Shown here: positions 1-64,000 of the stretch, one piece after another | How positions within the stretch are numbered: the first letter of the stretch is position 1 | Layout: each line of letters begins with the position of its first letter | Origin: a virus | DNA length: 64,000 nt | Strand: one strand, 5' to 3' | IMG/VR virus record: IMGVR_UViG_3300045988_108496 | Location: 21,921-85,920 of that record | Made by a program: the position numbers and the translations under genes | Notes under the pieces: model-generated | Database searches by the model: none | The model's input: the letters and a program-made list of their open reading frames with translations, nothing else | What the model was told of the DNA's origin: nothing

Positions 1-132
1 GCTGTCCAGTGCTTTGACACTACGGCAAGACATAAAGCAGCAATAGGTAATCTGACAACCATTGAAGAGGTTGAGAAGTATGACATCACAGCAGGCTACC
101 CCGAGAGATTGGAAATAACAACATACGATTAA
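1..132 (+). CDS. C-terminal end of an upstream protein (partial at window edge), function unknown
   Basis: Frame 1 is open from position 1 to TAA at 130-132 (...ITAGYPERLEITTYD*). The next gene starts 20 nt later. It is absent from the ORF track because it has no start. Confidence 0.4.
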   Translation, partial: AVQCFDTTARHKAAIGNLTTIEEVEKYDITAGYPERLEITTYD

Positions 133-151
133 CAACAAAAATTCAAATATC

Positions 152-613
152 ATGGAAGTAAAAGTAAGACGAATAGCAAAAAAGGAGACGTACACAATAG
201 GTAAGATGTACGTCAACGGCGAGTATGTCTGCGACACTCTTGAAGACAAGGACAGAGGACTAACATCTAACATGTCAGTTGCGCAGATATGCGGAGTGAA
301 GATTAAGGGCGAAACGGCTATACCGACAGGCAGATACCTCGTCGATATGAAGACGGTATCGCCAAGGTTCGGAGGTCGGGCGCAGTACCAGTTCTGCAAG
401 GGTCGACTGCCAAGGTTGTGCAATACGCCCGGCTACCAAGGCGTACTTATTCACTGCGGCAACACGGCGAAGGACACGGAGGGCTGCATCCTTGTCGGCG
501 AGAATAAGGAGAGGGGCAAGGTGCTCAACTCAACGGCGACGTTCCGTAAGGTGTACGCGAAGCTGAAGGCTGCGGACGAGAGAGGAGAACAGATCTGGAT
601 AACAATCGAGTAA
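152..613 (+). CDS. DUF5675-like protein; candidate cell-wall-active (lysis) enzyme
   Basis: 153-aa ORF with an ATG start. It resembles, from memory, the DUF5675 family common in Bacteroidota phages. The motif VLIHCGNTAKDTEGCILVGEN gives a His/Cys pair like Cys-His peptidoglycan enzymes. A 3-TM protein follows immediately. Confidence 0.55.
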   Translation: MEVKVRRIAKKETYTIGKMYVNGEYVCDTLEDKDRGLTSNMSVAQICGVKIKGETAIPTGRYLVDMKTVSPRFGGRAQYQFCKGRLPRLCNTPGYQGVLIHCGNTAKDTEGCILVGENKERGKVLNSTATFRKVYAKLKAADERGEQIWITIE

Positions 614-625
614 CACGAGAAAAAC

Positions 626-961
626 ATGAACATAAGAGTAATACTGATGCTGCTGAACTGCATCATATTGGGAGCGACAACGCTCTTTATTTTCTATAAG
701 GCAGCGCAGCTCGATATGGTAGATGAAGGCTACGACGAGAACAAGCGAAACCGACAAGGTGCTATCGGATGGTTTATTGCGTCTATATTCGTAGGCGTTC
801 TCGCGCTGCCCGTAATGGTGCTGCGTGAGGTTTATCAATGGAAGCGTTATAAGCTACCGGGTATTGAGTGGGATGATATTTGTCGCTACGGATTTACTAT
901 TGTTATCGGCTCTATGCTGCACGTACTCCTGCTTGTGGTGGTTACGCCATCTTCTTGTTGA
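626..961 (+). CDS. small integral membrane protein (about 3 TM helices), holin candidate
   Basis: Starts 13 nt after the previous stop. Hydrophobic segments: ILMLLNCIILGATTLFIF, IGWFIASIFVGVLALPVMVL, FTIVIGSMLHVLLLVVV. Confidence 0.5.
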   Translation: MNIRVILMLLNCIILGATTLFIFYKAAQLDMVDEGYDENKRNRQGAIGWFIASIFVGVLALPVMVLREVYQWKRYKLPGIEWDDICRYGFTIVIGSMLHVLLLVVVTPSSC

Positions 962-983
962 CAGCGAAAGTAAAAGGACTAAA

Positions 984-1020
984 TCAAAAAAACCGCTTCC
1001 ATCCTCGCAGACAGAAGCGG
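984..1020 (-). terminator. intrinsic terminator with GNRA-capped apex (family copy 1)
   Basis: Minus-strand sense: CCGCTTC-TG-TCT-GCGA-GGA-TG-GAAGCGG followed by T7. Lies downstream of the lipoprotein gene. Confidence 0.75.
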
Positions 1021-1119
1021 CCCAACTTTTGTTATACTTTACAGAAGTATGGCTAAGAGCCATATTCGTGACTGCAAAGGTACAATATTTTTTTGTTTTT
1101 ACATCGGATTTTGCTGATT

Positions 1120-1692
1120 TTAGTTCACTAACATAGGACCCGTGTCGCGGCCTGTAAACGATATATTGATATTGCGAGCATAGTCTCCGTTCTTTTCCGT
1201 CATTTCGTCAACGTGTAGCTTCACGCGGAACGTCTTTTTCCCATATTCGTCGCCCTTATCAAGAGTCTTTATCTCTGCCCAGGCACCTTTTACGGGCTGG
1301 TTGTTGTCCCAAGTGCTTAGTTCGTGCTTCTTGTATTCGGGTTGCCATTGCTCCTTCCATCCCCACACCGAACCGCCGACCTGCTCTATCCCGTAACGAC
1401 CGTCGTACATGTCGTCAGCAGGGGCATTGTAGACGAGAAAACTGATCGTATAGTAATCGGTCTTGTAATTACCCACCTGCGGGTCGCTTTGAAGTCCGAA
1501 CGATCCCGTACCGCTATTGTTATGGGAATAAGACAACTGATGCACAGGCTTCACTTTGAGAAGTTTTGAAAAAGCCGACTCCACCGGCACATACTCCGGT
1601 TCCTCGTTGTCGTCGCTGCTGCAACTGCTCATACTCACACATGCTGTCGTCATCATCGTCAACAGCAGCATCATTCTAAAGATTTTCTTCAT
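1120..1692 (-). CDS. lipoprotein of unknown function (moron-like)
   Basis: The N-terminus MKKIFRMMLLLTMMTTACVSMSSCSSDD is a signal peptide with a lipobox-like Cys and a Ser/Asp linker. It has its own terminator at 993-1020. Confidence 0.7.
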   Translation of the reverse strand: MKKIFRMMLLLTMMTTACVSMSSCSSDDNEEPEYVPVESAFSKLLKVKPVHQLSYSHNNSGTGSFGLQSDPQVGNYKTDYYTISFLVYNAPADDMYDGRYGIEQVGGSVWGWKEQWQPEYKKHELSTWDNNQPVKGAWAEIKTLDKGDEYGKKTFRVKLHVDEMTEKNGDYARNINISFTGRDTGPMLVN

Positions 1693-2022
1693 ACATTAAT
1701 ATTTTTATACGTTAGTACTTTCGTAGGTTTGTATATTTTTGTTTTCTGTCATTCAATGTTTTATAATACCGTCATCACAAGATTGACAATCCTTACAGCT
1801 ACATGCGCTCGCTTGTCACCGACGACCTCAAGGTGATGCTCGCCGGCAACGACCTCACGGGTGGCGTAGTGCCGGCGGTGGCTCCACAGGTGGCGGTGGT
1901 CAGAAGCCTGGCGGCGAACTGGAGCCGTAACGGTCGCTAAGCGGAAAACTTAACATTCCCCACGATAGGCACGCGAGGCTTGCCGTGGGATTTTTTCTTT
2001 GCAATGTCCGTAGGACGAAAAG

Positions 2023-2057
2023 CAAAAAAAACACTGCTATCCTCGCGGACGGCAGTG
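2023..2057 (-). terminator. intrinsic terminator with GNRA-capped apex (family copy 2)
   Basis: Minus-strand sense: CACTGC-CG-TCC-GCGA-GGA-TA-GCAGTG followed by T8. Lies downstream of XRE gene 2112-2450. Confidence 0.75.
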
Positions 2058-2111
2058 CTCAAAACCAAAATAGTAACATAATCATTAAAGATTATGAAAC
2101 ATGTCGTTTTA

Positions 2112-2450
2112 TCACTCTGCCTTAATGCTTGCGCTGATTTTTGCGCCACACGACGGGCAGACTGTCTGTATCTTAAATTCTGATGGTGCTTTTTGTGTCT
2201 TTTCGCATTCCTGCCATTGATCTTCGTCTGGGAACAACTCAGTTATCTTCACGCCTAATGCGTCGGCTATCTCATAAAGGTTGCTCAATGAAGGATTGCC
2301 GTTGATACGCGAACTCATTGTAGCTTTCGTGATTGTGCGCTGATTGTTGTCCTTGTCGGTGCGGATTATCTTGTTGGCGAGGTCGGTCAATGTAAGACCC
2401 TTCTCCTGCATGATTTCAGCTATGCGGAGATTGTTTCTCTTTCGTTCCAT
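2112..2450 (-). CDS. XRE-family helix-turn-helix transcriptional regulator with C-terminal CPxC element
   Basis: HTH segment LTLTDLANKI...TKATMSSRINGNPSLSNLYEIADALGVKITELF. C-terminal CPSCGAKI. Promoter TAACTTTG at 2500-2507 and terminator at 2032-2057. Confidence 0.85.
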   Translation of the reverse strand: MERKRNNLRIAEIMQEKGLTLTDLANKIIRTDKDNNQRTITKATMSSRINGNPSLSNLYEIADALGVKITELFPDEDQWQECEKTQKAPSEFKIQTVCPSCGAKISASIKAE

Positions 2451-2499
2451 AATAATGTTCTTTGATGTTTCTATTCTGTAAAGTATTAAAAGTTTGATG

Positions 2500-2507
2500 C
2501 AAAGTTA
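2500..2507 (-). promoter_or_regulatory. -7 box TAACTTTG for XRE gene 2112-2450
   Basis: The plus strand reads CAAAGTTA, 50 nt upstream of the start. Confidence 0.55.
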
Positions 2508-2607
2508 TATAATTATATGAATATTTACAAACTATTTTGAAGAAAAATGATACAAATACGAATATTTTTAATACTTTTGTTTGGTATTATGATATTATTG
2601 AGCGCGT

Positions 2608-3051
2608 CTACCCTACCCCATTCTTCTCCTCGGCATATCGTGGAATGTTGGTGACGAGGAAGGCAGTGGCGCAGTTTGGGCATACCAGCACTTTGTGTGC
2701 GTCTTGTGGGGTCTGGGCGAACAGCGGACCTAAGCGTTCACGCTCGGCATACTCCTTCAGTTTTTCAAAGCTCACCTTGGGCTCTTCGATGATTGTGCCG
2801 TCTTGAGCCATGCGATAGAAGAAGTCGCGAGGGTCAACGTCTATTGCCCAGGCTATCTTGTATATGGTGGAGAGCGTAGGATTGCCCGAAGTCATTTGCG
2901 ACACGGCAGCCTTGGTCACACCCAGACGTTCTGCCACTTGCTGAGTGGTGAATCCCTTTCGGTGAACGGTCTCCATAATGTTCAGTTCCGTAACGGGAGC
3001 GTATGGCTGCACCACCTTGCGCCCATCTTTCTTTATCTCGATGTCTATCAT
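2608..3051 (-). CDS. XRE-family helix-turn-helix transcriptional regulator with C-terminal CPxC element
   Basis: HTH segment FTTQQVAERLGVTKAAVSQMTSGNPTLSTIYKIAWAIDVDPRDFF. C-terminal VCPNCATAF. Start moved to ATG 3051 (MIDIEIKK) because the track start at 3081 (TTG) lies inside the promoter box at 3079-3086. Confidence 0.85.
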   Translation of the reverse strand: MIDIEIKKDGRKVVQPYAPVTELNIMETVHRKGFTTQQVAERLGVTKAAVSQMTSGNPTLSTIYKIAWAIDVDPRDFFYRMAQDGTIIEEPKVSFEKLKEYAERERLGPLFAQTPQDAHKVLVCPNCATAFLVTNIPRYAEEKNGVG

Positions 3052-3078
3052 ATATAGTGTTTTGTGTTGTTTATAACG

Positions 3079-3086
3079 CAAAGTTA
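3079..3086 (-). promoter_or_regulatory. -7 box TAACTTTG for XRE gene 2608-3051
   Basis: The plus strand reads CAAAGTTA. The octamer plus its flanking GC is identical to 2500-2507. Confidence 0.55.
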
Positions 3087-3433
3087 AGATATTTTGCTTT
3101 TATGCGCAGGACATTGTGCGTATTTCGTCGTTTTTGTGTAAGTTTGGTCTATTGATTAAGTGTTTTGGTATAGGTTGATGTTGTTTTAACGTACTAAACA
3201 TGAGCGTTTTAATCTGTTTGTTCCCCAAAATAATCGTTGTAATTTGGGTTTTCTCGAAAGTGGCAGCACGTAGGTTGCTACCCATAAAACCATGTAAATT
3301 TTTAAGAATTAGAGCAAAGGTGTTGTTTTGAACGGCTCAACCTCACAAGCGAGCAACCGCCGCACTGAGACCCCTTGGCTTAGTGTCGGTTAGTCAAATC
3401 TTATTATATATGCTAACGAGTATAAAGGGGGGG

Positions 3434-3463
3434 GGTGGTCTGTGGTGGTCTGTGGTGGTCGTG
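3434..3463. repeat. 10-bp tandem repeat TGTGGTGGTC (about 3 units) preceded by G9
   Basis: GGTGGTC TGTGGTGGTC TGTGGTGGTC GTG. The G9 run lies at 3427-3435. Confidence 0.9.
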
Positions 3464-3474
3464 AATGTGCCTTA

Positions 3475-3627
3475 TATATAATAAGGTGTAATAATAAAAT
3501 AATACAAAAATAAATACCTGTATGAAAAAATCCTTATTTTATTTGGCGGTGTTAGATTTTTTCCATACCTTTGCAGCAGTTAAAGAAAAAAACCAAATAG
3601 TAACAAATAAAATACTTTAAGATTATG
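3475..3627 (+). repeat. 153-bp promoter/leader cassette, copy 1
   Basis: TATATAATAAGGTGTAATAATAAAATAAT...TACCTTTGCAGCAGTTAAAGAAA...GATTATG. Roughly 85 percent identical to 4777-4929 by eye. Confidence 0.9.
3542..3573 (+). promoter_or_regulatory. Bacteroidota-type promoter (-33 TTTG, -7 TACCTTTG), cassette copy 1
   Basis: TTTG at 3542-3545, a 20-nt spacer, then TACCTTTG at 3566-3573. The ATG lies 52 nt downstream. Confidence 0.7.
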
Positions 3628-3978
3628 AACAAAAGAAAATTGTCGTTGTTAATTGCGCTTGCAACAATAGCAACTAACAACAAAGAAGGATTTACAGTAA
3701 ATGCAGCAACTTTGCAACCAATTACAACAGGGTACGCTGTAGCCATCGCAGCAACACAAAATTCGTTTGGTCTCGAAGGCCTTGCGAACGTTGTAAAATA
3801 CGTTAGCGAACACCCTGAAATAAATGCTTTTGGCGGTTGGTATAATAGCCAAAATAATATGTATTATTTTGACGCTACAATGATTATTAAGGATTTGAAA
3901 ACAGCTATAGAGATCGGGCGTGCAAATAAACAGCTTGCAATTTTTGATCTTACGAACGGCTTACCTATCGACTTATAA
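3625..3978 (+). CDS. hypothetical protein
   Basis: ATG follows promoter cassette copy 1. A GC hairpin (3988-4008) lies downstream. No domain recognised. Confidence 0.6.
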   Translation: MNKRKLSLLIALATIATNNKEGFTVNAATLQPITTGYAVAIAATQNSFGLEGLANVVKYVSEHPEINAFGGWYNSQNNMYYFDATMIIKDLKTAIEIGRANKQLAIFDLTNGLPIDL

Positions 3979-4037
3979 TAAATGAAGAGGACCGGCGCCG
4001 CCGGTCCTTACATTCAACAAATTAAATATTATATATT

Positions 4038-4388
4038 ATGATATACAACAAAGAAATTAACGGCGTTAAATTTTCGCTTGTTTGTGAATCTTGGTGCACT
4101 CGAAACAGTTGGGGGCACAGAGTAACTTTGTATAAAAATGATACCGCAAAAGTGGGTAAAATAAAAATACGCTATTATAATAGAACTTGGGAGGAATACC
4201 AATACCAAAGCGCAATAAAAGGCGTTATATATAATGCCATTCAAGAAATTAAAGCGGTTGCAAAGAAAGCGTTTTTAACTTTGCATAACTACAAACTTTT
4301 GACGAAAAAACGCGCCGCCGAATTTACCGAATATCTTGCAAAGGATTTAGAATATAATACATATAAAGAACTTTTTGAAATGTTTTAA
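4038..4388 (+). CDS. hypothetical protein
   Basis: ATG start with an A/T-rich leader. A strong terminator at 4396-4425 follows directly. Confidence 0.6.
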   Translation: MIYNKEINGVKFSLVCESWCTRNSWGHRVTLYKNDTAKVGKIKIRYYNRTWEEYQYQSAIKGVIYNAIQEIKAVAKKAFLTLHNYKLLTKKRAAEFTEYLAKDLEYNTYKELFEMF

Positions 4389-4395
4389 TTGTTTG

Positions 4396-4425
4396 ACGTG
4401 CTGCGAATTTGCAGCACGTTTTTTT
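4396..4425 (+). terminator. intrinsic terminator
   Basis: ACGTGCTGC-GAATTT-GCAGCACGT followed by T7, 8 nt after the stop of gene 4038-4388. Confidence 0.8.
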
Positions 4426-4645
4426 GTATCTCGTTGTATGGTGCTGTATGGTGCTGTATGGTGCTGTACCTCGCTGTATGGTGCTGTATCTCGCTGCATC
4501 TCGCTGCATCTCGCTGTATCTCGCTGTATGGTGCTGTATCGTGCTGTACCTCGCTGTATCGTGCTGTATCTCGCTGCATCTCGCTGTATCTCGCTGTATC
4601 GTGCTGTATCGTGCTGTATCTCGCTGTATCGTGCTGTATGGTGTC
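4426..4645. repeat. 10-bp tandem array, about 22 units (GTATC-TCGCT / GTATG-GTGCT / GTATC-GTGCT variants)
   Basis: The exact 10-nt register holds over 220 bp and is visible directly in the 10-column layout. No stop codon occurs in any frame, which generates spurious ORFs on both strands. Confidence 0.95.
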
Positions 4646-4776
4646 CCCTGGTGCCCCACTCCATCACATTACACACATTATATAATATCACAGATATTAG
4701 AGTATTTGAGGCGGTGCCCACTCATTATAGATATTATAGAGCATCACTGATATTATGTTTTTTATATTGTTTGCAT

Positions 4777-4929
4777 TATATAATAAGGTGTAATAATAAA
4801 ATAATATGAAAATAAATATTTGTATGAAAATTTTTTTATTTTATTTGGCAGTGTTAGATTATTTTCGTACCTTTGCAACAGTTAAAGAAATAAACCAAAA
4901 TAGTAAAGAACAAAATACAAAAGATTATG
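4777..4929 (+). repeat. 153-bp promoter/leader cassette, copy 2
   Basis: Direct repeat of 3475-3627, ending at the ATG of a different gene. Confidence 0.9.
4844..4875 (+). promoter_or_regulatory. Bacteroidota-type promoter, cassette copy 2
   Basis: TTTG at 4844-4847, a 20-nt spacer, then TACCTTTG at 4868-4875. Confidence 0.7.
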
Positions 4930-5202
4930 GCAAGAATCACTAAAAAACAGGAGTTCGACGAGCTTTCCAAGTTCGGTTGCGCTTTCCTTCAGACCAACAA
5001 TTATGGGGGCTATTGCATCGTTATAGATGATGGCGGGGAACAGGTATTGTGGCGCGACTGCACCAGCAGAAACGAGCATACGGCGCGACGTTGGCAGCGC
5101 ATCAAATACACTTGCCCGCGTGATCCTGAAACCGAATCGCGTCCGTACCTTACTATATACGGCATCCGCTATTATTTAGACGACTTCATGCGCTGCGCCT
5201 AA
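4927..5202 (+). CDS. hypothetical protein
   Basis: ATG follows promoter cassette copy 2. A GC hairpin at 5211-5228 follows. Confidence 0.6.
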   Translation: MARITKKQEFDELSKFGCAFLQTNNYGGYCIVIDDGGEQVLWRDCTSRNEHTARRWQRIKYTCPRDPETESRPYLTIYGIRYYLDDFMRCA

Positions 5203-5210
5203 CCATACCA

Positions 5211-5243
5211 GGGAGGCTCCGGCCTCCCCTATTATAGAAAACA
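5211..5243 (+). other. GC hairpin + CTATTATAGAA junction element
   Basis: GGGAGGC-TCCG-GCCTCCC followed by CTATTATAGAAAACA. Confidence 0.6.
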
Positions 5244-5279
5244 TATAACATCACCAACTTTATAAATACTTTACTGATT

Positions 5280-5954
5280 ATGAGTACACCGAATTCTGCA
5301 TTAACAAATGCTTCACGTTATTTCGTGTTAGGAATGCCTGTATATTACACACAGGAAGAAATAGACGAGCGCAAACTCGACCAGGACCTTTTAGGCGAGT
5401 TTGATGAACTGGACACAGAGGCTAATTATGAAGCGGACAAGGAAAATGTGGCCTGTGAGCTGAAGGCGAAGGGATGGCACGATATAGAAGAGTGTGACAA
5501 TGATCGCAGTTATCCAACATCTCTATTTTCAGAGATTACTAAAACTATTTGGTTTGGCAACACGTATGTAGATGTTACCGTTCAAGCCGGCTGCACGTCC
5601 GGCTATTACGAAGCGGCTAATTTTGACTGGTTTGCAAAAGTAAAGGTTAGCGGCATGATAGAAGGATGGCACGAGACCTTCGAGTATGAGCACGACGAGC
5701 TGGAAGCCGACGACGTGATCCGCGACAACTGGTACGACAACAAAGGACTCAGCAAGATTCACGCTGCGCACATTCTCCGCAAAATTGAGTCTATTATAGA
5801 CGACCTGAAAAACGAGGCTGAGCTTGCCTTCTCACAGTATTGCGACGAGGAGTTGTTTTGCGATTTTATCGCCTTCAACGGTGAAGCCGGCTACAGCAAG
5901 ACGGGCAAACGCCTCTGGCAAGAAGTAGAAGAACTGAATAAGAAAACCGCTTAA
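5280..5954 (+). CDS. hypothetical acidic protein
   Basis: 224-aa ORF rich in D/E, in the early gene block. No domain recognised. Confidence 0.7.
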   Translation: MSTPNSALTNASRYFVLGMPVYYTQEEIDERKLDQDLLGEFDELDTEANYEADKENVACELKAKGWHDIEECDNDRSYPTSLFSEITKTIWFGNTYVDVTVQAGCTSGYYEAANFDWFAKVKVSGMIEGWHETFEYEHDELEADDVIRDNWYDNKGLSKIHAAHILRKIESIIDDLKNEAELAFSQYCDEELFCDFIAFNGEAGYSKTGKRLWQEVEELNKKTA

Positions 5955-5967
5955 ACAATATATCATC

Positions 5968-6225
5968 ATGGCACCAACTATTACAATATCACGCACAACG
6001 AGTACACGTGCCCTTCTCACGGCTTTATTTGCCGTCGTCGTGTTACTCGTCAGTCGCACGGTAAAAAACGCTCTTGCAGCCCTTAAAACGACCCGCCAGT
6101 GGCTCCGGGCTCAGCACAGCTTTTATGGCCAGGATGGCGACCCTATCCAGTGCACCGGCTGGCAGTTCGTCGGCTACAACATCATGGCAGCAGTAGTGGC
6201 AATATTGCTCTGCATTAAGTATTAA
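5968..6225 (+). CDS. small membrane protein
   Basis: Two hydrophobic segments (LLTALFAVVVLLV and IMAAVVAILLCI). Tight spacing to the upstream gene. Confidence 0.5.
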   Translation: MAPTITISRTTSTRALLTALFAVVVLLVSRTVKNALAALKTTRQWLRAQHSFYGQDGDPIQCTGWQFVGYNIMAAVVAILLCIKY

Positions 6226-6281
6226 TTAACGCCTTATTATAGGCACATAAAAATATCACCAACTTTTAACATTTACAGATT

Positions 6282-6674
6282 ATGGCACAGATAGCATTAT
6301 TCAACGTAACCAATGATTCACAGTATTTACCACAGCGTCGCGACATGTTCAACGAGGCGCGATGGAAGGAGGCTAAGCGCCTCCTGGCACAGGCCCTGAA
6401 GTTGACAAGCAAGGAGGCAGGCAGATATACGTCGCGCTTCCTCCAGGATAGAATGGTCGGTGGGGACTTTCCGGCACCAGCCGGAGGCTATCACAACGGC
6501 ATCACGTGTATAGCCAACGGAGGCGAGCACAGCCAGCAGCGAGGCGAGTTCACAGTGTACGATATTATAGGCAGCTCGTATATTTATGAGGCACCGACAG
6601 GCGACATGTGTATAGCCAACATTCCGGAAGAAGGAGAAACGGAGTACTACCGTATATCGGTATTGGCTTATTAA
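6282..6674 (+). CDS. hypothetical protein
   Basis: GATTATGGCA start context shared with many genes here. A hairpin at 6687-6713 follows. Confidence 0.65.
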   Translation: MAQIALFNVTNDSQYLPQRRDMFNEARWKEAKRLLAQALKLTSKEAGRYTSRFLQDRMVGGDFPAPAGGYHNGITCIANGGEHSQQRGEFTVYDIIGSSYIYEAPTGDMCIANIPEEGETEYYRISVLAY

Positions 6675-6686
6675 ACCATCATTCAC

Positions 6687-6727
6687 GGGCTGCACCTGGC
6701 AGCAGGGCAGCCCCTATTATAGAACAC
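6687..6727 (+). other. GC hairpin + CCCCTATTATAGAAC junction element
   Basis: GGGCTGC-A-CCTG-GCAG-CAGG-GCAGCCC followed by CTATTATAGAACA. Confidence 0.6.
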
Positions 6728-6746
6728 TTTTAAAATTGAGAATATT

Positions 6747-7547
6747 ATGAACGAGATATTTGTCGAAGCAAAAAATCTTATTTGCAAAGATGGCGAGGTG
6801 TGGCTGTGGAAGTCTGATGGTATGAAGTTTGTGAACTTCTTCGCCACAAAGGAGGATGCACAGAAGTATATAGATCTGCATCATCAGTTTTGCCGTGAAC
6901 GCGGCATGAAGGAAGAAGCCTATAGCATCGGCACGGAGGCAGACTTTATGGCGGCTGCGAAAAAGTATGAAGCCGACAAGAAGGCCAACGAGGTGAAGGA
7001 GTACGGAAAGCACGTTGACGCATTGATAGAGCGCAAACAGCTCGAAATAAAGGCCCTGGACGGACTTGTTCAGGTGTGCCGAAAGTTTGATGGCAAGGTA
7101 CTTAATAAACGCTTCCATGATGCAGTGAAGGAGGCGACGGGCTTTTATAGCTCGTTCGGTGAATACAGCTTCGAGCTGAATTGCTACGACTATTACGACT
7201 TTTATCGCCCCAACGTCTCATTGTCCGTTGACTGGAGCCACGGCATCAACCGCTACACCGGCAAGAAGAAGGAGATGAATCCGAATGACTGGCAGTGGAA
7301 CACTGGCGACCGTCTGGATGCCGAAAAAGCGGTTGCCGTTATAGATTTTTACAAAAACGGTCGACTTGCCAAAATCGAGGAACTGAAGGCTTCAAAGAAG
7401 AAGTATGCAGCCTATCTGCGACTTGCACGAAAAGCGGAGGCGATAATGAAGGATATGGAAGGTTACGACTACGAGATTCGCGAGTTCGCAAAGGAGAACG
7501 CATTGAGCCAGTATAGCCGTCACTCATACTTCTGGAGGGGCTACTAA
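6747..7547 (+). CDS. hypothetical protein
   Basis: 266-aa ORF bracketed by two copies of the hairpin plus CCCCTATTATAGAAC junction element. Confidence 0.7.
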   Translation: MNEIFVEAKNLICKDGEVWLWKSDGMKFVNFFATKEDAQKYIDLHHQFCRERGMKEEAYSIGTEADFMAAAKKYEADKKANEVKEYGKHVDALIERKQLEIKALDGLVQVCRKFDGKVLNKRFHDAVKEATGFYSSFGEYSFELNCYDYYDFYRPNVSLSVDWSHGINRYTGKKKEMNPNDWQWNTGDRLDAEKAVAVIDFYKNGRLAKIEELKASKKKYAAYLRLARKAEAIMKDMEGYDYEIREFAKENALSQYSRHSYFWRGY

Positions 7548-7558
7548 ATCAACATCAT

Positions 7559-7598
7559 GGGCTGCTCTGGCAGCAGGGCAGCCCCTATTATAGAACAT
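7559..7598 (+). other. GC hairpin + CCCCTATTATAGAAC junction element
   Basis: GGGCTGC-TCTGGCAGCAGG-GCAGCCC followed by CTATTATAGAACA. Confidence 0.6.
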
Positions 7599-7617
7599 AT
7601 AAAAATTTGATAAAATC

Positions 7618-8295
7618 ATGGATAAGAAGAAATATATCGACGTATTGACTGAACAGGCAAACAAGCATCACAGACCGCAAGAAATGGCTCTGAGCGACTT
7701 CTGCGACTATCTTATAGAGTTTTTCAGTGTTGATTCTTTTAAGACTGGCACAACTGGTCAGCATTTCTTAAACTGCACACAAAAAAATCCCGCTTTTGCC
7801 GATCTTGCTCTTCTGTGGCTCAACGACGTAAAAACGGCGATGGAGCATGGCCAGTGGCTTGACGTGTTTGGCATACTGTACGAAGAAATGTATCTAAGCC
7901 GTGGCAAGGCATCGAAGACGGGTCAGTTCTTCACGCCTCAGAGCGTGTCGGACTTAATGGCACAGATCAGCGGCCTGGGAGCCGGCGACCACGGCAGGGT
8001 GAACGACTGCGCAGCAGGTAGCGGACGTTTGCTCCTGGCACATTATATGGAGAAGAGCAAACTGGACCATTCAGCCGGCAGACGCTTTGAGTATGTGGCA
8101 CAAGATAGCGATCCTATTGCTTGCAATATGTGCGCCTTGAATTTAATGGTACACGGCATGTATGGTCGTGTGGAGTGTCGCGACACATTGCGTATGAGTA
8201 AGCCGACGGTGGTGTATTATATCAACGAAGTAAAATATCCGTTTAACACGCCTTATTATAGCGTGAGAACGGTATTAGCGGAAAATCAAAAATAA
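7618..8295 (+). CDS. N6-DNA-methylase-like protein, short form lacking a canonical NPPY/F motif
   Basis: GQFFTPQSVSDLM, VNDCAAGSGRLLL (SAM motif I) and AQDSDPIACNMCALNLMVHG...RDTL match the HsdM/N6_Mtase layout. The protein ends 36 aa later, with only FNTPYY where NPPF is expected. Confidence 0.75.
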   Translation: MDKKKYIDVLTEQANKHHRPQEMALSDFCDYLIEFFSVDSFKTGTTGQHFLNCTQKNPAFADLALLWLNDVKTAMEHGQWLDVFGILYEEMYLSRGKASKTGQFFTPQSVSDLMAQISGLGAGDHGRVNDCAAGSGRLLLAHYMEKSKLDHSAGRRFEYVAQDSDPIACNMCALNLMVHGMYGRVECRDTLRMSKPTVVYYINEVKYPFNTPYYSVRTVLAENQK

Positions 8296-8348
8296 GGTAT
8301 CACGGGACGATTTGCCCCTATTATAGAACATTAAAAATACTAAGGATT

Positions 8349-8975
8349 ATGGCAAAGATATTTGTTAATGAGACTGTAGGTAAATTGCAAAGTTTTGTTG
8401 GATTCTACGATTCAATCTGGAGTCCAGATGATGATATATATTATGAGTGTGTAGAAGAAGATCTGGAGGAGGATGTTGATTTTACCTTCGACTATAAGCA
8501 GTACCAAAACGACATCTGCAAAGCATATACGGAGGTTTGGGAATTGTGGATGCAGAAGTTTATCAGCGACGATATAGAACTGGAGTTCGTAGAGGTTCAC
8601 AGTCCTCGATATTATAATTACGAAAATGATTCTTGTCGCGTGAAAATTCGCCTGACACAGGCTGCGGAGGATGCTATTATAGCCAAGATAGGAAAACACC
8701 GCGATCAGCTGGCTAAGTGGATAAAGGAAAACCACACAAGCTATGATGGCTTCTTTTCTAATCTATCCAACGACATCGACCAGTGGCCCAGTCGTTTGTT
8801 CGATAGCGACGAAACTTTTCAGCCTGCCTATCTCTTCTGTATGCTCTATTATATTGTCAAGGCAGAATATTTGGCGACAGGTGAGACAGAAAGCTTGGAA
8901 TACGAGGCTTGCGGTCGCATACGTACAGATATTAGTGTAACATCATATATGAAGGACATAGAAAAAGTTGCTTAA
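8349..8975 (+). CDS. hypothetical acidic protein
   Basis: 208-aa ORF with ATTATGGCA start context. No domain recognised. Confidence 0.7.
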   Translation: MAKIFVNETVGKLQSFVGFYDSIWSPDDDIYYECVEEDLEEDVDFTFDYKQYQNDICKAYTEVWELWMQKFISDDIELEFVEVHSPRYYNYENDSCRVKIRLTQAAEDAIIAKIGKHRDQLAKWIKENHTSYDGFFSNLSNDIDQWPSRLFDSDETFQPAYLFCMLYYIVKAEYLATGETESLEYEACGRIRTDISVTSYMKDIEKVA

Positions 8976-8979
8976 TTAT

Positions 8980-9342
8980 ATGAGAACATCTAAAACAATT
9001 CATTCTTTTCTGCTTAGTGAGCAGAAAGGACACACACTCCTCACGGCTCAGGAATATCCCTGGAGCGTGTTGCAGGTGATACCTACCACTCCGGCAGACT
9101 TCGACCGCACAGTGGCAGTTCTGGAGCAGCGAGGTTTTGTCGCCCATCACGACATCGACCGCACATTTTGCATCATCCACCTGACAAGCGGCGACCACGA
9201 CGGACAACACCCTGAACGGTATATCACCATCACTCAGAACAACTACATGCAGTACATCGAGGCATTGAAGGACACGATGGCACAGGCGGCAGTGTGGTAT
9301 GAGACGAATATTATAGAACCCTTTAAAAACGACAGATTATGA
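8980..9342 (+). CDS. hypothetical protein
   Basis: The track start at 8968 is TTG and overlaps the previous gene. The in-frame ATG at 8980 (AATTATATG) lies 5 nt after the upstream stop. Confidence 0.6.
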   Translation: MRTSKTIHSFLLSEQKGHTLLTAQEYPWSVLQVIPTTPADFDRTVAVLEQRGFVAHHDIDRTFCIIHLTSGDHDGQHPERYITITQNNYMQYIEALKDTMAQAAVWYETNIIEPFKNDRL

Positions 9343-9590
9343 GAGTACCGAAAGATATACCTAACGAATTGAAGCGTCTAATCAATGCTATATTGAAGCG
9401 TGATGGCGATTGCGAAGGTTGGCTTAATGGATATAATCGAAATCCATGGGGATTCACCTGGTATGGCTCCAGTATGATTTGTGAGCCTCTGTTTTGTTGT
9501 TATGGCTGCATTGGCTATGGCATCAATTATAAGGGGTACACAATTCATGTGGATAATGAGCTGTCACGAATAAAGATTTTTGATGAATAG
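9339..9590 (+). CDS. hypothetical Cys/Gly/Trp-rich small protein
   Basis: ATGA overlap with the upstream gene. Leader AAAAACGACAGATTATG is shared with the next two genes. Confidence 0.55.
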   Translation: MRVPKDIPNELKRLINAILKRDGDCEGWLNGYNRNPWGFTWYGSSMICEPLFCCYGCIGYGINYKGYTIHVDNELSRIKIFDE

Positions 9591-9625
9591 TATATTATAT
9601 AACCCTTAAAAAACGACAGAAAATT

Positions 9626-9910
9626 ATGGCAAGAATAATTATACTGAGTACCTGCGACGCATGGAAGTCGCGCAGTTCATTCCGACTTTACGGGACATGG
9701 GCGACTACGAAAGCTGGTTGTCGCCGACTGTTCAAGAAAATTGGTGAGCTTATTGAAGATGGCACGTTTGCTTATGAAGACGAAACATTGCCAGTGAACG
9801 AGCAGTTGGCGAAGTTTAAGGAAGACGGAAAAGGCTGCGTTACAGGATTTATTTATGATATTCAGTCTAAACTGAAATACGGAAATATGGAGTGGTCCGA
9901 GCTTAGATAA
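9626..9910 (+). CDS. hypothetical protein
   Basis: Shared leader AAAAAACGACAGAAAATTATG. No domain recognised. Confidence 0.6.
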   Translation: MARIIILSTCDAWKSRSSFRLYGTWATTKAGCRRLFKKIGELIEDGTFAYEDETLPVNEQLAKFKEDGKGCVTGFIYDIQSKLKYGNMEWSELR

Positions 9911-9956
9911 ACACCCCTATAACACAACCTCTTTTTAAAAAAAACGACAGAAGATT

Positions 9957-10187
9957 ATGAAATTTAAGACAGTAAAAACGATATTGATGGATGCTCAGAG
10001 CAATCAGCAGCACGGAGTAATAAAGATGCACAGCGACTGCGTGTGTTTCAGTTTTACCAACGGCGACAGCGGCGAGGACGACATCATCGCCTACAGCAGC
10101 GACACGGAGGTTATTTCGGTGTTAGGCAAAGCCGGCAACAGCTATATCGACTGCGAGGCGATAGAGTGCATTGAGGTGTATAAGTAG
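9957..10187 (+). CDS. hypothetical protein
   Basis: Shared leader AAAAAAAACGACAGAAGATTATG. The GC-rich structured island follows. Confidence 0.55.
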   Translation: MKFKTVKTILMDAQSNQQHGVIKMHSDCVCFSFTNGDSGEDDIIAYSSDTEVISVLGKAGNSYIDCEAIECIEVYK

Positions 10188-10280
10188 ACCATTTCATCTC
10201 GCGCCCGGCATGGCCCTTGCGAAGGTTCGACCCCTTCGGCGGAAACGCATAATCATAATCAGAGTATTTTTTGTTTAGCT

Positions 10281-10310
10281 GCTGCTGCGGTCCGCGAGGA
10301 TAGCGGCAGC
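10281..10310 (+). other. GNRA-capped hairpin (family copy 3), no downstream T-run
   Basis: GCTGCTGC-GG-TCC-GCGA-GGA-TA-GCGGCAGC. A T-rich run lies only on the 5' side. Confidence 0.5.
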
Positions 10311-10410
10311 CACAACGCCCACCATGCAGGCATGGCGCCAGGTTCGAGCTCCTGGATGGGCGACTGAAAATAATAAAATACGCATTAATATATAATTTAT
10401 GCGTCATTAA

Positions 10411-10442
10411 TTTGGTAGTTATAAATATTATTGCTACCTTTG
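10411..10442 (+). promoter_or_regulatory. Bacteroidota-type promoter, cassette copy 3 (diverged)
   Basis: TTTG at 10411-10414, a 20-nt spacer, then TACCTTTG at 10435-10442, followed by CAACAGATAAAGAAA as in copies 1 and 2. Confidence 0.7.
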
Positions 10443-10481
10443 CAACAGATAAAGAAACAACTAATTTAAACTTTAAACTAT

Positions 10482-10913
10482 ATGCGTAAATCAATAGACA
10501 CTTACATCGAAGCGATTGCTCACGACAACGAGCTGTATATTCGCGAGAGCTATATGACAGTAGCAGACTACATCATCAACAACGCAGAGAACTGCTCCGG
10601 CTATTACGAGTTCTTTGACGACGACGAACTCGACGAGACTGGCGAACCGACAGAGGCTCAGATTGACGAACTGAAGGCTTATCTCTTAGAGAACTATACT
10701 ACACCGATCGAGCATCGTATCGAGGACATTGTGCTCACTAAGCACGGCAACGGTAGCGATAATCTACAGTATGTAGCCGACGGCAAGAACTTCGAGGTTG
10801 ATGGCGAGTTCTATGTTGATAAAGAATACCGCCTTCACCACACCCACATCTTCGAGAACGGCGACGAGCAGGAGATAGTAATACCCTACGAGAATGGCGA
10901 ACACAAGTTATAA
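10482..10913 (+). CDS. hypothetical acidic protein
   Basis: ATG lies 40 nt after promoter cassette copy 3 (-7 box at 10435-10442). Confidence 0.65.
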   Translation: MRKSIDTYIEAIAHDNELYIRESYMTVADYIINNAENCSGYYEFFDDDELDETGEPTEAQIDELKAYLLENYTTPIEHRIEDIVLTKHGNGSDNLQYVADGKNFEVDGEFYVDKEYRLHHTHIFENGDEQEIVIPYENGEHKL

Positions 10914-10952
10914 CTCTTCCAGCCCTACCGCAACACGGACAAGCGGAAAATT

Positions 10953-11198
10953 ATGAAGATTAAGACCTCAAAGTACAATGAAGTAAGATTATCTGATGTT
11001 GCTCAATACATCAAAGTTCCTGCACAGATAGTAAAGCCATCTACGCCAACAAACGGAGTGTTGATTGGTGAAGTTCAATACGAAGACGGAAAGAAAGAAC
11101 GAGTATATTCAGACTACGACGTCCGTATCAATAACATTCAGTTGCCATTTGCAGCTGGAAAGGAAAGCTACTTCGATAGCGAGATAGAAATAAACTAA
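10953..11198 (+). CDS. hypothetical protein
   Basis: Preceded by the junction element CAGCCCTACCGCAACACGGACAAGCGGAAAATTATG. Confidence 0.55.
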   Translation: MKIKTSKYNEVRLSDVAQYIKVPAQIVKPSTPTNGVLIGEVQYEDGKKERVYSDYDVRINNIQLPFAAGKESYFDSEIEIN

Positions 11199-11236
11199 CA
11201 GATTCAGCCCTACGCATCACGGTTAAGCGGAATAAT

Positions 11237-11500
11237 ATGAAACAGTTTCTTTTACAATTGGGTAAGGAAAGTAAGGTATGTTCTAATATAGCAGAAGCCA
11301 AGGAATTTGTCTCTCGTTTTGGACATCTGACGAGTGCAGGAGAAAAGAGAATCACCGGTTTGTTTGATGGCACAATAGGCATAAACCGAGACTTCGCCTG
11401 GATGATGCCCAAGCATATTCCAGAATTAAAGAACTACCCTGAGCAGCATTGCAGAATGTGGATAAAACCATGTCCTGCGGACACCAACGAAGGAGAATAA
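11237..11500 (+). CDS. hypothetical protein
   Basis: Preceded by a second copy of the CAGCCCTAC...AAGCGGAATAATATG junction. Confidence 0.55.
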   Translation: MKQFLLQLGKESKVCSNIAEAKEFVSRFGHLTSAGEKRITGLFDGTIGINRDFAWMMPKHIPELKNYPEQHCRMWIKPCPADTNEGE

Positions 11501-11510
11501 CCAGTACGCC

Positions 11511-11714
11511 ATGCACGAGATAATAGACGTAATACACGACTATCTGTTTGTAACGCTCCGTCTGCGCAATGTGCAGACGGGCGCGACAAGAGACTGGAGG
11601 TATTGGGACGACCTGGAGGATTGGCTGTGCAAGGAGTACGGCGTGAAGGATCTGAAAGGTCTCGTTATAGAAAAGTTGCCTAATTATGGCGATTGGGTAG
11701 AATCAGAGAAATAA
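11511..11714 (+). CDS. hypothetical protein
   Basis: Starts 11 nt after the upstream stop, on the same strand. Confidence 0.5.
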   Translation: MHEIIDVIHDYLFVTLRLRNVQTGATRDWRYWDDLEDWLCKEYGVKDLKGLVIEKLPNYGDWVESEK

Positions 11715-11827
11715 AAATCATTCAGCCCTACCGTCGAGGAAATAAAGGATATTTAAAAGTCTAATCAACCACAGAGGACACGGAGAACACAGACGATGTG
11801 AAACTTGTGGTTTAAATTGATATTGTT

Positions 11828-12610
11828 ATGGCAGAACAGATTAGAGTGTGGAAGTCGAAGAACTTGCACTCCACCTATATGCTTGTATATCGAGACGAGC
11901 TGACGGGGAGGCTGCGCGTCACTCGGATGGATGGCAGGAAGTGTGACAATGAAAATGGCCTGATAAACAGTTATAACATGTTTGGTGGTGGTCTTTGGGC
12001 AGCTTGCAGGGACATGGGTAACGATGTTGCGGAGATACGCGCTGCCGTGGATCGTGAGATAGCCGAGGAGACAGCACAGCGAGAGCGTGAGGAGCTTCGA
12101 CTGAAAGCGGAAGCCGAAGCTAAAGCGAAGGCTTTACAGAAGGCTCAGGAGATTAGGGCTGCGCTTGCCGGCACAAAGGACAGCGTATGTATCAAGCCTA
12201 TTGAGGTGTTGCAGCGGTACGACCTCTTAGAGGAGCGTCTGGAACAGCTGAAGTCTGGCGAGTATGCCGTTTGCATCAACTATAAGAAGAAGGGCGTTGT
12301 TGAGCTGCGCACGAAAGCACGAACGACCGACCATCTGAAGGTGTTGGCAAAGGTGACGAAGGATAAAAGAAATAGTAAAGCCTCTTTACATCGTTTTGCC
12401 GTGAAGGTGCGCGAAGCGTATCAGTCGGGCATTGTCATCATCGGCAAGACTCACGCCCTTAAAGGCTTCGGCAAGCGCATTGTGGACGCTGCTCTCTGCG
12501 TCAAGAAGAGCCAGAACACATATTACTCATCGTCTGCGCCACGTCAGTATTACGACAAGAACACGCTTGTGTATATGAAGCTGGAGCAGATAGAGAAAAA
12601 TGACTTATAA
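11828..12610 (+). CDS. hypothetical protein with central coiled-coil
   Basis: 260-aa ORF containing REREELRLKAEAEAKAKALQKAQE. Confidence 0.7.
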   Translation: MAEQIRVWKSKNLHSTYMLVYRDELTGRLRVTRMDGRKCDNENGLINSYNMFGGGLWAACRDMGNDVAEIRAAVDREIAEETAQREREELRLKAEAEAKAKALQKAQEIRAALAGTKDSVCIKPIEVLQRYDLLEERLEQLKSGEYAVCINYKKKGVVELRTKARTTDHLKVLAKVTKDKRNSKASLHRFAVKVREAYQSGIVIIGKTHALKGFGKRIVDAALCVKKSQNTYYSSSAPRQYYDKNTLVYMKLEQIEKNDL

Positions 12611-12621
12611 TGTTATAGACT

Positions 12622-13182
12622 ATGGCAGAAAACAGTAAAACGACGAGATCGGCAGGCAGACCTGCCATCGGTGGCAAGAGACGACAATATGTTGTGACAG
12701 ACGATGTGCACGAGTGGATAATGTCGCACGGTGGAGGTAAGTACTTGACGGAGACCATGCGCTGTGTGCGCACTACGAGCGGAGGTAAAGGTGCTGTGAC
12801 AGATTATGCGATGTGCATTCTTCGCGCTGCCACTTGCTTCGATTTTGAGGTAGACCTTACCGAGCCTTATGCTGACTTAGGATTGAAAGCCCGCGACATA
12901 ATATTGTCGGAGGTAAAAGAGCCTGAGACTTACCATGTTTACAAGGAAGGAACGTGGAAAGATGGCGTTTTTAACAATAACATTGGCTCCCTTGCTATCA
13001 GTTCATCGTCAGAATGCCCTGAAGACGAAAGCAAGCGACGTTATTACAGACCGTCGGGAGACTTCGGGGATTATAAGCGTATTCCTTACAAGCGGGTGAA
13101 GGCAGGAGACTATTGTTTGGTTAATCGGTATGTCGACGACAAAGCACGAGTCGTAGGAGTATTGGCACAAGTAGAGAAGTGA
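12622..13182 (+). CDS. hypothetical protein
   Basis: 186-aa ORF with CTATGGCAGAA start context. Confidence 0.65.
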   Translation: MAENSKTTRSAGRPAIGGKRRQYVVTDDVHEWIMSHGGGKYLTETMRCVRTTSGGKGAVTDYAMCILRAATCFDFEVDLTEPYADLGLKARDIILSEVKEPETYHVYKEGTWKDGVFNNNIGSLAISSSSECPEDESKRRYYRPSGDFGDYKRIPYKRVKAGDYCLVNRYVDDKARVVGVLAQVEK

Positions 13183-13218
13183 AAAATAAATAATAACAAT
13201 AATAAAAAACGAAATATT

Positions 13219-13530
13219 ATGGCAACAAAGAAAGTTTATCCGTTTATTCATGCAGAGATGTTCGACCTTGAAGACAACAACGACAGAAAGAATGTTGTGT
13301 TTGACGCGCGAGAGGTCGAGAGCTACGAATCATGGTCAAGTAAAGATGATGAAGATGGGAACAAGTGCGTACAAGTCAATTTCAAATCGGGACGAAAAAT
13401 GTGTCTATACATGGAACTCGATCAAGAGCTTTACCCTGGCGACAATCTGATTACTGCAATCGACATGGTGCAGTACTCTCACTTCTGGCACGACAACGAA
13501 GACTCTATCCCTGACGAGGACGAGAATTAA
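13219..13530 (+). CDS. hypothetical acidic protein
   Basis: 103-aa ORF with ATTATGGCA start. Confidence 0.6.
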   Translation: MATKKVYPFIHAEMFDLEDNNDRKNVVFDAREVESYESWSSKDDEDGNKCVQVNFKSGRKMCLYMELDQELYPGDNLITAIDMVQYSHFWHDNEDSIPDEDEN

Positions 13531-13561
13531 TATAACAACAACTTTTTATACTTTACAGAAT

Positions 13562-15160
13562 ATGGCTAAAATTAAGAATTTTGAGGATTATTGCGCTTTG
13601 GTGGACGAAGTAAAGGTGCATGATTATAAGTATTTTGCACAGAACGCCCCCTCTATAAGCGACGAGGAATATGATGCTCTTTACTTCGCTTTGCAGGAAT
13701 ATGAAGACGCGCATCCGGATGATATACTGAAAGACTCACCTACCCAGCGGTGCTACAGCGAGAACGGCAACGGCAAGCGCACTGTTGCGCGTCGCACGGC
13801 GTGCCTCTCGATGAAGAAGCTGCATGATGCCAAGTCGGTAGTGAAATACCTGAGAGCGCAGCAGCGCACTGCCAATATCAGCAGTCAGGGCGCGAAGGTA
13901 GATATAGAGTGGAAGTTCGACGGCGAGACCGTGAGTCTTGTGTATCGCCGCGGCTCGCTCTCGGAAGCTACCTACGGACATGGCAAAGAGTTGTACGGCA
14001 TCGACTGCCTGGAACATATAAAGCATGTTCAAGGCGTGCCTGTCCAGGTGGACGTATGGAGCCAGTACGACCGAGTGGAGGTGAGAGGTGAGGTGATCAT
14101 CTCGCTTGAGGAGTTTGCCCGTTATAGCAAGGCTGGCAAATCGCCCCGTTCTACGAGTAACGGCATCATGGCGAAGAAAGTGGCTGTAAAGGACGAGTGC
14201 AAGCGTCTGGAGTTTCATCCCTTCCGCCTCATTATGGACGGCGTGATAAGACACACGGCTGCTATGCAGGCTCTTGAGCGTAATGGCTTTAAGACTTCGG
14301 GCTTCGTGTCGGCTCTCAATCTTGAGAAAACGGATGCCGAACTGGAGCAGGACATTGAGAACATCGTGTGCTCTGCCGAGGTGGAGCGTGAGTCGCTGCC
14401 CTACCCTACCGACGGTCTTGTGTTCAAGTTCGACAACTACGACTATTACGACCGTATAGGACAGACCGATCATGACGCAAAGTATAATTGCGCTTTTAAG
14501 TTTCGACCGGTGTTTAAGGCCGTAACCACATATCGCGGATACCATACTACGGTAGGCGAAAAGACTGGCAAGGTGACGTATGTAGCCGACTTTGACGAGG
14601 TGGAAATGAACGGACACCGTTTCGCCCATGCCAACTGCGGAAGCGAGCGCACGTTCCTCCAGAAAGACCTTGTGGCAGGTTGCAAGATAGAGGTCAGCTT
14701 GCACGGCGATGTTATCGTGTGTGTGGATAGAAAGATTGAAGACGAACCGGCTATTGATGAGAACCTTATCATTGAGGAAAAGCCTATCATTGAGGAAGAA
14801 TCTATTGCTATTGACGAGGAGCCTCTTGTTATAGACGAATCGGGATTTGTTCATCATCCGGAGCCTCACGTTATAGAGCCGGATATTTATCAGGATCGGG
14901 AGCCGGAAGCAGAGTCGGAGCCTATACCTCAGCTGAAGCCGAAACGTAAGCGTAATTATCCGCAGGTAGGCGAGCCGACGCTACGAGAGGAACGTGAAGA
15001 CACGTCGGCAAGGAGAAAGGATGGCAAACTGAGCGTAAAGAAGGTATTCGCCGGTGCGCTTGCTGTACTCATGTCAGCGTCAATGTTCGTAGTTGTGGTA
15101 GCATTCGCCGGAGCCGCCCTATTCTTTCTGCCGATGATGGGAGATGTTGCAAAGAAGTGA
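13562..15160 (+). CDS. ligA: NAD-dependent DNA ligase (LigA-like Ia + adenylation + OB domains) with acidic repeat linker and C-terminal hydrophobic anchor
   Basis: LigA hallmarks are present: HDYKYF..APSISDEEYDALY...DSPTQR (domain Ia), EWKFDG (motif I KxDG), EVRGEV (motif III), TDGLVFKF (motif IV), AFKFRP (motif V). No Zn-finger, HhH or BRCT follows. Instead there are IIEE/IDE repeats and VFAGALAVLMSASMFVVVVAFAGAALFFLPMMG. Confidence 0.85.
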   Translation: MAKIKNFEDYCALVDEVKVHDYKYFAQNAPSISDEEYDALYFALQEYEDAHPDDILKDSPTQRCYSENGNGKRTVARRTACLSMKKLHDAKSVVKYLRAQQRTANISSQGAKVDIEWKFDGETVSLVYRRGSLSEATYGHGKELYGIDCLEHIKHVQGVPVQVDVWSQYDRVEVRGEVIISLEEFARYSKAGKSPRSTSNGIMAKKVAVKDECKRLEFHPFRLIMDGVIRHTAAMQALERNGFKTSGFVSALNLEKTDAELEQDIENIVCSAEVERESLPYPTDGLVFKFDNYDYYDRIGQTDHDAKYNCAFKFRPVFKAVTTYRGYHTTVGEKTGKVTYVADFDEVEMNGHRFAHANCGSERTFLQKDLVAGCKIEVSLHGDVIVCVDRKIEDEPAIDENLIIEEKPIIEEESIAIDEEPLVIDESGFVHHPEPHVIEPDIYQDREPEAESEPIPQLKPKRKRNYPQVGEPTLREEREDTSARRKDGKLSVKKVFAGALAVLMSASMFVVVVAFAGAALFFLPMMGDVAKK

Positions 15161-15171
15161 GTTATGTTTTT

Positions 15172-15195
15172 GTGGAAATGTGGAAATGTGGAAGT
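15172..15195. repeat. 8-bp tandem repeat GTGGAAAT x3
   Basis: GTGGAAAT GTGGAAAT GTGGAAGT, directly after the ligase stop. Confidence 0.85.
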
Positions 15196-15423
15196 ACAGA
15201 AATACATAAATACACATTTTCACAAAAACATAAAACAATAAACACACAAACACATCCATACACAAACGCACACACACATAAATACATATATACATATATA
15301 CATATATACATGAATAAACAAAGCAACTAACAAATTAATCAACTAACAAAGCAATACACACACAAATACACTTATAAATAAATTAAGCAATAAATAAATA
15401 AACAAATAAATAAACAAATAAAT
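15196..15423. repeat. A/C-rich, G-depleted low-complexity tract with nested short repeats
   Basis: Only 5 G in 15201-15423 by my count. Contains (CA)n, ACATATAT x3, CAACTAACAAA x2 and AAATAAATAAAC x2.5. Lies upstream of the parA promoter. Confidence 0.85.
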
Positions 15424-15434
15424 GTGCATGGATA

Positions 15435-15466
15435 TTTGTTTATTTCAATTATAATTCTTAAATTTG
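15435..15466 (+). promoter_or_regulatory. parA promoter (-33 TTTG, -7 TAAATTTG)
   Basis: TTTG at 15435-15438, a 20-nt spacer, then TAAATTTG at 15459-15466. The context AATTCTTAAATTTGCAAC is shared with 21425 and 47300. Confidence 0.65.
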
Positions 15467-15539
15467 CAACGTATTACAGATTATACGTGTTCTGTATATT
15501 TGAATAGTATCATCAATTTTAAAATATACTTTATAGAAG

Positions 15540-16406
15540 ATGGAAAGACTTAGAGAAGTGCTTGCCTTTGTAAACCACAAAGGCGGTGTAGGAAAAACAA
15601 CAACGGTGCAGAGTTTAGCGACCGGATTGCGCCGTTTTGGTAAAGGAAAATTCGGAGTGGATGCCGATGGACGCAAACGCTTGCCGCGTGTGCTCATTAT
15701 CGACCTTGACCCGCAGGCGTGTGCCTCGTTCCTCTTCGGATGGAGCGAGACTCAGAACGCAGGTAAGCCTACCGTTTACGACGCATTGGTACAGCAAAGC
15801 AATTTGCCCGTTTATCAGGTACGTGAGGGAATTTACCTCGCGCCAGCTGCGTCGCAGCTTATATCCATAGAACCGTTTCTGAATCAGCGGGCATTGCCTC
15901 GCAAAGCCCTTTGTAAATTGCTCGCCAAGCCACTGAACGAGTTAGCAGGCACCGAACTGGCAGACGGAGGCGTGAACACCGTTATGGATGCTTTCGACTA
16001 CGTGCTTATAGACTGCCCACCGGCTATGTCGTTGCTTACATACAATGCTCTCACAGCCGCTACGAGTGTAGTGCTGCCCGTGCAGCTCGAAGTGTTGGCA
16101 ACAAAAGGTATTGCCGAAATCATCAACGCCATCGAGGAAACACGTGAGGATCTTAATCCCGATCTTGACATTCGTGGCTTGCTGATGGTAATGAGCAACG
16201 ACCAGACCAACGCCACAAAGGAGTTTAAGGCATATCTCGGCGAAAAGTATCAGGACTATATGTTTGACGCTTATACGCGCCGCGACACGAAGATGGTCGA
16301 AGCGCAAGCTATGCGAGAAGACATCTTTGCTTATGCACCGTATTGCAGGGTAGGGCAGGACTATGAGCGTTTTACCAAGGAGATAATCAACAGTTTCACT
16401 TTTTAA
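15540..16406 (+). CDS. parA: ParA/Soj-family partition ATPase
   Basis: Deviant Walker A FVNHKGGVGKTTT. IIDLDPQ and VLIDCPP motifs. Promoter at 15435-15466. Confidence 0.9.
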   Translation: MERLREVLAFVNHKGGVGKTTTVQSLATGLRRFGKGKFGVDADGRKRLPRVLIIDLDPQACASFLFGWSETQNAGKPTVYDALVQQSNLPVYQVREGIYLAPAASQLISIEPFLNQRALPRKALCKLLAKPLNELAGTELADGGVNTVMDAFDYVLIDCPPAMSLLTYNALTAATSVVLPVQLEVLATKGIAEIINAIEETREDLNPDLDIRGLLMVMSNDQTNATKEFKAYLGEKYQDYMFDAYTRRDTKMVEAQAMREDIFAYAPYCRVGQDYERFTKEIINSFTF

Positions 16407-16417
16407 TATTATAGGGT

Positions 16418-16873
16418 ATGGCAAGAGAAATGAAGAAACGAGTTGCGCATTTTGGTCTGGAAAATTCAGACGCTATAGACGAGAACGAGCGCATTTTGGA
16501 AGCAGGTAGACAGCAGCGTCAGGAGAACAGGGAGAAAAAGGGAAGTGGAGAAGCGGCAGCGAATACTGTCACTGCTTCGTCCGCAGAAGTTCCGGCGACT
16601 GAAAAGCCGACTGTTTCTACAACAACGTCTGAGACCGAGACATCGACAACTATAACTCCTGTAGCAGATCAACCGGCAACCACATCATTCAGCAACGATA
16701 TTGCTGCGAACATGCGTAAGCCGAAGGGTAAGAAGACCGAGAATGGCATCACCATATACGTGCCGATGGAGTATTACGAGCGTATCGCCTTGATGAAAAT
16801 GCGCACTGGCGTGCCTATCAAGGATTTGGCGCTACAGGCTGTGATTGAGTTTTTGGACAGAAACAAAATGTAA
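16418..16873 (+). CDS. ribbon-helix-helix centromere-binding partner (ParG-like) with disordered T/S/E-rich N-terminus
   Basis: Lies directly downstream of parA. The C-terminal segment ITIYVPMEYYERIALMKMRTGVPIKDLALQAVIEFLDRN fits a beta-alpha-alpha RHH pattern. Confidence 0.6.
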   Translation: MAREMKKRVAHFGLENSDAIDENERILEAGRQQRQENREKKGSGEAAANTVTASSAEVPATEKPTVSTTTSETETSTTITPVADQPATTSFSNDIAANMRKPKGKKTENGITIYVPMEYYERIALMKMRTGVPIKDLALQAVIEFLDRNKM

Positions 16874-16951
16874 AATCTAAAGTCTGATGTACACCGATAT
16901 GGACAACTTTGAAAAATGCGAGGCGATATTCAACGAGGACTTGTAATATGT

Positions 16952-16982
16952 AAGGTAAAATCCTACTAAAGTTTTTTACCTT
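16952..16982 (+). terminator. AT-rich hairpin after the par operon
   Basis: AAGGTAAAA-(13 nt)-TTTTACCTT. A weak, AT-only stem. Confidence 0.35.
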
Positions 16983-17030
16983 AAAGTTTACGAAGTCACT
17001 ACAAAAGTGTGCTGTTTTTGGTTTGTAATA

Positions 17031-17113
17031 CCTACGGATTTGTTTACCAATACCTACGGATTTGTTTACTTAAACCTACGGATTTGTTTACCAACTCCTG
17101 CGTTTTTGTTTAC
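17031..17113 (+). repeat. four direct 22-bp-spaced iterons (CCTACGGATTTGTTTAC)
   Basis: Copies at 17031, 17053 and 17075, plus a diverged copy at 17097 (CCTGCGTTTTTGTTTAC). Confidence 0.9.
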
Positions 17114-17277
17114 CTCACTGTAGGTAACTGATTGATAATCAATACGCTCAAAAACCTTAATATAATATAATTATAAACTATGGATTTTTCGTTTTGAAAG
17201 AATAAAAGAATAGTTTATGTTACATTATATTAAGGGAAATTGGAGGAGTTGAAAATCAACGAGTTAGAGCATACGAA

Positions 17278-17360
17278 GTAAACAAATATATAGGAGTTGG
17301 TAAACAAAAACGTAGGTTTTGATACATAAAAACGTAGGTTTAAGTACATAAAAACGTAGG
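17278..17360 (-). repeat. four inverted-orientation iterons at 22-bp spacing abutting rep ATG
   Basis: GTAAACAAATATATAGG (17278), GTAAACAAAAACGTAGG (17300), ATACATAAAAACGTAGG (17322), GTACATAAAAACGTAGG (17344). Confidence 0.9.
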
Positions 17361-17362
17361 TT

Positions 17363-18955
17363 ATGGCAAAGAAAGCGAAAAAAGAAGACAATGAAGGCAA
17401 ACTTCAACATGCCTTGAACGAATTGCGCTGGATAAACACACCTGTCAACTATACATCATACGCTAAAAGCTATTCTCTCATACAACAGGACGTTATGCTG
17501 TTGGTAAGCGGACGACTGCAAGACCATTTTGCCAAGTTTCTTAACGAACATCGTTATTTAAGCAAGGAACGACCCAATGGAGGTATAACGAAAGAAGACC
17601 TGTTGAAGATGGGACCGATACGTTTGCGCCTGGCTGACTTCGGTATAGACAGCAGCCATTATGACGAGTCGGTAAAGGTGATAAACCAAATGAAGAAGAT
17701 AGAGTTTCATTTACCGCGTTTCGATCCAGAGACAGGACTTAGAAAAGGTGAGGACTATATGCCTATATTCAGCAAGATATTTATCCCGAAGAACTTCACA
17801 TCACGAGAAGGAGAAGATTTCAACTATTCGGGAGACGGAGAAACAAAGATAGACGAGGACGGACAGGAAGTGCGCAAGTTCCGTCGTGACGGATATATCG
17901 AGGTTACAATAAACATTGAGGTGGCAAAAGCCGTGTTTGATATGGCAGACGGATATTTCAATCATCTTGAACGTATCGCCTATTTCTGCAATTCGGCTTA
18001 CACGTCACGTCTTTATCTTCTGTTGATGAAGTACGCGAGCAGGGGGCAGATGCACCCTGCTATAGATTATCGTGAGCTGAAGGAAGCATTGGGTATGTTT
18101 AAGGTCGATGTGGAAAAAAGTGAACAACCCGCAAAGGTTGTCACTACTGAGAAATATCAAAAGTTCTCACAGTTCCGCAAACAGGTGTTGGACGTGGCAC
18201 GTGGTGACATGGAGCGACTGTGCGAGGAAAACAAGATAGAGATAATGCTATCGTGCATTGACCCCAACAAAAAAGGCTATGAACCTATTTATAGGGGTAG
18301 CGTCAAACGAGGCAATCCTGAAAAAATCAAGTTTCATATTAAGCGCACACCGTTGGGCTTGGCGAGAGAATTGGAGTTGCATCGTGGTTCGTCAGAAAAA
18401 CGTTTGTGCGCCAAGTTAATGTCATTATATCCTACGCTCGACGAAGAACGGCTCAAGGCGTTTGTTGCTGACGTTCCCGAAGACCTTTGGAACGACTTTA
18501 AGGCGTATGCCTATAATGGAGTGCCGAAAGCGGTAGAGCAACCGCATAGATGGAATGGCACGGTGGAGGATTTCGTGTTTTACATTATGGAGCAATGGAT
18601 AAAACAGCATAGTGTGAAGCATGAAGCCCAGCAGCAGACGTTTGCGTTTGTCGAAGCGGAGGAAGTGAAGCCGAAACCGGGCGAAAAGGAGTGGCAGAAT
18701 CTTTTGACCATGCTTGACGGTGAAACAGGCGAGTGGCTGGGTAGTGAGATGTCGGACTTGTTGAAAAAAGTGATGCTTGATGATTATGACGGCAAGACTG
18801 TCCGGATTATTGCGACTCAGGAGCAGGTGACAGCCATAGAGAATCTATTGGAGAGCAATGTACTACAAGGTAAGTTTAGCCAATTACTTGGCTATTGCTT
18901 TAAGGGCAATAAACGTAAAAAGGTCTGTTTGGATTATAAAAAACTTAACAAATAG
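17363..18955 (+). CDS. rep: Rep_3/RepB-like plasmid replication initiator
   Basis: Eight 22-bp-spaced iterons lie immediately upstream, the last abutting the ATG. Winged-helix-like segments YSLIQQDVMLLVSGRL and FCNSAYTSRLYLLLMKY are typical of iteron initiators. Confidence 0.8.
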   Translation: MAKKAKKEDNEGKLQHALNELRWINTPVNYTSYAKSYSLIQQDVMLLVSGRLQDHFAKFLNEHRYLSKERPNGGITKEDLLKMGPIRLRLADFGIDSSHYDESVKVINQMKKIEFHLPRFDPETGLRKGEDYMPIFSKIFIPKNFTSREGEDFNYSGDGETKIDEDGQEVRKFRRDGYIEVTINIEVAKAVFDMADGYFNHLERIAYFCNSAYTSRLYLLLMKYASRGQMHPAIDYRELKEALGMFKVDVEKSEQPAKVVTTEKYQKFSQFRKQVLDVARGDMERLCEENKIEIMLSCIDPNKKGYEPIYRGSVKRGNPEKIKFHIKRTPLGLARELELHRGSSEKRLCAKLMSLYPTLDEERLKAFVADVPEDLWNDFKAYAYNGVPKAVEQPHRWNGTVEDFVFYIMEQWIKQHSVKHEAQQQTFAFVEAEEVKPKPGEKEWQNLLTMLDGETGEWLGSEMSDLLKKVMLDDYDGKTVRIIATQEQVTAIENLLESNVLQGKFSQLLGYCFKGNKRKKVCLDYKKLNK

Positions 18956-18960
18956 TTTCA

Positions 18961-18998
18961 CACCGCTTACCCATTCCCAAAGGTAGGCGGTGTTTTTT
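18961..18998 (+). terminator. intrinsic terminator after rep
   Basis: CACCGCTTACC-CATTCCCAAA-GGTAGGCGGTG followed by T6. Confidence 0.8.
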
Positions 18999-19065
18999 AG
19001 TATGTCCTGTTTGTGTTGGCGACTTTTTTTATTTTTGTACACAGAAACCAACAAGACATAAATAT

Positions 19066-19662
19066 ATGGGAAAAATCAAAATCATTACATTATGGCTTAT
19101 GGCTGTAATCACGTTAATGAGCTGCGCCGCCTCAAGAAAGGTGGAGCAGGGGAGTAGTGAGCAACGGCGTGATAGTGACGTAACTATCGTTAAGGACAGC
19201 GTGGTGAAGTCGGAGACGATGACGGACAGCAGCGCCGTTAGAGTCACGGACGAGAATCATACATCTGGCACTATGACCGACAAGGGTAGTAACGAGGAAA
19301 CTATCACTGAGCGAGTGACTGAGAGTACGGATGCCCAAGGCAACAAGACCACCACCACCGATCGAACCGTACACCGCAAGGGCGACTATGAGCGCAATGC
19401 CACATACGAGGCACGACTGAAGCATCAGGAAGAGATAATGACGCGGATGCAGCACGTAATAGATAGCTTAGTGTTGAGTAACAGACTGAACGCGGGTACC
19501 CACTGGGCAAAGAAGGATAGCACGAATGTGGTGAAGGAGAAGAACACAAAGAATATAAAGTCTACGTCAGAATGGTGGCAGCTTGCTCTGATTGTTTTCA
19601 GTGTTTCTTCTCTTGTTCTTTGTTTTAATACCTCGTTTTATAGTAAAAAGAATAAAGCATAA
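19066..19662 (+). CDS. lipoprotein with C-terminal transmembrane helix (unimolecular-spanin-like architecture)
   Basis: The N-terminus MGKIKIITLWLMAVITLMSCAASRK carries a lipobox. The C-terminus WWQLALIVFSVSSLVLCF is a TM helix. The middle is polar and T/D/E-rich. Confidence 0.65.
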   Translation: MGKIKIITLWLMAVITLMSCAASRKVEQGSSEQRRDSDVTIVKDSVVKSETMTDSSAVRVTDENHTSGTMTDKGSNEETITERVTESTDAQGNKTTTTDRTVHRKGDYERNATYEARLKHQEEIMTRMQHVIDSLVLSNRLNAGTHWAKKDSTNVVKEKNTKNIKSTSEWWQLALIVFSVSSLVLCFNTSFYSKKNKA

Positions 19663-19668
19663 GAACTT

Positions 19669-19962
19669 ATGAGTAGAAAGAAACAAGACATAATAGAGAA
19701 TACCGAGCAGCCGGAAGTCACCTTACAAGACTTTGTTATCCCTGCCAAGATAGAAGCCTTTTGCGAAAAATACAAGCCGCTCGACCATTGGCGTGAATAC
19801 TGCGACATGTTCACCGACTATCAGCTTCGTACGTACTTCAAGGCAGTAGTATGTCCGTTGGGCGATCCGTTGGCATTGTACCTTCAGGAGCTGGCTGTGA
19901 GAGGCTTTAAGATGAAGGACGATGAATGTGGAGAGCCTGTCATCTACGCTGCGCTAAGGTGA
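19669..19962 (+). CDS. hypothetical protein
   Basis: Starts 7 nt after the upstream stop. Confidence 0.55.
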   Translation: MSRKKQDIIENTEQPEVTLQDFVIPAKIEAFCEKYKPLDHWREYCDMFTDYQLRTYFKAVVCPLGDPLALYLQELAVRGFKMKDDECGEPVIYAALR

Positions 19963-20030
19963 TTTTTGTTTTTGAATTTTGAATTATCGGCAAAGCCGAT
20001 TTTGATTTGTCAATTTTGAATTTAAAATAT

Positions 20031-20555
20031 ATGAAGAAACCTCATTATTATTACAAGGTGTCGGCTACGTCTAATGTAGGTAGCGACATTCAGAAGTTTA
20101 TGAACCGCTGCCAGGAAGCCGAGCAGAAGGCTCTTGATTGGGCTAAAAAACATGGAGCAGAGCACTATTACGAGTCGCCTGAAGGCATGGCAGGTGGAGT
20201 AGGAGCCGTGGAGTTTGCCGACACCACCGGACGTGACGGTTGGGATAAGGAAGTGTCGCCCGATGGTCGTGTGTTCTTCTTCCCCATCGAAGGCACCGAC
20301 TTGGAAAAAGAGATGAATGCCCTGCCAGTCGTGAGTGAGGCAGAGCTGTTTTGCATACTAAACCTTCAGCCGAAGCGCACGAAAGACAACCTGCCTTTGC
20401 CCATGACGTTTGGAAATAGCACGCCCATCGTGTTCCTGCATCAAGGCTACTGGTATGCCGACGTTCCGTATGTAAGTGCCGACATTACACTTACCCAGAT
20501 AGAGGAAAAAGAGTTTTATCGTCGCAAGATGGCAGCGATAAACGAACGAAAATAA
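20031..20555 (+). CDS. hypothetical protein
   Basis: The track start at 20007 is TTG. The in-frame ATG at 20031 (AAAATATATGAAG) is preferred. A terminator at 20613-20648 follows. Confidence 0.65.
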   Translation: MKKPHYYYKVSATSNVGSDIQKFMNRCQEAEQKALDWAKKHGAEHYYESPEGMAGGVGAVEFADTTGRDGWDKEVSPDGRVFFFPIEGTDLEKEMNALPVVSEAELFCILNLQPKRTKDNLPLPMTFGNSTPIVFLHQGYWYADVPYVSADITLTQIEEKEFYRRKMAAINERK

Positions 20556-20612
20556 ATAGTAAGTAGTAGATAATAAGTGGTTAATAATTAGTTTTTAGTT
20601 TAGATTTTTTGT

Positions 20613-20648
20613 GCGTTACCCGTCCGTGAGGATAGGTAACGCTTTTTT
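20613..20648 (+). terminator. intrinsic terminator with GNRA-capped apex (family copy 4), probably bidirectional
   Basis: GCGTTACC-CG-TCC-GTGA-GGA-TA-GGTAACGC followed by T6 and preceded by T6. Sits between convergent genes. Confidence 0.75.
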
Positions 20649-20649
20649 G

Positions 20650-21336
20650 TCAGTCTTGTGTAGGACGGTCGGCAACCATATAACCATCATCCATGCTCAT
20701 ATTTTTGTAGCTTTTTGCTTCGTTGAGCATACGAGTGAGATTAGCGATTTGCTTTTGTTGTTCTGCAATCACATCGAGCAGACGTGCGCGTTCCTCGCTA
20801 TGACGCTCTTCGCTCTTCATGCGTTTAGCTTCGAGGTCGAGCAGTGCTTTCATATTTTGGTCGCTAACATTGCCTACTACGATCATCTCTCCTTGCCCCG
20901 TATCGTGCGTCTGGACACATATAGAGGAGGGATTGTCCGTACCGCTGCACTCTTTTTTATCAGAATCAACAATTCCTGGTACGACGGACGGAATTAGCTG
21001 CACGTCTAACGGGTCGAGAAGCGCACGACTGCCAGCTTTACGCTCTGTAACATAGCCGCCGTCAGGAGCGAATATGTCACCTTCTTGTGGTTGTACGTAC
21101 ATTGAGTTTCCCGTTGGGTCGCTATCTTTGTCGTAAAAGAAAGCTGAGATAGGCACTTGAAAGGTGTTACAGAAGCGTAGAATGCTTGATACTGGCATGG
21201 GACATCTGCCTTGCTCCCATAGACGCAGACTGTTGTTAGATGTTGATCCGATGGCTTGCAGGATGGTGTTGATGTTTATCCTGCCGTTGGCCTCCATCCA
21301 TCTGTTGAGAAACGAATAATTGTATTGGTACTTCAT
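20650..21336 (-). CDS. HTH-type regulator with C-terminal coiled-coil (repressor-like)
   Basis: The N-terminal segment NINTILQAIGSTSNNSLRLWEQGRCPMPVSSILRFCNTFQVPISAFF is HTH-like. The track start at 21360 is GTG, so ATG 21336 is used. Divergent from the gene at 21466. Confidence 0.75.
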   Translation of the reverse strand: MKYQYNYSFLNRWMEANGRININTILQAIGSTSNNSLRLWEQGRCPMPVSSILRFCNTFQVPISAFFYDKDSDPTGNSMYVQPQEGDIFAPDGGYVTERKAGSRALLDPLDVQLIPSVVPGIVDSDKKECSGTDNPSSICVQTHDTGQGEMIVVGNVSDQNMKALLDLEAKRMKSEERHSEERARLLDVIAEQQKQIANLTRMLNEAKSYKNMSMDDGYMVADRPTQD

Positions 21337-21431
21337 AACTGAATTATTTAAAAATGACACTTAAATCGTTAAAAAAGATAAATACTGAAAAATAAAAGTA
21401 GCTAAGCTATTGTTATTTATATTTTAATTCT

Positions 21432-21439
21432 TAAATTTG
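21432..21439 (+). promoter_or_regulatory. -7 box TAAATTTG of rightward replication operon
   Basis: Context TTAATTCTTAAATTTGCAAC. The ATG lies 27 nt downstream. Confidence 0.6.
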
Positions 21440-21465
21440 CAACAAATATAATGAATAACTGAAAA

Positions 21466-21960
21466 ATGACAAAGGAAAATATCGAGAAAATAACGACACC
21501 ATTGCAATCTTTGAACGCTAAAGATATTTCAGTGGAAGAAAAGAAATCGTTGTCTGATTTTATGCAGTCAAAAGGCTTCTCCGTAGCCACTTTTTATCTG
21601 CGTTTCTTTAAGAACGGCTTTTCTGTTTGGGAAATCATCGGCATTAACGAATGTAAAAAACAATTTTTAGCTATTCCGGAAGTAGCCGAGCTATTATTGT
21701 CGTATGCCGGAGACGAAGAGCAAGGAGCCGATAAGGGCGACAAGGGGTATCTCTATACCTTAGCAAAGAGTGATAAGGTTGGCGCTTTCTACGAATGTCT
21801 GAGACGTGCCAATACTGGACTTTGTAAAAAGTTTTTCGACTTTATGAACGAGCGAGGTATGAGCACCGGCACAGTTATCAAGCGTTTTACCACTGACAAC
21901 TGGAAAGAATGGGAGTCTAATGGTATTAAGAATTGTCTTTGTCAGTTTAACCTAAACTAA
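21466..21960 (+). CDS. hypothetical protein (first gene of rightward replication operon)
   Basis: ATG lies 27 nt after the TAAATTTG box at 21432-21439. Confidence 0.65.
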   Translation: MTKENIEKITTPLQSLNAKDISVEEKKSLSDFMQSKGFSVATFYLRFFKNGFSVWEIIGINECKKQFLAIPEVAELLLSYAGDEEQGADKGDKGYLYTLAKSDKVGAFYECLRRANTGLCKKFFDFMNERGMSTGTVIKRFTTDNWKEWESNGIKNCLCQFNLN

Positions 21961-21965
21961 ATAAA

Positions 21966-22631
21966 ATGATAGATGTTACTTTAGATTTTGAGACCTGTGC
22001 ACTTGCACCTACAGCTGCCGTGATGAGTGTCGGGGCAGTAGTATGGAATCGCGATGGAGATAAATCACCTTTTTATGGTGGCAATAGTGCTGTTAAATAT
22101 CCTACATTCTCGGCTCATGTAGACCTTCGGGGAATGTTCATCGAGGGTTTTACTTTCGATGAAGAGACAGCCGAGTGGTGGAAGCAGAAGAGCGAAGGAG
22201 CAAAAGCTGCAGTTCTTGATAGTGATGATGACGCTACACCATGTTCGCCTATACAGACTGTTGTGCGTAACTTTTTTGGATGGGTTAAAGAAATCAAAGA
22301 AGCGTTGCACAATCAGGACTTGTGTCTTTGGGCTCAAGGTTCAGATTTTGACATTGCTATCTTGCGTAATATCTGCTATAAGTTGGGCATAGAAGTTCCC
22401 GTGCATTACACCAACTTCCGCGACCATCGCACGTTTATCTACGAGGCGGCTCGCTTGATATGTAATGCCCGTGGAGAGTTCTATCATCCGAGTAAGGCAT
22501 ACGACCTTATTGAGGATTATAAGGACATTGATAAAGGCGCGGAACACGACCCTGTATTTGACTGCAAGCGCAGCATCTATTCCACATGGCAGATGATGCG
22601 AAAGTTGGCTTGTTTGAAATATATTGAATAG
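21966..22631 (+). CDS. DEDD-family 3'-5' exonuclease (DnaQ-like / Rv2179c-like)
   Basis: Exo I motif VTLDFET, Exo II motif WAQGSDFDIAIL, Exo III motif AEHDPVFDCK. Confidence 0.8.
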   Translation: MIDVTLDFETCALAPTAAVMSVGAVVWNRDGDKSPFYGGNSAVKYPTFSAHVDLRGMFIEGFTFDEETAEWWKQKSEGAKAAVLDSDDDATPCSPIQTVVRNFFGWVKEIKEALHNQDLCLWAQGSDFDIAILRNICYKLGIEVPVHYTNFRDHRTFIYEAARLICNARGEFYHPSKAYDLIEDYKDIDKGAEHDPVFDCKRSIYSTWQMMRKLACLKYIE

Positions 22632-22633
22632 AA

Positions 22634-23050
22634 ATGCCTAACCATGAGTATCTGAATTGCCCTTACATCCCTAATCGCCGGAACAAAAGGCAAGGACGGC
22701 CTACGCATCGGGAATATCTACACCGCATAGCCTATACGGAGACCGTGCGCGACTATGACAGCGACAACAAAGTACTGCTTTTCCATGCTCCATTCGCCTT
22801 AGTGAAGGATGTGTGTCAGAAGTTGTTCACGATGATGCAGGGCAATGTAGGGAATATAATAGTAAGAAACGAGCATTCCTGCCGAGTGAAAAACGGCAAG
22901 TGTTATTGGCGTGTGGCTGTGGAGATAATAGATCTTAATGAAAGCGTCATTTCGTTTAAGGAGTTCGTGCTGATGCTGATTAACTGCATGAAGAACTTGG
23001 CTAACTGCACCATCCGACACTTCCGCACGGAAACGTTTCTGAACTTATAG
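22634..23050 (+). CDS. hypothetical protein
   Basis: Starts 3 nt after the upstream stop. Confidence 0.55.
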   Translation: MPNHEYLNCPYIPNRRNKRQGRPTHREYLHRIAYTETVRDYDSDNKVLLFHAPFALVKDVCQKLFTMMQGNVGNIIVRNEHSCRVKNGKCYWRVAVEIIDLNESVISFKEFVLMLINCMKNLANCTIRHFRTETFLNL

Positions 23051-23221
23051 TAAAAACAAATGTAAAAACAGAAAGAATAAAGGACAGCATGGAGAATGAG
23101 GTAGCGGCAACGCCCTCCTATAAGTAAGTTTTATCAGGGTGGACACAAGAGCCTCGGATTCTGGTAATACCGAAAAGTTTGGCATTTCATCGCTGTCCTT
23201 TCTTTAATAATAACAGCAATC

Positions 23222-26200
23222 ATGTTCTTTCATCCTATCATAAATCGTCTTGCCAACATCGACCTGCACCTTCTCGTGAAGCCCGCCAACGAGCAGCGCA
23301 TCGAAGGTCAGACCGCATGTTTCTGCCCTATCTGCCAAAAGGGGCAGGACGCGGATGTCGATGCCAAGCAGACACCCCACTTCATTATTTATGAAAATGA
23401 GCGAGGTGGGCTTTATTCGGGCGTGGGTGTTGACGACAACCGAATGGCAGAGCATGGTGCCGTGAAGTGGAAATGCACCCGCACGGGTAAGACCGGCTAC
23501 GGAGCCATCGAGTTGTACGCAGCCAAGATGAACCTTCCGCTGCACGGATATAGTCTTCAGCGCATCTGCCAAAGACTTGTAAGGGATGTGTATGGCGATA
23601 CCGACGAGGTGCGGCGTGCCTTCCCAGAGGTGTTTGCCAAGATGGACTACCGTACTCAGGCACAGCAGACCATCGAGACATTCTCTTTCATGCCGAAGAC
23701 CGACTTCTCGCCACAAGAGCTTGCAGCCCTTGGGTGTGAGGTGACGCTCGACAAAGGATTGCCTCGCTTCGGCTTTGGCAGTACGTTTACGCCCGACATG
23801 CTCAACAAGGACTTCCGCATCTACTCTCTGTTGAGTGTCACGCTGCCCGACGTAATACGCGACGGTCAGCATGTGAGCGAGATTATCCACGGTACGCCGT
23901 GGAATCCGCTGTTCGTATGCTTCGCCTCACAGGAGATAGGTCCGCAGAACTCTTACGGATGTTTCTTCCGTCCAGCAATGGCTGGGAGCGAACCGATAGT
24001 GTTCTCTACCGCCGAGGAGCACAGCGTGAGGAAGGTGAGCAAGTGGCTCATGGGCGACAACGTGTTCGTCTATGCAATGGATCAGCGCAAGAGCGACAAC
24101 ACCGCCGTACATGCAGCCATCCAGAAGTTCGAGCCGACGGAGAAGTTTACCGAAGAAAAAGAAATCTGGGTAGAACGTGAAGACAAGAATGGCGTGGGGA
24201 AAGGAACATTTAAGCAAGAGAAGAAGAAGATTCCTACCGCCGAGATAAAAGCTCGCAACATCGTCTTTTGTCGTACACCCGAAGACGCATTGAGTGTGTA
24301 TTATGCCATGCGTTCCTTGCGCCTTGATAAGGCGGAAGACCAACACTTCCAAGACTTTTGTTGGTATCACGTGGCGTTCTCCATCGGACGGAGAAACTTC
24401 TGGTATATAGAGCGCGGCGAGTGGAAGCGGGAGAATATTGACTTTAGCGGTGTGCAATATCAGAAGATGAACCGCTTTGCCGAGCACGTCATTATTCTAT
24501 ACCCTAACGACATTGCCTCACAGCGCGACTGCGGAGCTATATGCACCAAGTTCAGCTCATTGTATTATGCAATGCTGCCAGAAGGTTTCCGATCGCGCTA
24601 TTGCCGACGCTGGCAATGGCTATATGGCTGCTCTCCCCGAAGCGTGCGCGATTATCTGCTGACGTACACCATGAACGCGGAGGAGAACTTCCAGTTCGAC
24701 CATGACCTTCGCCTTCCGCTCTATTCCCGATTGCGTGGAGCCAGGAACACGGAACCTTTCGAGATAGAATATCCGCGTGACCCTCGAAGCGGAAAGCCAA
24801 AGCCACCTACCTGCAAGGTGTCGCCTACGCGATTGTGGCTCTTTATGACCGCTCACGGATATTATCGCATGATAGACCCCGAGAGCACCGACCTCGTAGG
24901 ACAGTATATCCACCTGAATAAATGCTTTGTGGAATATATCGACGCAAAGAGTATTATCCAGGCAGCAAAGACAATGCTTTTGGAATATATAGAACAGACA
25001 TGGCGGCATAGCGACAACGAGCGGCGTTTGATGTCCGACTGTGCCAATATGGTGGATAAGACCTTCACGGAGAAGTCTGCCGGAGGTTTGCAGAGTATGG
25101 TGATTAATTTTGCCGATGCCTTCGATGCAAAGACGGAGTACTTCTACTTCAACAATGTGGCACTGAAGATAACGCCCGACAGCATCCGCACGGTGTCGTA
25201 TGACGACATCAACTTCTTTATCCCCTCGCTTGCCAAGAAGCCGTATGACTTCACGATGCGGGTGTTCAAGACACCGTTCACCATCACCGAGCGTCAGGAA
25301 TACCGCGATCGACTTGAAGCGATAGACAAGAAGGAGAAAATGCAGAATGAGGACGGGTCGCCAGTGTTCACCTACGACGAGATAAAGCAGATGCGTGGCG
25401 ACCTTATGGAATGGGCGCAGACATATCGTTGGGATGTCAACTGGCAAGGACAGCAAGAAAAAGACCTTTGGCCTATTCTGCGCATAGTGCGCGGCTTCTC
25501 AAACACCCTTTGGGAGCGAGAACGAGACGTACAGCGTAGTAAAGAAGAACTTACTGAGGACGAGCGAGCTGTAATGAACGCCCATTTTGCCAATATGCTT
25601 TCGGGCATAGGCAGGCTTTGTTATCGTTCATGGGAAGGGATGCAGAACGTCTGTCCTTATCTTCTTGAGGATAATATCGCCGACGAGAAGCAAGCCTCTG
25701 GTGGTAGCGGTAAGTCGGTATTGGTAAACCTCGTGGTTGGTTCGGCTGTCAATGTGTTCAGTGTGGATATGAAAGACTTCCTTACCATTGTCGATGCAAA
25801 GTTCTGTCTTTCCGACTTGCTCACATATCCTGGCAAATATCGTGTAGTACACTGGGAGGACAAGCAGAAGAGCTTTCCGCTCAAATACTTCTACAACAAG
25901 ATAACCAAAGGTACGAAGGTTGAAAAGAAATTTGGCGACCCCGTCAGTCTGAAGATGGAAGACTCACCGATGCACGTCATAACAAGCAACAGTCCGTTGA
26001 GCGACGACGACCCCTCTACTATAGGTCGTTTTCCACTGGTTAGTTTCTCCGACCGTTTTGCTCGCGAGAATCCTCAAAAGCGACAGCCGGCACGATCACC
26101 ATCCGACATTATGAAGCGTTTTGATACCGACCCCGCCAAATTGACCGATACCGACCGCAATCAGACCATATACCTTTGCGCCTTGGCAGTGCAGTTCTTG

Positions 26201-26890
26201 ATGCACTACCACACCTTTGCCATTGCACCGCAAGGCAATGTGCGTCGCCGCCAGATGGTGCAGAAGCTCACCGAGAGCATTGTCCGCTACTTCGAGTGGT
26301 TCTTCTCTCGCAATGAGGTCTACGGTGTGCCGATATGTACGGACGATATGTTCAACGAGTTTATGCGCGATTGGGCTGATGCTTCCGAGGGTAAGAGCAA
26401 GGAGTATAGCCGTGCTACCTTCAAGAAGAAGATATACGACTATTGCGAAAACATGTCGATAGCGTGCAATCCTAAGCATCTCTTCGAGAACGAGAGTGAC
26501 AAGCAGCGCAAATGCTTTAAGCTCCAGGCATGGGTTACGCAGGAATACTTTACCGGTCGTGAGTGGGAGAATGACAATACCATCGAGCCGAAGTTTATCC
26601 GCTATATGCAGACCTCCAAGCATGTGTTCTTCTTCTTCCGTCCTGGCAAGGATGCGATACCGAAGGACTACCGCGAGCTAAAGCGCATAGCAAAGCAATA
26701 TGCCGAGCAGCCCGACCCGCTGCCATACCGCGACGATGACGGCAATATCGTTCAACTCACTGATGAAGAGAAGGAACGTTGGGAGAACAACAAGACACGC
26801 AAGCAGGGTAGGCGTATGACTCCATCTGTGGCAGCTACGACAGCTACGGCTGTTGTGCCGGATGTAAATGAGGAGAATATGCCGTTCTGA
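23222..26890 (+). CDS. replicative primase-helicase-like protein (N-terminal Zn-ribbon, C-terminal SF3/D5-type P-loop NTPase)
   Basis: 1222 aa. CFCPICQKG Zn-ribbon element. Walker A QASGGSGKSVLVNL with a downstream VVHWEDK acidic box. C-terminus ...NEENMPF. Confidence 0.75.
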   Translation: MFFHPIINRLANIDLHLLVKPANEQRIEGQTACFCPICQKGQDADVDAKQTPHFIIYENERGGLYSGVGVDDNRMAEHGAVKWKCTRTGKTGYGAIELYAAKMNLPLHGYSLQRICQRLVRDVYGDTDEVRRAFPEVFAKMDYRTQAQQTIETFSFMPKTDFSPQELAALGCEVTLDKGLPRFGFGSTFTPDMLNKDFRIYSLLSVTLPDVIRDGQHVSEIIHGTPWNPLFVCFASQEIGPQNSYGCFFRPAMAGSEPIVFSTAEEHSVRKVSKWLMGDNVFVYAMDQRKSDNTAVHAAIQKFEPTEKFTEEKEIWVEREDKNGVGKGTFKQEKKKIPTAEIKARNIVFCRTPEDALSVYYAMRSLRLDKAEDQHFQDFCWYHVAFSIGRRNFWYIERGEWKRENIDFSGVQYQKMNRFAEHVIILYPNDIASQRDCGAICTKFSSLYYAMLPEGFRSRYCRRWQWLYGCSPRSVRDYLLTYTMNAEENFQFDHDLRLPLYSRLRGARNTEPFEIEYPRDPRSGKPKPPTCKVSPTRLWLFMTAHGYYRMIDPESTDLVGQYIHLNKCFVEYIDAKSIIQAAKTMLLEYIEQTWRHSDNERRLMSDCANMVDKTFTEKSAGGLQSMVINFADAFDAKTEYFYFNNVALKITPDSIRTVSYDDINFFIPSLAKKPYDFTMRVFKTPFTITERQEYRDRLEAIDKKEKMQNEDGSPVFTYDEIKQMRGDLMEWAQTYRWDVNWQGQQEKDLWPILRIVRGFSNTLWERERDVQRSKEELTEDERAVMNAHFANMLSGIGRLCYRSWEGMQNVCPYLLEDNIADEKQASGGSGKSVLVNLVVGSAVNVFSVDMKDFLTIVDAKFCLSDLLTYPGKYRVVHWEDKQKSFPLKYFYNKITKGTKVEKKFGDPVSLKMEDSPMHVITSNSPLSDDDPSTIGRFPLVSFSDRFARENPQKRQPARSPSDIMKRFDTDPAKLTDTDRNQTIYLCALAVQFLMHYHTFAIAPQGNVRRRQMVQKLTESIVRYFEWFFSRNEVYGVPICTDDMFNEFMRDWADASEGKSKEYSRATFKKKIYDYCENMSIACNPKHLFENESDKQRKCFKLQAWVTQEYFTGREWENDNTIEPKFIRYMQTSKHVFFFFRPGKDAIPKDYRELKRIAKQYAEQPDPLPYRDDDGNIVQLTDEEKERWENNKTRKQGRRMTPSVAATTATAVVPDVNEENMPF

Positions 26891-26986
26891 TGAATCCACT
26901 GAAAAGATTTTTGGGTTCTTGGTAGTAAAACCTATAGGTTCTTATATAGAGAATATAGATGTAGAATTTTAAACAAAATATAGAGT

Positions 26987-27415
26987 ATGAAATTATACCG
27001 TTACATGTCTTCTTTTGAGATAGCTAAGTTGTTTCATCGAGAGATATTGAAAAATACTACTGACCACAGCAAACTTCGTGGTACAGCAAGTACGGCAAAA
27101 GGATTCTGTTTTGGAATTGGTGACATGGAACAGGCTAAAAAGGATCTTAGACGACTGAAGGGAATCGTCACTTCTGATGCCCTGTTTGTGTTCACACCTA
27201 AAAACATTGATAAGTTTACACAATGTAAAGGTCGCTATATAGATTATGATAAGATTGATGCTGAAGGGAAATCTATCACAGACTATCCCATAGGAAAAGA
27301 ACCCCACAAGTACTTCGATGAATATTGCGCCGAGAGTTATTCTGTTGACGACATTGAAAAAATAGAGTGTTTTGAAGTGGTACGCCGTTCTTTTCCTAAA
27401 GCAAAATTCAAATAA
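26987..27415 (+). CDS. hypothetical protein (AT-rich gene)
   Basis: 142-aa ORF. Leader AAATATAGAGTATG is shared with rtcB. Confidence 0.6.
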   Translation: MKLYRYMSSFEIAKLFHREILKNTTDHSKLRGTASTAKGFCFGIGDMEQAKKDLRRLKGIVTSDALFVFTPKNIDKFTQCKGRYIDYDKIDAEGKSITDYPIGKEPHKYFDEYCAESYSVDDIEKIECFEVVRRSFPKAKFK

Positions 27416-27426
27416 AATAATACGCT

Positions 27427-27660
27427 ATGCGAACATTCACCCCCCCCAAGTGCGAAAACTGCATCTCTTACGACCATATAAAATGCGGTTGCAGAGAAAA
27501 AAGCTCACCTCTGTTCGGCGGCAATATCAGTCCGTTTCACCTTGCTTGCTGCAACTTTATAAGCGTGTCAAAGGTATATGCACCAAAGAACCGCATAAAG
27601 AAGTGGTATAAGGTACGCACGATGGACGACATGAGCGACAGCAGAGCGAGACTATATTAA
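27427..27660 (+). CDS. small Cys-rich protein with C8 tract at codons 5-7
   Basis: MRTFTPPKCENCISYDHIKCGC... The homopolymer C8 at 27440-27447 lies 13 nt after the ATG. Confidence 0.45.
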   Translation: MRTFTPPKCENCISYDHIKCGCREKSSPLFGGNISPFHLACCNFISVSKVYAPKNRIKKWYKVRTMDDMSDSRARLY

Positions 27661-27698
27661 ACAGAAAACAGTAAACAAATAAAAACAACAAAAACAAA

Positions 27699-28304
27699 AT
27701 GGCAAGTTACAACGGCAACATCGACCTGCTCTCCTTAAATGGAGCGCAGGTGTTCAAGGGTATCGACTCGAAAAACCCTGAGCGTGTATATGTCTGCATT
27801 CCGGCAGGCTTGAACGAAATTAAAGTGGAGCAGGCTCCTAAAGACCCTACTCGCACATTGGCTAAGTTGCGTGTAAACATCTGGCCACTCAACGAGCAGT
27901 ACAAGGCTAAGGTGCGCCAGGCTGCTTTGGAGCGTGGCGACAGCAACGTGACCGTACCGACACACGAAATGCAGATGTCGTTTTCGGTTGACTATATCAA
28001 GGACATTGTACGGAAGTTTCCGAAGCTCGTAGAGCAAGTGAAGGAAGCCAACAAAGAACGCGACCCCGAGATTGTAAACCAAGACCCCACCGACGAGAAT
28101 ACTCACCTCTTCAAGGCTATCCGCCAGCGAATGAATAAGCGACTGGCTATGCTCTACCAGCCACAGACAACACAGCAACCTTCACCATACGCCACACCGA
28201 ATGTAGGCGTAGCAGGAGCAGCTACCGGATATGTGGCGCCAGCCGAGAATACTGACCCACTCGCAGGCTATACCGATGCCGACGTAGGCGATCTGCCGTT
28301 CTAA
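27699..28304 (+). CDS. SSB-like protein (non-canonical N-domain, Q/P/G-rich linker, acidic DLPF tip)
   Basis: The C-terminal QPQTTQQPSPYATPNVGVAGAATGY...DADVGDLPF mimics the bacterial SSB disordered linker and DDDIPF tip. It sits between the primase-helicase and the clamp. Confidence 0.55.
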   Translation: MASYNGNIDLLSLNGAQVFKGIDSKNPERVYVCIPAGLNEIKVEQAPKDPTRTLAKLRVNIWPLNEQYKAKVRQAALERGDSNVTVPTHEMQMSFSVDYIKDIVRKFPKLVEQVKEANKERDPEIVNQDPTDENTHLFKAIRQRMNKRLAMLYQPQTTQQPSPYATPNVGVAGAATGYVAPAENTDPLAGYTDADVGDLPF

Positions 28305-28357
28305 TTCAAAATGCGCAACGCGCATAATTCAAAACTCAAATTTCAAAATTCAAAACT
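28303..28357 (+). repeat. AATTCAAAA-ATGCGC-N3-GCGCAT-AATTCAAAACTCAAA element, copy A (dnaN leader)
   Basis: Near-identical to 32298-32338. Contains a short palindrome flanked by TTCAAAA repeats. Confidence 0.75.
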
Positions 28358-28358
28358 T

Positions 28359-29549
28359 ATGAAGTTACAAGCCCTATCATCCAAAGCCCTGCACGCTGCC
28401 CTTAACAAGTCGGCAAAGTGTATCGGCTCTAAAAATCCCATTGCCATTTTCGACAATGTGCTGCTGACCTGCAACGAAAGCGGTCTGTTCTTTCTTACGT
28501 CATCTACAGCAGAAGCACAGCTCACCATCCCGGCGCCCATTTCGTTGTGCGGTGGCAAGTTTGATAAGCCGATAGTGCTACCTATAAAGATGCTCAGTTC
28601 GCTGTTAGGCACACTGCCCGACTGCGTTGTCACTCTTGATATAGAGGAGGGTGGATCGTCGTTCACTGTAGAGTATTGCACCGGCAGTGGCGACAACGTT
28701 AAGTCGGGCAAGGCTAAAATGGCTTATTTCTCGGGCAACGAATACCCTCAGATGCTATTGCCCAAGAGTGAGGCTTCAACAATTATTTGCCTGCCTTTTC
28801 AGTTGTTCCATTCTGTTATAGATACTGCTGATAAGTTTGTTCAGATAGACGAACTTCGCCCCCAGCTTTCCAGCTTGTGTGTAGACATTGCCGACGACCG
28901 CTCAGAGGTGGTCTTTGCGGCTACGAACGGACATACGCTTGCAAAGATAGTACACAGCAATGATCCGCAGAAGGGTGGCAGTGATTTCTTCCGTAGTGGC
29001 GAGCCTCGCAAGACGCTTATCCACCGCAATTACTTCCGCACGTTGTCAGCCTTTGACGGATGCGAGGAGATCAGCATCGAGAACGACGGAAACACCATCC
29101 GTTTTTCGTCGGGCGACATCGAACTTATTTGCAAGCACATGGAGGGCAAATACCCTAACTACAGCGGCGTAATTCCGAAGTCCAACCCCTACTTCGTCGT
29201 ATTTGACAAGAAGGAAATGACTGACATCCTGCGCCGTGTCAGTCTGTTCTCAAGTAGCGCAAGCAATCTTGTAAAGGTAGAGAAGAACGGCATTTTCATC
29301 AACGTTTCTGCGAGTAACATGGATTTTGCTTTGTCCGGCGAAGACCAGGTGCTCATATCTAACGCAGAGTGCCCCGACAATTTCCGCATCGGATTGAAGT
29401 CGTCGGCTTTTCAGACCTGTATCAACTCCATTCCGTCGGACACCATACGAATGCAGTTGCTTGACGCTTCGCACGCCGTAGTGCTCACCGCTGACACACC
29501 TGCGCCTAAAGTGATGACGCTTGTGATGCCGATGCTGCTTGACGATTAA
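28359..29549 (+). CDS. dnaN: DNA polymerase III beta sliding clamp
   Basis: About 397 aa. The N-terminus MKLQALSSKALHAALNKSAKCIGSKNPIAIFDNVLLTCNESGLFFLTSSTAEAQL matches the DnaN pattern. ATG 28359 is used, because the track start at 28311 lies in a repeat leader. Confidence 0.85.
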   Translation: MKLQALSSKALHAALNKSAKCIGSKNPIAIFDNVLLTCNESGLFFLTSSTAEAQLTIPAPISLCGGKFDKPIVLPIKMLSSLLGTLPDCVVTLDIEEGGSSFTVEYCTGSGDNVKSGKAKMAYFSGNEYPQMLLPKSEASTIICLPFQLFHSVIDTADKFVQIDELRPQLSSLCVDIADDRSEVVFAATNGHTLAKIVHSNDPQKGGSDFFRSGEPRKTLIHRNYFRTLSAFDGCEEISIENDGNTIRFSSGDIELICKHMEGKYPNYSGVIPKSNPYFVVFDKKEMTDILRRVSLFSSSASNLVKVEKNGIFINVSASNMDFALSGEDQVLISNAECPDNFRIGLKSSAFQTCINSIPSDTIRMQLLDASHAVVLTADTPAPKVMTLVMPMLLDD

Positions 29550-29581
29550 TTGATAATTCATAACTAATAATTAATAATCAA

Positions 29582-30217
29582 ATGGACGATACTCTCCTCT
29601 TTATTCCGCCTTGCTGCGTAGACAATAAGCTGCCCAAGGCGGTCAACCAGGCACCTCACCGTCAGCTCACGTTTTACACACATGGCGACGTAACGGTGGA
29701 GAAATTCTATAAGGCAGTGAGCCACCTCGTGATAGACTCTCACGTAATGGTGCTCACCATGCCTTTGCCTAAGCAAGAGACATTTATGTTTCTTGAGCAA
29801 TGCTTTGAGCGAGGATGGACAACCCACCTCGTGCTATCCACCTACCGCTCATGCGACTCGCTCATAGCAAAACACCTTGGCGATTACGCCGACCGCATCA
29901 TCTATGCGCAAAGCGACGACGTGAGCGACCTAAGCAGCCACATGGTGCTCTACAACAAAGACAGGGCATTGACACTAAGCGGACCGATGTTCGACCGTCC
30001 GCAAATAGATGTACGACTGGCTGCATACACAATAGTATTCCATCCCTCCCACCTGCTAAACTCTACAGCCGACTGGGGCAATTCGCTCCGTAATATTCTC
30101 TTCCCCGACGTACTGCGTCAGCGCAAGAAGATGTTTGCCGGAGGTGTAAAATTGATAAAGGATAAGGAAATCGACAGGTTCATACACTTGGAATTTCCAC
30201 CATTCAAAGAAGAATAA
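29582..30217 (+). CDS. hypothetical protein
   Basis: 211-aa ORF in the same operon. Confidence 0.6.
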   Translation: MDDTLLFIPPCCVDNKLPKAVNQAPHRQLTFYTHGDVTVEKFYKAVSHLVIDSHVMVLTMPLPKQETFMFLEQCFERGWTTHLVLSTYRSCDSLIAKHLGDYADRIIYAQSDDVSDLSSHMVLYNKDRALTLSGPMFDRPQIDVRLAAYTIVFHPSHLLNSTADWGNSLRNILFPDVLRQRKKMFAGGVKLIKDKEIDRFIHLEFPPFKEE

Positions 30218-30219
30218 AT

Positions 30220-30531
30220 ATGAGACCACTTACACAGTCATTCACCGAGCTGCGCCGCTATATGGAAAAGTGGCAATGGAACGACCCACGCACGGGACAG
30301 CGCGTCACAGGCTTCAATCCACCGCAGACAGCACGCAACGTGGCACGTATGCCGTTCTACATACGTTTCCTCACCAAGACGGGACATGTAGACACCGGCA
30401 CCTGCGTCTGCCTCTCGGTTGACACCATACGCCACCAGCGCAAGGTGCAGTTTGTGGAGAGTGGCGAGATAAGGGTTGTGAACGACATACTCGTGCTCGA
30501 AGTAGATGGCACGAGATTTATAACGCATTAA
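30220..30531 (+). CDS. hypothetical protein
   Basis: Starts 3 nt after the upstream stop. Hairpins at 30593-30621 and 30661-30688 follow. Confidence 0.55.
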   Translation: MRPLTQSFTELRRYMEKWQWNDPRTGQRVTGFNPPQTARNVARMPFYIRFLTKTGHVDTGTCVCLSVDTIRHQRKVQFVESGEIRVVNDILVLEVDGTRFITH

Positions 30532-30592
30532 AACGATTTGTTTACATGGAGTTTAAGTCATTTTTTATGGTAGATTAATATTGTTTTTAAAG

Positions 30593-30621
30593 CACTACTC
30601 TGGTTCGTGAGAATAGGAGTG
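30593..30621 (+). other. GNRA-capped hairpin (family copy 6, diverged)
   Basis: CACTACT-CTGG-TTC-GTGA-GAA-T-AGGAGTG, with one stem mismatch. Confidence 0.45.
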
Positions 30622-30660
30622 GATTTCTAAAACGTTTTTATTTTTGATGGAATTTAGTTT

Positions 30661-30693
30661 ACTTTCTCGCTCGTGAGAGTGGGGAAGTTTTTA
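30661..30693 (+). terminator. intrinsic terminator with GNRA-capped apex (family copy 7, diverged)
   Basis: ACTTTC-TCG-CTC-GTGA-GAG-TGG-GGAAGT followed by T5. Confidence 0.55.
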
Positions 30694-30757
30694 GAGTTTT
30701 TTTATTTGCTCCGTGTGCGCAGTCTATAATATAAACAACTTTTAAAAAATCAAAAAT

Positions 30758-31312
30758 ATGAATTTGTTCAAGTCAAAGAAAAAGCAGTCGCTAAAAGAAC
30801 TGCGTGACCTTACCGCCGTTTGTTCAATTCTCGACGAGTTTGAGCGTAGGGGCATTATCTTCTGGCGTCGCAGGGACAATCTTCTCCTTATCGAGGAAGT
30901 CCTCGCTGTGTTAAAGTTGGCTGAGGGACGTGCCGGCTTCCACAAGTTCCTCAATCAGGTTGCCATGTGGCAGAGTAATAAACTTATTAACGAGGCCTAC
31001 GAAGCATATCGTATAGAGGTAGAAACGGACGCCGTGCGTAAGGCACAACTCAAGTTCGCAAATCTCACCAAAGCCGACATTATGCGCATCCGGCAAGAAG
31101 CAAGAGAAAACATGCCGATGCTGCCTATGGAGCAGCTTGACTGCATCAAGGAGTTCGACATATTCGTTGTCCGAGCTAATGCTCCTTCGGCGCAGAATGC
31201 TACAGAAGAGAGCGGTCAACTCCTTGCTCTTGGCCATTACGACGGAGAGAAGGTAGAGATGGCAATGTACGATGACGTGAAACACAACCTTGTAAATAGC
31301 GACAATGATTAA
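30758..31312 (+). CDS. hypothetical protein
   Basis: 184-aa ORF with an A-rich leader. Confidence 0.6.
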   Translation: MNLFKSKKKQSLKELRDLTAVCSILDEFERRGIIFWRRRDNLLLIEEVLAVLKLAEGRAGFHKFLNQVAMWQSNKLINEAYEAYRIEVETDAVRKAQLKFANLTKADIMRIRQEARENMPMLPMEQLDCIKEFDIFVVRANAPSAQNATEESGQLLALGHYDGEKVEMAMYDDVKHNLVNSDND

Positions 31313-31859
31313 AGTGTCTTTCAACCATCACGATTTTCTGTTCGCCATCGAAGGATTTGTTCGTGGCTCGCATCTACGTCAGCACGTATGGCGCAATATC
31401 GTCTATAAGGCAATTCCTCAGATGTCTGCTGACGATATGGACTTTTTGTGGTTTTTCCTTCGTCGAGATACGTTCGGTGTCTATTTCTGTCAGAATAGCC
31501 CCCACTTCGGCTACTATGATTTCATGCACGTGCTCGCTGCTCTGCATCGGGGCAATCGCTATAAAGTGTTGTTCAGGTCCGAGGATGGTACCAAAACGTT
31601 CAGGGCGTTCTGCTATCGCCTCCACGGCAAGTATAGACCGCTGCATCTTTATTATTTCGATGAAAGTATGCGGAGGTGGAAACTTCAACATGCAATAGAA
31701 GCGTTTGATGCTTTTATTCCCGACGATCAGATAAAGATAGCAGTAAGAAGGCGAGGGGTGCGCAACGAGTACGTACAAGAAGACAAGGAAGAGTGGTGGA
31801 ACGATCTTGACATATACGACGACTTTTGCGAGCGTTTTAACTTAATAAGTCAAAATTAA
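31305..31859 (+). CDS. hypothetical protein
   Basis: 8-nt overlap with the upstream gene. Confidence 0.6.
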   Translation: MIKVSFNHHDFLFAIEGFVRGSHLRQHVWRNIVYKAIPQMSADDMDFLWFFLRRDTFGVYFCQNSPHFGYYDFMHVLAALHRGNRYKVLFRSEDGTKTFRAFCYRLHGKYRPLHLYYFDESMRRWKLQHAIEAFDAFIPDDQIKIAVRRRGVRNEYVQEDKEEWWNDLDIYDDFCERFNLISQN

Positions 31860-31877
31860 AAAGCTAAATGTATAGAT

Positions 31878-32198
31878 ATGGACCCTAAGCTAAAGAAATT
31901 TATAAAGCAGTACAAGGATAGTTGTAATAAGTTGGCAGAACTCGTCAATATGCAACTGTTTTCCGGTTGCCGCAAGTGGTATTGGATAGGAGAGGAAGTA
32001 GGTGGGGCGTGCGACTTTGAGGAAGCCGACGTACTAAATCCGGAAGACATGCTTCGCATCATCGAGAATGGTCTGACCTATGACGAATATGCCGAGTGGC
32101 GAGACGCTAACCTCGATAACAATCGTTACATCAATCTCAAGTCGTGGCTCATGGGGCTACGGCATGATATGTTGAATGAAGAAAAAGGAACAATTTAA
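31878..32198 (+). CDS. hypothetical protein
   Basis: 106-aa ORF. A terminator at 32230-32260 follows. Confidence 0.6.
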   Translation: MDPKLKKFIKQYKDSCNKLAELVNMQLFSGCRKWYWIGEEVGGACDFEEADVLNPEDMLRIIENGLTYDEYAEWRDANLDNNRYINLKSWLMGLRHDMLNEEKGTI

Positions 32199-32229
32199 TA
32201 TTAGCACTTTTTTTTATCAATTTGTTTGG

Positions 32230-32260
32230 AAGGGCAGCCGTTGTGATAACGTCTGCCTTT
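32230..32260 (+). terminator. hairpin between convergent operons
   Basis: AAGGGCAG-(15 nt)-CTGCCTTT followed by a T-rich tail. Sits between gene 31878-32198 and terL. Confidence 0.5.
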
Positions 32261-32297
32261 CGCCTTTCTTTATATACCCGAAAACTCAAAATTGAAT

Positions 32298-32338
32298 AAT
32301 CCAAAATGCGTGTAGCGCACAATTCAAAACTCAAAACT
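32298..32338 (+). repeat. same element, copy B (3' of terL)
   Basis: AATCCAAAATGCGTGTAGCGCACAATTCAAAACTCAAAACT. Confidence 0.75.
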
Positions 32339-32342
32339 CCCA

Positions 32343-34334
32343 TCATCTTCCACTCGGCAGCACAAACCAACCGCCACCGCCACGGAAGAATTTGTAACCT
32401 AAATACAGAGTATCGAAGGCATCCGTGAAGTCGGTACGTTGCTGTAAGGGCAGTGTGTCCTCACTTTCTGGCTTCTTTTCGCCCGACTTATCCTTATGAA
32501 ATCCTTTGTACGAAATCTGCACTTCGCAGAGCTGCATGGCTATGATAAGATCGGGGTTGTTTATTTGGTTAATACGGATGGCGGGGTAGGAGAGGTGAGC
32601 AAGACCGTCGTTAATGATTTGATGTTTCACCTCGTGCTTTTCCGGCGCACCCATGTCTATTGCTGTCACGTTCCAACCTCGTTTCTCCAGTTCTGCAATC
32701 ACTATCATATAGAAGCGTTCGTCGCTTGAAGCGTACGAGGCTCCCTGCTTGGCAGTGGAATCGTAGAAATACGTCACGTCGCGGTTGACGGCTCGCTTCG
32801 GAGCGTAGTAGTCTGAAAAATCGGCAATTAGTTCGCGTAGTTTGCGCTCGTTCTTTACGTAAAAACTCTTTATCACATTCAGACACTCCATGCCGTCACG
32901 CGCGTAGCCTTGTCCCACAACGAGTGTATTGATGTTAGCGTTATAGTCGAGAGCTATATATAGAGGCAGGGAGTTGATGCAGTCGGAATCCATGCGGCAG
33001 TCGTTGCGCTCGGCGAGTTCCTGGAAGTCGGGTTGGTAACTCTCGCTTGTGATGCGTTTGCCGTTGATGATGCCACTTACCTTTTGTGTGCTAAAATTCG
33101 CCTGATTAAGAACATCATCATCTGGGATATAACCGTGAACATGATCAATGTCGAGGTTGGAATAAAAGCCATCGTTCGATTTCTGTATCTTGACGTTAAG
33201 AATTGAGACCGCGAAGGTGTATGGCGGAAGGTCACGCTTCATCTGACGAATATAGTCTTCGCCCAAAATATCCACATTGTCGAGCGATGACGCACGGCGC
33301 ACGCAGAAAGCCACACGGCGCAGCTCACGCAGATAACCATCAGTGAACTTCTTTGAGCGCAGAAACATCTGCATCTCGAAATCTTCTTCTGGCGTGATAA
33401 GATACTCATAATCGTAAATTAGTTCGGCATCGTCCTGTGGAATGAGTTTATAGTTGACAGCCATCTCCACCATACCCTTTGTGACGTGTTGGCCATGGTT
33501 GGGCATTATCTTGAACTGCCCCTCATGCTTCATCATCTTCAGAGCCACGGCACGGATCATCGTGCGCAAATCCTTCGGCACCACATGAACTGAGTGACTG
33601 TTCTTCTTGGCGTTATACAGCAGGTCGTTGTAGCGTATCACCTTATTTGCATAATCCTCCAACTGCTCCTGCACCCATCGGTAAGTCTTGCCCTTGAACG
33701 GACCCGTCTCTACGGTCAGGTCCAGTTTCTCCTCCTCTTTCTCCAGCCACGAACCTTTGGCAGTGAGCGAGGCATCCGAGAGAAAGCGTGTTGATTTATA
33801 CATCGGGTTGTGGTCAGAGAAGTTGATGTCGCCCAGCGGATGCGTCTGACCTGAAAGAGCCGGCATCAATTCGTCTGTTACTTTCTTATACGGGAAGAAT
33901 CTCGCCTCGTCGCCCACCATTGCCGAGAACGTGTAGGAGTTGGCAGAGGCAGTCTGCGAGAGAGATATAAGAACCCATCCGGCACCATTCGCCAGCCAAA
34001 TATAGTTGTCGTAGTTCTTAGGTTTGAAGATACTCTCGCGAGCATGTTTCGGCGGTCGTCCCCACCCAAAGTGGATGCCCTGCGTAAAGCCGAACATACG
34101 CTCCATAGCCGCCATCGTACTCGGGATGGTCTTACCGAAGCCCTGTTGACGCGACACTGCCACCCATGCGCCGAGCATACCAGGCATGGAGTTGCTTGCC
34201 GTCCAGACGTAAGGAGCCACCAAACCATCGGTCTTACCCACACGGCGGGCAGCAATCACTCGCTCGTCTTTGGATCCCATGTATAGCGACTGCTGCTGGA
34301 ACTTAGTTAAGTAAATATTATGTGCTTGCTGCAT
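32343..34334 (-). CDS. terL: terminase large subunit
   Basis: 663 aa. Walker A-like AARRVGKTDG and Walker B FSAMVGDEARFF. Size and two-domain length are typical of TerL. Confidence 0.85.
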   Translation of the reverse strand: MQQAHNIYLTKFQQQSLYMGSKDERVIAARRVGKTDGLVAPYVWTASNSMPGMLGAWVAVSRQQGFGKTIPSTMAAMERMFGFTQGIHFGWGRPPKHARESIFKPKNYDNYIWLANGAGWVLISLSQTASANSYTFSAMVGDEARFFPYKKVTDELMPALSGQTHPLGDINFSDHNPMYKSTRFLSDASLTAKGSWLEKEEEKLDLTVETGPFKGKTYRWVQEQLEDYANKVIRYNDLLYNAKKNSHSVHVVPKDLRTMIRAVALKMMKHEGQFKIMPNHGQHVTKGMVEMAVNYKLIPQDDAELIYDYEYLITPEEDFEMQMFLRSKKFTDGYLRELRRVAFCVRRASSLDNVDILGEDYIRQMKRDLPPYTFAVSILNVKIQKSNDGFYSNLDIDHVHGYIPDDDVLNQANFSTQKVSGIINGKRITSESYQPDFQELAERNDCRMDSDCINSLPLYIALDYNANINTLVVGQGYARDGMECLNVIKSFYVKNERKLRELIADFSDYYAPKRAVNRDVTYFYDSTAKQGASYASSDERFYMIVIAELEKRGWNVTAIDMGAPEKHEVKHQIINDGLAHLSYPAIRINQINNPDLIIAMQLCEVQISYKGFHKDKSGEKKPESEDTLPLQQRTDFTDAFDTLYLGYKFFRGGGGWFVLPSGR

Positions 34335-34336
34335 TG

Positions 34337-34564
34337 TTATCCTGATGTTTTATGTCCTACATGCCATTTATTGCACGTCCTGCACCGGTACACCGTATAT
34401 CTCTGTGCTTTGAGATTCGGGTTCTCTTGTAAGAACTCCCAAGCATCATCCTCGGTCTCGTATGTTTTCTTCGCCTTCCATGAGTGCTGCTTGCGAGTGT
34501 AGTGTTCGGGGTCCGGCTTGAACGGCGGAACCTTGTTGAAGTATTTGTGTCGGTTGTTACTCAT
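34337..34564 (-). CDS. small basic protein with CxxC-x-H element
   Basis: 75 aa containing YRCRTCNKWHVGH. Its stop lies 3 nt before the terL start. Confidence 0.55.
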   Translation of the reverse strand: MSNNRHKYFNKVPPFKPDPEHYTRKQHSWKAKKTYETEDDAWEFLQENPNLKAQRYTVYRCRTCNKWHVGHKTSG

Positions 34565-34609
34565 GTGTTGTTTTTGTGTTGTTTTGTGTTTTCTGTTGTT
34601 CAGTTCCCG

Positions 34610-35203
34610 TCAGTTAAACCACTTCACAGTTGTCTCGCCCTTATACCCTTTCTCCCACACGAACCATGCGTAAGCCGCTGCGCTGCTGCCGTACTTGTCG
34701 AAGTCGCCATTCATAGCACATTTCAGTCGCGACGAACTTACCCAAACACGAATGGGGGGGGTAGAACGGAAGAGATCGCGTCGGGCCTTGCCTTCGAGGA
34801 AAGTCAGCTTTAGGAACATCGCCACTTTCTTACCTTCGGGAATTATGCTCAGAGCTTTCTCAACGAACTGCTGCGCATATTTGTAGGGTGGATTGGTCAC
34901 GATGTTCCCGTTCCACACCAAGTTGTCTATTGCGAGGAAGTCAGCCACCTCACCGTAACCTCTATCCACAAGGTCGCGGCTCACCACCTCATACCCTGCC
35001 GCCTTCAGCGCCTCGCTTATGTGTCCTTCGCCACACGCAGGTTCCAATATTCTACCGTCGAATTGTTCCAACCGGCAAAGCCACTCCGTAGCTTTTGGCT
35101 CCGTAGCGTAATAGTCCTCACGCTGTCGTTCTCCGTCAGCATGATTACTCGCTCCTAATGTCTTGAACACGGCAGCCGAGCCGCCCACCCAGTCCTTAGC
35201 CAT
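34610..35203 (-). CDS. N6-adenine (or N4-cytosine) DNA methyltransferase
   Basis: SAM motif ILEPACGEGH and catalytic motif IVTNPPY. Contains a G8/C8 tract at 34754-34761 (codons TPPI). Confidence 0.85.
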   Translation of the reverse strand: MAKDWVGGSAAVFKTLGASNHADGERQREDYYATEPKATEWLCRLEQFDGRILEPACGEGHISEALKAAGYEVVSRDLVDRGYGEVADFLAIDNLVWNGNIVTNPPYKYAQQFVEKALSIIPEGKKVAMFLKLTFLEGKARRDLFRSTPPIRVWVSSSRLKCAMNGDFDKYGSSAAAYAWFVWEKGYKGETTVKWFN

Positions 35204-35245
35204 TGTGAACCTCCTTTCCGCATTTAATTGAATAGTTCATGTCTT

Positions 35246-35575
35246 TTACATTTTAAATTGTCTTTTCAAGAAAGGATTGCTCTTTATGAGTTCTATCATT
35301 TCCTCCTCTGAGTGTAAACCCTCCCAAAATACTTCAGTATGTGAATATCTTCTTTCGTCGTCAATGGAGAACGGCACGGCATAGTTGGTATATATAACGC
35401 CGTGATGTTTTATCAAGTGGCGACCTGGATTCTTGTAGATATTATCGATCCACGTCTCGTTGTTACATTCAGTCCATATTTTGTATTCTTCGTGGGTAAG
35501 GCCTTTGTCGATACCAATAGGATAGTGACTTGCCCTGCCGTTGCCTTCTGTCCCAAAATAGATAATCTTTGCCAT
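35246..35575 (-). CDS. hypothetical protein
   Basis: 109-aa ORF in the same minus-strand operon. Confidence 0.6.
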   Translation of the reverse strand: MAKIIYFGTEGNGRASHYPIGIDKGLTHEEYKIWTECNNETWIDNIYKNPGRHLIKHHGVIYTNYAVPFSIDDERRYSHTEVFWEGLHSEEEMIELIKSNPFLKRQFKM

Positions 35576-35595
35576 ATCGTGATTGTTTATGTTGT

Positions 35596-36507
35596 TTATA
35601 ATGTCAAGTCAATACCAAACTCTCTTTCCAAAAACTCCTTCCAGTCCGGTTTCCCGAACAGCGAAACGTTAGCCTTCTTCCAGTCCTTTTCGCGAGGGAA
35701 AAACACGTCACGCGTAAACCATTCGTACACGTTGTCGTAGCGTTGGCGAACCTTTGCGTCGGGATGATTGTCCCAAAAGCGTTGTCCGGCACGCAGGTAG
35801 GCTCGTGCCATACGCGGATATTCCTTGAAGTAGAGGATGCGCTTGCGCTCTGTGGCGAGTGGGCAACACATACAGCCGAGACGTTTCGACACGTCGATTT
35901 GCCCCCCCCGATTGGTGTAATAGACTGGAGCGAGTGTCAGATGTCGGTCTTCGACGAAAGCCAACACATCATCGTCCGTCCAATCGAGAATAGGGTAAAT
36001 GGCTTCCACATGATTGTCCTCCGTCTTGCGACCGTAAAAACGGCATTCCGTAGGTTCGTTGTATCGCTCATTGCGCTTCGAGCTCTCCGACTTCCTTATG
36101 CCCATGATGCACTTATCTGTAACCTTGTATTCCTTCAACTTCTCGCAACAGAATCGTGAGAAACGGTTAGGGAACCCCTTTTTCGTTACAAGTTGAAAGA
36201 ACGTTTCCTTGGGTCTGAGTATTTCGGCACCCATACGCCCCACATGGGCAATCGTACCTGGAGGATCAATCGTAGTGTTGCGATAAATGGCACGATAGCG
36301 GACACCCGCTTCCTTAGCCAGTTGCAGAATCACGTCAGAGTCTTTGCCGCCCGAATACGCCACCTCTATCTCATCGTCGTATCCATTCTGTATGCCTTGA
36401 AGCAGACGGATGGCACGGTCTATTTTCTTTTGTAAATCCTCTGTTATCATATCGTTGTTTTTGTTACTTATTTTACCCATACCATCAATGGTTTTTATCC
36501 AACCCAT
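35596..36507 (-). CDS. PAPS-reductase-family (PP-loop ATP pyrophosphatase) protein
   Basis: PP-loop VAYSGGKDSDV and downstream Cys pair RLGCMCCPLA. The track start at 36510 is TTG, so the adjacent ATG at 36507 is used. Contains a C8/G8 tract at 35902-35909 (codons RGGQ). Confidence 0.85.
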   Translation of the reverse strand: MGWIKTIDGMGKISNKNNDMITEDLQKKIDRAIRLLQGIQNGYDDEIEVAYSGGKDSDVILQLAKEAGVRYRAIYRNTTIDPPGTIAHVGRMGAEILRPKETFFQLVTKKGFPNRFSRFCCEKLKEYKVTDKCIMGIRKSESSKRNERYNEPTECRFYGRKTEDNHVEAIYPILDWTDDDVLAFVEDRHLTLAPVYYTNRGGQIDVSKRLGCMCCPLATERKRILYFKEYPRMARAYLRAGQRFWDNHPDAKVRQRYDNVYEWFTRDVFFPREKDWKKANVSLFGKPDWKEFLEREFGIDLTL

Positions 36508-36774
36508 CAATGGGTATATTTGCCGAGGTCTGAACCTCCGTTTTTAGGTGCCGACCCTTTTGGTGCAAAGGGCAAAACCTTTGTCATGCTTCGGGCGAAA
36601 CCTTATAGAACTATTGCTTGTATCGAACTATGCCCATTGTTTGTATATAGGTATTGGCATTCCTCAAACCTAAAAATACTTCTCCTATGTTTTCGACAAT
36701 CATATTCCTCATCTTCTGCTGGCTCAAAAATTGTCAATTCGCCTAATTCGTTGTGCGTTTTACTCGAATGGCTA

Positions 36775-37119
36775 CTAAAACAAATAGTGTCTCAAGAGAA
36801 ATTCGTCTAATGGGATATTCACCTCTCCTTCTTTTTCTCCATTAGTTCCGAATATATCGTATCTGCCATACGCATCGAACAGTGGAGTTAATATGACTTT
36901 TTCCTCGTTTCTTATTTCAGCGATGAAAGGTGTAGGGTCTTTGTAGCGTGCATACCATTGTATTTTTTCATTCAGGCGGTGCAAATAGGTTTTTCTTCCC
37001 TGATATTCCACTTCTTCCTGAAACATGAAAATTTCCCCCTTAACGGCTTTGTCGATCAGGCGTTTTATCTTGTTGAACTTTTGCATCTTTTCCTTATTCT
37101 GCGCTTTTTTTATAACCAT
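36775..37119 (-). CDS. hypothetical protein
   Basis: The track ORF (start 37254) overlaps the upstream gene by 160 nt. The internal ATG at 37119 (MVIKKAQNKE) reduces the overlap to 26 nt. Confidence 0.5.
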   Translation of the reverse strand: MVIKKAQNKEKMQKFNKIKRLIDKAVKGEIFMFQEEVEYQGRKTYLHRLNEKIQWYARYKDPTPFIAEIRNEEKVILTPLFDAYGRYDIFGTNGEKEGEVNIPLDEFLLRHYLF

Positions 37120-37876
37120 GGGATACTTCACTCTTCGTTCTTCCCTCTTCACTTTCTGTCTCCATATATTCAAAGTAATCCGGCTCCTCCGGCTTTCCGC
37201 TACTGAGCAGTTCTTCATCCTCGATTTCCTGTAGGTCCTTGGTGGTAAGACCATACTTGCGAGCCATGCGCAGCTTCTCTTCCTCGGTGTAGTTCACGCG
37301 GTCGCGTTTTACGATGCTCACGTCCTGCGTGATGGCAATACGACTCATGTCCGGCATCTCGTCCGTAGCGTCCTTCTCCTCCTGAAAGTTGCCATACACA
37401 TTAGCCAAGGCTTGCATACCTTTATCTACTGCACGATCGTTATTCTGCTGCTTACCCGTGCGTATCAGCCATTCGGCACTGCTCAGATACATAGCCTTGT
37501 GTCGTGGACTCTCGTCGGTCTGGAAGAAACGTATCAGGTGGTTGCATACCAGCACGTCGTTGTTGAGCTCCGTGACGGTACGCGGGCAGATATTGCCCTC
37601 GTCGTCGAGAGTAATCTTCAGCGCAAGCACATACTCCTGCGCCTCCTTATTGCTCTGCGCTGCCTGGTTGAAGAACATCTCATAGTCACGTCGGGCGATA
37701 TTGCGGCACACCGTCCGAGGGTCGATGTCCTTGTTTTGCACCCATCGCTTGTAAAACTCCGAGCATATCTGCATACGGTAGCGTTGCTCCAGCTTCGGGA
37801 ACGCCGTTTCTATACTTGTGCCGTAACTCAACCATTTGTCAATGCGAGCGAGCGTGTTTTGTGTAAGTCCTGACAT
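37094..37876 (-). CDS. hypothetical protein, first gene of packaging operon (small terminase only by position)
   Basis: The track start at 37963 is GTG. ATG 37876 (MSGLTQNTLARIDKW) has the usual A-rich leader. ATG 37933 is an alternative start. Confidence 0.55.
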   Translation of the reverse strand: MSGLTQNTLARIDKWLSYGTSIETAFPKLEQRYRMQICSEFYKRWVQNKDIDPRTVCRNIARRDYEMFFNQAAQSNKEAQEYVLALKITLDDEGNICPRTVTELNNDVLVCNHLIRFFQTDESPRHKAMYLSSAEWLIRTGKQQNNDRAVDKGMQALANVYGNFQEEKDATDEMPDMSRIAITQDVSIVKRDRVNYTEEEKLRMARKYGLTTKDLQEIEDEELLSSGKPEEPDYFEYMETESEEGRTKSEVSHGYKKSAE

Positions 37877-37992
37877 ATCATCATTAGTTTTTTTGTTTCT
37901 TGCCTTAAAGTAACAATATTGCCCGTCCCCCATACGGACATACTTAATCTCCCCGTACCCCACAATGTCCGTTATGTGTAGTAACTAATCAG

Positions 37993-38000
37993 TAAATTTG
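37993..38000 (+). promoter_or_regulatory. -7 box TAAATTTG for holin-like gene
   Basis: Lies 45 nt upstream of ATG 38045. Confidence 0.5.
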
Positions 38001-38044
38001 TTGTATAAAATTCAGGACAACAACACAAAAACACAACACAAAAC

Positions 38045-38557
38045 ATGAACAATCCATTCTACGTTTCGCGAGCCATTGCCGCAGTGCTCGGCTTGCTGTG
38101 GGTTCACATCGAACCCTCGATCAATTTTATCACCGTGTGCTTCTTCGCCCTCATCATCGACTGCTATACGGCATGGCGGTGCAACCGTCGCATCTACCAA
38201 AGATACCGCGAAGAGATAAAGCGCAACCCGAAGTGCAAGATGGACGGCAAGTTGCGCTCCAAGAAGATGGCTAAGATGGTATGGACCTTCTCCGTGCTCA
38301 TCATGTGCATCTGCCTCGCCTCATATCTCGACCGTAACATTCTTGGCTATATGAACACCCACCTCGCCAACCAGCTCACCGCCATGTACTGCCTCGTTCA
38401 GTTCGTCAGCATACTTGAAAACGAGAGCACCTGCAACGGAGCAGCTTGGGCAAGAGTGCTGCAAAAGATTGTGGCAGACAAGACCGAGCGACACTTCAAC
38501 GTGAAACTGAAAGAACTGATGAAGGACAAGGAAGCGGAGGAAGCAGCGAAAGAATAA
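38045..38557 (+). CDS. holin-like membrane protein
   Basis: Hydrophobic helices at the N-terminus and middle (AIAAVLGLLWV, FITVCFFALIIDCY, VWTFSVLIMCICLASY) with a charged C-terminal tail. Promoter at 37993-38000. Confidence 0.55.
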   Translation: MNNPFYVSRAIAAVLGLLWVHIEPSINFITVCFFALIIDCYTAWRCNRRIYQRYREEIKRNPKCKMDGKLRSKKMAKMVWTFSVLIMCICLASYLDRNILGYMNTHLANQLTAMYCLVQFVSILENESTCNGAAWARVLQKIVADKTERHFNVKLKELMKDKEAEEAAKE

Positions 38558-38578
38558 CAAACAAAACTAAGCAGCATT

Positions 38579-39169
38579 ATGACAATAAGCAATATCCTTG
38601 AGCATTGGGCTTCCATCTACAAGCCCCTATCTCACAAACCCGAAAGCGAACGCCTCGAAGACCAGAGTTTCTTCCGCATCCGCTACATCGACCTTGAGAA
38701 CATTTTCTCCCGGAACGCCAACATTGTTCATTCACCGTGTATGCTTCAGAGTGTAATTACTACGGGAGAACTCGTTGACGCTCGCAAGGCAGTAGTATCT
38801 CACCAGGTGTGGTTTCTCTTGAAACTAAAAGATGCTCCGCAGACCCTCGGTCGTTATAGCGGTACACAGCTCGAACGTGCCACAAGCGACCTTGTGGAGT
38901 ATTGTGAGCAACTTGTTTCATGGCTCTTTGAAGTGAAGCGTACGGGCGTTTGCCCCGTCACCAAACGCAGTTTTGCTGACGATGCGCAACTTCTTGCCGA
39001 ACTTCGCAGCATCGACCCCGAATCTGTATCGTTTGGCGTTATGCCCGACATCTATGCTAACCAGTGGCTCATAGCAGGAGTGGACTGGAAGAGTCTCAAG
39101 CCGCTTTTTTCTTTTCAATGTGGCATGAACGGGCAGTATATTCTGCCCAAGGACAACAGTCAAGAATAG
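38579..39169 (+). CDS. hypothetical protein (tail-assembly position)
   Basis: 196-aa ORF upstream of the tape measure. Confidence 0.6.
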   Translation: MTISNILEHWASIYKPLSHKPESERLEDQSFFRIRYIDLENIFSRNANIVHSPCMLQSVITTGELVDARKAVVSHQVWFLLKLKDAPQTLGRYSGTQLERATSDLVEYCEQLVSWLFEVKRTGVCPVTKRSFADDAQLLAELRSIDPESVSFGVMPDIYANQWLIAGVDWKSLKPLFSFQCGMNGQYILPKDNSQE

Positions 39170-39179
39170 GAGGTAGGTT

Positions 39180-39755
39180 ATGGCAAGATTTATCTCTCCA
39201 GTACAATCGCCCTTCGCTCCATTGTCGCGTATCGCACCGCTGTATCTCAGTCAGACCCTCATGGACCTTGAGGCAAACATGCAGGCACAACGCATTTATC
39301 CAACAGAAGTATATCGAGGTTACGAGGAGATAAACCAATACCGTAGAGAGCACGGTATGTGGTGGTCTACGGGCGAGGGAGCAAAGTCGTTCGACGGACA
39401 TATCTATCAGGCAGATGATACGTCGGGGTTGCTCACGGTAGGCATCCGCTACAATGACTATCTGCGCTACGTTGACCTTGGTGTCGGCTTGACAGGACAC
39501 CCGTCTGACCCTGCCGCCCACATTACAGCAGACGTGGTAGACCGTCAACGTCCGGCAAGAAACGCCAAACGTTACATTCGTGGCAAATGGAATCGTAGGC
39601 AGGGTAAGTCACACCGTCCAGCCATCCTACGAACCATTCGCCGACTGCGTGACCGATACCGCAACTATCTTGCCGACTTCTATGGCTATCAAGGAGCTAT
39701 AGATATTATACAAGCTCTTGAAGGCTTTGGCGAACACGCCAAGTCTACATTCTAA
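39180..39755 (+). CDS. hypothetical protein (tail-assembly position)
   Basis: 191-aa ORF directly upstream of the tape measure. Confidence 0.6.
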   Translation: MARFISPVQSPFAPLSRIAPLYLSQTLMDLEANMQAQRIYPTEVYRGYEEINQYRREHGMWWSTGEGAKSFDGHIYQADDTSGLLTVGIRYNDYLRYVDLGVGLTGHPSDPAAHITADVVDRQRPARNAKRYIRGKWNRRQGKSHRPAILRTIRRLRDRYRNYLADFYGYQGAIDIIQALEGFGEHAKSTF

Positions 39756-39780
39756 ACACTAACACAATACAAAAACAGAT

Positions 39781-42700
39781 ATGGCAAATTTGAAGACCGA
39801 AGTAATCCTTACGATGAACGGCAAGGCTGCTATTCAGGTGCTCGAAGCCCTGAGAGATAAAGCCAAATCAGTGAGAGAGGAAATAGACCATCTCGACGAG
39901 AAAGCCCCCGATTTCAAGCAGCGCAAAGCCGGGCTGGAAGAAGTGTATAAGGCTTTGCAGTCAGCTGAAACGGATGTTATAAAAGGCACGGAGCGACTGG
40001 ACCATGCCCTTCAGAATCTTACATCAACATCACTCCAAAACCTCCGCAAGGCTTTGGGTGACGGTCGTCGTCAGTTGCAAAGTCTATCAGAAGATGAGCT
40101 GAAGGAAAACGAGGAAATACGCAAGAAAATGAAGCAGGTGGGCGACCAGGTCCGCTTGCTTGAAGGTCAGTATGTCAAGATTCCCGATGGATTAAAGAAT
40201 ATAAAGAACCAGTCAGACCAATGGCTCGACAAGGCCATCAAGCAACAGCGCGACCTCGTAGGCTCATTGGAAAAATCGGATGCGTCGTATCAGCAGAATC
40301 TCGCCACATTGAAGCAGCTGGAAGCCGAGGAGGATAGACGCAAGGGCAAGATGAGCGTGTTGAAGGCACATCAGACTGTGAGCAACGATAATGCTTCGGC
40401 ATCTGATTTGCGCCGAGCCAAGACTACGCTTACTGAGGCCCGCGACAATACACCTACAAAATTTTCTTATACTATTGGCGATTATAATCGTGAGCTCCAG
40501 GAGATAGAGAAGCGATTGGAGGCCGTGTCGGGCAAGACTCAGAAAGCATCAATGAGCTGGAAGCAGATGAAGCAAGTGTTGGCTGAACCCAACAAGGCTT
40601 CGGGCGAAGATATAAAGCGCACGATGGAAGTGATACAGCAGAAGATACAGCAGCTTCCTGCTGGCAGCAAGTATGTAGCCGACCTCCGTCGCCAATACTC
40701 CATGCTCGAACAGACTCTCAAGGGCACTCGTATGTCGCAGAGTGCCCTCAACGACATTCTCGCTCGTAGCAAGCAGGGTAAGGCTTCCCTCGACGAACTG
40801 CGCCGTGCTTACAAGCAACTCGAAGAGGAACTAAACCAAATCAACACCAAGAGCAAGGAGTTTGCCGATAAGCAGAAGTCGATGAAGGAGCTGAAGAAGA
40901 ACATCGACGAGGTGACGGGCGCAGCCAACAAGCAGAGTGGGGCATGGCATACAGCACTGAAGAACCTCACGGCATACGTTGGATTGTTTGCAGCGTTCAA
41001 CAAGGCGAAAGAACTTGTGACGGGTGCCATTAAGAAGAATTTGGAGTATTCAGGTTCGTTGACCGACATCCGTAAGGTCAGCGGTCTGACTATGGAGGAA
41101 GTTAAAAAACTCTCTACTGAGTTGGCCAAAATAGACACCAGAACATCCGTTGATGGACTGGCACAGCTCGCCTATGAGGCATCTAAACTTGGCGTAGGAA
41201 AGTACGGAGTGGAAGGCATGACCCAATTTGTCAGAGCCGCCGATAAAATTAACGTAGCGATCGGCGAGGAAATGGGAGAAAAAGCCCTCCCATCATTGCT
41301 GAAGATGACGGAAGTAATGGGACTTATCCCCAAAATGGGACTCGAAAGATCCATTGAAGCTGTAGGTTCTTCTATGTTTAAGTTGGCTTCTACATCTACT
41401 GCCACGAGCAGTGACATTACTGAGTTTGCAAAGCGATGTACGGGTGTGGCACGAACCGCCGGCATAACAACCGATCAGTTGCTCGCCCTTGGTAGTGCGT
41501 TCAGTGCGCAGATGGCTTCGCCCGAAGTTGCAGCTACTGCCATGTCTAAGTTTATTGTGGCGTTGCAGAAGAACCATAACTTGATAGAAAAAGACCTTGC
41601 TATTCCTGCCGGAACAATCAACAGCATGTACCAGGCAGGTAACGCTATGGATGCTATTGTCCTCATTCTTGAGAAGATGAAAGAGAAGGGCAACATGAAT
41701 GCCCTTGGCGAAATCTTCAAGGACGTAGGAGGTGATGGTCAGCGTCTTATTTCTTCGATGGTTACTATGGCTAAGAATGTGGATATGTTGAAAGACCATC
41801 TCTACGAATCGCAGGAAGCCTTTGAGGAAGCTACAGCCGTAGGTAAAGAATACTCGATGCAGCAGCAGAGTGCCATCGGTATTCTCGAAAGAGCTAACAA
41901 CCTTTGGGAAAAGGCGTTTGTCAATCCTGACGGTGTAGACGCTGTAAAGGGTATGGCGGAATGGTGGTATGAGATGTCGGCAACGATGACAAGCAGTCCG
42001 TTACTGAAAGGCACATTGCTTGTTTCTCTTCAGATGGTTCTTATAGCATTGAAAGCCGTAGCGTCCCTTTTGCCGGTAATCATTGGCTATATAGCTTCAC
42101 AGGGTCTTTATTCTGGTTTGACCCTTCTGTGGCAATACTTGACAGCACTGGGCGTAGCGGTAAAGAGTATGTTTCAATACACAAGAGCTCTCTTCACGGC
42201 TAATGCAGCGCAAAGCACGTTGAACAAGACTATGAAGCTAAACCCCTGGATAGCCCTCGCGAGTGTCATTGTCGGCGTGGCAGGAGCTATATATGGATAT
42301 ACACAACGTGCAAAGGAAGCGGCTGAAGCAGCGAAGGAAGCCGAGAGGCAGGCAAACGCATGGCGATCTACCCTTGGTCAGGCTGCTGTGGAAACAGCAA
42401 ATCTTAACAAGAAGCTCGGAAACTATAAGCGAATGATGAGCGAGTCGAATCTTTCACAAAAGGAACGTCAAGGTCTCATATCTCGATTCAACAAGGATTT
42501 CCGTTCGTATATATCTAACCTCGGTATTGAAATCAAGAGCGTAAAGGATTTGCGCGACCATTATGCAGAATTGGCGCAGGAGGCTCAGCAAGCCACCTAT
42601 TATCGTATGCGAGAACAGGCGAAACAAAAAGTCCTGCCAAAACTCGATGCTGACAGAAACGCCGCCTCGAATGCGTTGACAAGCCAAATGAGCGTTTTGG

Positions 42701-45700
42701 GTCTTGATAAACTCGGTGTGTCGTTTCAGGATATAGACAGATGGATAAGCAAAGGAGCAAATGGCAATGCTATCTTCTGGAGGTTGATGAAGATGTTGCC
42801 AAAGGAAAAGTCGGGCTTGATAGATGGTGTAAAATGGAAGCTCGGCAAGGGCGGTTATATCTACCGTGATACCTACGACGGAGGAAAGGCGGGTTTGCAC
42901 GTAGACATGGCCACTCAACGCGAATTTGTTAAGTTGCTTTCCGCTCTCCGGTGGTATGACAATTCTACTGGGCGAAGGACTAATAAACTAAAGCAGATTG
43001 ATAATGCGTACTCGAATTGGGTAAAACCTGGTTATACCCCGCACCCCGAGGAACCTCCTGGTACTCTCGGAAACAACGCTCCCGGGAAGAACACTACCAC
43101 TGGATCGGGTGGTAATCCTAACCGTGATAGAAAGAATATAGCAAAAGACCGTGCCAATGCGCTTATCGTCAATATAAAGGCTTTCTATGAGGAGCAAATG
43201 CGCAAATACCTGGAATGGGTAGCGCAGATGAATGCTGATGGCGAGAAGGTTAGCGAGGGTCAGCAGAAGGAACAGATGGACTATCTGCAATCGCAAATGG
43301 ATCGTGCTCTTGGTACTGCTCGTCAGTCTATCGCTACCCTCGATGATGGTTGGCAAAAGTTCTATTCCCACATGGACGAGGACGTAATGGTATTTGACGA
43401 TGAGACTTCTAAGCAACTGCTTGAGTCTATTGGTAAAGCGGATGTTGGTGAACTTCACAAATTGTTTACTAAACTGTCTGGTGACCTCTCTCGCGAAAAC
43501 AATAAGACTCTCGCAGAGAACCTTGGCGCATTGCTCGACCAGATATTTGCCAATGGCTCTAAGGAATTGCGTGAGGCAGCAGAGAAGTTGCTTGCTCGTC
43601 AACGCGAAATACAGAAGATTTTGAACGAGCACGACTATACCGGTGCTGTTGATCGCAATACTCGTAGCAATTTCGACCGCTTAGGTTTCCTACAGCCAGC
43701 CGAGGATGTTCGTACCGACTCTCCCGAAGGTCTTGAAAAGATGAATGCTGCTTTTGATAAGCTGACAATCAAGGCTCGTGAGTCTATTACCGTATTGTAT
43801 AGTCTTAATCCTGAGAGTGAGGATTTTCAGAATCATTTTCTTCAGTTTTTGTCTGTAGCCAATGAGAGTTTCGATTTCTCTGTTCTTAAAGTGCAAGACC
43901 TCAAAGCTCTTTATCTTGAACTGATAAAGTATAACGATGAATACGCCGCAGCAGAGAAAAAGCAGTATGATGACGCTAAGAAAATTGCAGATTTTCTTTG
44001 GAAACGTAACGAGCGCAATCTTGCCCAGCAGGACAAATTGCGCAAAATACAGAATGAGAGCAACCTTTTCGGCAAACGCACAAACCTTCTCTCTAATCTC
44101 GGTCTTGCCAATCTTACAGCCGACCCTGAAATCGAGTTGATGAAGGCGCGTATGCAAGCTGCTGAAAACTATTACGCCTTTGTGAAAGCTAATTTTCAAA
44201 ATAATCAGCTTATCAACGAAGCCGAACGTGCTCGCCAGGAGGCGGAACTTGCTTATGCCAATCAGATGGCAACGGCAATGAAGTCGCGTCTCTCACAGAT
44301 GAAGGAACTCGTACAGCCCATCGAGGATTTCGGCGCAGCCGTGGGACAGGCTCTTGCCGAAATGCGCTACGATGCAGAGAGTGCAAACGACGCTATCAGG
44401 TCTGCCCTTAAATCTATGCTTGAATCCTGGGCGAAGATGGCACTCAACGACGTAAACACACAAATGTGGAAAGCCATCAACGATGCCGGCGCGAAACGAG
44501 GCAGAAAAAACGCACAGCCCGATATTGATGCGGCGCGTGCTAATGCCAACGCTAATGCGGTAACGATGAATACGTCGGATATTGGCACAGCGGGCAATCC
44601 TGCTCATGTAATAGTGGACAATGAAACAAAACCATCGGATTCTATATCGGACAAAAAGACAGATGTCGTTGTGCACTCGGAGCCAGGTGGACCTGATGCG
44701 CTTCCCACGGTTGCTCACAAGGATTTGCCTGCACCGGCTTCTCCTATTTTGGTACCAAACAATACCGAAAGGCATGGAGCTGGAGGGCTTTTTAAAAGTG
44801 TCGCCCCCGACACTTTGCCTTCTTACCCGTCGAAAGACAAAGTTAGCGCAGAACTCCCCGTAACAATAAAAGATGATAATGTTGTTGACTCTCGTTCTAA
44901 TTCTCAGGAAAAGTCGGATTTGCAGCACGAATCTCTTTCGCGCGTAGAAGAGAAGAGAAGGGGTAATTTCCCATCTGATTTTCATCCCGATTTATACCCT
45001 GAGATTACAGGCAATTCAAAGAAAGAAAGTCCTGTACCTTCGGTTGATACAAAAACATATGAACCGCCGGCAAACGCGGCACTAAAGCGTGCGCATAATA
45101 CCAACAACCTTCAAAATGAAGAACATCGGGAGGGTGTTGTTGGTTTAGGCGATATACCAGAAAATGTTCGAGGTCTTTTAGAGGTTGCTAAGGATTTACA
45201 AAGCAAGGTCTCGGATAGAACAGATAGCAATGTTGGTAGTCCGGCGGAACAAACAGAGGAATCGGATTCTTCTGCAAATTCCACGTCGTATTTCGATCCT
45301 GCTTATCGCACACAAAAAGCCTTGCCCGCAGATGCTCAGGAATCTCAAGGCAAAGTTCGTAAATCGCCTTCAAATCAAAAACAAGGTTCTCCAGCGTTAA
45401 AGGGCGTGGCAGAACAAGCAGGAGGTTCTTTTGCTGATGCCATTACAGGACAATCTTCCTTTGCTGAAGCAGGCGCAGGAATTGTAATGGGCGGAGTAAA
45501 TGCTGCGCTTAATGCAGATCTCGGTGACAGTAAGAAGAAAAAGAAAGAGGAAAAGCAGCGCAAAAAACAGCTTCGAGAAGAGAAGAAGCACCAAAAAGCT
45601 CTCTCTAAAGAGGTTAAGCAGGGCACAAAGGAGCGCGAGAAGACTACCGACAAGGGCGTGAAGAATATGACCGTTACAACGGAGCAAGGAAATAAAGAGC

Positions 45701-46530
45701 AGAGTAAAGGCACAGAGGTTGCACAGCAGACTATGCTTGGTGCAACAGATGCTGCTCTTAACGCTACTCTCGTCGCAAAACAAAAAAACAATGATGCAAC
45801 TTTGCAGTCGGATGCAGGGCGCACTCAGGGCGAGGTGACATTCTCTATCGCTGGAGCAATGGCAAAGTGCTTTGAGTTCTTAGGTCCGATCGCTGGTCCT
45901 ATTGCCGCTGCCGTAGTTATGTCAACTCTTATGGGACTTCTTCAGTGGGCTTTAAGTTCAGCTCTTGGTGGAGGAAAGAAGAAAAACTCAACCAAGGGTC
46001 CTAATACTAAGGTTGTATCTGGTATGCTTACCTACGACTCCGGCAACGTGCAAGACCTTCGTCCGTTTGTCGGCAACGATGGTAGTCTCTATTGGGCAAC
46101 CGAGGACGACAAACCACACAACGGTGTGTCGCTCCTCACTCAGCCTACCGCTACCACCATTAACGGCCGTCCGTCGTTGGTAGCCGAGAACGGTCCCGAG
46201 TTGGTAATCGGACGTGAGACTACGCAAGCAATGATGATGAATAATCCGCAACTGCTGAAGGCTCTCGTCAATTACGACCGCAACTATTCCGGTCGTCGCG
46301 CCTACGACACTGGCAATATAGCCGAGACAAGCCCCACAATCGCCGCAGGAACTTCCGTAACCGACGAAATGGTGTCTTACCAAGCAAACACCAACGTCGC
46401 CCTTCTGCAAGCCGTAAACACGCTCCTGCAACGCCTGGAGCGACCTATTGAGGCAAAGATTGATATGTACGGCCGTGGCAAACTCTATGACAGCATGACA
46501 AAGGCCAATCAGTTTATGAAGAACAAATAG
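39781..46530 (+). CDS. tail tape measure protein
   Basis: 2249 aa. Long coiled-coil N-terminal third, a central hydrophobic cluster (LLKGTLLVSLQMVLIALKAVASLLPVIIGYI...), and a second hydrophobic patch near the C-terminus. Confidence 0.9.
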   Translation: MANLKTEVILTMNGKAAIQVLEALRDKAKSVREEIDHLDEKAPDFKQRKAGLEEVYKALQSAETDVIKGTERLDHALQNLTSTSLQNLRKALGDGRRQLQSLSEDELKENEEIRKKMKQVGDQVRLLEGQYVKIPDGLKNIKNQSDQWLDKAIKQQRDLVGSLEKSDASYQQNLATLKQLEAEEDRRKGKMSVLKAHQTVSNDNASASDLRRAKTTLTEARDNTPTKFSYTIGDYNRELQEIEKRLEAVSGKTQKASMSWKQMKQVLAEPNKASGEDIKRTMEVIQQKIQQLPAGSKYVADLRRQYSMLEQTLKGTRMSQSALNDILARSKQGKASLDELRRAYKQLEEELNQINTKSKEFADKQKSMKELKKNIDEVTGAANKQSGAWHTALKNLTAYVGLFAAFNKAKELVTGAIKKNLEYSGSLTDIRKVSGLTMEEVKKLSTELAKIDTRTSVDGLAQLAYEASKLGVGKYGVEGMTQFVRAADKINVAIGEEMGEKALPSLLKMTEVMGLIPKMGLERSIEAVGSSMFKLASTSTATSSDITEFAKRCTGVARTAGITTDQLLALGSAFSAQMASPEVAATAMSKFIVALQKNHNLIEKDLAIPAGTINSMYQAGNAMDAIVLILEKMKEKGNMNALGEIFKDVGGDGQRLISSMVTMAKNVDMLKDHLYESQEAFEEATAVGKEYSMQQQSAIGILERANNLWEKAFVNPDGVDAVKGMAEWWYEMSATMTSSPLLKGTLLVSLQMVLIALKAVASLLPVIIGYIASQGLYSGLTLLWQYLTALGVAVKSMFQYTRALFTANAAQSTLNKTMKLNPWIALASVIVGVAGAIYGYTQRAKEAAEAAKEAERQANAWRSTLGQAAVETANLNKKLGNYKRMMSESNLSQKERQGLISRFNKDFRSYISNLGIEIKSVKDLRDHYAELAQEAQQATYYRMREQAKQKVLPKLDADRNAASNALTSQMSVLGLDKLGVSFQDIDRWISKGANGNAIFWRLMKMLPKEKSGLIDGVKWKLGKGGYIYRDTYDGGKAGLHVDMATQREFVKLLSALRWYDNSTGRRTNKLKQIDNAYSNWVKPGYTPHPEEPPGTLGNNAPGKNTTTGSGGNPNRDRKNIAKDRANALIVNIKAFYEEQMRKYLEWVAQMNADGEKVSEGQQKEQMDYLQSQMDRALGTARQSIATLDDGWQKFYSHMDEDVMVFDDETSKQLLESIGKADVGELHKLFTKLSGDLSRENNKTLAENLGALLDQIFANGSKELREAAEKLLARQREIQKILNEHDYTGAVDRNTRSNFDRLGFLQPAEDVRTDSPEGLEKMNAAFDKLTIKARESITVLYSLNPESEDFQNHFLQFLSVANESFDFSVLKVQDLKALYLELIKYNDEYAAAEKKQYDDAKKIADFLWKRNERNLAQQDKLRKIQNESNLFGKRTNLLSNLGLANLTADPEIELMKARMQAAENYYAFVKANFQNNQLINEAERARQEAELAYANQMATAMKSRLSQMKELVQPIEDFGAAVGQALAEMRYDAESANDAIRSALKSMLESWAKMALNDVNTQMWKAINDAGAKRGRKNAQPDIDAARANANANAVTMNTSDIGTAGNPAHVIVDNETKPSDSISDKKTDVVVHSEPGGPDALPTVAHKDLPAPASPILVPNNTERHGAGGLFKSVAPDTLPSYPSKDKVSAELPVTIKDDNVVDSRSNSQEKSDLQHESLSRVEEKRRGNFPSDFHPDLYPEITGNSKKESPVPSVDTKTYEPPANAALKRAHNTNNLQNEEHREGVVGLGDIPENVRGLLEVAKDLQSKVSDRTDSNVGSPAEQTEESDSSANSTSYFDPAYRTQKALPADAQESQGKVRKSPSNQKQGSPALKGVAEQAGGSFADAITGQSSFAEAGAGIVMGGVNAALNADLGDSKKKKKEEKQRKKQLREEKKHQKALSKEVKQGTKEREKTTDKGVKNMTVTTEQGNKEQSKGTEVAQQTMLGATDAALNATLVAKQKNNDATLQSDAGRTQGEVTFSIAGAMAKCFEFLGPIAGPIAAAVVMSTLMGLLQWALSSALGGGKKKNSTKGPNTKVVSGMLTYDSGNVQDLRPFVGNDGSLYWATEDDKPHNGVSLLTQPTATTINGRPSLVAENGPELVIGRETTQAMMMNNPQLLKALVNYDRNYSGRRAYDTGNIAETSPTIAAGTSVTDEMVSYQANTNVALLQAVNTLLQRLERPIEAKIDMYGRGKLYDSMTKANQFMKNK

Positions 46531-46617
46531 CCTTCCGTAAGCTGCCTTTGCAGCAATCCGCAAGCAGCAAAAGCATTTTTCTTGCGCTATTTTTCGCAAT
46601 CGGCAAAGCATTTATTA

Positions 46618-46655
46618 GGTCGTCACGCCGTTAGGCGAGGCGACCTTTTCTTTTG
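46618..46655 (+). terminator. intrinsic terminator after tape measure gene
   Basis: 12-bp stem GGTCGTCACGCC/GGCGAGGCGACC (one mismatch, one GU) with loop GTTA, then TTTTCTTTT. Confidence 0.7.
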
Positions 46656-47305
46656 CGTTTCACTCGCATTTATTCCGTTTTCTCACTTATTCAAGAATAA
46701 ACTTCCGCCCCAAGAGTCAAAGTCTCCAAACTCTTGTAATTCCTTAATAATCATGGATATTACATATAATCTAATCATCAAAAGTCCATAAATCTACTAA
46801 AAAACACTACTACTATATATAAATTTCGCCAATTTTCTTTCTTTCCCCATTTTCAAAACTCCCCAACCCTAATAATATAGTTAGTAGCATTAACGCCTAT
46901 GGCGTAAATAATTGACATTTAATAGGTTGTAGGATATAGAGAAAGGCAAAGCAATGCCGAAAAAACGCTATAAAATGCCTTATTTCTACTATTCTTTATA
47001 TTTTTTTTGTTCTTTGCGCTCGTATAGATATATAAAAAATTACCCCATTTTTAAACTTTTAATTGATAAGTAGTGGAAAATCAGAAAGTTAAATCACTTT
47101 TTGGAAAATTCATTGGGCGGTCACGAAGTGGATTTTGGGTGGACAGCAGAAGCGTTTTTCAAAATTACGAACTTTTCGTTTTTTGACATTTTTTGAAAAA
47201 AATGGACTCGAAAACAAAAAACTGGACTTTTGAAGAATTAAAGTCCAAACATAACTAACGTAGGAAAAACGTAGCTAAAATATTGTTTATATCAATTTTA
47301 ATTAT

Positions 47306-47313
47306 TAAATTTG
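47306..47313 (+). promoter_or_regulatory. -7 box TAAATTTG upstream of AEP-primase-like gene
   Basis: Context TTAATTATTAAATTTGCAGC. The ATG lies 40 nt downstream. Confidence 0.6.
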
Positions 47314-47352
47314 CAGCCGATATGATAACCCAGTTATTTCTACTTATAAAAT

Positions 47353-48432
47353 ATGTTTGACGAGATATGCTCTATATATTCTGATGCGCTCGACAATGTA
47401 GGTCGGTATGTAGACCGTGAAACTGGTGAGTGCATTCAGCAAATGACCATCCGCGAGTTCTGCCTTACGGATCGTTGGAAACCCTATGTGCAGCACCTTC
47501 GCGCTATGCGCAAAGAGTATGGCAGTAAGGCGAAGAAGATGCAGGAGTACATCGACACAAAGAAGCAGTTGCCTGGAGCTACACTTAGCGGGCTGTTCAG
47601 CATCTACGACGATGAGTGCATACGTAAGGATGGGTCGAAGTTTATGGCTCCAGTCTCGCGTCGAGAAACTCATCTGAAGCAACACACTGGTTGGCTCGCC
47701 ATCGACATAGACCTTGCGGACAACGCCCATCTGAGCAACTTTGAAAATGTGCGCTTCGCTTGCGGTTATCGTCCTGAAATAGCCTTGCTGATGCGGTCGT
47801 GCTCCGGCAGTGGATATTTCGGTTTAGTAAAACTGGCTTATCCTGAACGGCACAAAGACCAGTTCAAAGCTCTACTAAAAGATTATGCAGCTATCGGCAT
47901 TACGCTTGACAAGGCTTGCAGCAATATCGGACGTGTGCGTTTCGCTTCATGGGATGATTCTGAGCACATATATATAAATAAAAATGTGGTGCCGTATAAG
48001 GGACTGGAAGGTGAGCAAGCTCAGCTTGTCTCTTTGGCTTCACGCCAAGCGTATCGCTCGCACAATGCGAATGTAGAGTATAAAGCCGAAGGCAACTCTA
48101 ACTTCTGGGAACAGCAGCGTGTGCAAGACAGATTGGTCGAGGTTATTGTGCAGGAACTTGTGGGCAACCATCGGAATATTACCGAGAGTTATGACGACTG
48201 GGTGAAAGCGGGATGGGCATTGCGATCACATCCGTATGGTTTTGACCTATTCCACCAACTATCAAGATGCAGCTCCAAATATAATGAAGCGCAGACAAAC
48301 CTGAAATGGCAGCAGTTGGGAAGCAGTCAGACCGTGACGTACAACTATCTCATTCATGCTTGTAAGGTGGCATTGGGAGAGGAAACATATCGTCAGATTT
48401 GTAGGCGAGTTTGGAGTGAGCTGAAGGAGTAA
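47353..48432 (+). CDS. archaeo-eukaryotic-primase-like protein (BT4734/VirE-N-like N-domain plus PriCT-like C-domain)
   Basis: GWLAIDIDL acidic catalytic-type motif, GRVRFASWD, and C-terminal DDWVKAGWAL...LFHQLS...KY...KW resembling PriCT. Confidence 0.7.
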   Translation: MFDEICSIYSDALDNVGRYVDRETGECIQQMTIREFCLTDRWKPYVQHLRAMRKEYGSKAKKMQEYIDTKKQLPGATLSGLFSIYDDECIRKDGSKFMAPVSRRETHLKQHTGWLAIDIDLADNAHLSNFENVRFACGYRPEIALLMRSCSGSGYFGLVKLAYPERHKDQFKALLKDYAAIGITLDKACSNIGRVRFASWDDSEHIYINKNVVPYKGLEGEQAQLVSLASRQAYRSHNANVEYKAEGNSNFWEQQRVQDRLVEVIVQELVGNHRNITESYDDWVKAGWALRSHPYGFDLFHQLSRCSSKYNEAQTNLKWQQLGSSQTVTYNYLIHACKVALGEETYRQICRRVWSELKE

Positions 48433-48599
48433 AAATAAAGGGAAACGCCTTAAACACTTTACAAGTGTTAAACCGAAAACTCAAAAACGGCAAAAACACC
48501 CACGTTTTCGCAAAAAATGAGGCTTACGTGTGTTTTACGGTGGTCTTATGATTCTATATTGATTGCTCAAATGTTAAAATTCAAACAAAAAAACAATAT

Positions 48600-49097
48600 A
48601 TGAAACTGATAACAATTACTGGTCCGAGTGGTGCTGGAAAGGACACTGTGGCTCGGATGCTGTCCGAAATGGGTGGATATAAAGTGTTGTGTTCTTATAC
48701 CACACGTCCGAAGCGTGAAGGCGAGATTGATGGTGTGGAACATCATTTTGTGGAAAAATGCGACGTGCAGCACGACAAGATGTTAGCATACACCCAGTAT
48801 GGTGGCTATGAGTATTGGACCACCATCGACCAGGTGACGGACAAGGCTATTTACGTCATTGACGAGGATGGTCTGAAAGTTTTGTGCAAGAAATTCCCCG
48901 ACATCGAGTTGTTCAATATATGCGTGTCGGCACAAGAAGGCACCAGACTGCGCCGAGGTGTGTCGCAGGAGCGTATGGACCGAGACAAGAAGCGTAAGCG
49001 TCTGCCGTTATCGTTCTTCAACGCGGTAATCTTCAACAATGATTCGCCCAGCGATTTGCAGGAAGAAGTGCGGCGAGTGAGATACATGATTGTGTAA
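48600..49097 (+). CDS. gmk: guanylate kinase
   Basis: P-loop ITGPSGAGKDT and YTTRPKREGEIDGVEHHFV. Confidence 0.85.
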   Translation: MKLITITGPSGAGKDTVARMLSEMGGYKVLCSYTTRPKREGEIDGVEHHFVEKCDVQHDKMLAYTQYGGYEYWTTIDQVTDKAIYVIDEDGLKVLCKKFPDIELFNICVSAQEGTRLRRGVSQERMDRDKKRKRLPLSFFNAVIFNNDSPSDLQEEVRRVRYMIV

Positions 49098-49150
49098 GCA
49101 TCGAGAAAAAATGCACTATCTTTTAAATAATAAACTAAAATTTATAAGTA

Positions 49151-50047
49151 ATGAAATTCATCGAACCACAAGTGGAATGGTGGCGCCAGACATCTCTTGC
49201 ACGACATATAGCAAGAGTGGGCAGAATATGCTACAAGGCTAAGGGCAAGCAGCCCGAAGAAGGAATAACCGAAGAGAAAGTGGAAGCGTTCATTCAGAAG
49301 CGCGACGAAGAACGTTGCAAGGGGTTCTGGGAAAGCGGCCACCGCTCGATGTATCGCCACGGCACAATATACTTTTTCATGCCCAACGAAAAGGGCCTTC
49401 CTAACTACATTTGGGCGTATCTGAATGCTTCTCCCTACATCGACTATGCCACAAAGAACCATAAGGTATGGATCAGCACTAATATGCAGTTCATGCTTGA
49501 GAACAAAAACCTGATGGACGCGCTTAGTCCGTATGGTATCAGCGAAGAAAAGTTTATTGAGAAGGCTCAGAAGTACGAGTGTGAGGAAGCATTCTCCATT
49601 ATCCGAATGACGCTGGTAGTGACTACACAGATAAGTACATCGCGCGAGCTCAACCGCACATCGCCCAACAGCATAGCCGAGCAGAGCACACGCTATTGCA
49701 ATCTGGAGAAGAAGGGTGGCGTACAGATAGCACGTCCGCATTGGTATTTTTATGGCACTCGTTGGCAGCGTATGGTGTATCGTTTTGTATGCCGAGTATG
49801 CGAGTGGGGCTACAACCGACTTCTGAAGTCTGGATTGAAGCCGGAGGATGCACGAGGCGTTCTGCCTCTTGATACCTATACTGTTGTGGCATATACATAC
49901 ACGATTGCCGACTGGAAGCATATTCTTGACCTTCGTTATCATGGCAAGACCGGCACACCGCATCCTAATGCAAAAATTCTTGGCGAGAAAATACGCTACA
50001 TCATCATTGTGCGTATGCGTCAGTATTGTGAGAAGTTTGACATTTAA
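49151..50047 (+). CDS. ThyX-like (flavin-dependent thymidylate synthase fold) protein with altered RHR motif
   Basis: SGHRSMYRH aligns with ThyX GHETPFEH. RELNRTSPNSIAEQSTRY aligns with RQWFRHRIASYNELSGRY, so RHR becomes RTS. The C-terminal LDLR is conserved. Confidence 0.7.
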   Translation: MKFIEPQVEWWRQTSLARHIARVGRICYKAKGKQPEEGITEEKVEAFIQKRDEERCKGFWESGHRSMYRHGTIYFFMPNEKGLPNYIWAYLNASPYIDYATKNHKVWISTNMQFMLENKNLMDALSPYGISEEKFIEKAQKYECEEAFSIIRMTLVVTTQISTSRELNRTSPNSIAEQSTRYCNLEKKGGVQIARPHWYFYGTRWQRMVYRFVCRVCEWGYNRLLKSGLKPEDARGVLPLDTYTVVAYTYTIADWKHILDLRYHGKTGTPHPNAKILGEKIRYIIIVRMRQYCEKFDI

Positions 50048-50070
50048 TCATCAATATAAACATATATATC

Positions 50071-50460
50071 ATGGCAAATTTAACTTTAAACGAATATCAG
50101 GACAAGGCAATGAGTACTTGTATGCCTGAGAGCGACAATCTCTTCTATATGCTTGCTAATCTCGTAGGCGAGGTCGGCGAGTTTGCAAGCAAAGCCGGCA
50201 AGCACATGCGTAAGGGCAAGTTGCATATAACCACAACACAACGCGACGAGGAAGGCTTAATTCTGCATACGCAGGTGTGGAACGTCAGTGACGAGGAACG
50301 TCAGCTTATGCTTTCTGAAATCGGTGATATTCTCTGGCAGACTGCCGGACTCGCCAAAGTTATGGGTGTAACGCTCGAAGAAGTGGCAGAAGAAAATCTC
50401 GCAAAACTTGCCTCTCGCAAGCAGCGAAATGTAATTTCCGGCGAAGGAGATATGCGTTAG
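50071..50460 (+). CDS. mazG: MazG-like nucleoside triphosphate pyrophosphohydrolase
   Basis: LTLNEYQDKA, LVGEVGEF, EIGDILW and EENLAKL motifs. Confidence 0.85.
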   Translation: MANLTLNEYQDKAMSTCMPESDNLFYMLANLVGEVGEFASKAGKHMRKGKLHITTTQRDEEGLILHTQVWNVSDEERQLMLSEIGDILWQTAGLAKVMGVTLEEVAEENLAKLASRKQRNVISGEGDMR

Positions 50461-50501
50461 TTTTTGTTTGATAATCGACCTTATGATAAATAGCATAAAT
50501 T

Positions 50502-51458
50502 ATGGCTAAATCAAATCCTATCAAAGCGAGAGAAGAACTTGTTAGCAACCAGCCCACTATTTACTCTTTCCATTTCAAGGACGTGCCCACAAGCAAGTAT
50601 GCCGAGACCCTCGATGTGCTCTTTCACAATCCAGACTATAATGACGCTGTAGAGAAGCGCAACCGACTCGTAAAGTCGGCTGAACGTTTGCGTCCAGGTT
50701 CGAGCGAAATGGTGAACCTTGTGCGCACCATTCAGCAGCATGATCGCAAATTGGCAGACATCATGTATGCCTCCATCGTGCAGACAAACTTACATTCAGA
50801 GGTTAGCTATGATTTTCTTTCGTTCGGTACTCTGCTGAGGTATTATGTTGACTACAACAAGGACGGTATGCGTGAGCGTGTTGACCGCATGGCAGCCAAT
50901 CTTGATAAGGTAACGTTCCTCGCCGATATGCTTGAGAGTGTTGTTACCGATGTTAAAGCCGATATGCGCGAAATATTCAACGATGGTATAGAGTTCAATC
51001 AGTTTGATGCTGTTCTGAAGGTACTTACTCAACTACGCGGATTCTTTAAGTCTGCCCGACGTGGTGATGCCGATTCGCCCGAAGCGCAGCTCTACTTCGA
51101 CTACTCTGACTCTATCAATGATTATCTTGAGAAGCGGCTGAAGACCTATACCGACAAGTATCGCAAACTGCATCCAGCTGCGCAAGTTTACACTGAAGCC
51201 GACCTCGTAGAAGGTCTTAACCAGTTCTTTGGTCGTAACGACAAGTTCGACATGAGCGTTATCGCTCATACCGAGTCTGGAGGTTGCTATATTGACTTTG
51301 CACAGCTCTGCCTCCGTCTTAGTCGTAACGACATTGAGAAGATAGAAAAAGTGACCGGCAAGATGCAGTCTAACAACATGACCGATGTTGCATTGCGCTA
51401 CAGCTTCAATGCCACTGATTTAATTATGAGCCAATATAAACGGCCAAAACTAAAATAA
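50502..51458 (+). CDS. hypothetical protein
   Basis: 318-aa ORF with TTATGGCTAAA start. Confidence 0.65.
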   Translation: MAKSNPIKAREELVSNQPTIYSFHFKDVPTSKYAETLDVLFHNPDYNDAVEKRNRLVKSAERLRPGSSEMVNLVRTIQQHDRKLADIMYASIVQTNLHSEVSYDFLSFGTLLRYYVDYNKDGMRERVDRMAANLDKVTFLADMLESVVTDVKADMREIFNDGIEFNQFDAVLKVLTQLRGFFKSARRGDADSPEAQLYFDYSDSINDYLEKRLKTYTDKYRKLHPAAQVYTEADLVEGLNQFFGRNDKFDMSVIAHTESGGCYIDFAQLCLRLSRNDIEKIEKVTGKMQSNNMTDVALRYSFNATDLIMSQYKRPKLK

Positions 51459-51466
51459 TAACCGTT

Positions 51467-52198
51467 ATGTCTAACATTTACCTTCGCCTACCTACCAGTC
51501 GTTGCCAGTTCTTCCGTAATCGCGACCCCAAGCATGTGCTTGCCAAGGATGAGCCGTTGGTGTTTAGTGTCTATACGCATGAGCATTTTATCCTCCGTCA
51601 TTATATTACGAACACAACGGAACAATCTCGTTCGCTTGATCCTCAATGTTTTTCGCACCAGCAATGGCGTAACATGATGGCGGGGCGGCATCCCAATGGT
51701 GGAACTTCAATATTGCTTCGTGATAATCAAAACTATCTTTCTTTTGACGAAGTGCAACGTATTTTTGGCTATCGTGATTACAATAAAAGTGAAGATATGG
51801 ACTATATCTGTATTCGTTTGCCCTACGAAGTAGAGGTTGTTGATGTCGTAAAGCAAGTTACATCGACGTGGAATCTCACTAAGGAAGGTGTGTGGCAACT
51901 CAAAGCTGCGCTTAACAATGAATTTAAGCGCAGCCTTATAGAGTGGGCCATGTCTACTTTTGACTATTGCATCTCCAACAATCGTATTATCTGTCGTAAG
52001 CACGTAGCTATGCTTGAACGCTTCCTAATGCGTTACGGCATTGACCCTACCGAGCAAGAGAAAAACAATATGAGGCGCGTCATTGATCGTTGGTTTGCTA
52101 CGGAGCACAAGAATTTCAAGGCTTATTCTTGTGCTGATATGCAGTTCATAGACGAGAGTGAGCGCACAGTCTCGTTCGAGAGAATAGAATGGGAATAA
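51467..52198 (+). CDS. hypothetical protein
   Basis: 243-aa ORF starting 9 nt after the upstream stop. Confidence 0.65.
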   Translation: MSNIYLRLPTSRCQFFRNRDPKHVLAKDEPLVFSVYTHEHFILRHYITNTTEQSRSLDPQCFSHQQWRNMMAGRHPNGGTSILLRDNQNYLSFDEVQRIFGYRDYNKSEDMDYICIRLPYEVEVVDVVKQVTSTWNLTKEGVWQLKAALNNEFKRSLIEWAMSTFDYCISNNRIICRKHVAMLERFLMRYGIDPTEQEKNNMRRVIDRWFATEHKNFKAYSCADMQFIDESERTVSFERIEWE

Positions 52199-52269
52199 CG
52201 TTTCTATGTGAACAACTGTTAAATTATTTTATAAATTAAGTTAAAAAACAACCTTTTTTTAAAAAGTAA

Positions 52270-52764
52270 ATGGAATTGTCAAATAAATGCAAAGAATTGT
52301 TCCTTGATGGCATTACCGATGTAATGTTTTACCCAAGGGAAGAGTGTGTTATACCAATACCGTTCAGTATGGCACAAGTGTTATATATTAATAATTGTAG
52401 TTTCCCTGCCGAGCCAACTTTACGCTTGGCTACGAGTGGCGAAAACTACGTTATTGTAGAGAATCTTAAAGTGAAGATGACGTTCGCCAAACAGGGCAAT
52501 GGTACTATATATACATATAATATTAGTGCAAATGTGGCAAATGGAGGCGAAAATGTGGCTGAAGCGTACCGAAATATGCGTGATAAGGAGTATTACGTGG
52601 TATTGCGCAAGATGGACGGTTCGTTGCAGTTGTGCTACACCTTGCCCCATACATTCGACATAGGTAGCACCACAGACCATAGTCAGACTGAGTTGGCGCG
52701 AACCGTCACTGCCACCACACAAGCCCTGTCGGAGCCGATACCTATCACACTTCGAGAGGCATAG
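52270..52764 (+). CDS. hypothetical protein
   Basis: 164-aa ORF. A GNRA-capped terminator at 52803-52835 follows. Confidence 0.6.
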   Translation: MELSNKCKELFLDGITDVMFYPREECVIPIPFSMAQVLYINNCSFPAEPTLRLATSGENYVIVENLKVKMTFAKQGNGTIYTYNISANVANGGENVAEAYRNMRDKEYYVVLRKMDGSLQLCYTLPHTFDIGSTTDHSQTELARTVTATTQALSEPIPITLREA

Positions 52765-52802
52765 TATTTTAGACATTTTTCAATGCCTTAGATTATATAT
52801 TA

Positions 52803-52835
52803 CGTCGTTGTCCGCGAGGATAGCGGCGTTTTTTT
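52803..52835 (+). terminator. intrinsic terminator with GNRA-capped apex (family copy 5)
   Basis: CGTCGT-TG-TCC-GCGA-GGA-TA-GCGGCG followed by T7. Confidence 0.75.
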
Positions 52836-52861
52836 GTCCTAAATATTACCGAAGCAGCCTT

Positions 52862-52869
52862 TAATTTTG
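52862..52869 (+). promoter_or_regulatory. -7 box TAATTTTG dedicated to the tRNA
   Basis: Lies 15 nt upstream of tRNA position 1 and directly after the terminator at 52803-52835. Confidence 0.55.
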
Positions 52870-52883
52870 CATATGGATAATAC

Positions 52884-52957
52884 AGCGGAGTGGTAGCAGT
52901 TGGTAGCTCACTTGGTTCATACCCAAGAGGTCGAAGGTTCGAGTCCTTCCTCCGCAA
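52884..52957 (+). tRNA. tRNA with CAT anticodon (Met, or Ile2 if lysidinylated)
   Basis: Hand fold. Anticodon stem CTTGG/CCAAG with loop TTCATAC (CAT at 52918-52920). Variable loop AGGTC. T-arm GAAGG-TTCGAGT-CCTTC. Acceptor AGCGGAG/CTCCGCA has 6 bp plus an A1-A72 mismatch. D-loop carries A14, G18G19 and A21, but the D-stem is weak and the acceptor-to-D spacer has one extra nt. No encoded CCA. Confidence 0.7.
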
Positions 52958-53016
52958 CATGGTCAGTCGGTAAAAAGATTGATTTTTCAGGATAACAACA
53001 CAAAACACATTTTCAG

Positions 53017-54618
53017 ATGATAACTACACTTCTTGAACTCTCCACTACTAAGCACTGGATGATGCACCCGCCGATGCTCAATGCCTTGCGCATTGGCATA
53101 CAGGAGAATATTGCCGGTCGCATTGTTCTTACAGCGGAGCAGACCATTAAGCGCATGGCATACGCTATTGGTATGACAGCCAATGGTGAGAAGTTACAAT
53201 TCTCAATGTCTTCAAATGACGATGAAGGCAATGGACGCGAACCGAGCGAAGAAACCAACAAGTTTGTAGCCGTGCTGCCCGTCTGCGGTCCGATTACCCG
53301 TAACGGCGACGCTTGCTCTTACGGATCAATCGACTTTCGCGACATGATGATACAGACTTCCAACCATGAGGAGTGTAAGGGTATCATCGTTTACATCAAT
53401 TCCGGCGGCGGTTCTGCGAATGCTATTCCCGATTACAAGTATGCTATTGACTATGCCCACAAGCAGGGCAAGAAGGTTGTCGCTCTTGTTGACGGCGACT
53501 GCTATTCGGCTGCAATGTACCTCGCTGTTCTTTGCGACGAGATTTATTATGTGAACGTAAAGGACGGTTTTGGATCAATCGGCGTTTATGGAGGTTTCTA
53601 CACCATGAAGTCGGGCGAGAAGAACGCCTATACCAACGAGACTTGGAATGAGGTGTATGCTACACAAAGTTACAACAAAAACGAGTGGTATCGCAAGGCG
53701 ACCGACGGCGACTATTCTCTTCTGCAATCCGACCTTGACGCTCTTTGCGAGGAGTTTATGTCGGACGTAAAAGCGGCTCGCCCCAATGTTACTGATGAGC
53801 ATCTTCATGGAGCAACATTCGACGCAAAGGAAGTGGAAGGCATACTCAACGATGGACAGTCAACTCTCGACGAGCTTGTAAATCGTTTCCTTGCGGATGC
53901 TGACGCAAAACCGAAGAACGATGTCACGGCAACCAACACAAACACTAATATCAATATGGAGAAATATCCTCTTATTTGCAACGCTTGCGGATTGCAGGCT
54001 GGCGAGATTGCCGTTACGGAAGAGGGCGCGTATATGAACGCCTCGCTTCTTGACTCTCTCGAAGCCCACATGAAGGAAGCCGAGCAGAAGGTGACTGATG
54101 CAGAGCAGAAAGTCACCACAGCGGAGAACGCTCTCGCAGAATTGCAGGGCAAGTTTGATGAACTCTCCGCTCAAGTAAACGCAGCCAACGAAGCAAAGGA
54201 AGTCGCGGAGAACGCACTTGCCCAGGCTAACGAGGCTCACAGTACAGAACTAAGCGACCTTAACGCGCAGCACACCGATGCTCTTGCCAAAAAGGACGAC
54301 GAGCTGAAAGCTCTCGCCAAGGCTAAGGACAAAGAGATTGCCCAGCTCACAGCCGACAAGACTGATGCCGAGGCAAACCTTCAGACCGCTAAGGACGCGC
54401 TTGCTACAGCCGAGCAGACCATTGCCGACAAGCAGGCTCAGATTGCCGCGCTCACCAATGAGGCTGGCGAAGAGCTAAACAGCGGCGAGGCTCCTGAGAA
54501 CAATGGTGAGGGTGTGAAAACTCCGCAGCTGCGCTCGTTCGATGGCAGCAAGTACAAGACCAACGTTGAGCGAAAGGCTGCTTTCCGGCGCTTCCTGCAT
54601 GGCGAGGAAGAGAAATAA
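53017..54618 (+). CDS. S49 (SppA/ClpP-fold) prohead protease fused to coiled-coil scaffold domain
   Basis: INSGGGSANA, VDGDCYSAAMYLA and GFGSIGVY motifs. The C-terminal 200 aa are an A/E/K/Q coiled coil (AEQKVTDAEQKVTTAENALAELQGK...). Confidence 0.85.
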   Translation: MITTLLELSTTKHWMMHPPMLNALRIGIQENIAGRIVLTAEQTIKRMAYAIGMTANGEKLQFSMSSNDDEGNGREPSEETNKFVAVLPVCGPITRNGDACSYGSIDFRDMMIQTSNHEECKGIIVYINSGGGSANAIPDYKYAIDYAHKQGKKVVALVDGDCYSAAMYLAVLCDEIYYVNVKDGFGSIGVYGGFYTMKSGEKNAYTNETWNEVYATQSYNKNEWYRKATDGDYSLLQSDLDALCEEFMSDVKAARPNVTDEHLHGATFDAKEVEGILNDGQSTLDELVNRFLADADAKPKNDVTATNTNTNINMEKYPLICNACGLQAGEIAVTEEGAYMNASLLDSLEAHMKEAEQKVTDAEQKVTTAENALAELQGKFDELSAQVNAANEAKEVAENALAQANEAHSTELSDLNAQHTDALAKKDDELKALAKAKDKEIAQLTADKTDAEANLQTAKDALATAEQTIADKQAQIAALTNEAGEELNSGEAPENNGEGVKTPQLRSFDGSKYKTNVERKAAFRRFLHGEEEK

Positions 54619-54677
54619 AAACTCTCAACCAACACAAACAACAAAAACATTAACAAAGACACAAAAACACAACAATT

Positions 54678-55970
54678 ATGGCAAATTTACCTAAAGATTT
54701 TATCGGCCTTGACGCGCTCCAGCACGTAGCCGAGGAGGTTGCTAAGGAAATTGTAATGGGTCCGGGTTATTCGGATGCAGAAGAGATGGACCGCCTTGGT
54801 ATCGACATCATCACTGGTGTTCAGTTCAAGCGCACTTTCCACTTGTTCATTCGCAAGGGTGGCACCACACGTCGTAAGGACGTTCACCGCGAAATTAACA
54901 GCGAAGCTGGATTCTTGAAAGAGCGTACGCTTACCTCGAAGCTCTCCTGGGATAAGTTTCCCGGCAATATCGACGACTTCTGTGAAACAGTATTCGGAAC
55001 AGACGCTCAGGGTCAGTTCCCTCTCTCCTCACAGGCTGTAGAGGCAATCCTTAAGGACTATGCCGACAACCTCGCTGCTAACTTGTGGTTCGGCGACATT
55101 ACTCTTGACAATGGCGCCGACTCAGTTCCTGCTCGCGATCAGGCCATGGCTCTCTACGACGGTTTCCACACTTGCATTAAGCACGACATCGAGGACGGTC
55201 TTATCTCAGAGGCTAACGGCAACCTCGTTCCTTGTAAGGCTATTTCGGCTCCTGCTGACAACAACGACTCTACTCCTTATGACAACTTCATCGAGTGGCA
55301 CGCTAATTGGGACGAGCGTCTGCGCAAGGTTCCAACATGGGTTTACATGAACGAGGCAACTGCCATGAACATTGCAGCAGGTTATGCTAACAAGTTCCAC
55401 GGCAACTTCCGTGTAGAGTACAACCAGGGCGACAATTTCAAGCTGCCGGGTCTTTCTAAGGTTACTATCTGTCCTATCGCCAACTTCGGCGCAGGCGACC
55501 GTATGTATGCAAGCATCGACAAGAACTTTGTCTATGGTGTTGACACACTCAGCAACCAGCAGTATGTAAGTGTTCGCCTCGGCTCCGACCGAGATCACAG
55601 AGACTTATCTTTCCAGATTCAGTCAATCCAGGGAGCAGGCATACGCAACTACTTGAAATATGCTCTCTGCGTCAGCGACGGTAATCTCGTTGCTCCTGAG
55701 TATGTAGCCGGCGACTACGATAACACTATGCTCGTGATTACCCTTGCTGGTACTGACGGTCAGAAACCAGACGGTACAGTAAAGGTAAATGGCACAGGTT
55801 ACACCAAGCCGCTTGAAACTGCGCCTAATCAGATTCTCTCTCTTGAGGCAGTCGATGGTACTACCTACAAGTTTGCAGGTTGGAGCAACGGCAAGACCGA
55901 GAAGAAGATTCAGCTCACCGCCACCGGCATGAACATGGGCTTGACAGCTTTCTTCAAGAAGAACGGTTAA
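54678..55970 (+). CDS. putative major capsid protein with C-terminal InlB-B-repeat/Ig-like domain
   Basis: 430-aa ORF directly after the protease-scaffold gene, with a strong hairpin after its stop. The C-terminal VKVNGTGYTKP...LSLEAVDGTTYKFAGWSNG resembles the bacterial B-repeat pattern. The capsid call rests on position. Confidence 0.65.
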   Translation: MANLPKDFIGLDALQHVAEEVAKEIVMGPGYSDAEEMDRLGIDIITGVQFKRTFHLFIRKGGTTRRKDVHREINSEAGFLKERTLTSKLSWDKFPGNIDDFCETVFGTDAQGQFPLSSQAVEAILKDYADNLAANLWFGDITLDNGADSVPARDQAMALYDGFHTCIKHDIEDGLISEANGNLVPCKAISAPADNNDSTPYDNFIEWHANWDERLRKVPTWVYMNEATAMNIAAGYANKFHGNFRVEYNQGDNFKLPGLSKVTICPIANFGAGDRMYASIDKNFVYGVDTLSNQQYVSVRLGSDRDHRDLSFQIQSIQGAGIRNYLKYALCVSDGNLVAPEYVAGDYDNTMLVITLAGTDGQKPDGTVKVNGTGYTKPLETAPNQILSLEAVDGTTYKFAGWSNGKTEKKIQLTATGMNMGLTAFFKKNG

Positions 55971-56096
55971 TACCTAACGGAGTTTTTTTCACTCTATATT
56001 TTCACGGGCGACGGTCGTGGCTGACCTGACGGAACATGCTTACCCGCCGCCCTTCTTTTAAACAATACATTCAACAACACAAAAACTCATAAGAAT

Positions 56097-56660
56097 ATGG
56101 CAGTAACAGCAACATGTCCTGAGATTAAGGATATTCTCGCCGCTAATGAATGCTTAGAGAACTTTGGCGGCCTTGGCATCAATGTGTATGCTTTCAACAA
56201 AGGCGACCTCAAGGCTCCTTTGAAAGCAGAAAAGAACGTTTATCCTGCTCTGACCGCCGAGTCGTTCAACACTGGCAAGGGTCTCTACAAATTTGAATGC
56301 AAAGAAAGTAGTCAGGGACACACTTTCGAGAACCTTGGCCGCAGAAAAGGTTTCAAGCAACAGCTTGACTATGTGCTTGAGAGCGTAAACGCAGAGTCTG
56401 CTGAAGTGGCTCGCGCCCTGAACAACCTCGACCTTGGTTACATTATCCAGGATGGCGAGAAGAGTATTATCGTGTACGACCCTCAGCACAAGTTTGAGTA
56501 TGCTTCGGGTGGCATTAAGGGCGACACGGGCAAGAAGGCCGACGACGACCGTCAGGTGGAACTGTCCGGCTCTCTGCAACCCTGTACATACGGACGTTAC
56601 GAGATTACAGAGCCAGAGACCGGCGGTTGGGACTCGCTTTTAGCTTCAAAAAAAGGGTAA
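56097..56660 (+). CDS. hypothetical structural-module protein
   Basis: 187-aa ORF after the capsid gene. Two strong hairpins lie downstream. Confidence 0.6.
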   Translation: MAVTATCPEIKDILAANECLENFGGLGINVYAFNKGDLKAPLKAEKNVYPALTAESFNTGKGLYKFECKESSQGHTFENLGRRKGFKQQLDYVLESVNAESAEVARALNNLDLGYIIQDGEKSIIVYDPQHKFEYASGGIKGDTGKKADDDRQVELSGSLQPCTYGRYEITEPETGGWDSLLASKKG

Positions 56661-56813
56661 GCGATATTGACGCACAGAGCGAAAGCAATATCGCTAAGGA
56701 AGTGTTCGACGATGCCGACTCTTCTTTCTTCAGCACAAGTGAAGAAGGAACGACGGCAAAGAAGAGCAAGAAATAATCGCTCATACGAGAAAGATTTTTT
56801 CGTCATACGACAA

Positions 56814-56865
56814 ATCCCTGCATCTATCCTTTATATACAAAAGGTATGGATGCAGGGATTTTTAT
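56814..56865 (+). terminator. intrinsic terminator closing the head module
   Basis: 11-bp stem ATCCCTGCATC/GATGCAGGGAT followed by TTTTTATT. Confidence 0.7.
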
Positions 56866-56947
56866 TATATATATTAGTATTCTGATAAATTTATACTAAA
56901 ATTAGCGTTTTTAATACAAAATGTAATCTAAATTAGATAGTTGTCTT

Positions 56948-56955
56948 TAATTTTG
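56948..56955 (+). promoter_or_regulatory. -7 box TAATTTTG upstream of LysR gene
   Basis: Sits in an AT-rich 150-bp spacer, 64 nt upstream of the ATG. Confidence 0.5.
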
Positions 56956-57018
56956 CAATTAGAAAAGCTTCTTTGATTACATTGTTGTAAACGTAGAATA
57001 ACTAAAAATATAGGTTTT

Positions 57019-57948
57019 ATGGAATTAAGACATTTACGCTCCTTTGTTTATGTCGCCGAAACAAAGTCGTTTAGTACGGCTGCCACACGTTGTTGCGTCA
57101 CCCAGTCGGCGGTAAGCCAGCACATTCGCGCCCTGGAGGACGAGTTGGGTTGCAAACTGCTTATCCGCACTTCGCACGGCATTATGCTCACTGAAAGCGG
57201 CGAAGCCCTGTTGCCTCGTGCCAAAGAAATACTGAAGCAAACCGAGGACTGCAAAGAGCAAATCAATGCCCTTAACAACTGCATGACCGGCGAATTGCGC
57301 ATAGGCGTAGGTTCTTTTATTGCTCCGTATGTCCGTATGGCAGCATTGATATTTATGGAGAGATACCCCAACGTGCGTATCAATGCCGACTTTACTAAAG
57401 CCTACCTCCTCAACCAATCGCTAAGGGCGCACATGTTAGACCTTGCTTTCACCATGAATTTGGCATACCGTCACGAAGGAATAGAGTCGAGACCCTGCAT
57501 ACCATTTAATGTGTATGCTATCATGCGCGACACCCATCCCCTTGCCTCGCTCCCAAAGGTGTCGTATGAAGATATTCTGAAGCACCCCATCATCATGCCC
57601 GACATAGGCGAGCGTGCCATTGAGACATTTCAGCAAAATATTAAACGCGACTTGTATAAACTCAATATCAAGTGTATCATCAGTGACCCCGACGAAGCCC
57701 TGACCTCGGTGGAAGAAACCAAGTACGTCACCTTCATGCCTAAGCTCTACCTGCGCAACCACCCTACCCTTGTAGCGCGTCCCGTTGTCGGACTCGAACA
57801 ACAGTTGATGAGCAACGCCCACTGGATGCAGGACGTACCCAAGAAGCGAGCCGCACAATTATTTCTTGACATCATCCGCGACGAAGTGGTGCCATACATT
57901 TCCGTAGCCGAAGATTCGCAAGGGAAGTTCACACCGCCACCTCGATAG
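57019..57948 (+). CDS. LysR-family transcriptional regulator
   Basis: N-terminal MELRHLRSFVYVAETKSFSTAATRCCVTQSAVSQHIRALEDELGCKLLIR is a classical LTTR HTH, followed by a 200-aa effector domain. It has its own promoter and terminator. Confidence 0.9.
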   Translation: MELRHLRSFVYVAETKSFSTAATRCCVTQSAVSQHIRALEDELGCKLLIRTSHGIMLTESGEALLPRAKEILKQTEDCKEQINALNNCMTGELRIGVGSFIAPYVRMAALIFMERYPNVRINADFTKAYLLNQSLRAHMLDLAFTMNLAYRHEGIESRPCIPFNVYAIMRDTHPLASLPKVSYEDILKHPIIMPDIGERAIETFQQNIKRDLYKLNIKCIISDPDEALTSVEETKYVTFMPKLYLRNHPTLVARPVVGLEQQLMSNAHWMQDVPKKRAAQLFLDIIRDEVVPYISVAEDSQGKFTPPPR

Positions 57949-57974
57949 TCATTAGAATATCTTATACTGTACCG

Positions 57975-58005
57975 AGCCTCACGTTAGCAGCGTGAGGCTT
58001 TTTTA
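57975..58005 (+). terminator. intrinsic terminator after LysR gene
   Basis: AGCCTCACG-TTAGCAG-CGTGAGGCT followed by T6. Confidence 0.85.
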
Positions 58006-58087
58006 TTTTAGTATTAGCCGAAATTATACGTTATTCCACGGCAAGAACACTTAATAAGAAACACTTCGCCCACACCACTTTCTCCCC

Positions 58088-58095
58088 TACCTTTG
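58088..58095 (+). promoter_or_regulatory. -7 box TACCTTTG upstream of the Cys-rich cluster
   Basis: CCTACCTTTGCAACAAG resembles the early cassette core. No clear -33 TTTG. Confidence 0.5.
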
Positions 58096-58109
58096 CAACA
58101 AGTTCAATA

Positions 58110-58649
58110 ATGAACGAAATCAACCAAACACAAAACACTATGCAGATTAAAACTAATGACGGCAACTATGATGTTGCCAGCAAGGGACTTGGCAATACAG
58201 CCTTGGGTCTCGGCATCGCAGGCTTGGCAACGAGCCTATTGGGAGGCAGCGCCTCGCTTCTGGGCATCGGAAGAAACAACGGCATGACAGCCAATCCTAC
58301 CGACCCTGATGCGCGTTTCGTAACTAAGAGTGAGACTAACCTCATCCAAGAGAACAGCACTCTGAAAACCGAACTCGCCATTCAGAAGAGCGAAAACTAC
58401 ACCGACAAGAAGCTCGTGGAAGTGACACAGTATCTCGATACGAAGTTGCGCCGTGTAGAAGACAAAGTGGATGCAAACAAGGATGCGCAGCAAGCCGTCA
58501 ACGCACAGCAGATGGCTTACAATGCGGCAGCTAACGCCAGCATCGACGTGCTCAAGTCGCAGGTGGCATCGTTGTCGAGCGTAACCAAGTTGTTCATCCC
58601 TTCAACCAACGTATGCCAGACCGGTTGCGGTTGCGGATGCAATCAGTAA
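58110..58649 (+). CDS. glycine-zipper / coiled-coil protein ending in CQTGCGCGCNQ
   Basis: GLGNTALGLGIAGLATSLLGGSASLLGIG hydrophobic Gly-zipper, a long coiled coil, and four Cys in the last 11 residues. Promoter box at 58088-58095. Confidence 0.6.
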   Translation: MNEINQTQNTMQIKTNDGNYDVASKGLGNTALGLGIAGLATSLLGGSASLLGIGRNNGMTANPTDPDARFVTKSETNLIQENSTLKTELAIQKSENYTDKKLVEVTQYLDTKLRRVEDKVDANKDAQQAVNAQQMAYNAAANASIDVLKSQVASLSSVTKLFIPSTNVCQTGCGCGCNQ

Positions 58650-58675
58650 GAGAATAACGTAATCCAGCTATATAT

Positions 58676-59098
58676 ATGGAATACAAAAACTCACAAATCT
58701 TGGCGGCAGTCGTGTCCGAATGGGCACGACCCGCCATTTCGCAGATAGCCGCAGGCAACCTCATGCGCCTACCCATGCTTCAGTCTCTGCAAGCCACCAT
58801 CAGCTCGTTAGGCATTGTCAGTGGCAGTTATGCCCTACAGAAGGACATCGAGCCACTCATCCAGCCAATCATCAACTCGCTCGTCGCACCTATGCTTGCC
58901 CGATATTTCGGTCAGATACCCGAAGAGAGCATACCGCAGATGGCACATGACATAGTGGAGAAGATGCGAGGTAACGGACCGCTGTCTGTGCTCGAGGGTA
59001 TGGTGACGTTTGAAGACGAAGACCTCACCGAGCTTGCCGATCTTCTTGACAAGAACCTACCCGTAGGGCAGACGCAAGGCTATCAGGTAAAACATTAA
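58676..59098 (+). CDS. hypothetical protein
   Basis: 140-aa ORF in the same cluster. Confidence 0.55.
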   Translation: MEYKNSQILAAVVSEWARPAISQIAAGNLMRLPMLQSLQATISSLGIVSGSYALQKDIEPLIQPIINSLVAPMLARYFGQIPEESIPQMAHDIVEKMRGNGPLSVLEGMVTFEDEDLTELADLLDKNLPVGQTQGYQVKH

Positions 59099-59156
59099 AC
59101 AGAGTAACAAACCAAGCGGCGGCAAGCATCGTCGCTATAATAAAACATAAACGATT

Positions 59157-59585
59157 ATGAACAAACGTACCATTCCGGCTATCATCATAGCCACACTTGC
59201 GGCTGGTGCAACCGCCGCTGCACCCTATTATGATGTCAATATCACACAGCAGCTTTGCACACCGGCTTGCGTAGATGAGACACCCGTGTTCGCTCCGAAG
59301 TTCTCCGTCAAGAGCATTGCCAACGTAGGCACATCGCAGTATATCATCGTCATTCACGTTGAGGGTGTAATAAGCTACATCCCATGCAACTGCGGCTCGT
59401 GCTGCACACGCTCACAAGTGGTGTCGCAAGACTTCACCATACCTGTGTTCAGCGCCACAACCATCAACTCGGCAACAATAACAGTAGGTACCGTACAGAA
59501 CGGCATAGCACGCATATCTTGCTGCAACTGTTCCAAGACTTTCGTGTCCGACTGCCCCGTAACGCTCACCCTTGCAACTACATAA
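59157..59585 (+). CDS. secreted Cys-rich protein (10 Cys)
   Basis: Signal-like N-terminus MNKRTIPAIIIATLAAGATAAAP. Cys clusters CTPAC, CNCGSCC, CCNC. Confidence 0.6.
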   Translation: MNKRTIPAIIIATLAAGATAAAPYYDVNITQQLCTPACVDETPVFAPKFSVKSIANVGTSQYIIVIHVEGVISYIPCNCGSCCTRSQVVSQDFTIPVFSATTINSATITVGTVQNGIARISCCNCSKTFVSDCPVTLTLATT

Positions 59586-59589
59586 AGCC

Positions 59590-59889
59590 ATGATAGTTCT
59601 GATAGCTATAGCCACCATGATAGCTGCCACGCTTGCCCAACACCTCGGACTGGCCGAAGCCATTGTCCGTGTTGTTGACAAGGTGGCATCATGCCCTCAG
59701 TGTTTCACCTTTTGGGTTACAATGTCGGCGTTGCTCTACCTCGGCCACGATGTCTACGCATCGGCGCTGTCGGCTATTGTGGTGGCATATCTGTCAAACT
59801 GGTTTGTGTTGTTGCTGCTTATTCTTCAACGAAAATTTACGAAACTCTATGAAAAAGAAAGACACACCACCGACCGCCTCGACCACTAA
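59590..59889 (+). CDS. small polytopic membrane protein with CPQC motif
   Basis: The track start at 59572 is TTG, so the in-frame ATG at 59590 is used. About 3 hydrophobic helices with SCPQCFTFW between helices 1 and 2. Confidence 0.55.
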   Translation: MIVLIAIATMIAATLAQHLGLAEAIVRVVDKVASCPQCFTFWVTMSALLYLGHDVYASALSAIVVAYLSNWFVLLLLILQRKFTKLYEKERHTTDRLDH

Positions 59890-60022
59890 GGTAAAGGCAG
59901 AAAGCAAGCCCCAAGCGCAAACTTTCTTTCCAACGTTGCACATCTCTGCGCAAAAAACATTACTTATCCCACATTTTCGGGGCATCTGCCCTACATGTTA
60001 AACATATAAAGACTCAAACAAA

Positions 60023-60526
60023 ATGAATTACAAACAGATGATTGAACAGGCTCGTGCCAATGGTATGGCTACCGAGAAGAAGATGTGGGCAGCAGTAGAA
60101 ACTCTCTCTACCGATCTCCTTGCGCTGGAGCAGACCGACCCCAAACTCTATTGGCACATATTGCGCCGTCAGCACGCCGTTCTCTATGGACGACACTATT
60201 CTGAGAAGATGGCCAACCACGATGTTAATGCTCTTGTCTATAGCGGCATGTACGACGAGGAGGGTACGCCAACCGGCGGAGGTGCACATTGGACTCGTAT
60301 CAAGGTAGACGAGCTGACTAAGGGTATGAAGTTTCACTCAAATGTCAACGCATGGGACAAATACGTCGCCTTCAATTCGATGTACGCCGACCTCTGCGCT
60401 TGCATGAACGAAGAGGAGATAATCAAAGCCGCCTACGCTTTCTACTTTTGTGATGACGACTGGCAGCCCTGCGAAGACGACTGCACTAAGGTGTGGGACT
60501 ATAATGCCCTACACGCCACCCTCTAA
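60023..60526 (+). CDS. hypothetical protein
   Basis: 167-aa ORF. A 13-bp-stem hairpin at 60556-60597 lies downstream. Confidence 0.6.
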   Translation: MNYKQMIEQARANGMATEKKMWAAVETLSTDLLALEQTDPKLYWHILRRQHAVLYGRHYSEKMANHDVNALVYSGMYDEEGTPTGGGAHWTRIKVDELTKGMKFHSNVNAWDKYVAFNSMYADLCACMNEEEIIKAAYAFYFCDDDWQPCEDDCTKVWDYNALHATL

Positions 60527-60657
60527 TTTTTTGAATTTTTACATTTGTATTCTTCAAAGCCACTTTGCGCTAATTACACAATTCGCAGAGTGGCTTCATT
60601 TGTATCTTCTCCTTATACGCTCCCCCACCATGTCCGCCCCACCAAATTAAAAACTCC

Positions 60658-60665
60658 TACATTTG
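60658..60665 (+). promoter_or_regulatory. -7 box TACATTTG upstream of gene 60689
   Basis: A second TACATTTG lies at 60540-60547. Confidence 0.45.
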
Positions 60666-60688
60666 CCTATGAAAGAAACCCGAAAATT

Positions 60689-61747
60689 ATGACACAACGA
60701 AACATCAACCTAACACTGCCCCGATCATGGAACGAGTGCAGCACCGAGCAGTTGGAGCTCATCTCCGGGATAATGCTTGAGCAGATAGAGCGAGCCGACC
60801 GTTATCATCCCTTCGACATGCGCAACGTCAAGATAGCGTGCTTCTTTGTTCTTGCAGGTATAGAGATAGTGGAAGGCATAGACGAGTCGAAGCCTCTTGA
60901 GAAGCAACACTACACTTGCCGACTCTCCACCCCAAGCCGACGCAACCGTTTCTTCCGTCGCAAACAGCAGGAGGAAGAAACCTTCCCCATCTACTTATGG
61001 CAGTTCAACTATTGGCTAACGCCTAAGCCGAAGACCGACGACCGCAACTCGGCTGAGTATCTTGCCTCCGGTGCCGGATTGCTCGACTGGCTCGACAACG
61101 AGCGTGGAGCTCACCTCTCTCGCTTTCCTTACCCTACCCTTCGCCTACGCAACAAACGTGGTCTGCTACGTCACAAGACCGACTATGAAGGTCCGGCGCA
61201 AGATATGGACGGCTTTTCATGGCAGCAGTATCGTTTTGCCTCCGATCTCATGGGACAATACACCTCTCTCGCCAACAACCTTGTCAAGATGAAGCAGATG
61301 GGCAAGTTCACGGCCGAGCAGATAGCACAGCAAGCCGACAGCGTAGACCGGGCACGTTCCATGTTCCTCGCCACCATCTTCAACCGTCGTATCAACTTCA
61401 TCGACACCAACACCAACCTCAAGGTGCATGATTTCCATTACGACACCCATCAGTTCGACACCCAAGCCCCACTCTTCCGTCACTTCCCCGATCACCAATG
61501 GCAACCCATCCTCTTCTGGTGGACCGGCATGATGCACACCCTCTCACGGCGTTATCCCCATGTGTTCAAGGTGCAGAAGCTCGACCGCACACAGCGACCC
61601 TCCACCCCACTTGAGATATACACCGCCACCATCGCCACCATGCAGAAATACGCCTCGCTTACCGAAGATCAGGTGAACAATCAGTCGTATTCGCTTGTTC
61701 TGGAACATTTGGAGCGACTGAGCAAGGAGAATGAGGAAATGGAATAG
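60689..61747 (+). CDS. hypothetical protein upstream of rtcB
   Basis: The track start at 60545 is TTG and lies inside promoter and hairpin sequence. ATG 60689 (AAAATTATGACA) lies 24 nt after the TACATTTG box at 60658-60665. Confidence 0.6.
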   Translation: MTQRNINLTLPRSWNECSTEQLELISGIMLEQIERADRYHPFDMRNVKIACFFVLAGIEIVEGIDESKPLEKQHYTCRLSTPSRRNRFFRRKQQEEETFPIYLWQFNYWLTPKPKTDDRNSAEYLASGAGLLDWLDNERGAHLSRFPYPTLRLRNKRGLLRHKTDYEGPAQDMDGFSWQQYRFASDLMGQYTSLANNLVKMKQMGKFTAEQIAQQADSVDRARSMFLATIFNRRINFIDTNTNLKVHDFHYDTHQFDTQAPLFRHFPDHQWQPILFWWTGMMHTLSRRYPHVFKVQKLDRTQRPSTPLEIYTATIATMQKYASLTEDQVNNQSYSLVLEHLERLSKENEEME

Positions 61748-61787
61748 ATTAGGAAGACGTAGTAAAATATTAACGGAAATATAGAGT

Positions 61788-62963
61788 ATGAAGAACGTAA
61801 AAATTTTTGCAAAGACCATCGAGGCGGAAGCAATGAAACAGATAGAAAACTTAGCTACGAGCGAGGCTTACTGCGACTGCAAGATACGCATTATGCCTGA
61901 CTGTCATGCGGGTAAAGGATGCACAATAGGTACGGTAATTCAGACTGCCGGCAAGGTTGTACCTAATACCGTAGGCGTGGATATAGGCTGTGGTATGTTG
62001 GTATTCAAGTTCGCTGAGAAGGATATAAACCTTTCGCTTCTCGACCGAATCATCAATGAGTCGGTGCCGAGCGGATTTGACGTTCACGAAAAGTCCAAGC
62101 TAAAAGATTGGAGTTCGCTTACGTCACATCTTTTGCTCGATTTGCACGAAAGGACACAAGGTTGCTTCGACCCCGACTATATCGGACGCTCGCTTGGCAC
62201 CCTCGGTGGCGGCAATCATTTCATCGAGCTGGACGAGGACGAGCAGGGCTGTAAGTATCTTGTGATACATTCGGGCAGTCGCAATCTCGGAGTTAAGGTG
62301 TGCAACTTTTTCCAACACTTAGCCAAGAAGAATGTGAATCGAAACGAGGAGCGCAAGCGCATCATCGAAGACTTAAAGAAGTACGGCTTAGAGAGGGAAA
62401 TTAACAATACGTTGCGTCTTTTTTGCGCCGTGCCTCCCGACCTCGCCTATCTTGAGGGAGAAGACCTCAATGTCTACAATTTCGCTGCGAACGTCTGTCA
62501 GTGTTTTGCCGACGACAACAGATGGAATATAGCAATGCCTATAATCCATGGGCTTCAATTATCGTTCGTGGATTTCTTTACCACCAGGCATAACTATTTC
62601 GACATACACTCAGGCATCATCCGAAAAGGAGCCGTGCGTGCCGAAAATGGCGAACAGCTTATCATCCCACTTAATATGCGCGATGGTTCGTTGATATGTC
62701 GCGGCAAGGGCAACGACGATTGGCTTCAGTCGGCTCCGCACGGTGCAGGTAGACTAATGTCGCGCTCGGCGGCCAAGAAGCAGCTCAGCATGGAGGAATA
62801 CCGACAGCAGATGCACGACATTTACTCCACATCGGTATGCGAGTCAACAATCGACGAGTCGCCAATGGCGTACAAGCCCGCCGAAGAGATAGAATCGCTT
62901 ATAGGCGACACTGTGGACGTGGTGAGGAGAATCAAACCGATATACAACTTCAAAGCGAAATAA
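61788..62963 (+). CDS. rtcB: RtcB 3'-phosphate/5'-hydroxyl RNA ligase
   Basis: RtcB signature blocks MPDCHAGKGCTIG, GVDIGCGM, GGGNHFIELD, HSGSRNLG and SAPHGAGR. Confidence 0.9.
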   Translation: MKNVKIFAKTIEAEAMKQIENLATSEAYCDCKIRIMPDCHAGKGCTIGTVIQTAGKVVPNTVGVDIGCGMLVFKFAEKDINLSLLDRIINESVPSGFDVHEKSKLKDWSSLTSHLLLDLHERTQGCFDPDYIGRSLGTLGGGNHFIELDEDEQGCKYLVIHSGSRNLGVKVCNFFQHLAKKNVNRNEERKRIIEDLKKYGLEREINNTLRLFCAVPPDLAYLEGEDLNVYNFAANVCQCFADDNRWNIAMPIIHGLQLSFVDFFTTRHNYFDIHSGIIRKGAVRAENGEQLIIPLNMRDGSLICRGKGNDDWLQSAPHGAGRLMSRSAAKKQLSMEEYRQQMHDIYSTSVCESTIDESPMAYKPAEEIESLIGDTVDVVRRIKPIYNFKAK

Positions 62964-63013
62964 TACAACAATATACTGTGTTATCGTAAGTATTAACGAA
63001 AATATAGAGGACA

Positions 63014-63448
63014 ATGAAAAAAGAGAAAATAAAGCAGTTGGTGGATGTAATGCAGGCGTATGTAAATGGCAAAACTATCCAGTATTACAAAGTTGACCTT
63101 AGCTTTAAGATTGAACATCCAGGAAAGCCTAATTTCAACGGTAAATGGGTAGATGTGGATGAAGGACATCATTTTAGACCTGATTGTTACGACTACCGTA
63201 TCAAGCCCAAACCCAAGTACCGCCCGTTTAAGGATGCAGACGAGTGCTGGCAAGGGATGCTGACGCATCAACCGTTCGGGTGGCTGAGAGAAAAGAAACG
63301 AAATGTGCGTACCCAAATTGGATTTATGCACACAGAAGGAATACAAGGAACCAGTGGTGGCTCTTCTAATTATAAGGCTTTCTTTGACTGTTTTAGCTTT
63401 GCCGACGGTGCACCGTTCGGAGTAAAGGAGGAAGTATGGGAAAATTAG
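63014..63448 (+). CDS. hypothetical protein
   Basis: 144-aa ORF. Its leader is nearly identical to the rtcB leader. Confidence 0.55.
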   Translation: MKKEKIKQLVDVMQAYVNGKTIQYYKVDLSFKIEHPGKPNFNGKWVDVDEGHHFRPDCYDYRIKPKPKYRPFKDADECWQGMLTHQPFGWLREKKRNVRTQIGFMHTEGIQGTSGGSSNYKAFFDCFSFADGAPFGVKEEVWEN

Positions 63449-63603
63449 ACGGTATTATATTACTTGTGTTTGGGTGCATCATAGCATTTCTCACAATAGA
63501 TTTTATCATTGGTGCTCATTTTGGCATACAATATGGCTTTTTGTCAATGGCAGCAGAACTTATAATCTGCGGACTATTGCTAATCAAATTCAGAGATAAA
63601 TAG
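63436..63603 (+). CDS. small membrane protein (55 aa, below ORF-track cutoff)
   Basis: My own translation: MGKLDGIILLVFGCIIAFLTIDFIIGAHFGIQYGFLSMAAELIICGLLLIKFRDK*. It overlaps the upstream stop by 13 nt and has two hydrophobic helices. Confidence 0.4.
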   Translation: MGKLDGIILLVFGCIIAFLTIDFIIGAHFGIQYGFLSMAAELIICGLLLIKFRDK

Positions 63604-63613
63604 AAAATAAATT

Positions 63614-64000
63614 ATGAGTAAAACAATTCAGATAAAAGTGCCTGCTGGCAAGAAAGCAGAATGGCAGAAAATAGATGGTAAGACCGTTCTTGTAATGGTT
63701 GACGAGAAAGACAACCGTCCTGTGACAGAACGCATAAAGACTTTCGAGGATGCCTGTAATGAACTGGGTGAAAATCATCCTATGGTGTCTGCCTACAATT
63801 CTTTGGTCACCAGAGCTAACGGTGAACAGTCACTTGCAGAATGGATGGGCAAGGATGTTGTAGCTTTCCTAAAGCTGCGTATCATTACTGAAGCTCTCAA
63901 TGAAGGCTGGCACCCGAAGTTCACTGAAGACGAATATCGCTACTTTCCCTGGTTCTACATCTACACTAAGGAAGAGTACGACAACTTCTCTGAGGAGGAA
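63614..64000 (+). CDS. hypothetical protein, N-terminal part (runs off window end)
   Basis: My own translation from ATG 63614: MSKTIQIKVPAGKKAEWQKIDGKTVLVMVDEKDNRPVTERIKTFEDACNELGENHP... It stays open for 129 codons to position 64000. Confidence 0.55.
   Translation, partial: MSKTIQIKVPAGKKAEWQKIDGKTVLVMVDEKDNRPVTERIKTFEDACNELGENHPMVSAYNSLVTRANGEQSLAEWMGKDVVAFLKLRIITEALNEGWHPKFTEDEYRYFPWFYIYTKEEYDNFSEEE

Follow-up and report, generated by a model that had tools for sequence, protein, structure and literature searches.

How does a tailed phage persist in its host when no integrase can be detected in its genome? The locus that raises this question lies in the 64,000-nt stretch analysed here (the window), part of an ~86-kb tailed phage of human-gut Prevotella/Segatella. 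The genome of this phage contains a full plasmid-style cassette for replication and partition (Table 1). A complete maintenance cassette with no detectable integrase makes plasmid persistence most likely; on the data at hand, all of them metagenome assemblies, the phage most likely stays in its host as a circular plasmid of low copy number. With reasonable confidence we regard 15195-19000 as the cassette that maintains, in its plasmid state, a siphovirus-like Prevotella/Segatella phage that is temperate and does not integrate, and the element as a probable phage-plasmid. This lifestyle is already known and is poorly documented for Bacteroidota (PMC7969092; PMC8008677). By these two papers the original prediction was fair in calling it seldom described for Bacteroidota phages; since then, however, crAssphage has been proposed as a phage-plasmid (PMC10983915), and in a 2026 bulk survey 'Bacteroida' is one of the hosts predicted most often for phage-plasmid-like elements (PMC13221032).

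Table 1. Features of the cassette and of the candidate immunity region, in window coordinates
Feature	Position	Strand	Description
Cro/CI-type HTH gene pair	2112-3081	-	112 + 157 aa, divergent from the rightward early genes
Candidate partition centromere/operator	15195-15425	.	AT-rich, strand-asymmetric repeats of ~8-bp period, unit ~ACAYAAAY, just upstream of the parA promoter
Bacteroidota-type promoter motif	15435-15466	+	TTTG-N20-TAAATTTG, 74 nt upstream of the parA ATG
parA	15540-16406	+	288 aa; small Walker-type partition ATPase without N-terminal DNA-binding extension
parB-like partner	16418-16873	+	151 aa; putative centromere-binding protein
Lone alternative-type iteron	16992-17012	+	one perfect copy, GAAGTCACTACAAAAGTGTGC, the iteron of the other Rep type of sister phages
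Left iteron array	17030-17113	+	4 direct 18-bp iterons, ACCTACGGATTTGTTTAC x3 and TCCTGCGTTTTTGTTTAC, 22-bp period
AT-rich spacer	17114-17277	.	164 bp, presumed DNA-unwinding region
Right iteron array	17278-17362	-	4 iterons in opposite orientation, 22-bp period
rep	17363-18955	+	530-aa iteron-type initiator
Putative intrinsic terminator	18960-18999	+	hairpin and T-run after rep, ACACCGCTTACC...GGTAGGCGGTGT TTTTTT

The replication and partition cassette

Iterons were searched for with the pattern ACCTACGKWTTTGTTTAC at up to 3 mismatches on both strands of the whole 64 kb. Exactly 8 matches were obtained against 0.12 expected, and none of 100 shuffles reached 8. The left iterons start at 17030, 17052, 17074 and 17096 on the plus strand and the right ones lie at 17278, 17300, 17322 and 17344 on the minus strand, just as predicted (four direct and four inverted iterons at exact 22-bp spacing). 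The last iteron ends at 17361/2, directly before the rep ATG at 17363, so that the initiator gene does abut it. The 'classical autoregulation layout' read from this contact fits in part, since two full inverted arrays flank the AT-rich region here rather than direct iterons with a half-iteron operator. The right array is presumed to serve both as Rep operator and as an origin arm, and its position suggests that rep may be autoregulated. The left array is kept in 10 relatives with a Rep at least 80% identical.

The spacer between the arrays, expected to be AT-rich, about 165 bp long and to hold a palindrome, has a GC content of 27.4% compared to 46.4% for the window. The palindrome ATTGATAATCAAT is found at 17131-17143 and another, TTGAAAATCAA, at 17249-17259; a 16-nt inverted repeat (17155-17170 / 17220-17235) is 94% complementary. 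In the alignment of relatives the blocks TGATAATCA, TAATATAATATAA and ATTATATTAAGG are invariant, and TGA(T/A)AATCA occurs at the same location in origins of other Rep types. These features are consistent with an unwinding region. A DnaA box is absent from the origin. The lone iteron upstream of the left array has no second match in the window when up to 3 mismatches are allowed (0 expected). Four sister loci (L054, L056, L058 and L061) use this 21-mer as their 4+4 iteron, and their origins reciprocally hold one window-type iteron each.

Rep combines a divergent Rep_3-like WH1-WH2 core (~aa 90-340) with a ~190-aa C-terminal extension that classical Rep_3 proteins lack. Its own Pfam scores are sub-threshold (Rep3_N, E 0.0047, 17.7 bits where 22.4 are needed; Rep3_C, 0.083). 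NCBIfam RepM gave 2.4e-6, the Rep family profile matches R6K pi (2nra) with E 5.5e-6, and the top PDB match found by Foldseek for the AF2 model (pLDDT 71) is RepE (2z9o; prob 0.99, E 5.8e-3). In the Rep homologues P0071/74/76/84/86, PF01051 and/or PF21205 are present, and initiators of Segatella plasmids and large extrachromosomal elements (LEE) are 28-32% identical to Rep. The remote profile and fold evidence thus places the protein among Rep_3-like initiators, as had been proposed for an initiator of this size, with the reservation on its Pfam scores. The hairpin read from the sequence behind rep is probably an intrinsic terminator at the end of the module; it is missing from the output of the terminator scan because its loop is longer than the scan allows.

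ParA was recognized by Pfam (AAA_31, E 5.7e-37; CbiA, 1.3e-13) and by PHROG_164 'ParA-like partition protein' (E 5e-46), and matched NCBIfam partition RepA/ParA at ~1e-19, under the equivalog cut-offs. Together with the motif KGGVGKT at residues 13-19 of the translation, these matches confirm a ParA with deviant Walker A. The gene that follows is the predicted small partner. It opens with a helical peptide that is conserved, continues in a disordered linker rich in Pro, Thr and Glu and ends in a strand-helix-helix of ~45 aa; in the AF2 model helices span 2-12 and 18-42, disorder 47-95, an extended stretch 108-116 and helices 117-130 and 134-149. Searches of Pfam and NCBIfam with this protein, whose family has 958 homologues, gave no match. 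Only one profile alignment covers the full length, the one with the RHH protein ORF56 (2k9i; E 1.2), and RHH proteins make up 6 of 25 weak Foldseek matches (MatP, PutA, CopG, Reg576, Arc; all E>3). Judged from sequence and model, the strand-helix-helix is probably an RHH domain, an assignment that is consistent with these matches at E values short of statistical proof.

The repeats upstream of parA were detected by TRF at period 8 (15.2 copies, score 74), in DNA of 19-28% GC with a GC skew down to -0.92. Across ~55 related loci the repeat unit tracks the type of the ParB beta-strand (ITIYV with ACAYAAA; IVVNV/IVVDV with TACGT; VKVTI with CGTATG), with two exceptions (L028, L039). This pairing persists where ParA is 92-93% identical to that of the window (L035/L036/L044): the array follows the ParB beta-strand, not ParA. 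Because of this co-variation the array is a candidate centromere. Between it and parA lies the promoter motif, whose consensus we take to be of the Bacteroides sigma-AB type; TTTG-N17-23-TAnnTTTG has 6 matches in the 64 kb, this one included, against 1.7 expected, and relatives of differing ParA/ParB types keep the -7 block ATTATAATTCTTAAATTTGCAAC ahead of parA.

Exchange of specificity cassettes and a proposed mechanism

Four direct iterons, an AT-rich spacer and three to four inverted iterons abutting rep form a layout common to several Rep types, and across ~70 related loci the iteron sequence co-varies with the Rep type. The Rep/ori and ParB/centromere cassettes have been exchanged independently between otherwise homologous phages. 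Relative to the window, L054 has a ParA of 94% and a Rep of 36% identity, and L022 a ParA of 45% and a Rep of 88% identity. In L054 the swap takes in exactly the origin and the DNA-binding core of Rep (window 16877-18392), and Rep is mosaic against L054/L056, with 22-25% identity over aa 91-340 and 68% over aa 341-460. Selection to escape plasmid incompatibility would yield such a pattern.

The arrangement suggests how the cassette may work. Rep monomers would bind the eight iterons on both sides of the AT-rich region, and the 22-bp period, equal to two helical turns, would set the bound Rep on one face of the DNA. The AT-rich region would then melt, the replisome be loaded and theta replication follow. 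Because the origin has no DnaA box, loading may use the conserved Rep C-terminal extension instead of DnaA. As the rep-proximal array ends at the rep ATG, Rep bound there should repress its own gene, and pairing of iterons between copies (handcuffing) would keep the copy number low. For segregation, the ParB-like protein would bind the 8-bp-period array beside the parA promoter through its C-terminal RHH domain, both repressing its operon and forming a partition complex. The Walker-type ParA would move such complexes apart on the nucleoid in type Ib fashion.

Genome context and lifestyle

The window is 100% identical to three independent contigs (85,931, 85,999 and 86,280 bp) and runs across their ends, which fall at 4567, 13502/13556 and 55991. 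These bridged ends give a circular map and in effect do the work of an assembly-graph check of circularity; a 55-bp terminal overlap was deduced for Scaffold_96. Virion DNA that is circularly permuted or has terminal redundancy also gives circular assemblies. The module occurs on hundreds of contigs, none above 147 kb, and the ~86-100-kb architecture is conserved in dozens of contigs from IMG/VR and hundreds from metagenomes. Whole contigs of ~94-100 kb fall into the bins of Prevotella MAGs. The isolate-derived plasmid collection and the GenBank phages yielded no family member.

The prediction of a plasmid-type maintenance module inside a tailed-phage genome was borne out. The module is homologous and syntenic with that of a real circular plasmid, NZ_CP085934 of S. 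copri DSM 18205, and intact phage genes encode a tape measure, an S49 prohead protease, tail-fibre proteins and a holin. Of these, the tape measure and the protease had been named at the outset and are supported. A Rep of 96% identity is recorded under 'Siphoviridae sp. ctMOb8'. The large terminase is a weak PHROG match only (E 4.9e-4), which leaves the terminase claim insecure, and the gene read as capsid (54678-55970) stays a candidate, with no match in any library searched. Portal and major capsid were identified by no library, and the structural genes fall into separate blocks. The module is neighboured by genes for a NAD ligase (13562-15160), an Rv2179c-like exonuclease and a 1222-aa DUF5906-like protein; a clamp gene (28311-29549) and a PriCT_2 primase-like gene (47353-48432) are further replication genes. 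The HTH gene pair (HTH_3/HTH_26, E 1e-7 to 2e-6; weak RstR-repressor match, 1e-4), with Bacteroidota-type promoter motifs nearby at 2500-2531 (-) and 3542-3573 (+), may form an immunity switch between lysis and lysogeny. Neither a toxin-antitoxin system nor a multimer-resolution function was recognized in the element.

Integrase, recombinase and transposase families were absent from the precomputed Pfam tables for the called genes across ~86 kb and from our own scans of ~40 proteins. About 3 kb of the genome outside the window were covered via close relatives, a 944-aa gene there from about codon 210 onwards. The statement that no integrase is visible thus extends from the window to the called genes read of the ~86-kb genome. 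Of the extrachromosomal prophage lifestyle originally proposed, the module and the missing integrase stand, and from them we infer the plasmid prophage state itself.

An ordinary integrating prophage, with plasmid-like genes as accessories and an integrase or transposase that is too divergent or sits in the small unread part, is nevertheless very improbable. About half of the ORFs have no family assignment, so a novel integrase is conceivable, ~630 bp of the 944-aa gene are unread, and a related 146.7-kb contig, inspected up to 20 kb, exceeds one genome. Yet tyrosine and serine recombinases and DDE families are easily detected, and none was found in the called genes read; the three ~86-kb contigs are circular permutations without host flanks, and among hundreds of contigs with Rep or ParB homologues the 0.2-1 Mb and >1 Mb classes are empty. 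Slightly less improbable, and still doubtful, is a plasmid with a defective or domesticated phage gene set (tailocin-like or cryptic) that would replicate and segregate as a plasmid and form no infectious virions. The weak terminase match, the missing portal and major capsid assignments and the scattered structural blocks would fit it. The intact tape measure, protease, tail-fibre and holin genes speak against it, the conserved ~86-100-kb architecture argues for purifying selection on the phage genes, and poor annotation is usual for Bacteroidota phages.

More weight, though it too is unlikely, belongs to the view that Rep and iterons are the sole vegetative origin of a virulent or carrier/pseudolysogenic phage with no regulated low-copy plasmid prophage, in which ParAB would do no more than position genomes during replication or stabilise a transient episome. 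Lambda O, which binds repeats in ori-lambda, offers a parallel. The module lies amid replication and nucleotide-metabolism genes, so Rep/ori could serve vegetative replication, and a second initiator or origin was not positively identified. Benler et al., facing the same question in another Bacteroidota phage family, leaned towards lytic (PMC8008677). Against this stand the homology and synteny of the entire cassette with that of a bona fide plasmid, a dedicated putative centromere-binding protein that co-varies with a repeat array, the Cro/CI-type repressor genes and the phage-sized whole contigs co-binned with Prevotella MAGs; independent swaps of both specificity cassettes fit incompatibility and are not needed for a lytic origin. 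A phage-plasmid therefore remains our preferred reading.

Comparison with known systems

CrAssphage (Carjivirus communis, Bacteroidales) is likewise a gut phage without integrase that was argued to be extrachromosomal from plasmid-like replication genes (PMC10983915, where the term 'iteron' does not occur). It differs as a podovirus-like crassvirus, reported to be linear in a title cited in PMC12823448, and is unrelated in sequence: the DNA of the region analysed here, the Rep and the capsid candidate of our phage had no match in the phage collection. Temperate actinobacteriophages that lack an integrase and carry parABS (Dedrick et al. 2016, cited in PMC11652158) are reported as siphoviruses in which a partition cassette replaces the integration cassette and several parABS specificities give incompatibility groups. 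They have parABS alone, with replication left to phage functions, whereas our phage also has a plasmid-type Rep and iteron origin; host phylum and partition type differ as well.

Type Ib systems (TP228 ParF-ParG-parH, pB171 par2, pSM19035 delta-omega) resemble the phage cassette in three ways. The deviant Walker A lies at the very N-terminal end of a small ParA; the partner is likewise small, its N-terminal tail flexible and its C-terminal part a strand-helix-helix; and short repeats of ~8-bp period are arrayed upstream of the operon promoter and overlap it, the phage centromere being a candidate. The architecture of parH is one of tetramer boxes. The phage partner differs in having no significant match to ParG, omega or any RHH family, and the 288-aa ParA is longer than ParF. 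The initiator shares a remote WH1-WH2 core with F RepE (prob 0.99), R6K pi (E 5.5e-6) and pPS10 RepA, and like classical Rep_3 replicons the phage has ~22-bp-period iterons beside an AT-rich region and a rep that adjoins its own putative binding sites. In contrast to these, Rep falls below the Pfam gathering thresholds, is about twice the size at 530 aa with a separate conserved C-terminal region, and is paired with an origin that has no DnaA boxes and a putative operator made of a full iteron array, not an inverted half-iteron pair.

Initiators related to the phage Rep also sit on large extrachromosomal elements of the Segatella copri complex (PMC10635906). These elements and the closed, circular 58.9-kb plasmid unnamed2 of S. 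copri DSM 18205 (NZ_CP085934) differ in carrying metabolic genes and no phage genes, and the phage capsid candidate had no match in PLSDB. The plasmid nevertheless has the same order, with parA followed by a small ORF, by intergenic iterons of 22-bp period that run up to the rep start, and by rep. Its ParA is 40% and its Rep 28% identical to those of the phage, and the two share a bipartite iteron form, GTAAAC-N5/6-GTrGGTT. It has at least 7 rep-proximal iterons and only 2 distal, inverted ones compared to 4+4 in the phage; its Rep (431 aa) is ~100 aa shorter and lacks the conserved 341-460 region (19% identity), and the small ORFs are unrelated in sequence.

P1 is a tailed temperate phage kept as a low-copy circular plasmid, with an oriR/RepA replicon (incC and incA iterons) and ParA-ParB-parS. 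No sequence relationship to P1 proteins is detectable. P1 partition is type Ia (large HTH-ParA, ParB, downstream parS), whereas here it is type Ib-like (small ParA, probable RHH partner, candidate centromere upstream); two inverted iteron arrays flank the AT-rich region, an incA-like second control array downstream of rep was not found within the window, no Cre/lox-like recombinase or addiction module was recognized, and the origin has no DnaA box. The likeness lies in the plan. Both have an initiator of the iteron-binding type whose iterons directly precede its gene and overlap its expression signals, an adjoining Walker-type partition operon, and replication and partition specificity variants among relatives, as in P1/P7. 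Judged from its genes, our phage would also share with P1, a member of the phage-plasmid class (PMC7969092), the life of a tailed temperate phage as a low-copy circular plasmid.

Partition genes and the candidate centromere

Three open reading frames form the coding part of the module, and all were found where the original prediction had placed them. ParA matched Pfam AAA_31 (E 5.7e-37, covering residues 6-211), and in PHROG it fell into the family 'ParA-like partition protein' (E 5e-46). The protein starts with MERLREVLAFVNHKGGVGKTT, so that the deviant Walker A motif that had been claimed (KGGVGKT, residues 13-19 of 288) lies near the N-terminus, without an N-terminal DNA-binding extension. 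A Walker-type protein with KGGxxK[ST] and without an N-terminal DNA-binding domain corresponds to type Ib.

Features of the maintenance module, in window positions
Feature	Position	Strand	Size	Basis
Repeat array, period ~8 bp	15195-15425			
Bacteroidota-type promoter motif	15435-15466			
parA	15540-16406	+	288 aa	ORF read
Partner ORF	16418-16873	+	151 aa	ORF read
Left iterons (four)	17030, 17052, 17074, 17096	+		pattern scan
AT-rich spacer	17114-17277		164 bp	
Palindrome ATTGATAATCAAT	17131-17143			
Right iterons (four)	17278, 17300, 17322, 17344	-		pattern scan
rep	17363-18955	+	530 aa	ORF read

At its N-terminus the partner protein has a helical peptide that is conserved; a disordered linker of biased composition follows, and the C-terminal 45 aa, again conserved, are predicted as extended strand, helix, helix. 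Neither the protein nor its C-terminal profile had a significant match in Pfam, NCBIfam or PDB. The sole full-length profile alignment was to the RHH protein ORF56 (non-significant E of 1.2), and the weak Foldseek matches of the model (E>3) were repeatedly RHH proteins, namely MatP, PutA, CopG, Reg576 and Arc. The small RHH partner had been predicted; the ORF with its C-terminal strand-helix-helix is present, but all RHH matches are non-significant, and the fold is probably RHH.

A conserved Bacteroidota-type promoter, TTTG-N20-TAAATTTG, is located upstream of parA, and the window has six motifs of this type in all (1.7 expected). They were found with a TTTG/TAnnTTTG pattern, which replaced a sigma-70 promoter scan; that scan performed no better than on shuffles, and the sigma-70 model is unsuited to Bacteroidota. 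The promoter motif is adjoined by an array of ~8-bp repeats. The repeat unit varies in step with the partner's beta-strand: ITIYV occurs with ACAYAAA, IVVNV or IVVDV with TACGT, and VKVTI with CGTATG. The pairing also persists at loci with a ParA of 92-93% identity to that of the window; over all loci compared it has two exceptions (L028 and L039). The co-variation appears to be the signature of a centromere/operator that would be read by an RHH strand, as in type Ib systems, and a candidate repeat-array centromere beside the operon promoter is, in silico, the type Ib arrangement.

Along the rightward early region, three further motifs of the Bacteroidota promoter type, nearly identical to one another (TTTGGyrGTkwTAr...TACCTTTG), recur at 3542-3573, 4844-4875 and 10411-10442; by their look they are one family of early promoters of the phage. 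An RNA element in 15000-19200 was considered and rejected, as Rfam gave just a spurious sub-threshold mir-466 match on the CA-rich repeat. In a distant relative (L062, Rep 34% identical) an apparent tRNA gene was seen by eye ~120-200 nt upstream of parA, between a repeat array and the gene.

Iteron origin and Rep initiator

The iteron ACCTACGKWTTTGTTTAC, allowing up to three mismatches, has exactly eight matches in the 64 kb, compared to 0.12 expected, and none of 100 shuffles reached eight. The predicted origin was recovered in full: four direct and four inverted copies, always with a period of 22 bp, flank a spacer of 27% GC (window, 46%) containing the palindrome, and one base separates the end of the last copy from the rep ATG. 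Tandem iterons at about two helical turns, beside rep and an AT-rich region, are the layout of Rep_3 origins. Relatives keep this design, with four direct iterons, an AT-rich spacer and three to four inverted iterons abutting rep. In both IMG/VR and MAG loci the iteron sequence co-varies with the Rep type. Iteron ACCTACGGATTTGTTTAC accompanies Rep proteins at least 80% identical to that of the window, CCTCCCTATTTATGTACC those of ~57% and GAAGTCACTACAAAAGTG those of ~37% identity.

A DnaA box (TTATCCACA, up to one mismatch) was not found in the origin (16874-17362). DnaA boxes are common, though not universal, in origins such as those of F, P1, pSC101, RK2 and R6K. Just two perfect 9-mers are present in the window (9548-9556 and 11457-11465, minus strand), both in the small-gene early region outside the iteron origin, and matches with up to one mismatch are enriched window-wide (25 vs 14.4 expected; 0 of 100 shuffles reached 25).

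Two palindromic TGA(T/A)AATCA sites (17133-17141 and 17250-17258) lie just inside each iteron set; the background of TGAnnnTCA is 17 sites in 64 kb. They are invariant in close relatives and occupy the same position in six origins with unrelated iterons (L053, L054, L056, L058, L061 and L077), which suggests a binding site for a host or phage factor common across Rep types. Just left of the iteron array, at 16992-17012, the window also carries a single perfect copy of GAAGTCACTACAAAAGTGTGC, the iteron of an alternative Rep type. Sister phages with that Rep type (L054, L056, L058 and L061) have it in 4+4 copies, and their origins in turn contain, at the corresponding position ~380-400 nt upstream of rep, a single perfect copy of the iteron of the window type, ACCTACGTTTTTGTTTAC. 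The single foreign iteron may be a recombination scar, or a cross-talk or exclusion site between co-resident elements.

Rep had been described as a Rep_3-like initiator. Its Pfam scores are sub-threshold, both for PF01051 Rep3_N (17.7 bits, cut-off 22.4, E 0.0047) and for PF21205 Rep3_C (13.6 bits, cut-off 21.1), and the match to NCBIfam RepM (E 2.4e-6) reached 27 bits with a cut-off of 250. Remote homology was nevertheless found. A family profile of 22 Rep homologues (A1) matched R6K pi (2nra) over the WH2 region with an E of 5.5e-6, and the two best PDB matches of the AlphaFold (AF2) model (pLDDT 71) were chains of the RepE dimer 2z9o (prob 0.99 and 0.98, E 5.8e-3, TM 0.39). In addition, five homologues, 40-47% identical, carry PF01051 and/or PF21205 in precomputed tables. 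Because of this profile, model, RepM and homologue evidence, Rep was treated as a divergent Rep_3-type initiator with a C-terminal extension of ~190 aa, despite the sub-threshold Pfam scores. Of the HMM families named in the prediction, ParA was thus recovered, but Rep_3 stayed below threshold and RHH had no Pfam match. The fourth-best PDB match of the Rep model was DnaA domain I (4tps_B, prob 0.97, E 0.26, TM 0.63). The match came with no aligned range and was put in the last ~90 aa of Rep from the alpha-alpha-beta-beta-alpha-alpha-beta topology of the model. Residues 341-530 (18383-18955) are a possible built-in helicase-recruitment module.

Initiation could proceed as follows. Once loaded on the eight phased iterons that flank the AT-rich region, Rep monomers would melt this region. 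Recruitment of the helicase would probably fall to the conserved C-terminal part of Rep, a step proposed because the origin is free of DnaA boxes. The rep-proximal iteron array would occlude the rep expression signals and lead to autorepression; this step is read from position, since the pattern scan of the window gave no canonical TTTG/TAnnTTTG-type promoter for rep. Iteron pairing would limit the copy number. ParB would bind the 8-bp repeats, repress parAB and build a partition complex, which ParA would segregate.

Related loci and exchange of cassettes

In tblastn searches Rep matched just Segatella/Prevotella plasmid initiators (21-32% identity). The circular closed 58.9-kb plasmid of S. 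copri DSM 18205 has the same order of ParA, small ORF, iterons and Rep, and its ParA is 40% identical to that of the window. At least seven of its iterons, at a 22-bp period, end at the rep start, two inverted copies lie upstream, and the form GTAAAC-N5/6-GTrGGTT is common to the plasmid and the window. This synteny supports the original claim of a plasmid-type maintenance module. The other tblastn matches were initiators encoded on large extrachromosomal elements known from the S. copri complex (PMC10635906).

Alignment of Rep recovered 61 IMG/VR loci, mostly on contigs of 50-102 kb, and 12 MAG loci, and prevalence amounts to hundreds of contigs. The MAGs were mostly Prevotella, Prevotellaceae and other Bacteroidales, with one labelled Clostridia, and several of these loci were on phage-sized contigs. 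Nearly every locus with available flank has the genes of ParA and its partner upstream of rep. The GenBank phages of INPHARED contained no near-identical match to the region and no protein-level match to Rep; the supposed capsid gene had no match in either INPHARED or PLSDB. Thus, no cultured or isolate-borne relative was found. A 96%-identical Rep is already present in the BFVD/UniProt viral set, from the uncultivated 'Siphoviridae sp. ctMOb8'. A related module also lies within the first ~13 kb of L088 (ERZ1026786 NODE_10, 146,662 bp, read to 20 kb), a contig much longer than the ~86-100-kb genomes, in which parB and rep are separated by an additional ORF of 188 aa; it may be a variant of larger size, a chimera or a copy that is integrated. 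Membership in the Flandersviridae, to which genome size had pointed, was rejected, as these phages encode polA and dnaG and have no partition genes (PMC8008677), whereas here no polA was seen and parA is present.

Comparison of single loci separates the two cassettes. One relative (L054) has a ParA 94% and a Rep 36% identical to those of the window, and another (L022) a ParA of 45% and a Rep of 88% identity. The non-homologous block of L054 covers exactly window 16877-18392, that is the origin and the Rep DNA-binding core, between flanks of 77-86% identity. Rep itself is a mosaic, with residues 341-460 being 68% identical between Rep types whose cores (residues 91-340) share 22-25%. Since the iterons co-vary with Rep type and the exchanged block comprises the iterons and the Rep core, specific Rep-iteron recognition is indicated in silico. 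Replication and partition cassettes move independently.

Phage genome, lifestyle and known systems

The original prediction listed terminase, tape measure, protease and capsid genes in the same contig. The tape-measure-like protein (2249 aa, 39781-46530; PhageMin_Tail, PHROG 1e-21) and an S49 prohead protease (7e-38) were recovered, but the terminase call is a single weak PHROG match, and the capsid assignment found no counterpart; a portal was likewise not identified. PDB sequence searches with the terminase and capsid candidates, a 1222-aa protein and a 585-aa protein gave no match. Further phage-type genes in the window encode a holin, a clamp, an NAD-dependent ligase, a primase-like protein, RtcB, ThyX and MazG, and tail and tail-fibre proteins are encoded just outside. 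Two HTH genes of the Cro/CI type (2112-3081) run leftward, divergently to the early genes, which run rightward, and are flanked on both sides by Bacteroidota-type promoter motifs. Structural, lysis and packaging genes (packaging via the weak terminase match) are on the same replicon as ParA, the ParB-like protein, Rep and the iterons, a combination expected of phage-plasmids in the sense of PMC7969092.

The tail-fibre block (1184-9981 of the related locus L008, with 944-, 339-, 345-, 1174- and 750-aa genes) lies upstream of window position 1 and, on the circular map, ~30 kb from the tape-measure-like gene. In two relatives (L007 and L009) a tape-measure gene immediately precedes the tail-fibre genes. 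In the window's phage, structural genes form separate blocks interleaved with replication and nucleotide-metabolism genes. Cargo unusual for a phage includes a full-length LysR-family regulator (57019-57948), an RtcB RNA ligase (61788-62963), guanylate kinase with ThyX and MazG (48600-50460) and a PAPS-reductase-like gene (35596-36510); a Band_7 protein, an acetyltransferase and two DNA methyltransferases are encoded just outside the window (L006).

Exact-protein look-ups retrieved three contigs of 85,931, 85,999 and 86,280 bp from different samples, all 100% identical to the window and free of host flanks. The window crosses their ends at 4567, 55991 and 13502/13556, and one has an inferred 55-bp terminal overlap. 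As the contig ends are bridged, the map is circular, which in effect answers the circularity check proposed with the prediction and corresponds to either a circular molecule or circularly permuted DNA. One of these contigs (scaffold_96) differs from the window by 190 bp in copy number at a tandem-repeat region (4425-4643) and is otherwise 100% identical. Integrase, serine recombinase and transposase domains were absent from the called genes across ~86 kb in precomputed Pfam tables and in our own Pfam, PHROG and NCBIfam scans (Phage_integrase, Recombinase, Resolvase, rve and DDE), within HMM detection limits. Of the ~22 kb outside the window, ~19 kb were read in a contig with a 100%-identical window copy and the remaining ~3 kb in two close relatives, minus ~630 bp of one 944-aa gene. 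The predicted lack of a visible integrase therefore extends to the called genes read across the ~86-kb map, and a novel type of integrase is unlikely.

The element is probably a temperate, non-integrating phage-plasmid; a lytic phage in which Rep and the iterons serve as vegetative origin is a less likely alternative. The circular map fits plasmid and permuted virion DNA alike and does not distinguish between them. Indirect signs of an extrachromosomal prophage are that the ~86-kb contigs are circularly permuted and lack host flanks, and that Prevotella MAG bins include contigs of phage size; the lifestyle is inferred from assemblies. Independent turnover of both specificity determinants would be expected from selection by incompatibility between co-infecting plasmid prophages, and a purely lytic origin would have no need for it.

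A broader joint reading of the phage-plasmid lifestyle, which we regard as improbable when taken as a whole, would make these phages a very prevalent obligate plasmid-prophage family of human-gut Prevotella/Segatella. Incompatibility would be set by two exchangeable cassettes, one made up of the Rep DNA-binding core and the iterons, the other of the ParB RHH and the centromere repeats. In the initiator, a Rep_3 core of common descent with Segatella plasmids and large extrachromosomal elements would be joined to an added, conserved C-terminal module, whose terminal ~90 aa are weakly DnaA domain I-like and which would recruit the helicase directly for DnaA-box-independent initiation. The single rival-type iteron would serve cross-talk of co-resident phage-plasmids (exclusion or copy-number coupling).

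If the extrachromosomal lifestyle is true, it would explain why these ~86-100-kb phages so often assemble as closed circles from bulk metagenomes, and integrase-reliant lifestyle predictors would mislabel these phages. The ~3.8-kb cassette would then be a candidate stable low-copy replicon for Segatella/Prevotella, with several compatible variants. Genetic tools for these genera are scarce.

Enterobacteria, Bacillota, Vibrio and Actinobacteria are well-known hosts of phage-plasmids. These elements form a numerous class and are thought to be under-detected in Bacteroidota because their plasmid functions are seldom recognised in that phylum (PMC7969092). A phage-plasmid nature has been proposed for crAssphage (PMC10983915), partition genes were not found in another abundant gut Bacteroidota phage family (PMC8008677), and in a 2026 survey of phage-plasmid-like elements, Bacteroidia-type hosts were among the most common (PMC13221032). 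In the literature we found no description of the replicon anatomy of this phage family. The value of the present case lies in a clean dissection, which defines the origin, the initiator, a candidate centromere and the partition pair for a genus that ranks with the most abundant of the gut, in its prevalence and possible use as a Segatella/Prevotella replicon, and in its natural specificity variants and clear evolutionary link to real Segatella plasmids. P1 has a functionally alike arrangement, whereas that of the window is built from parts unrelated to those of P1, a divergent initiator of the Rep_3 type, with relatives on Segatella plasmids, and a type Ib-like partition system.
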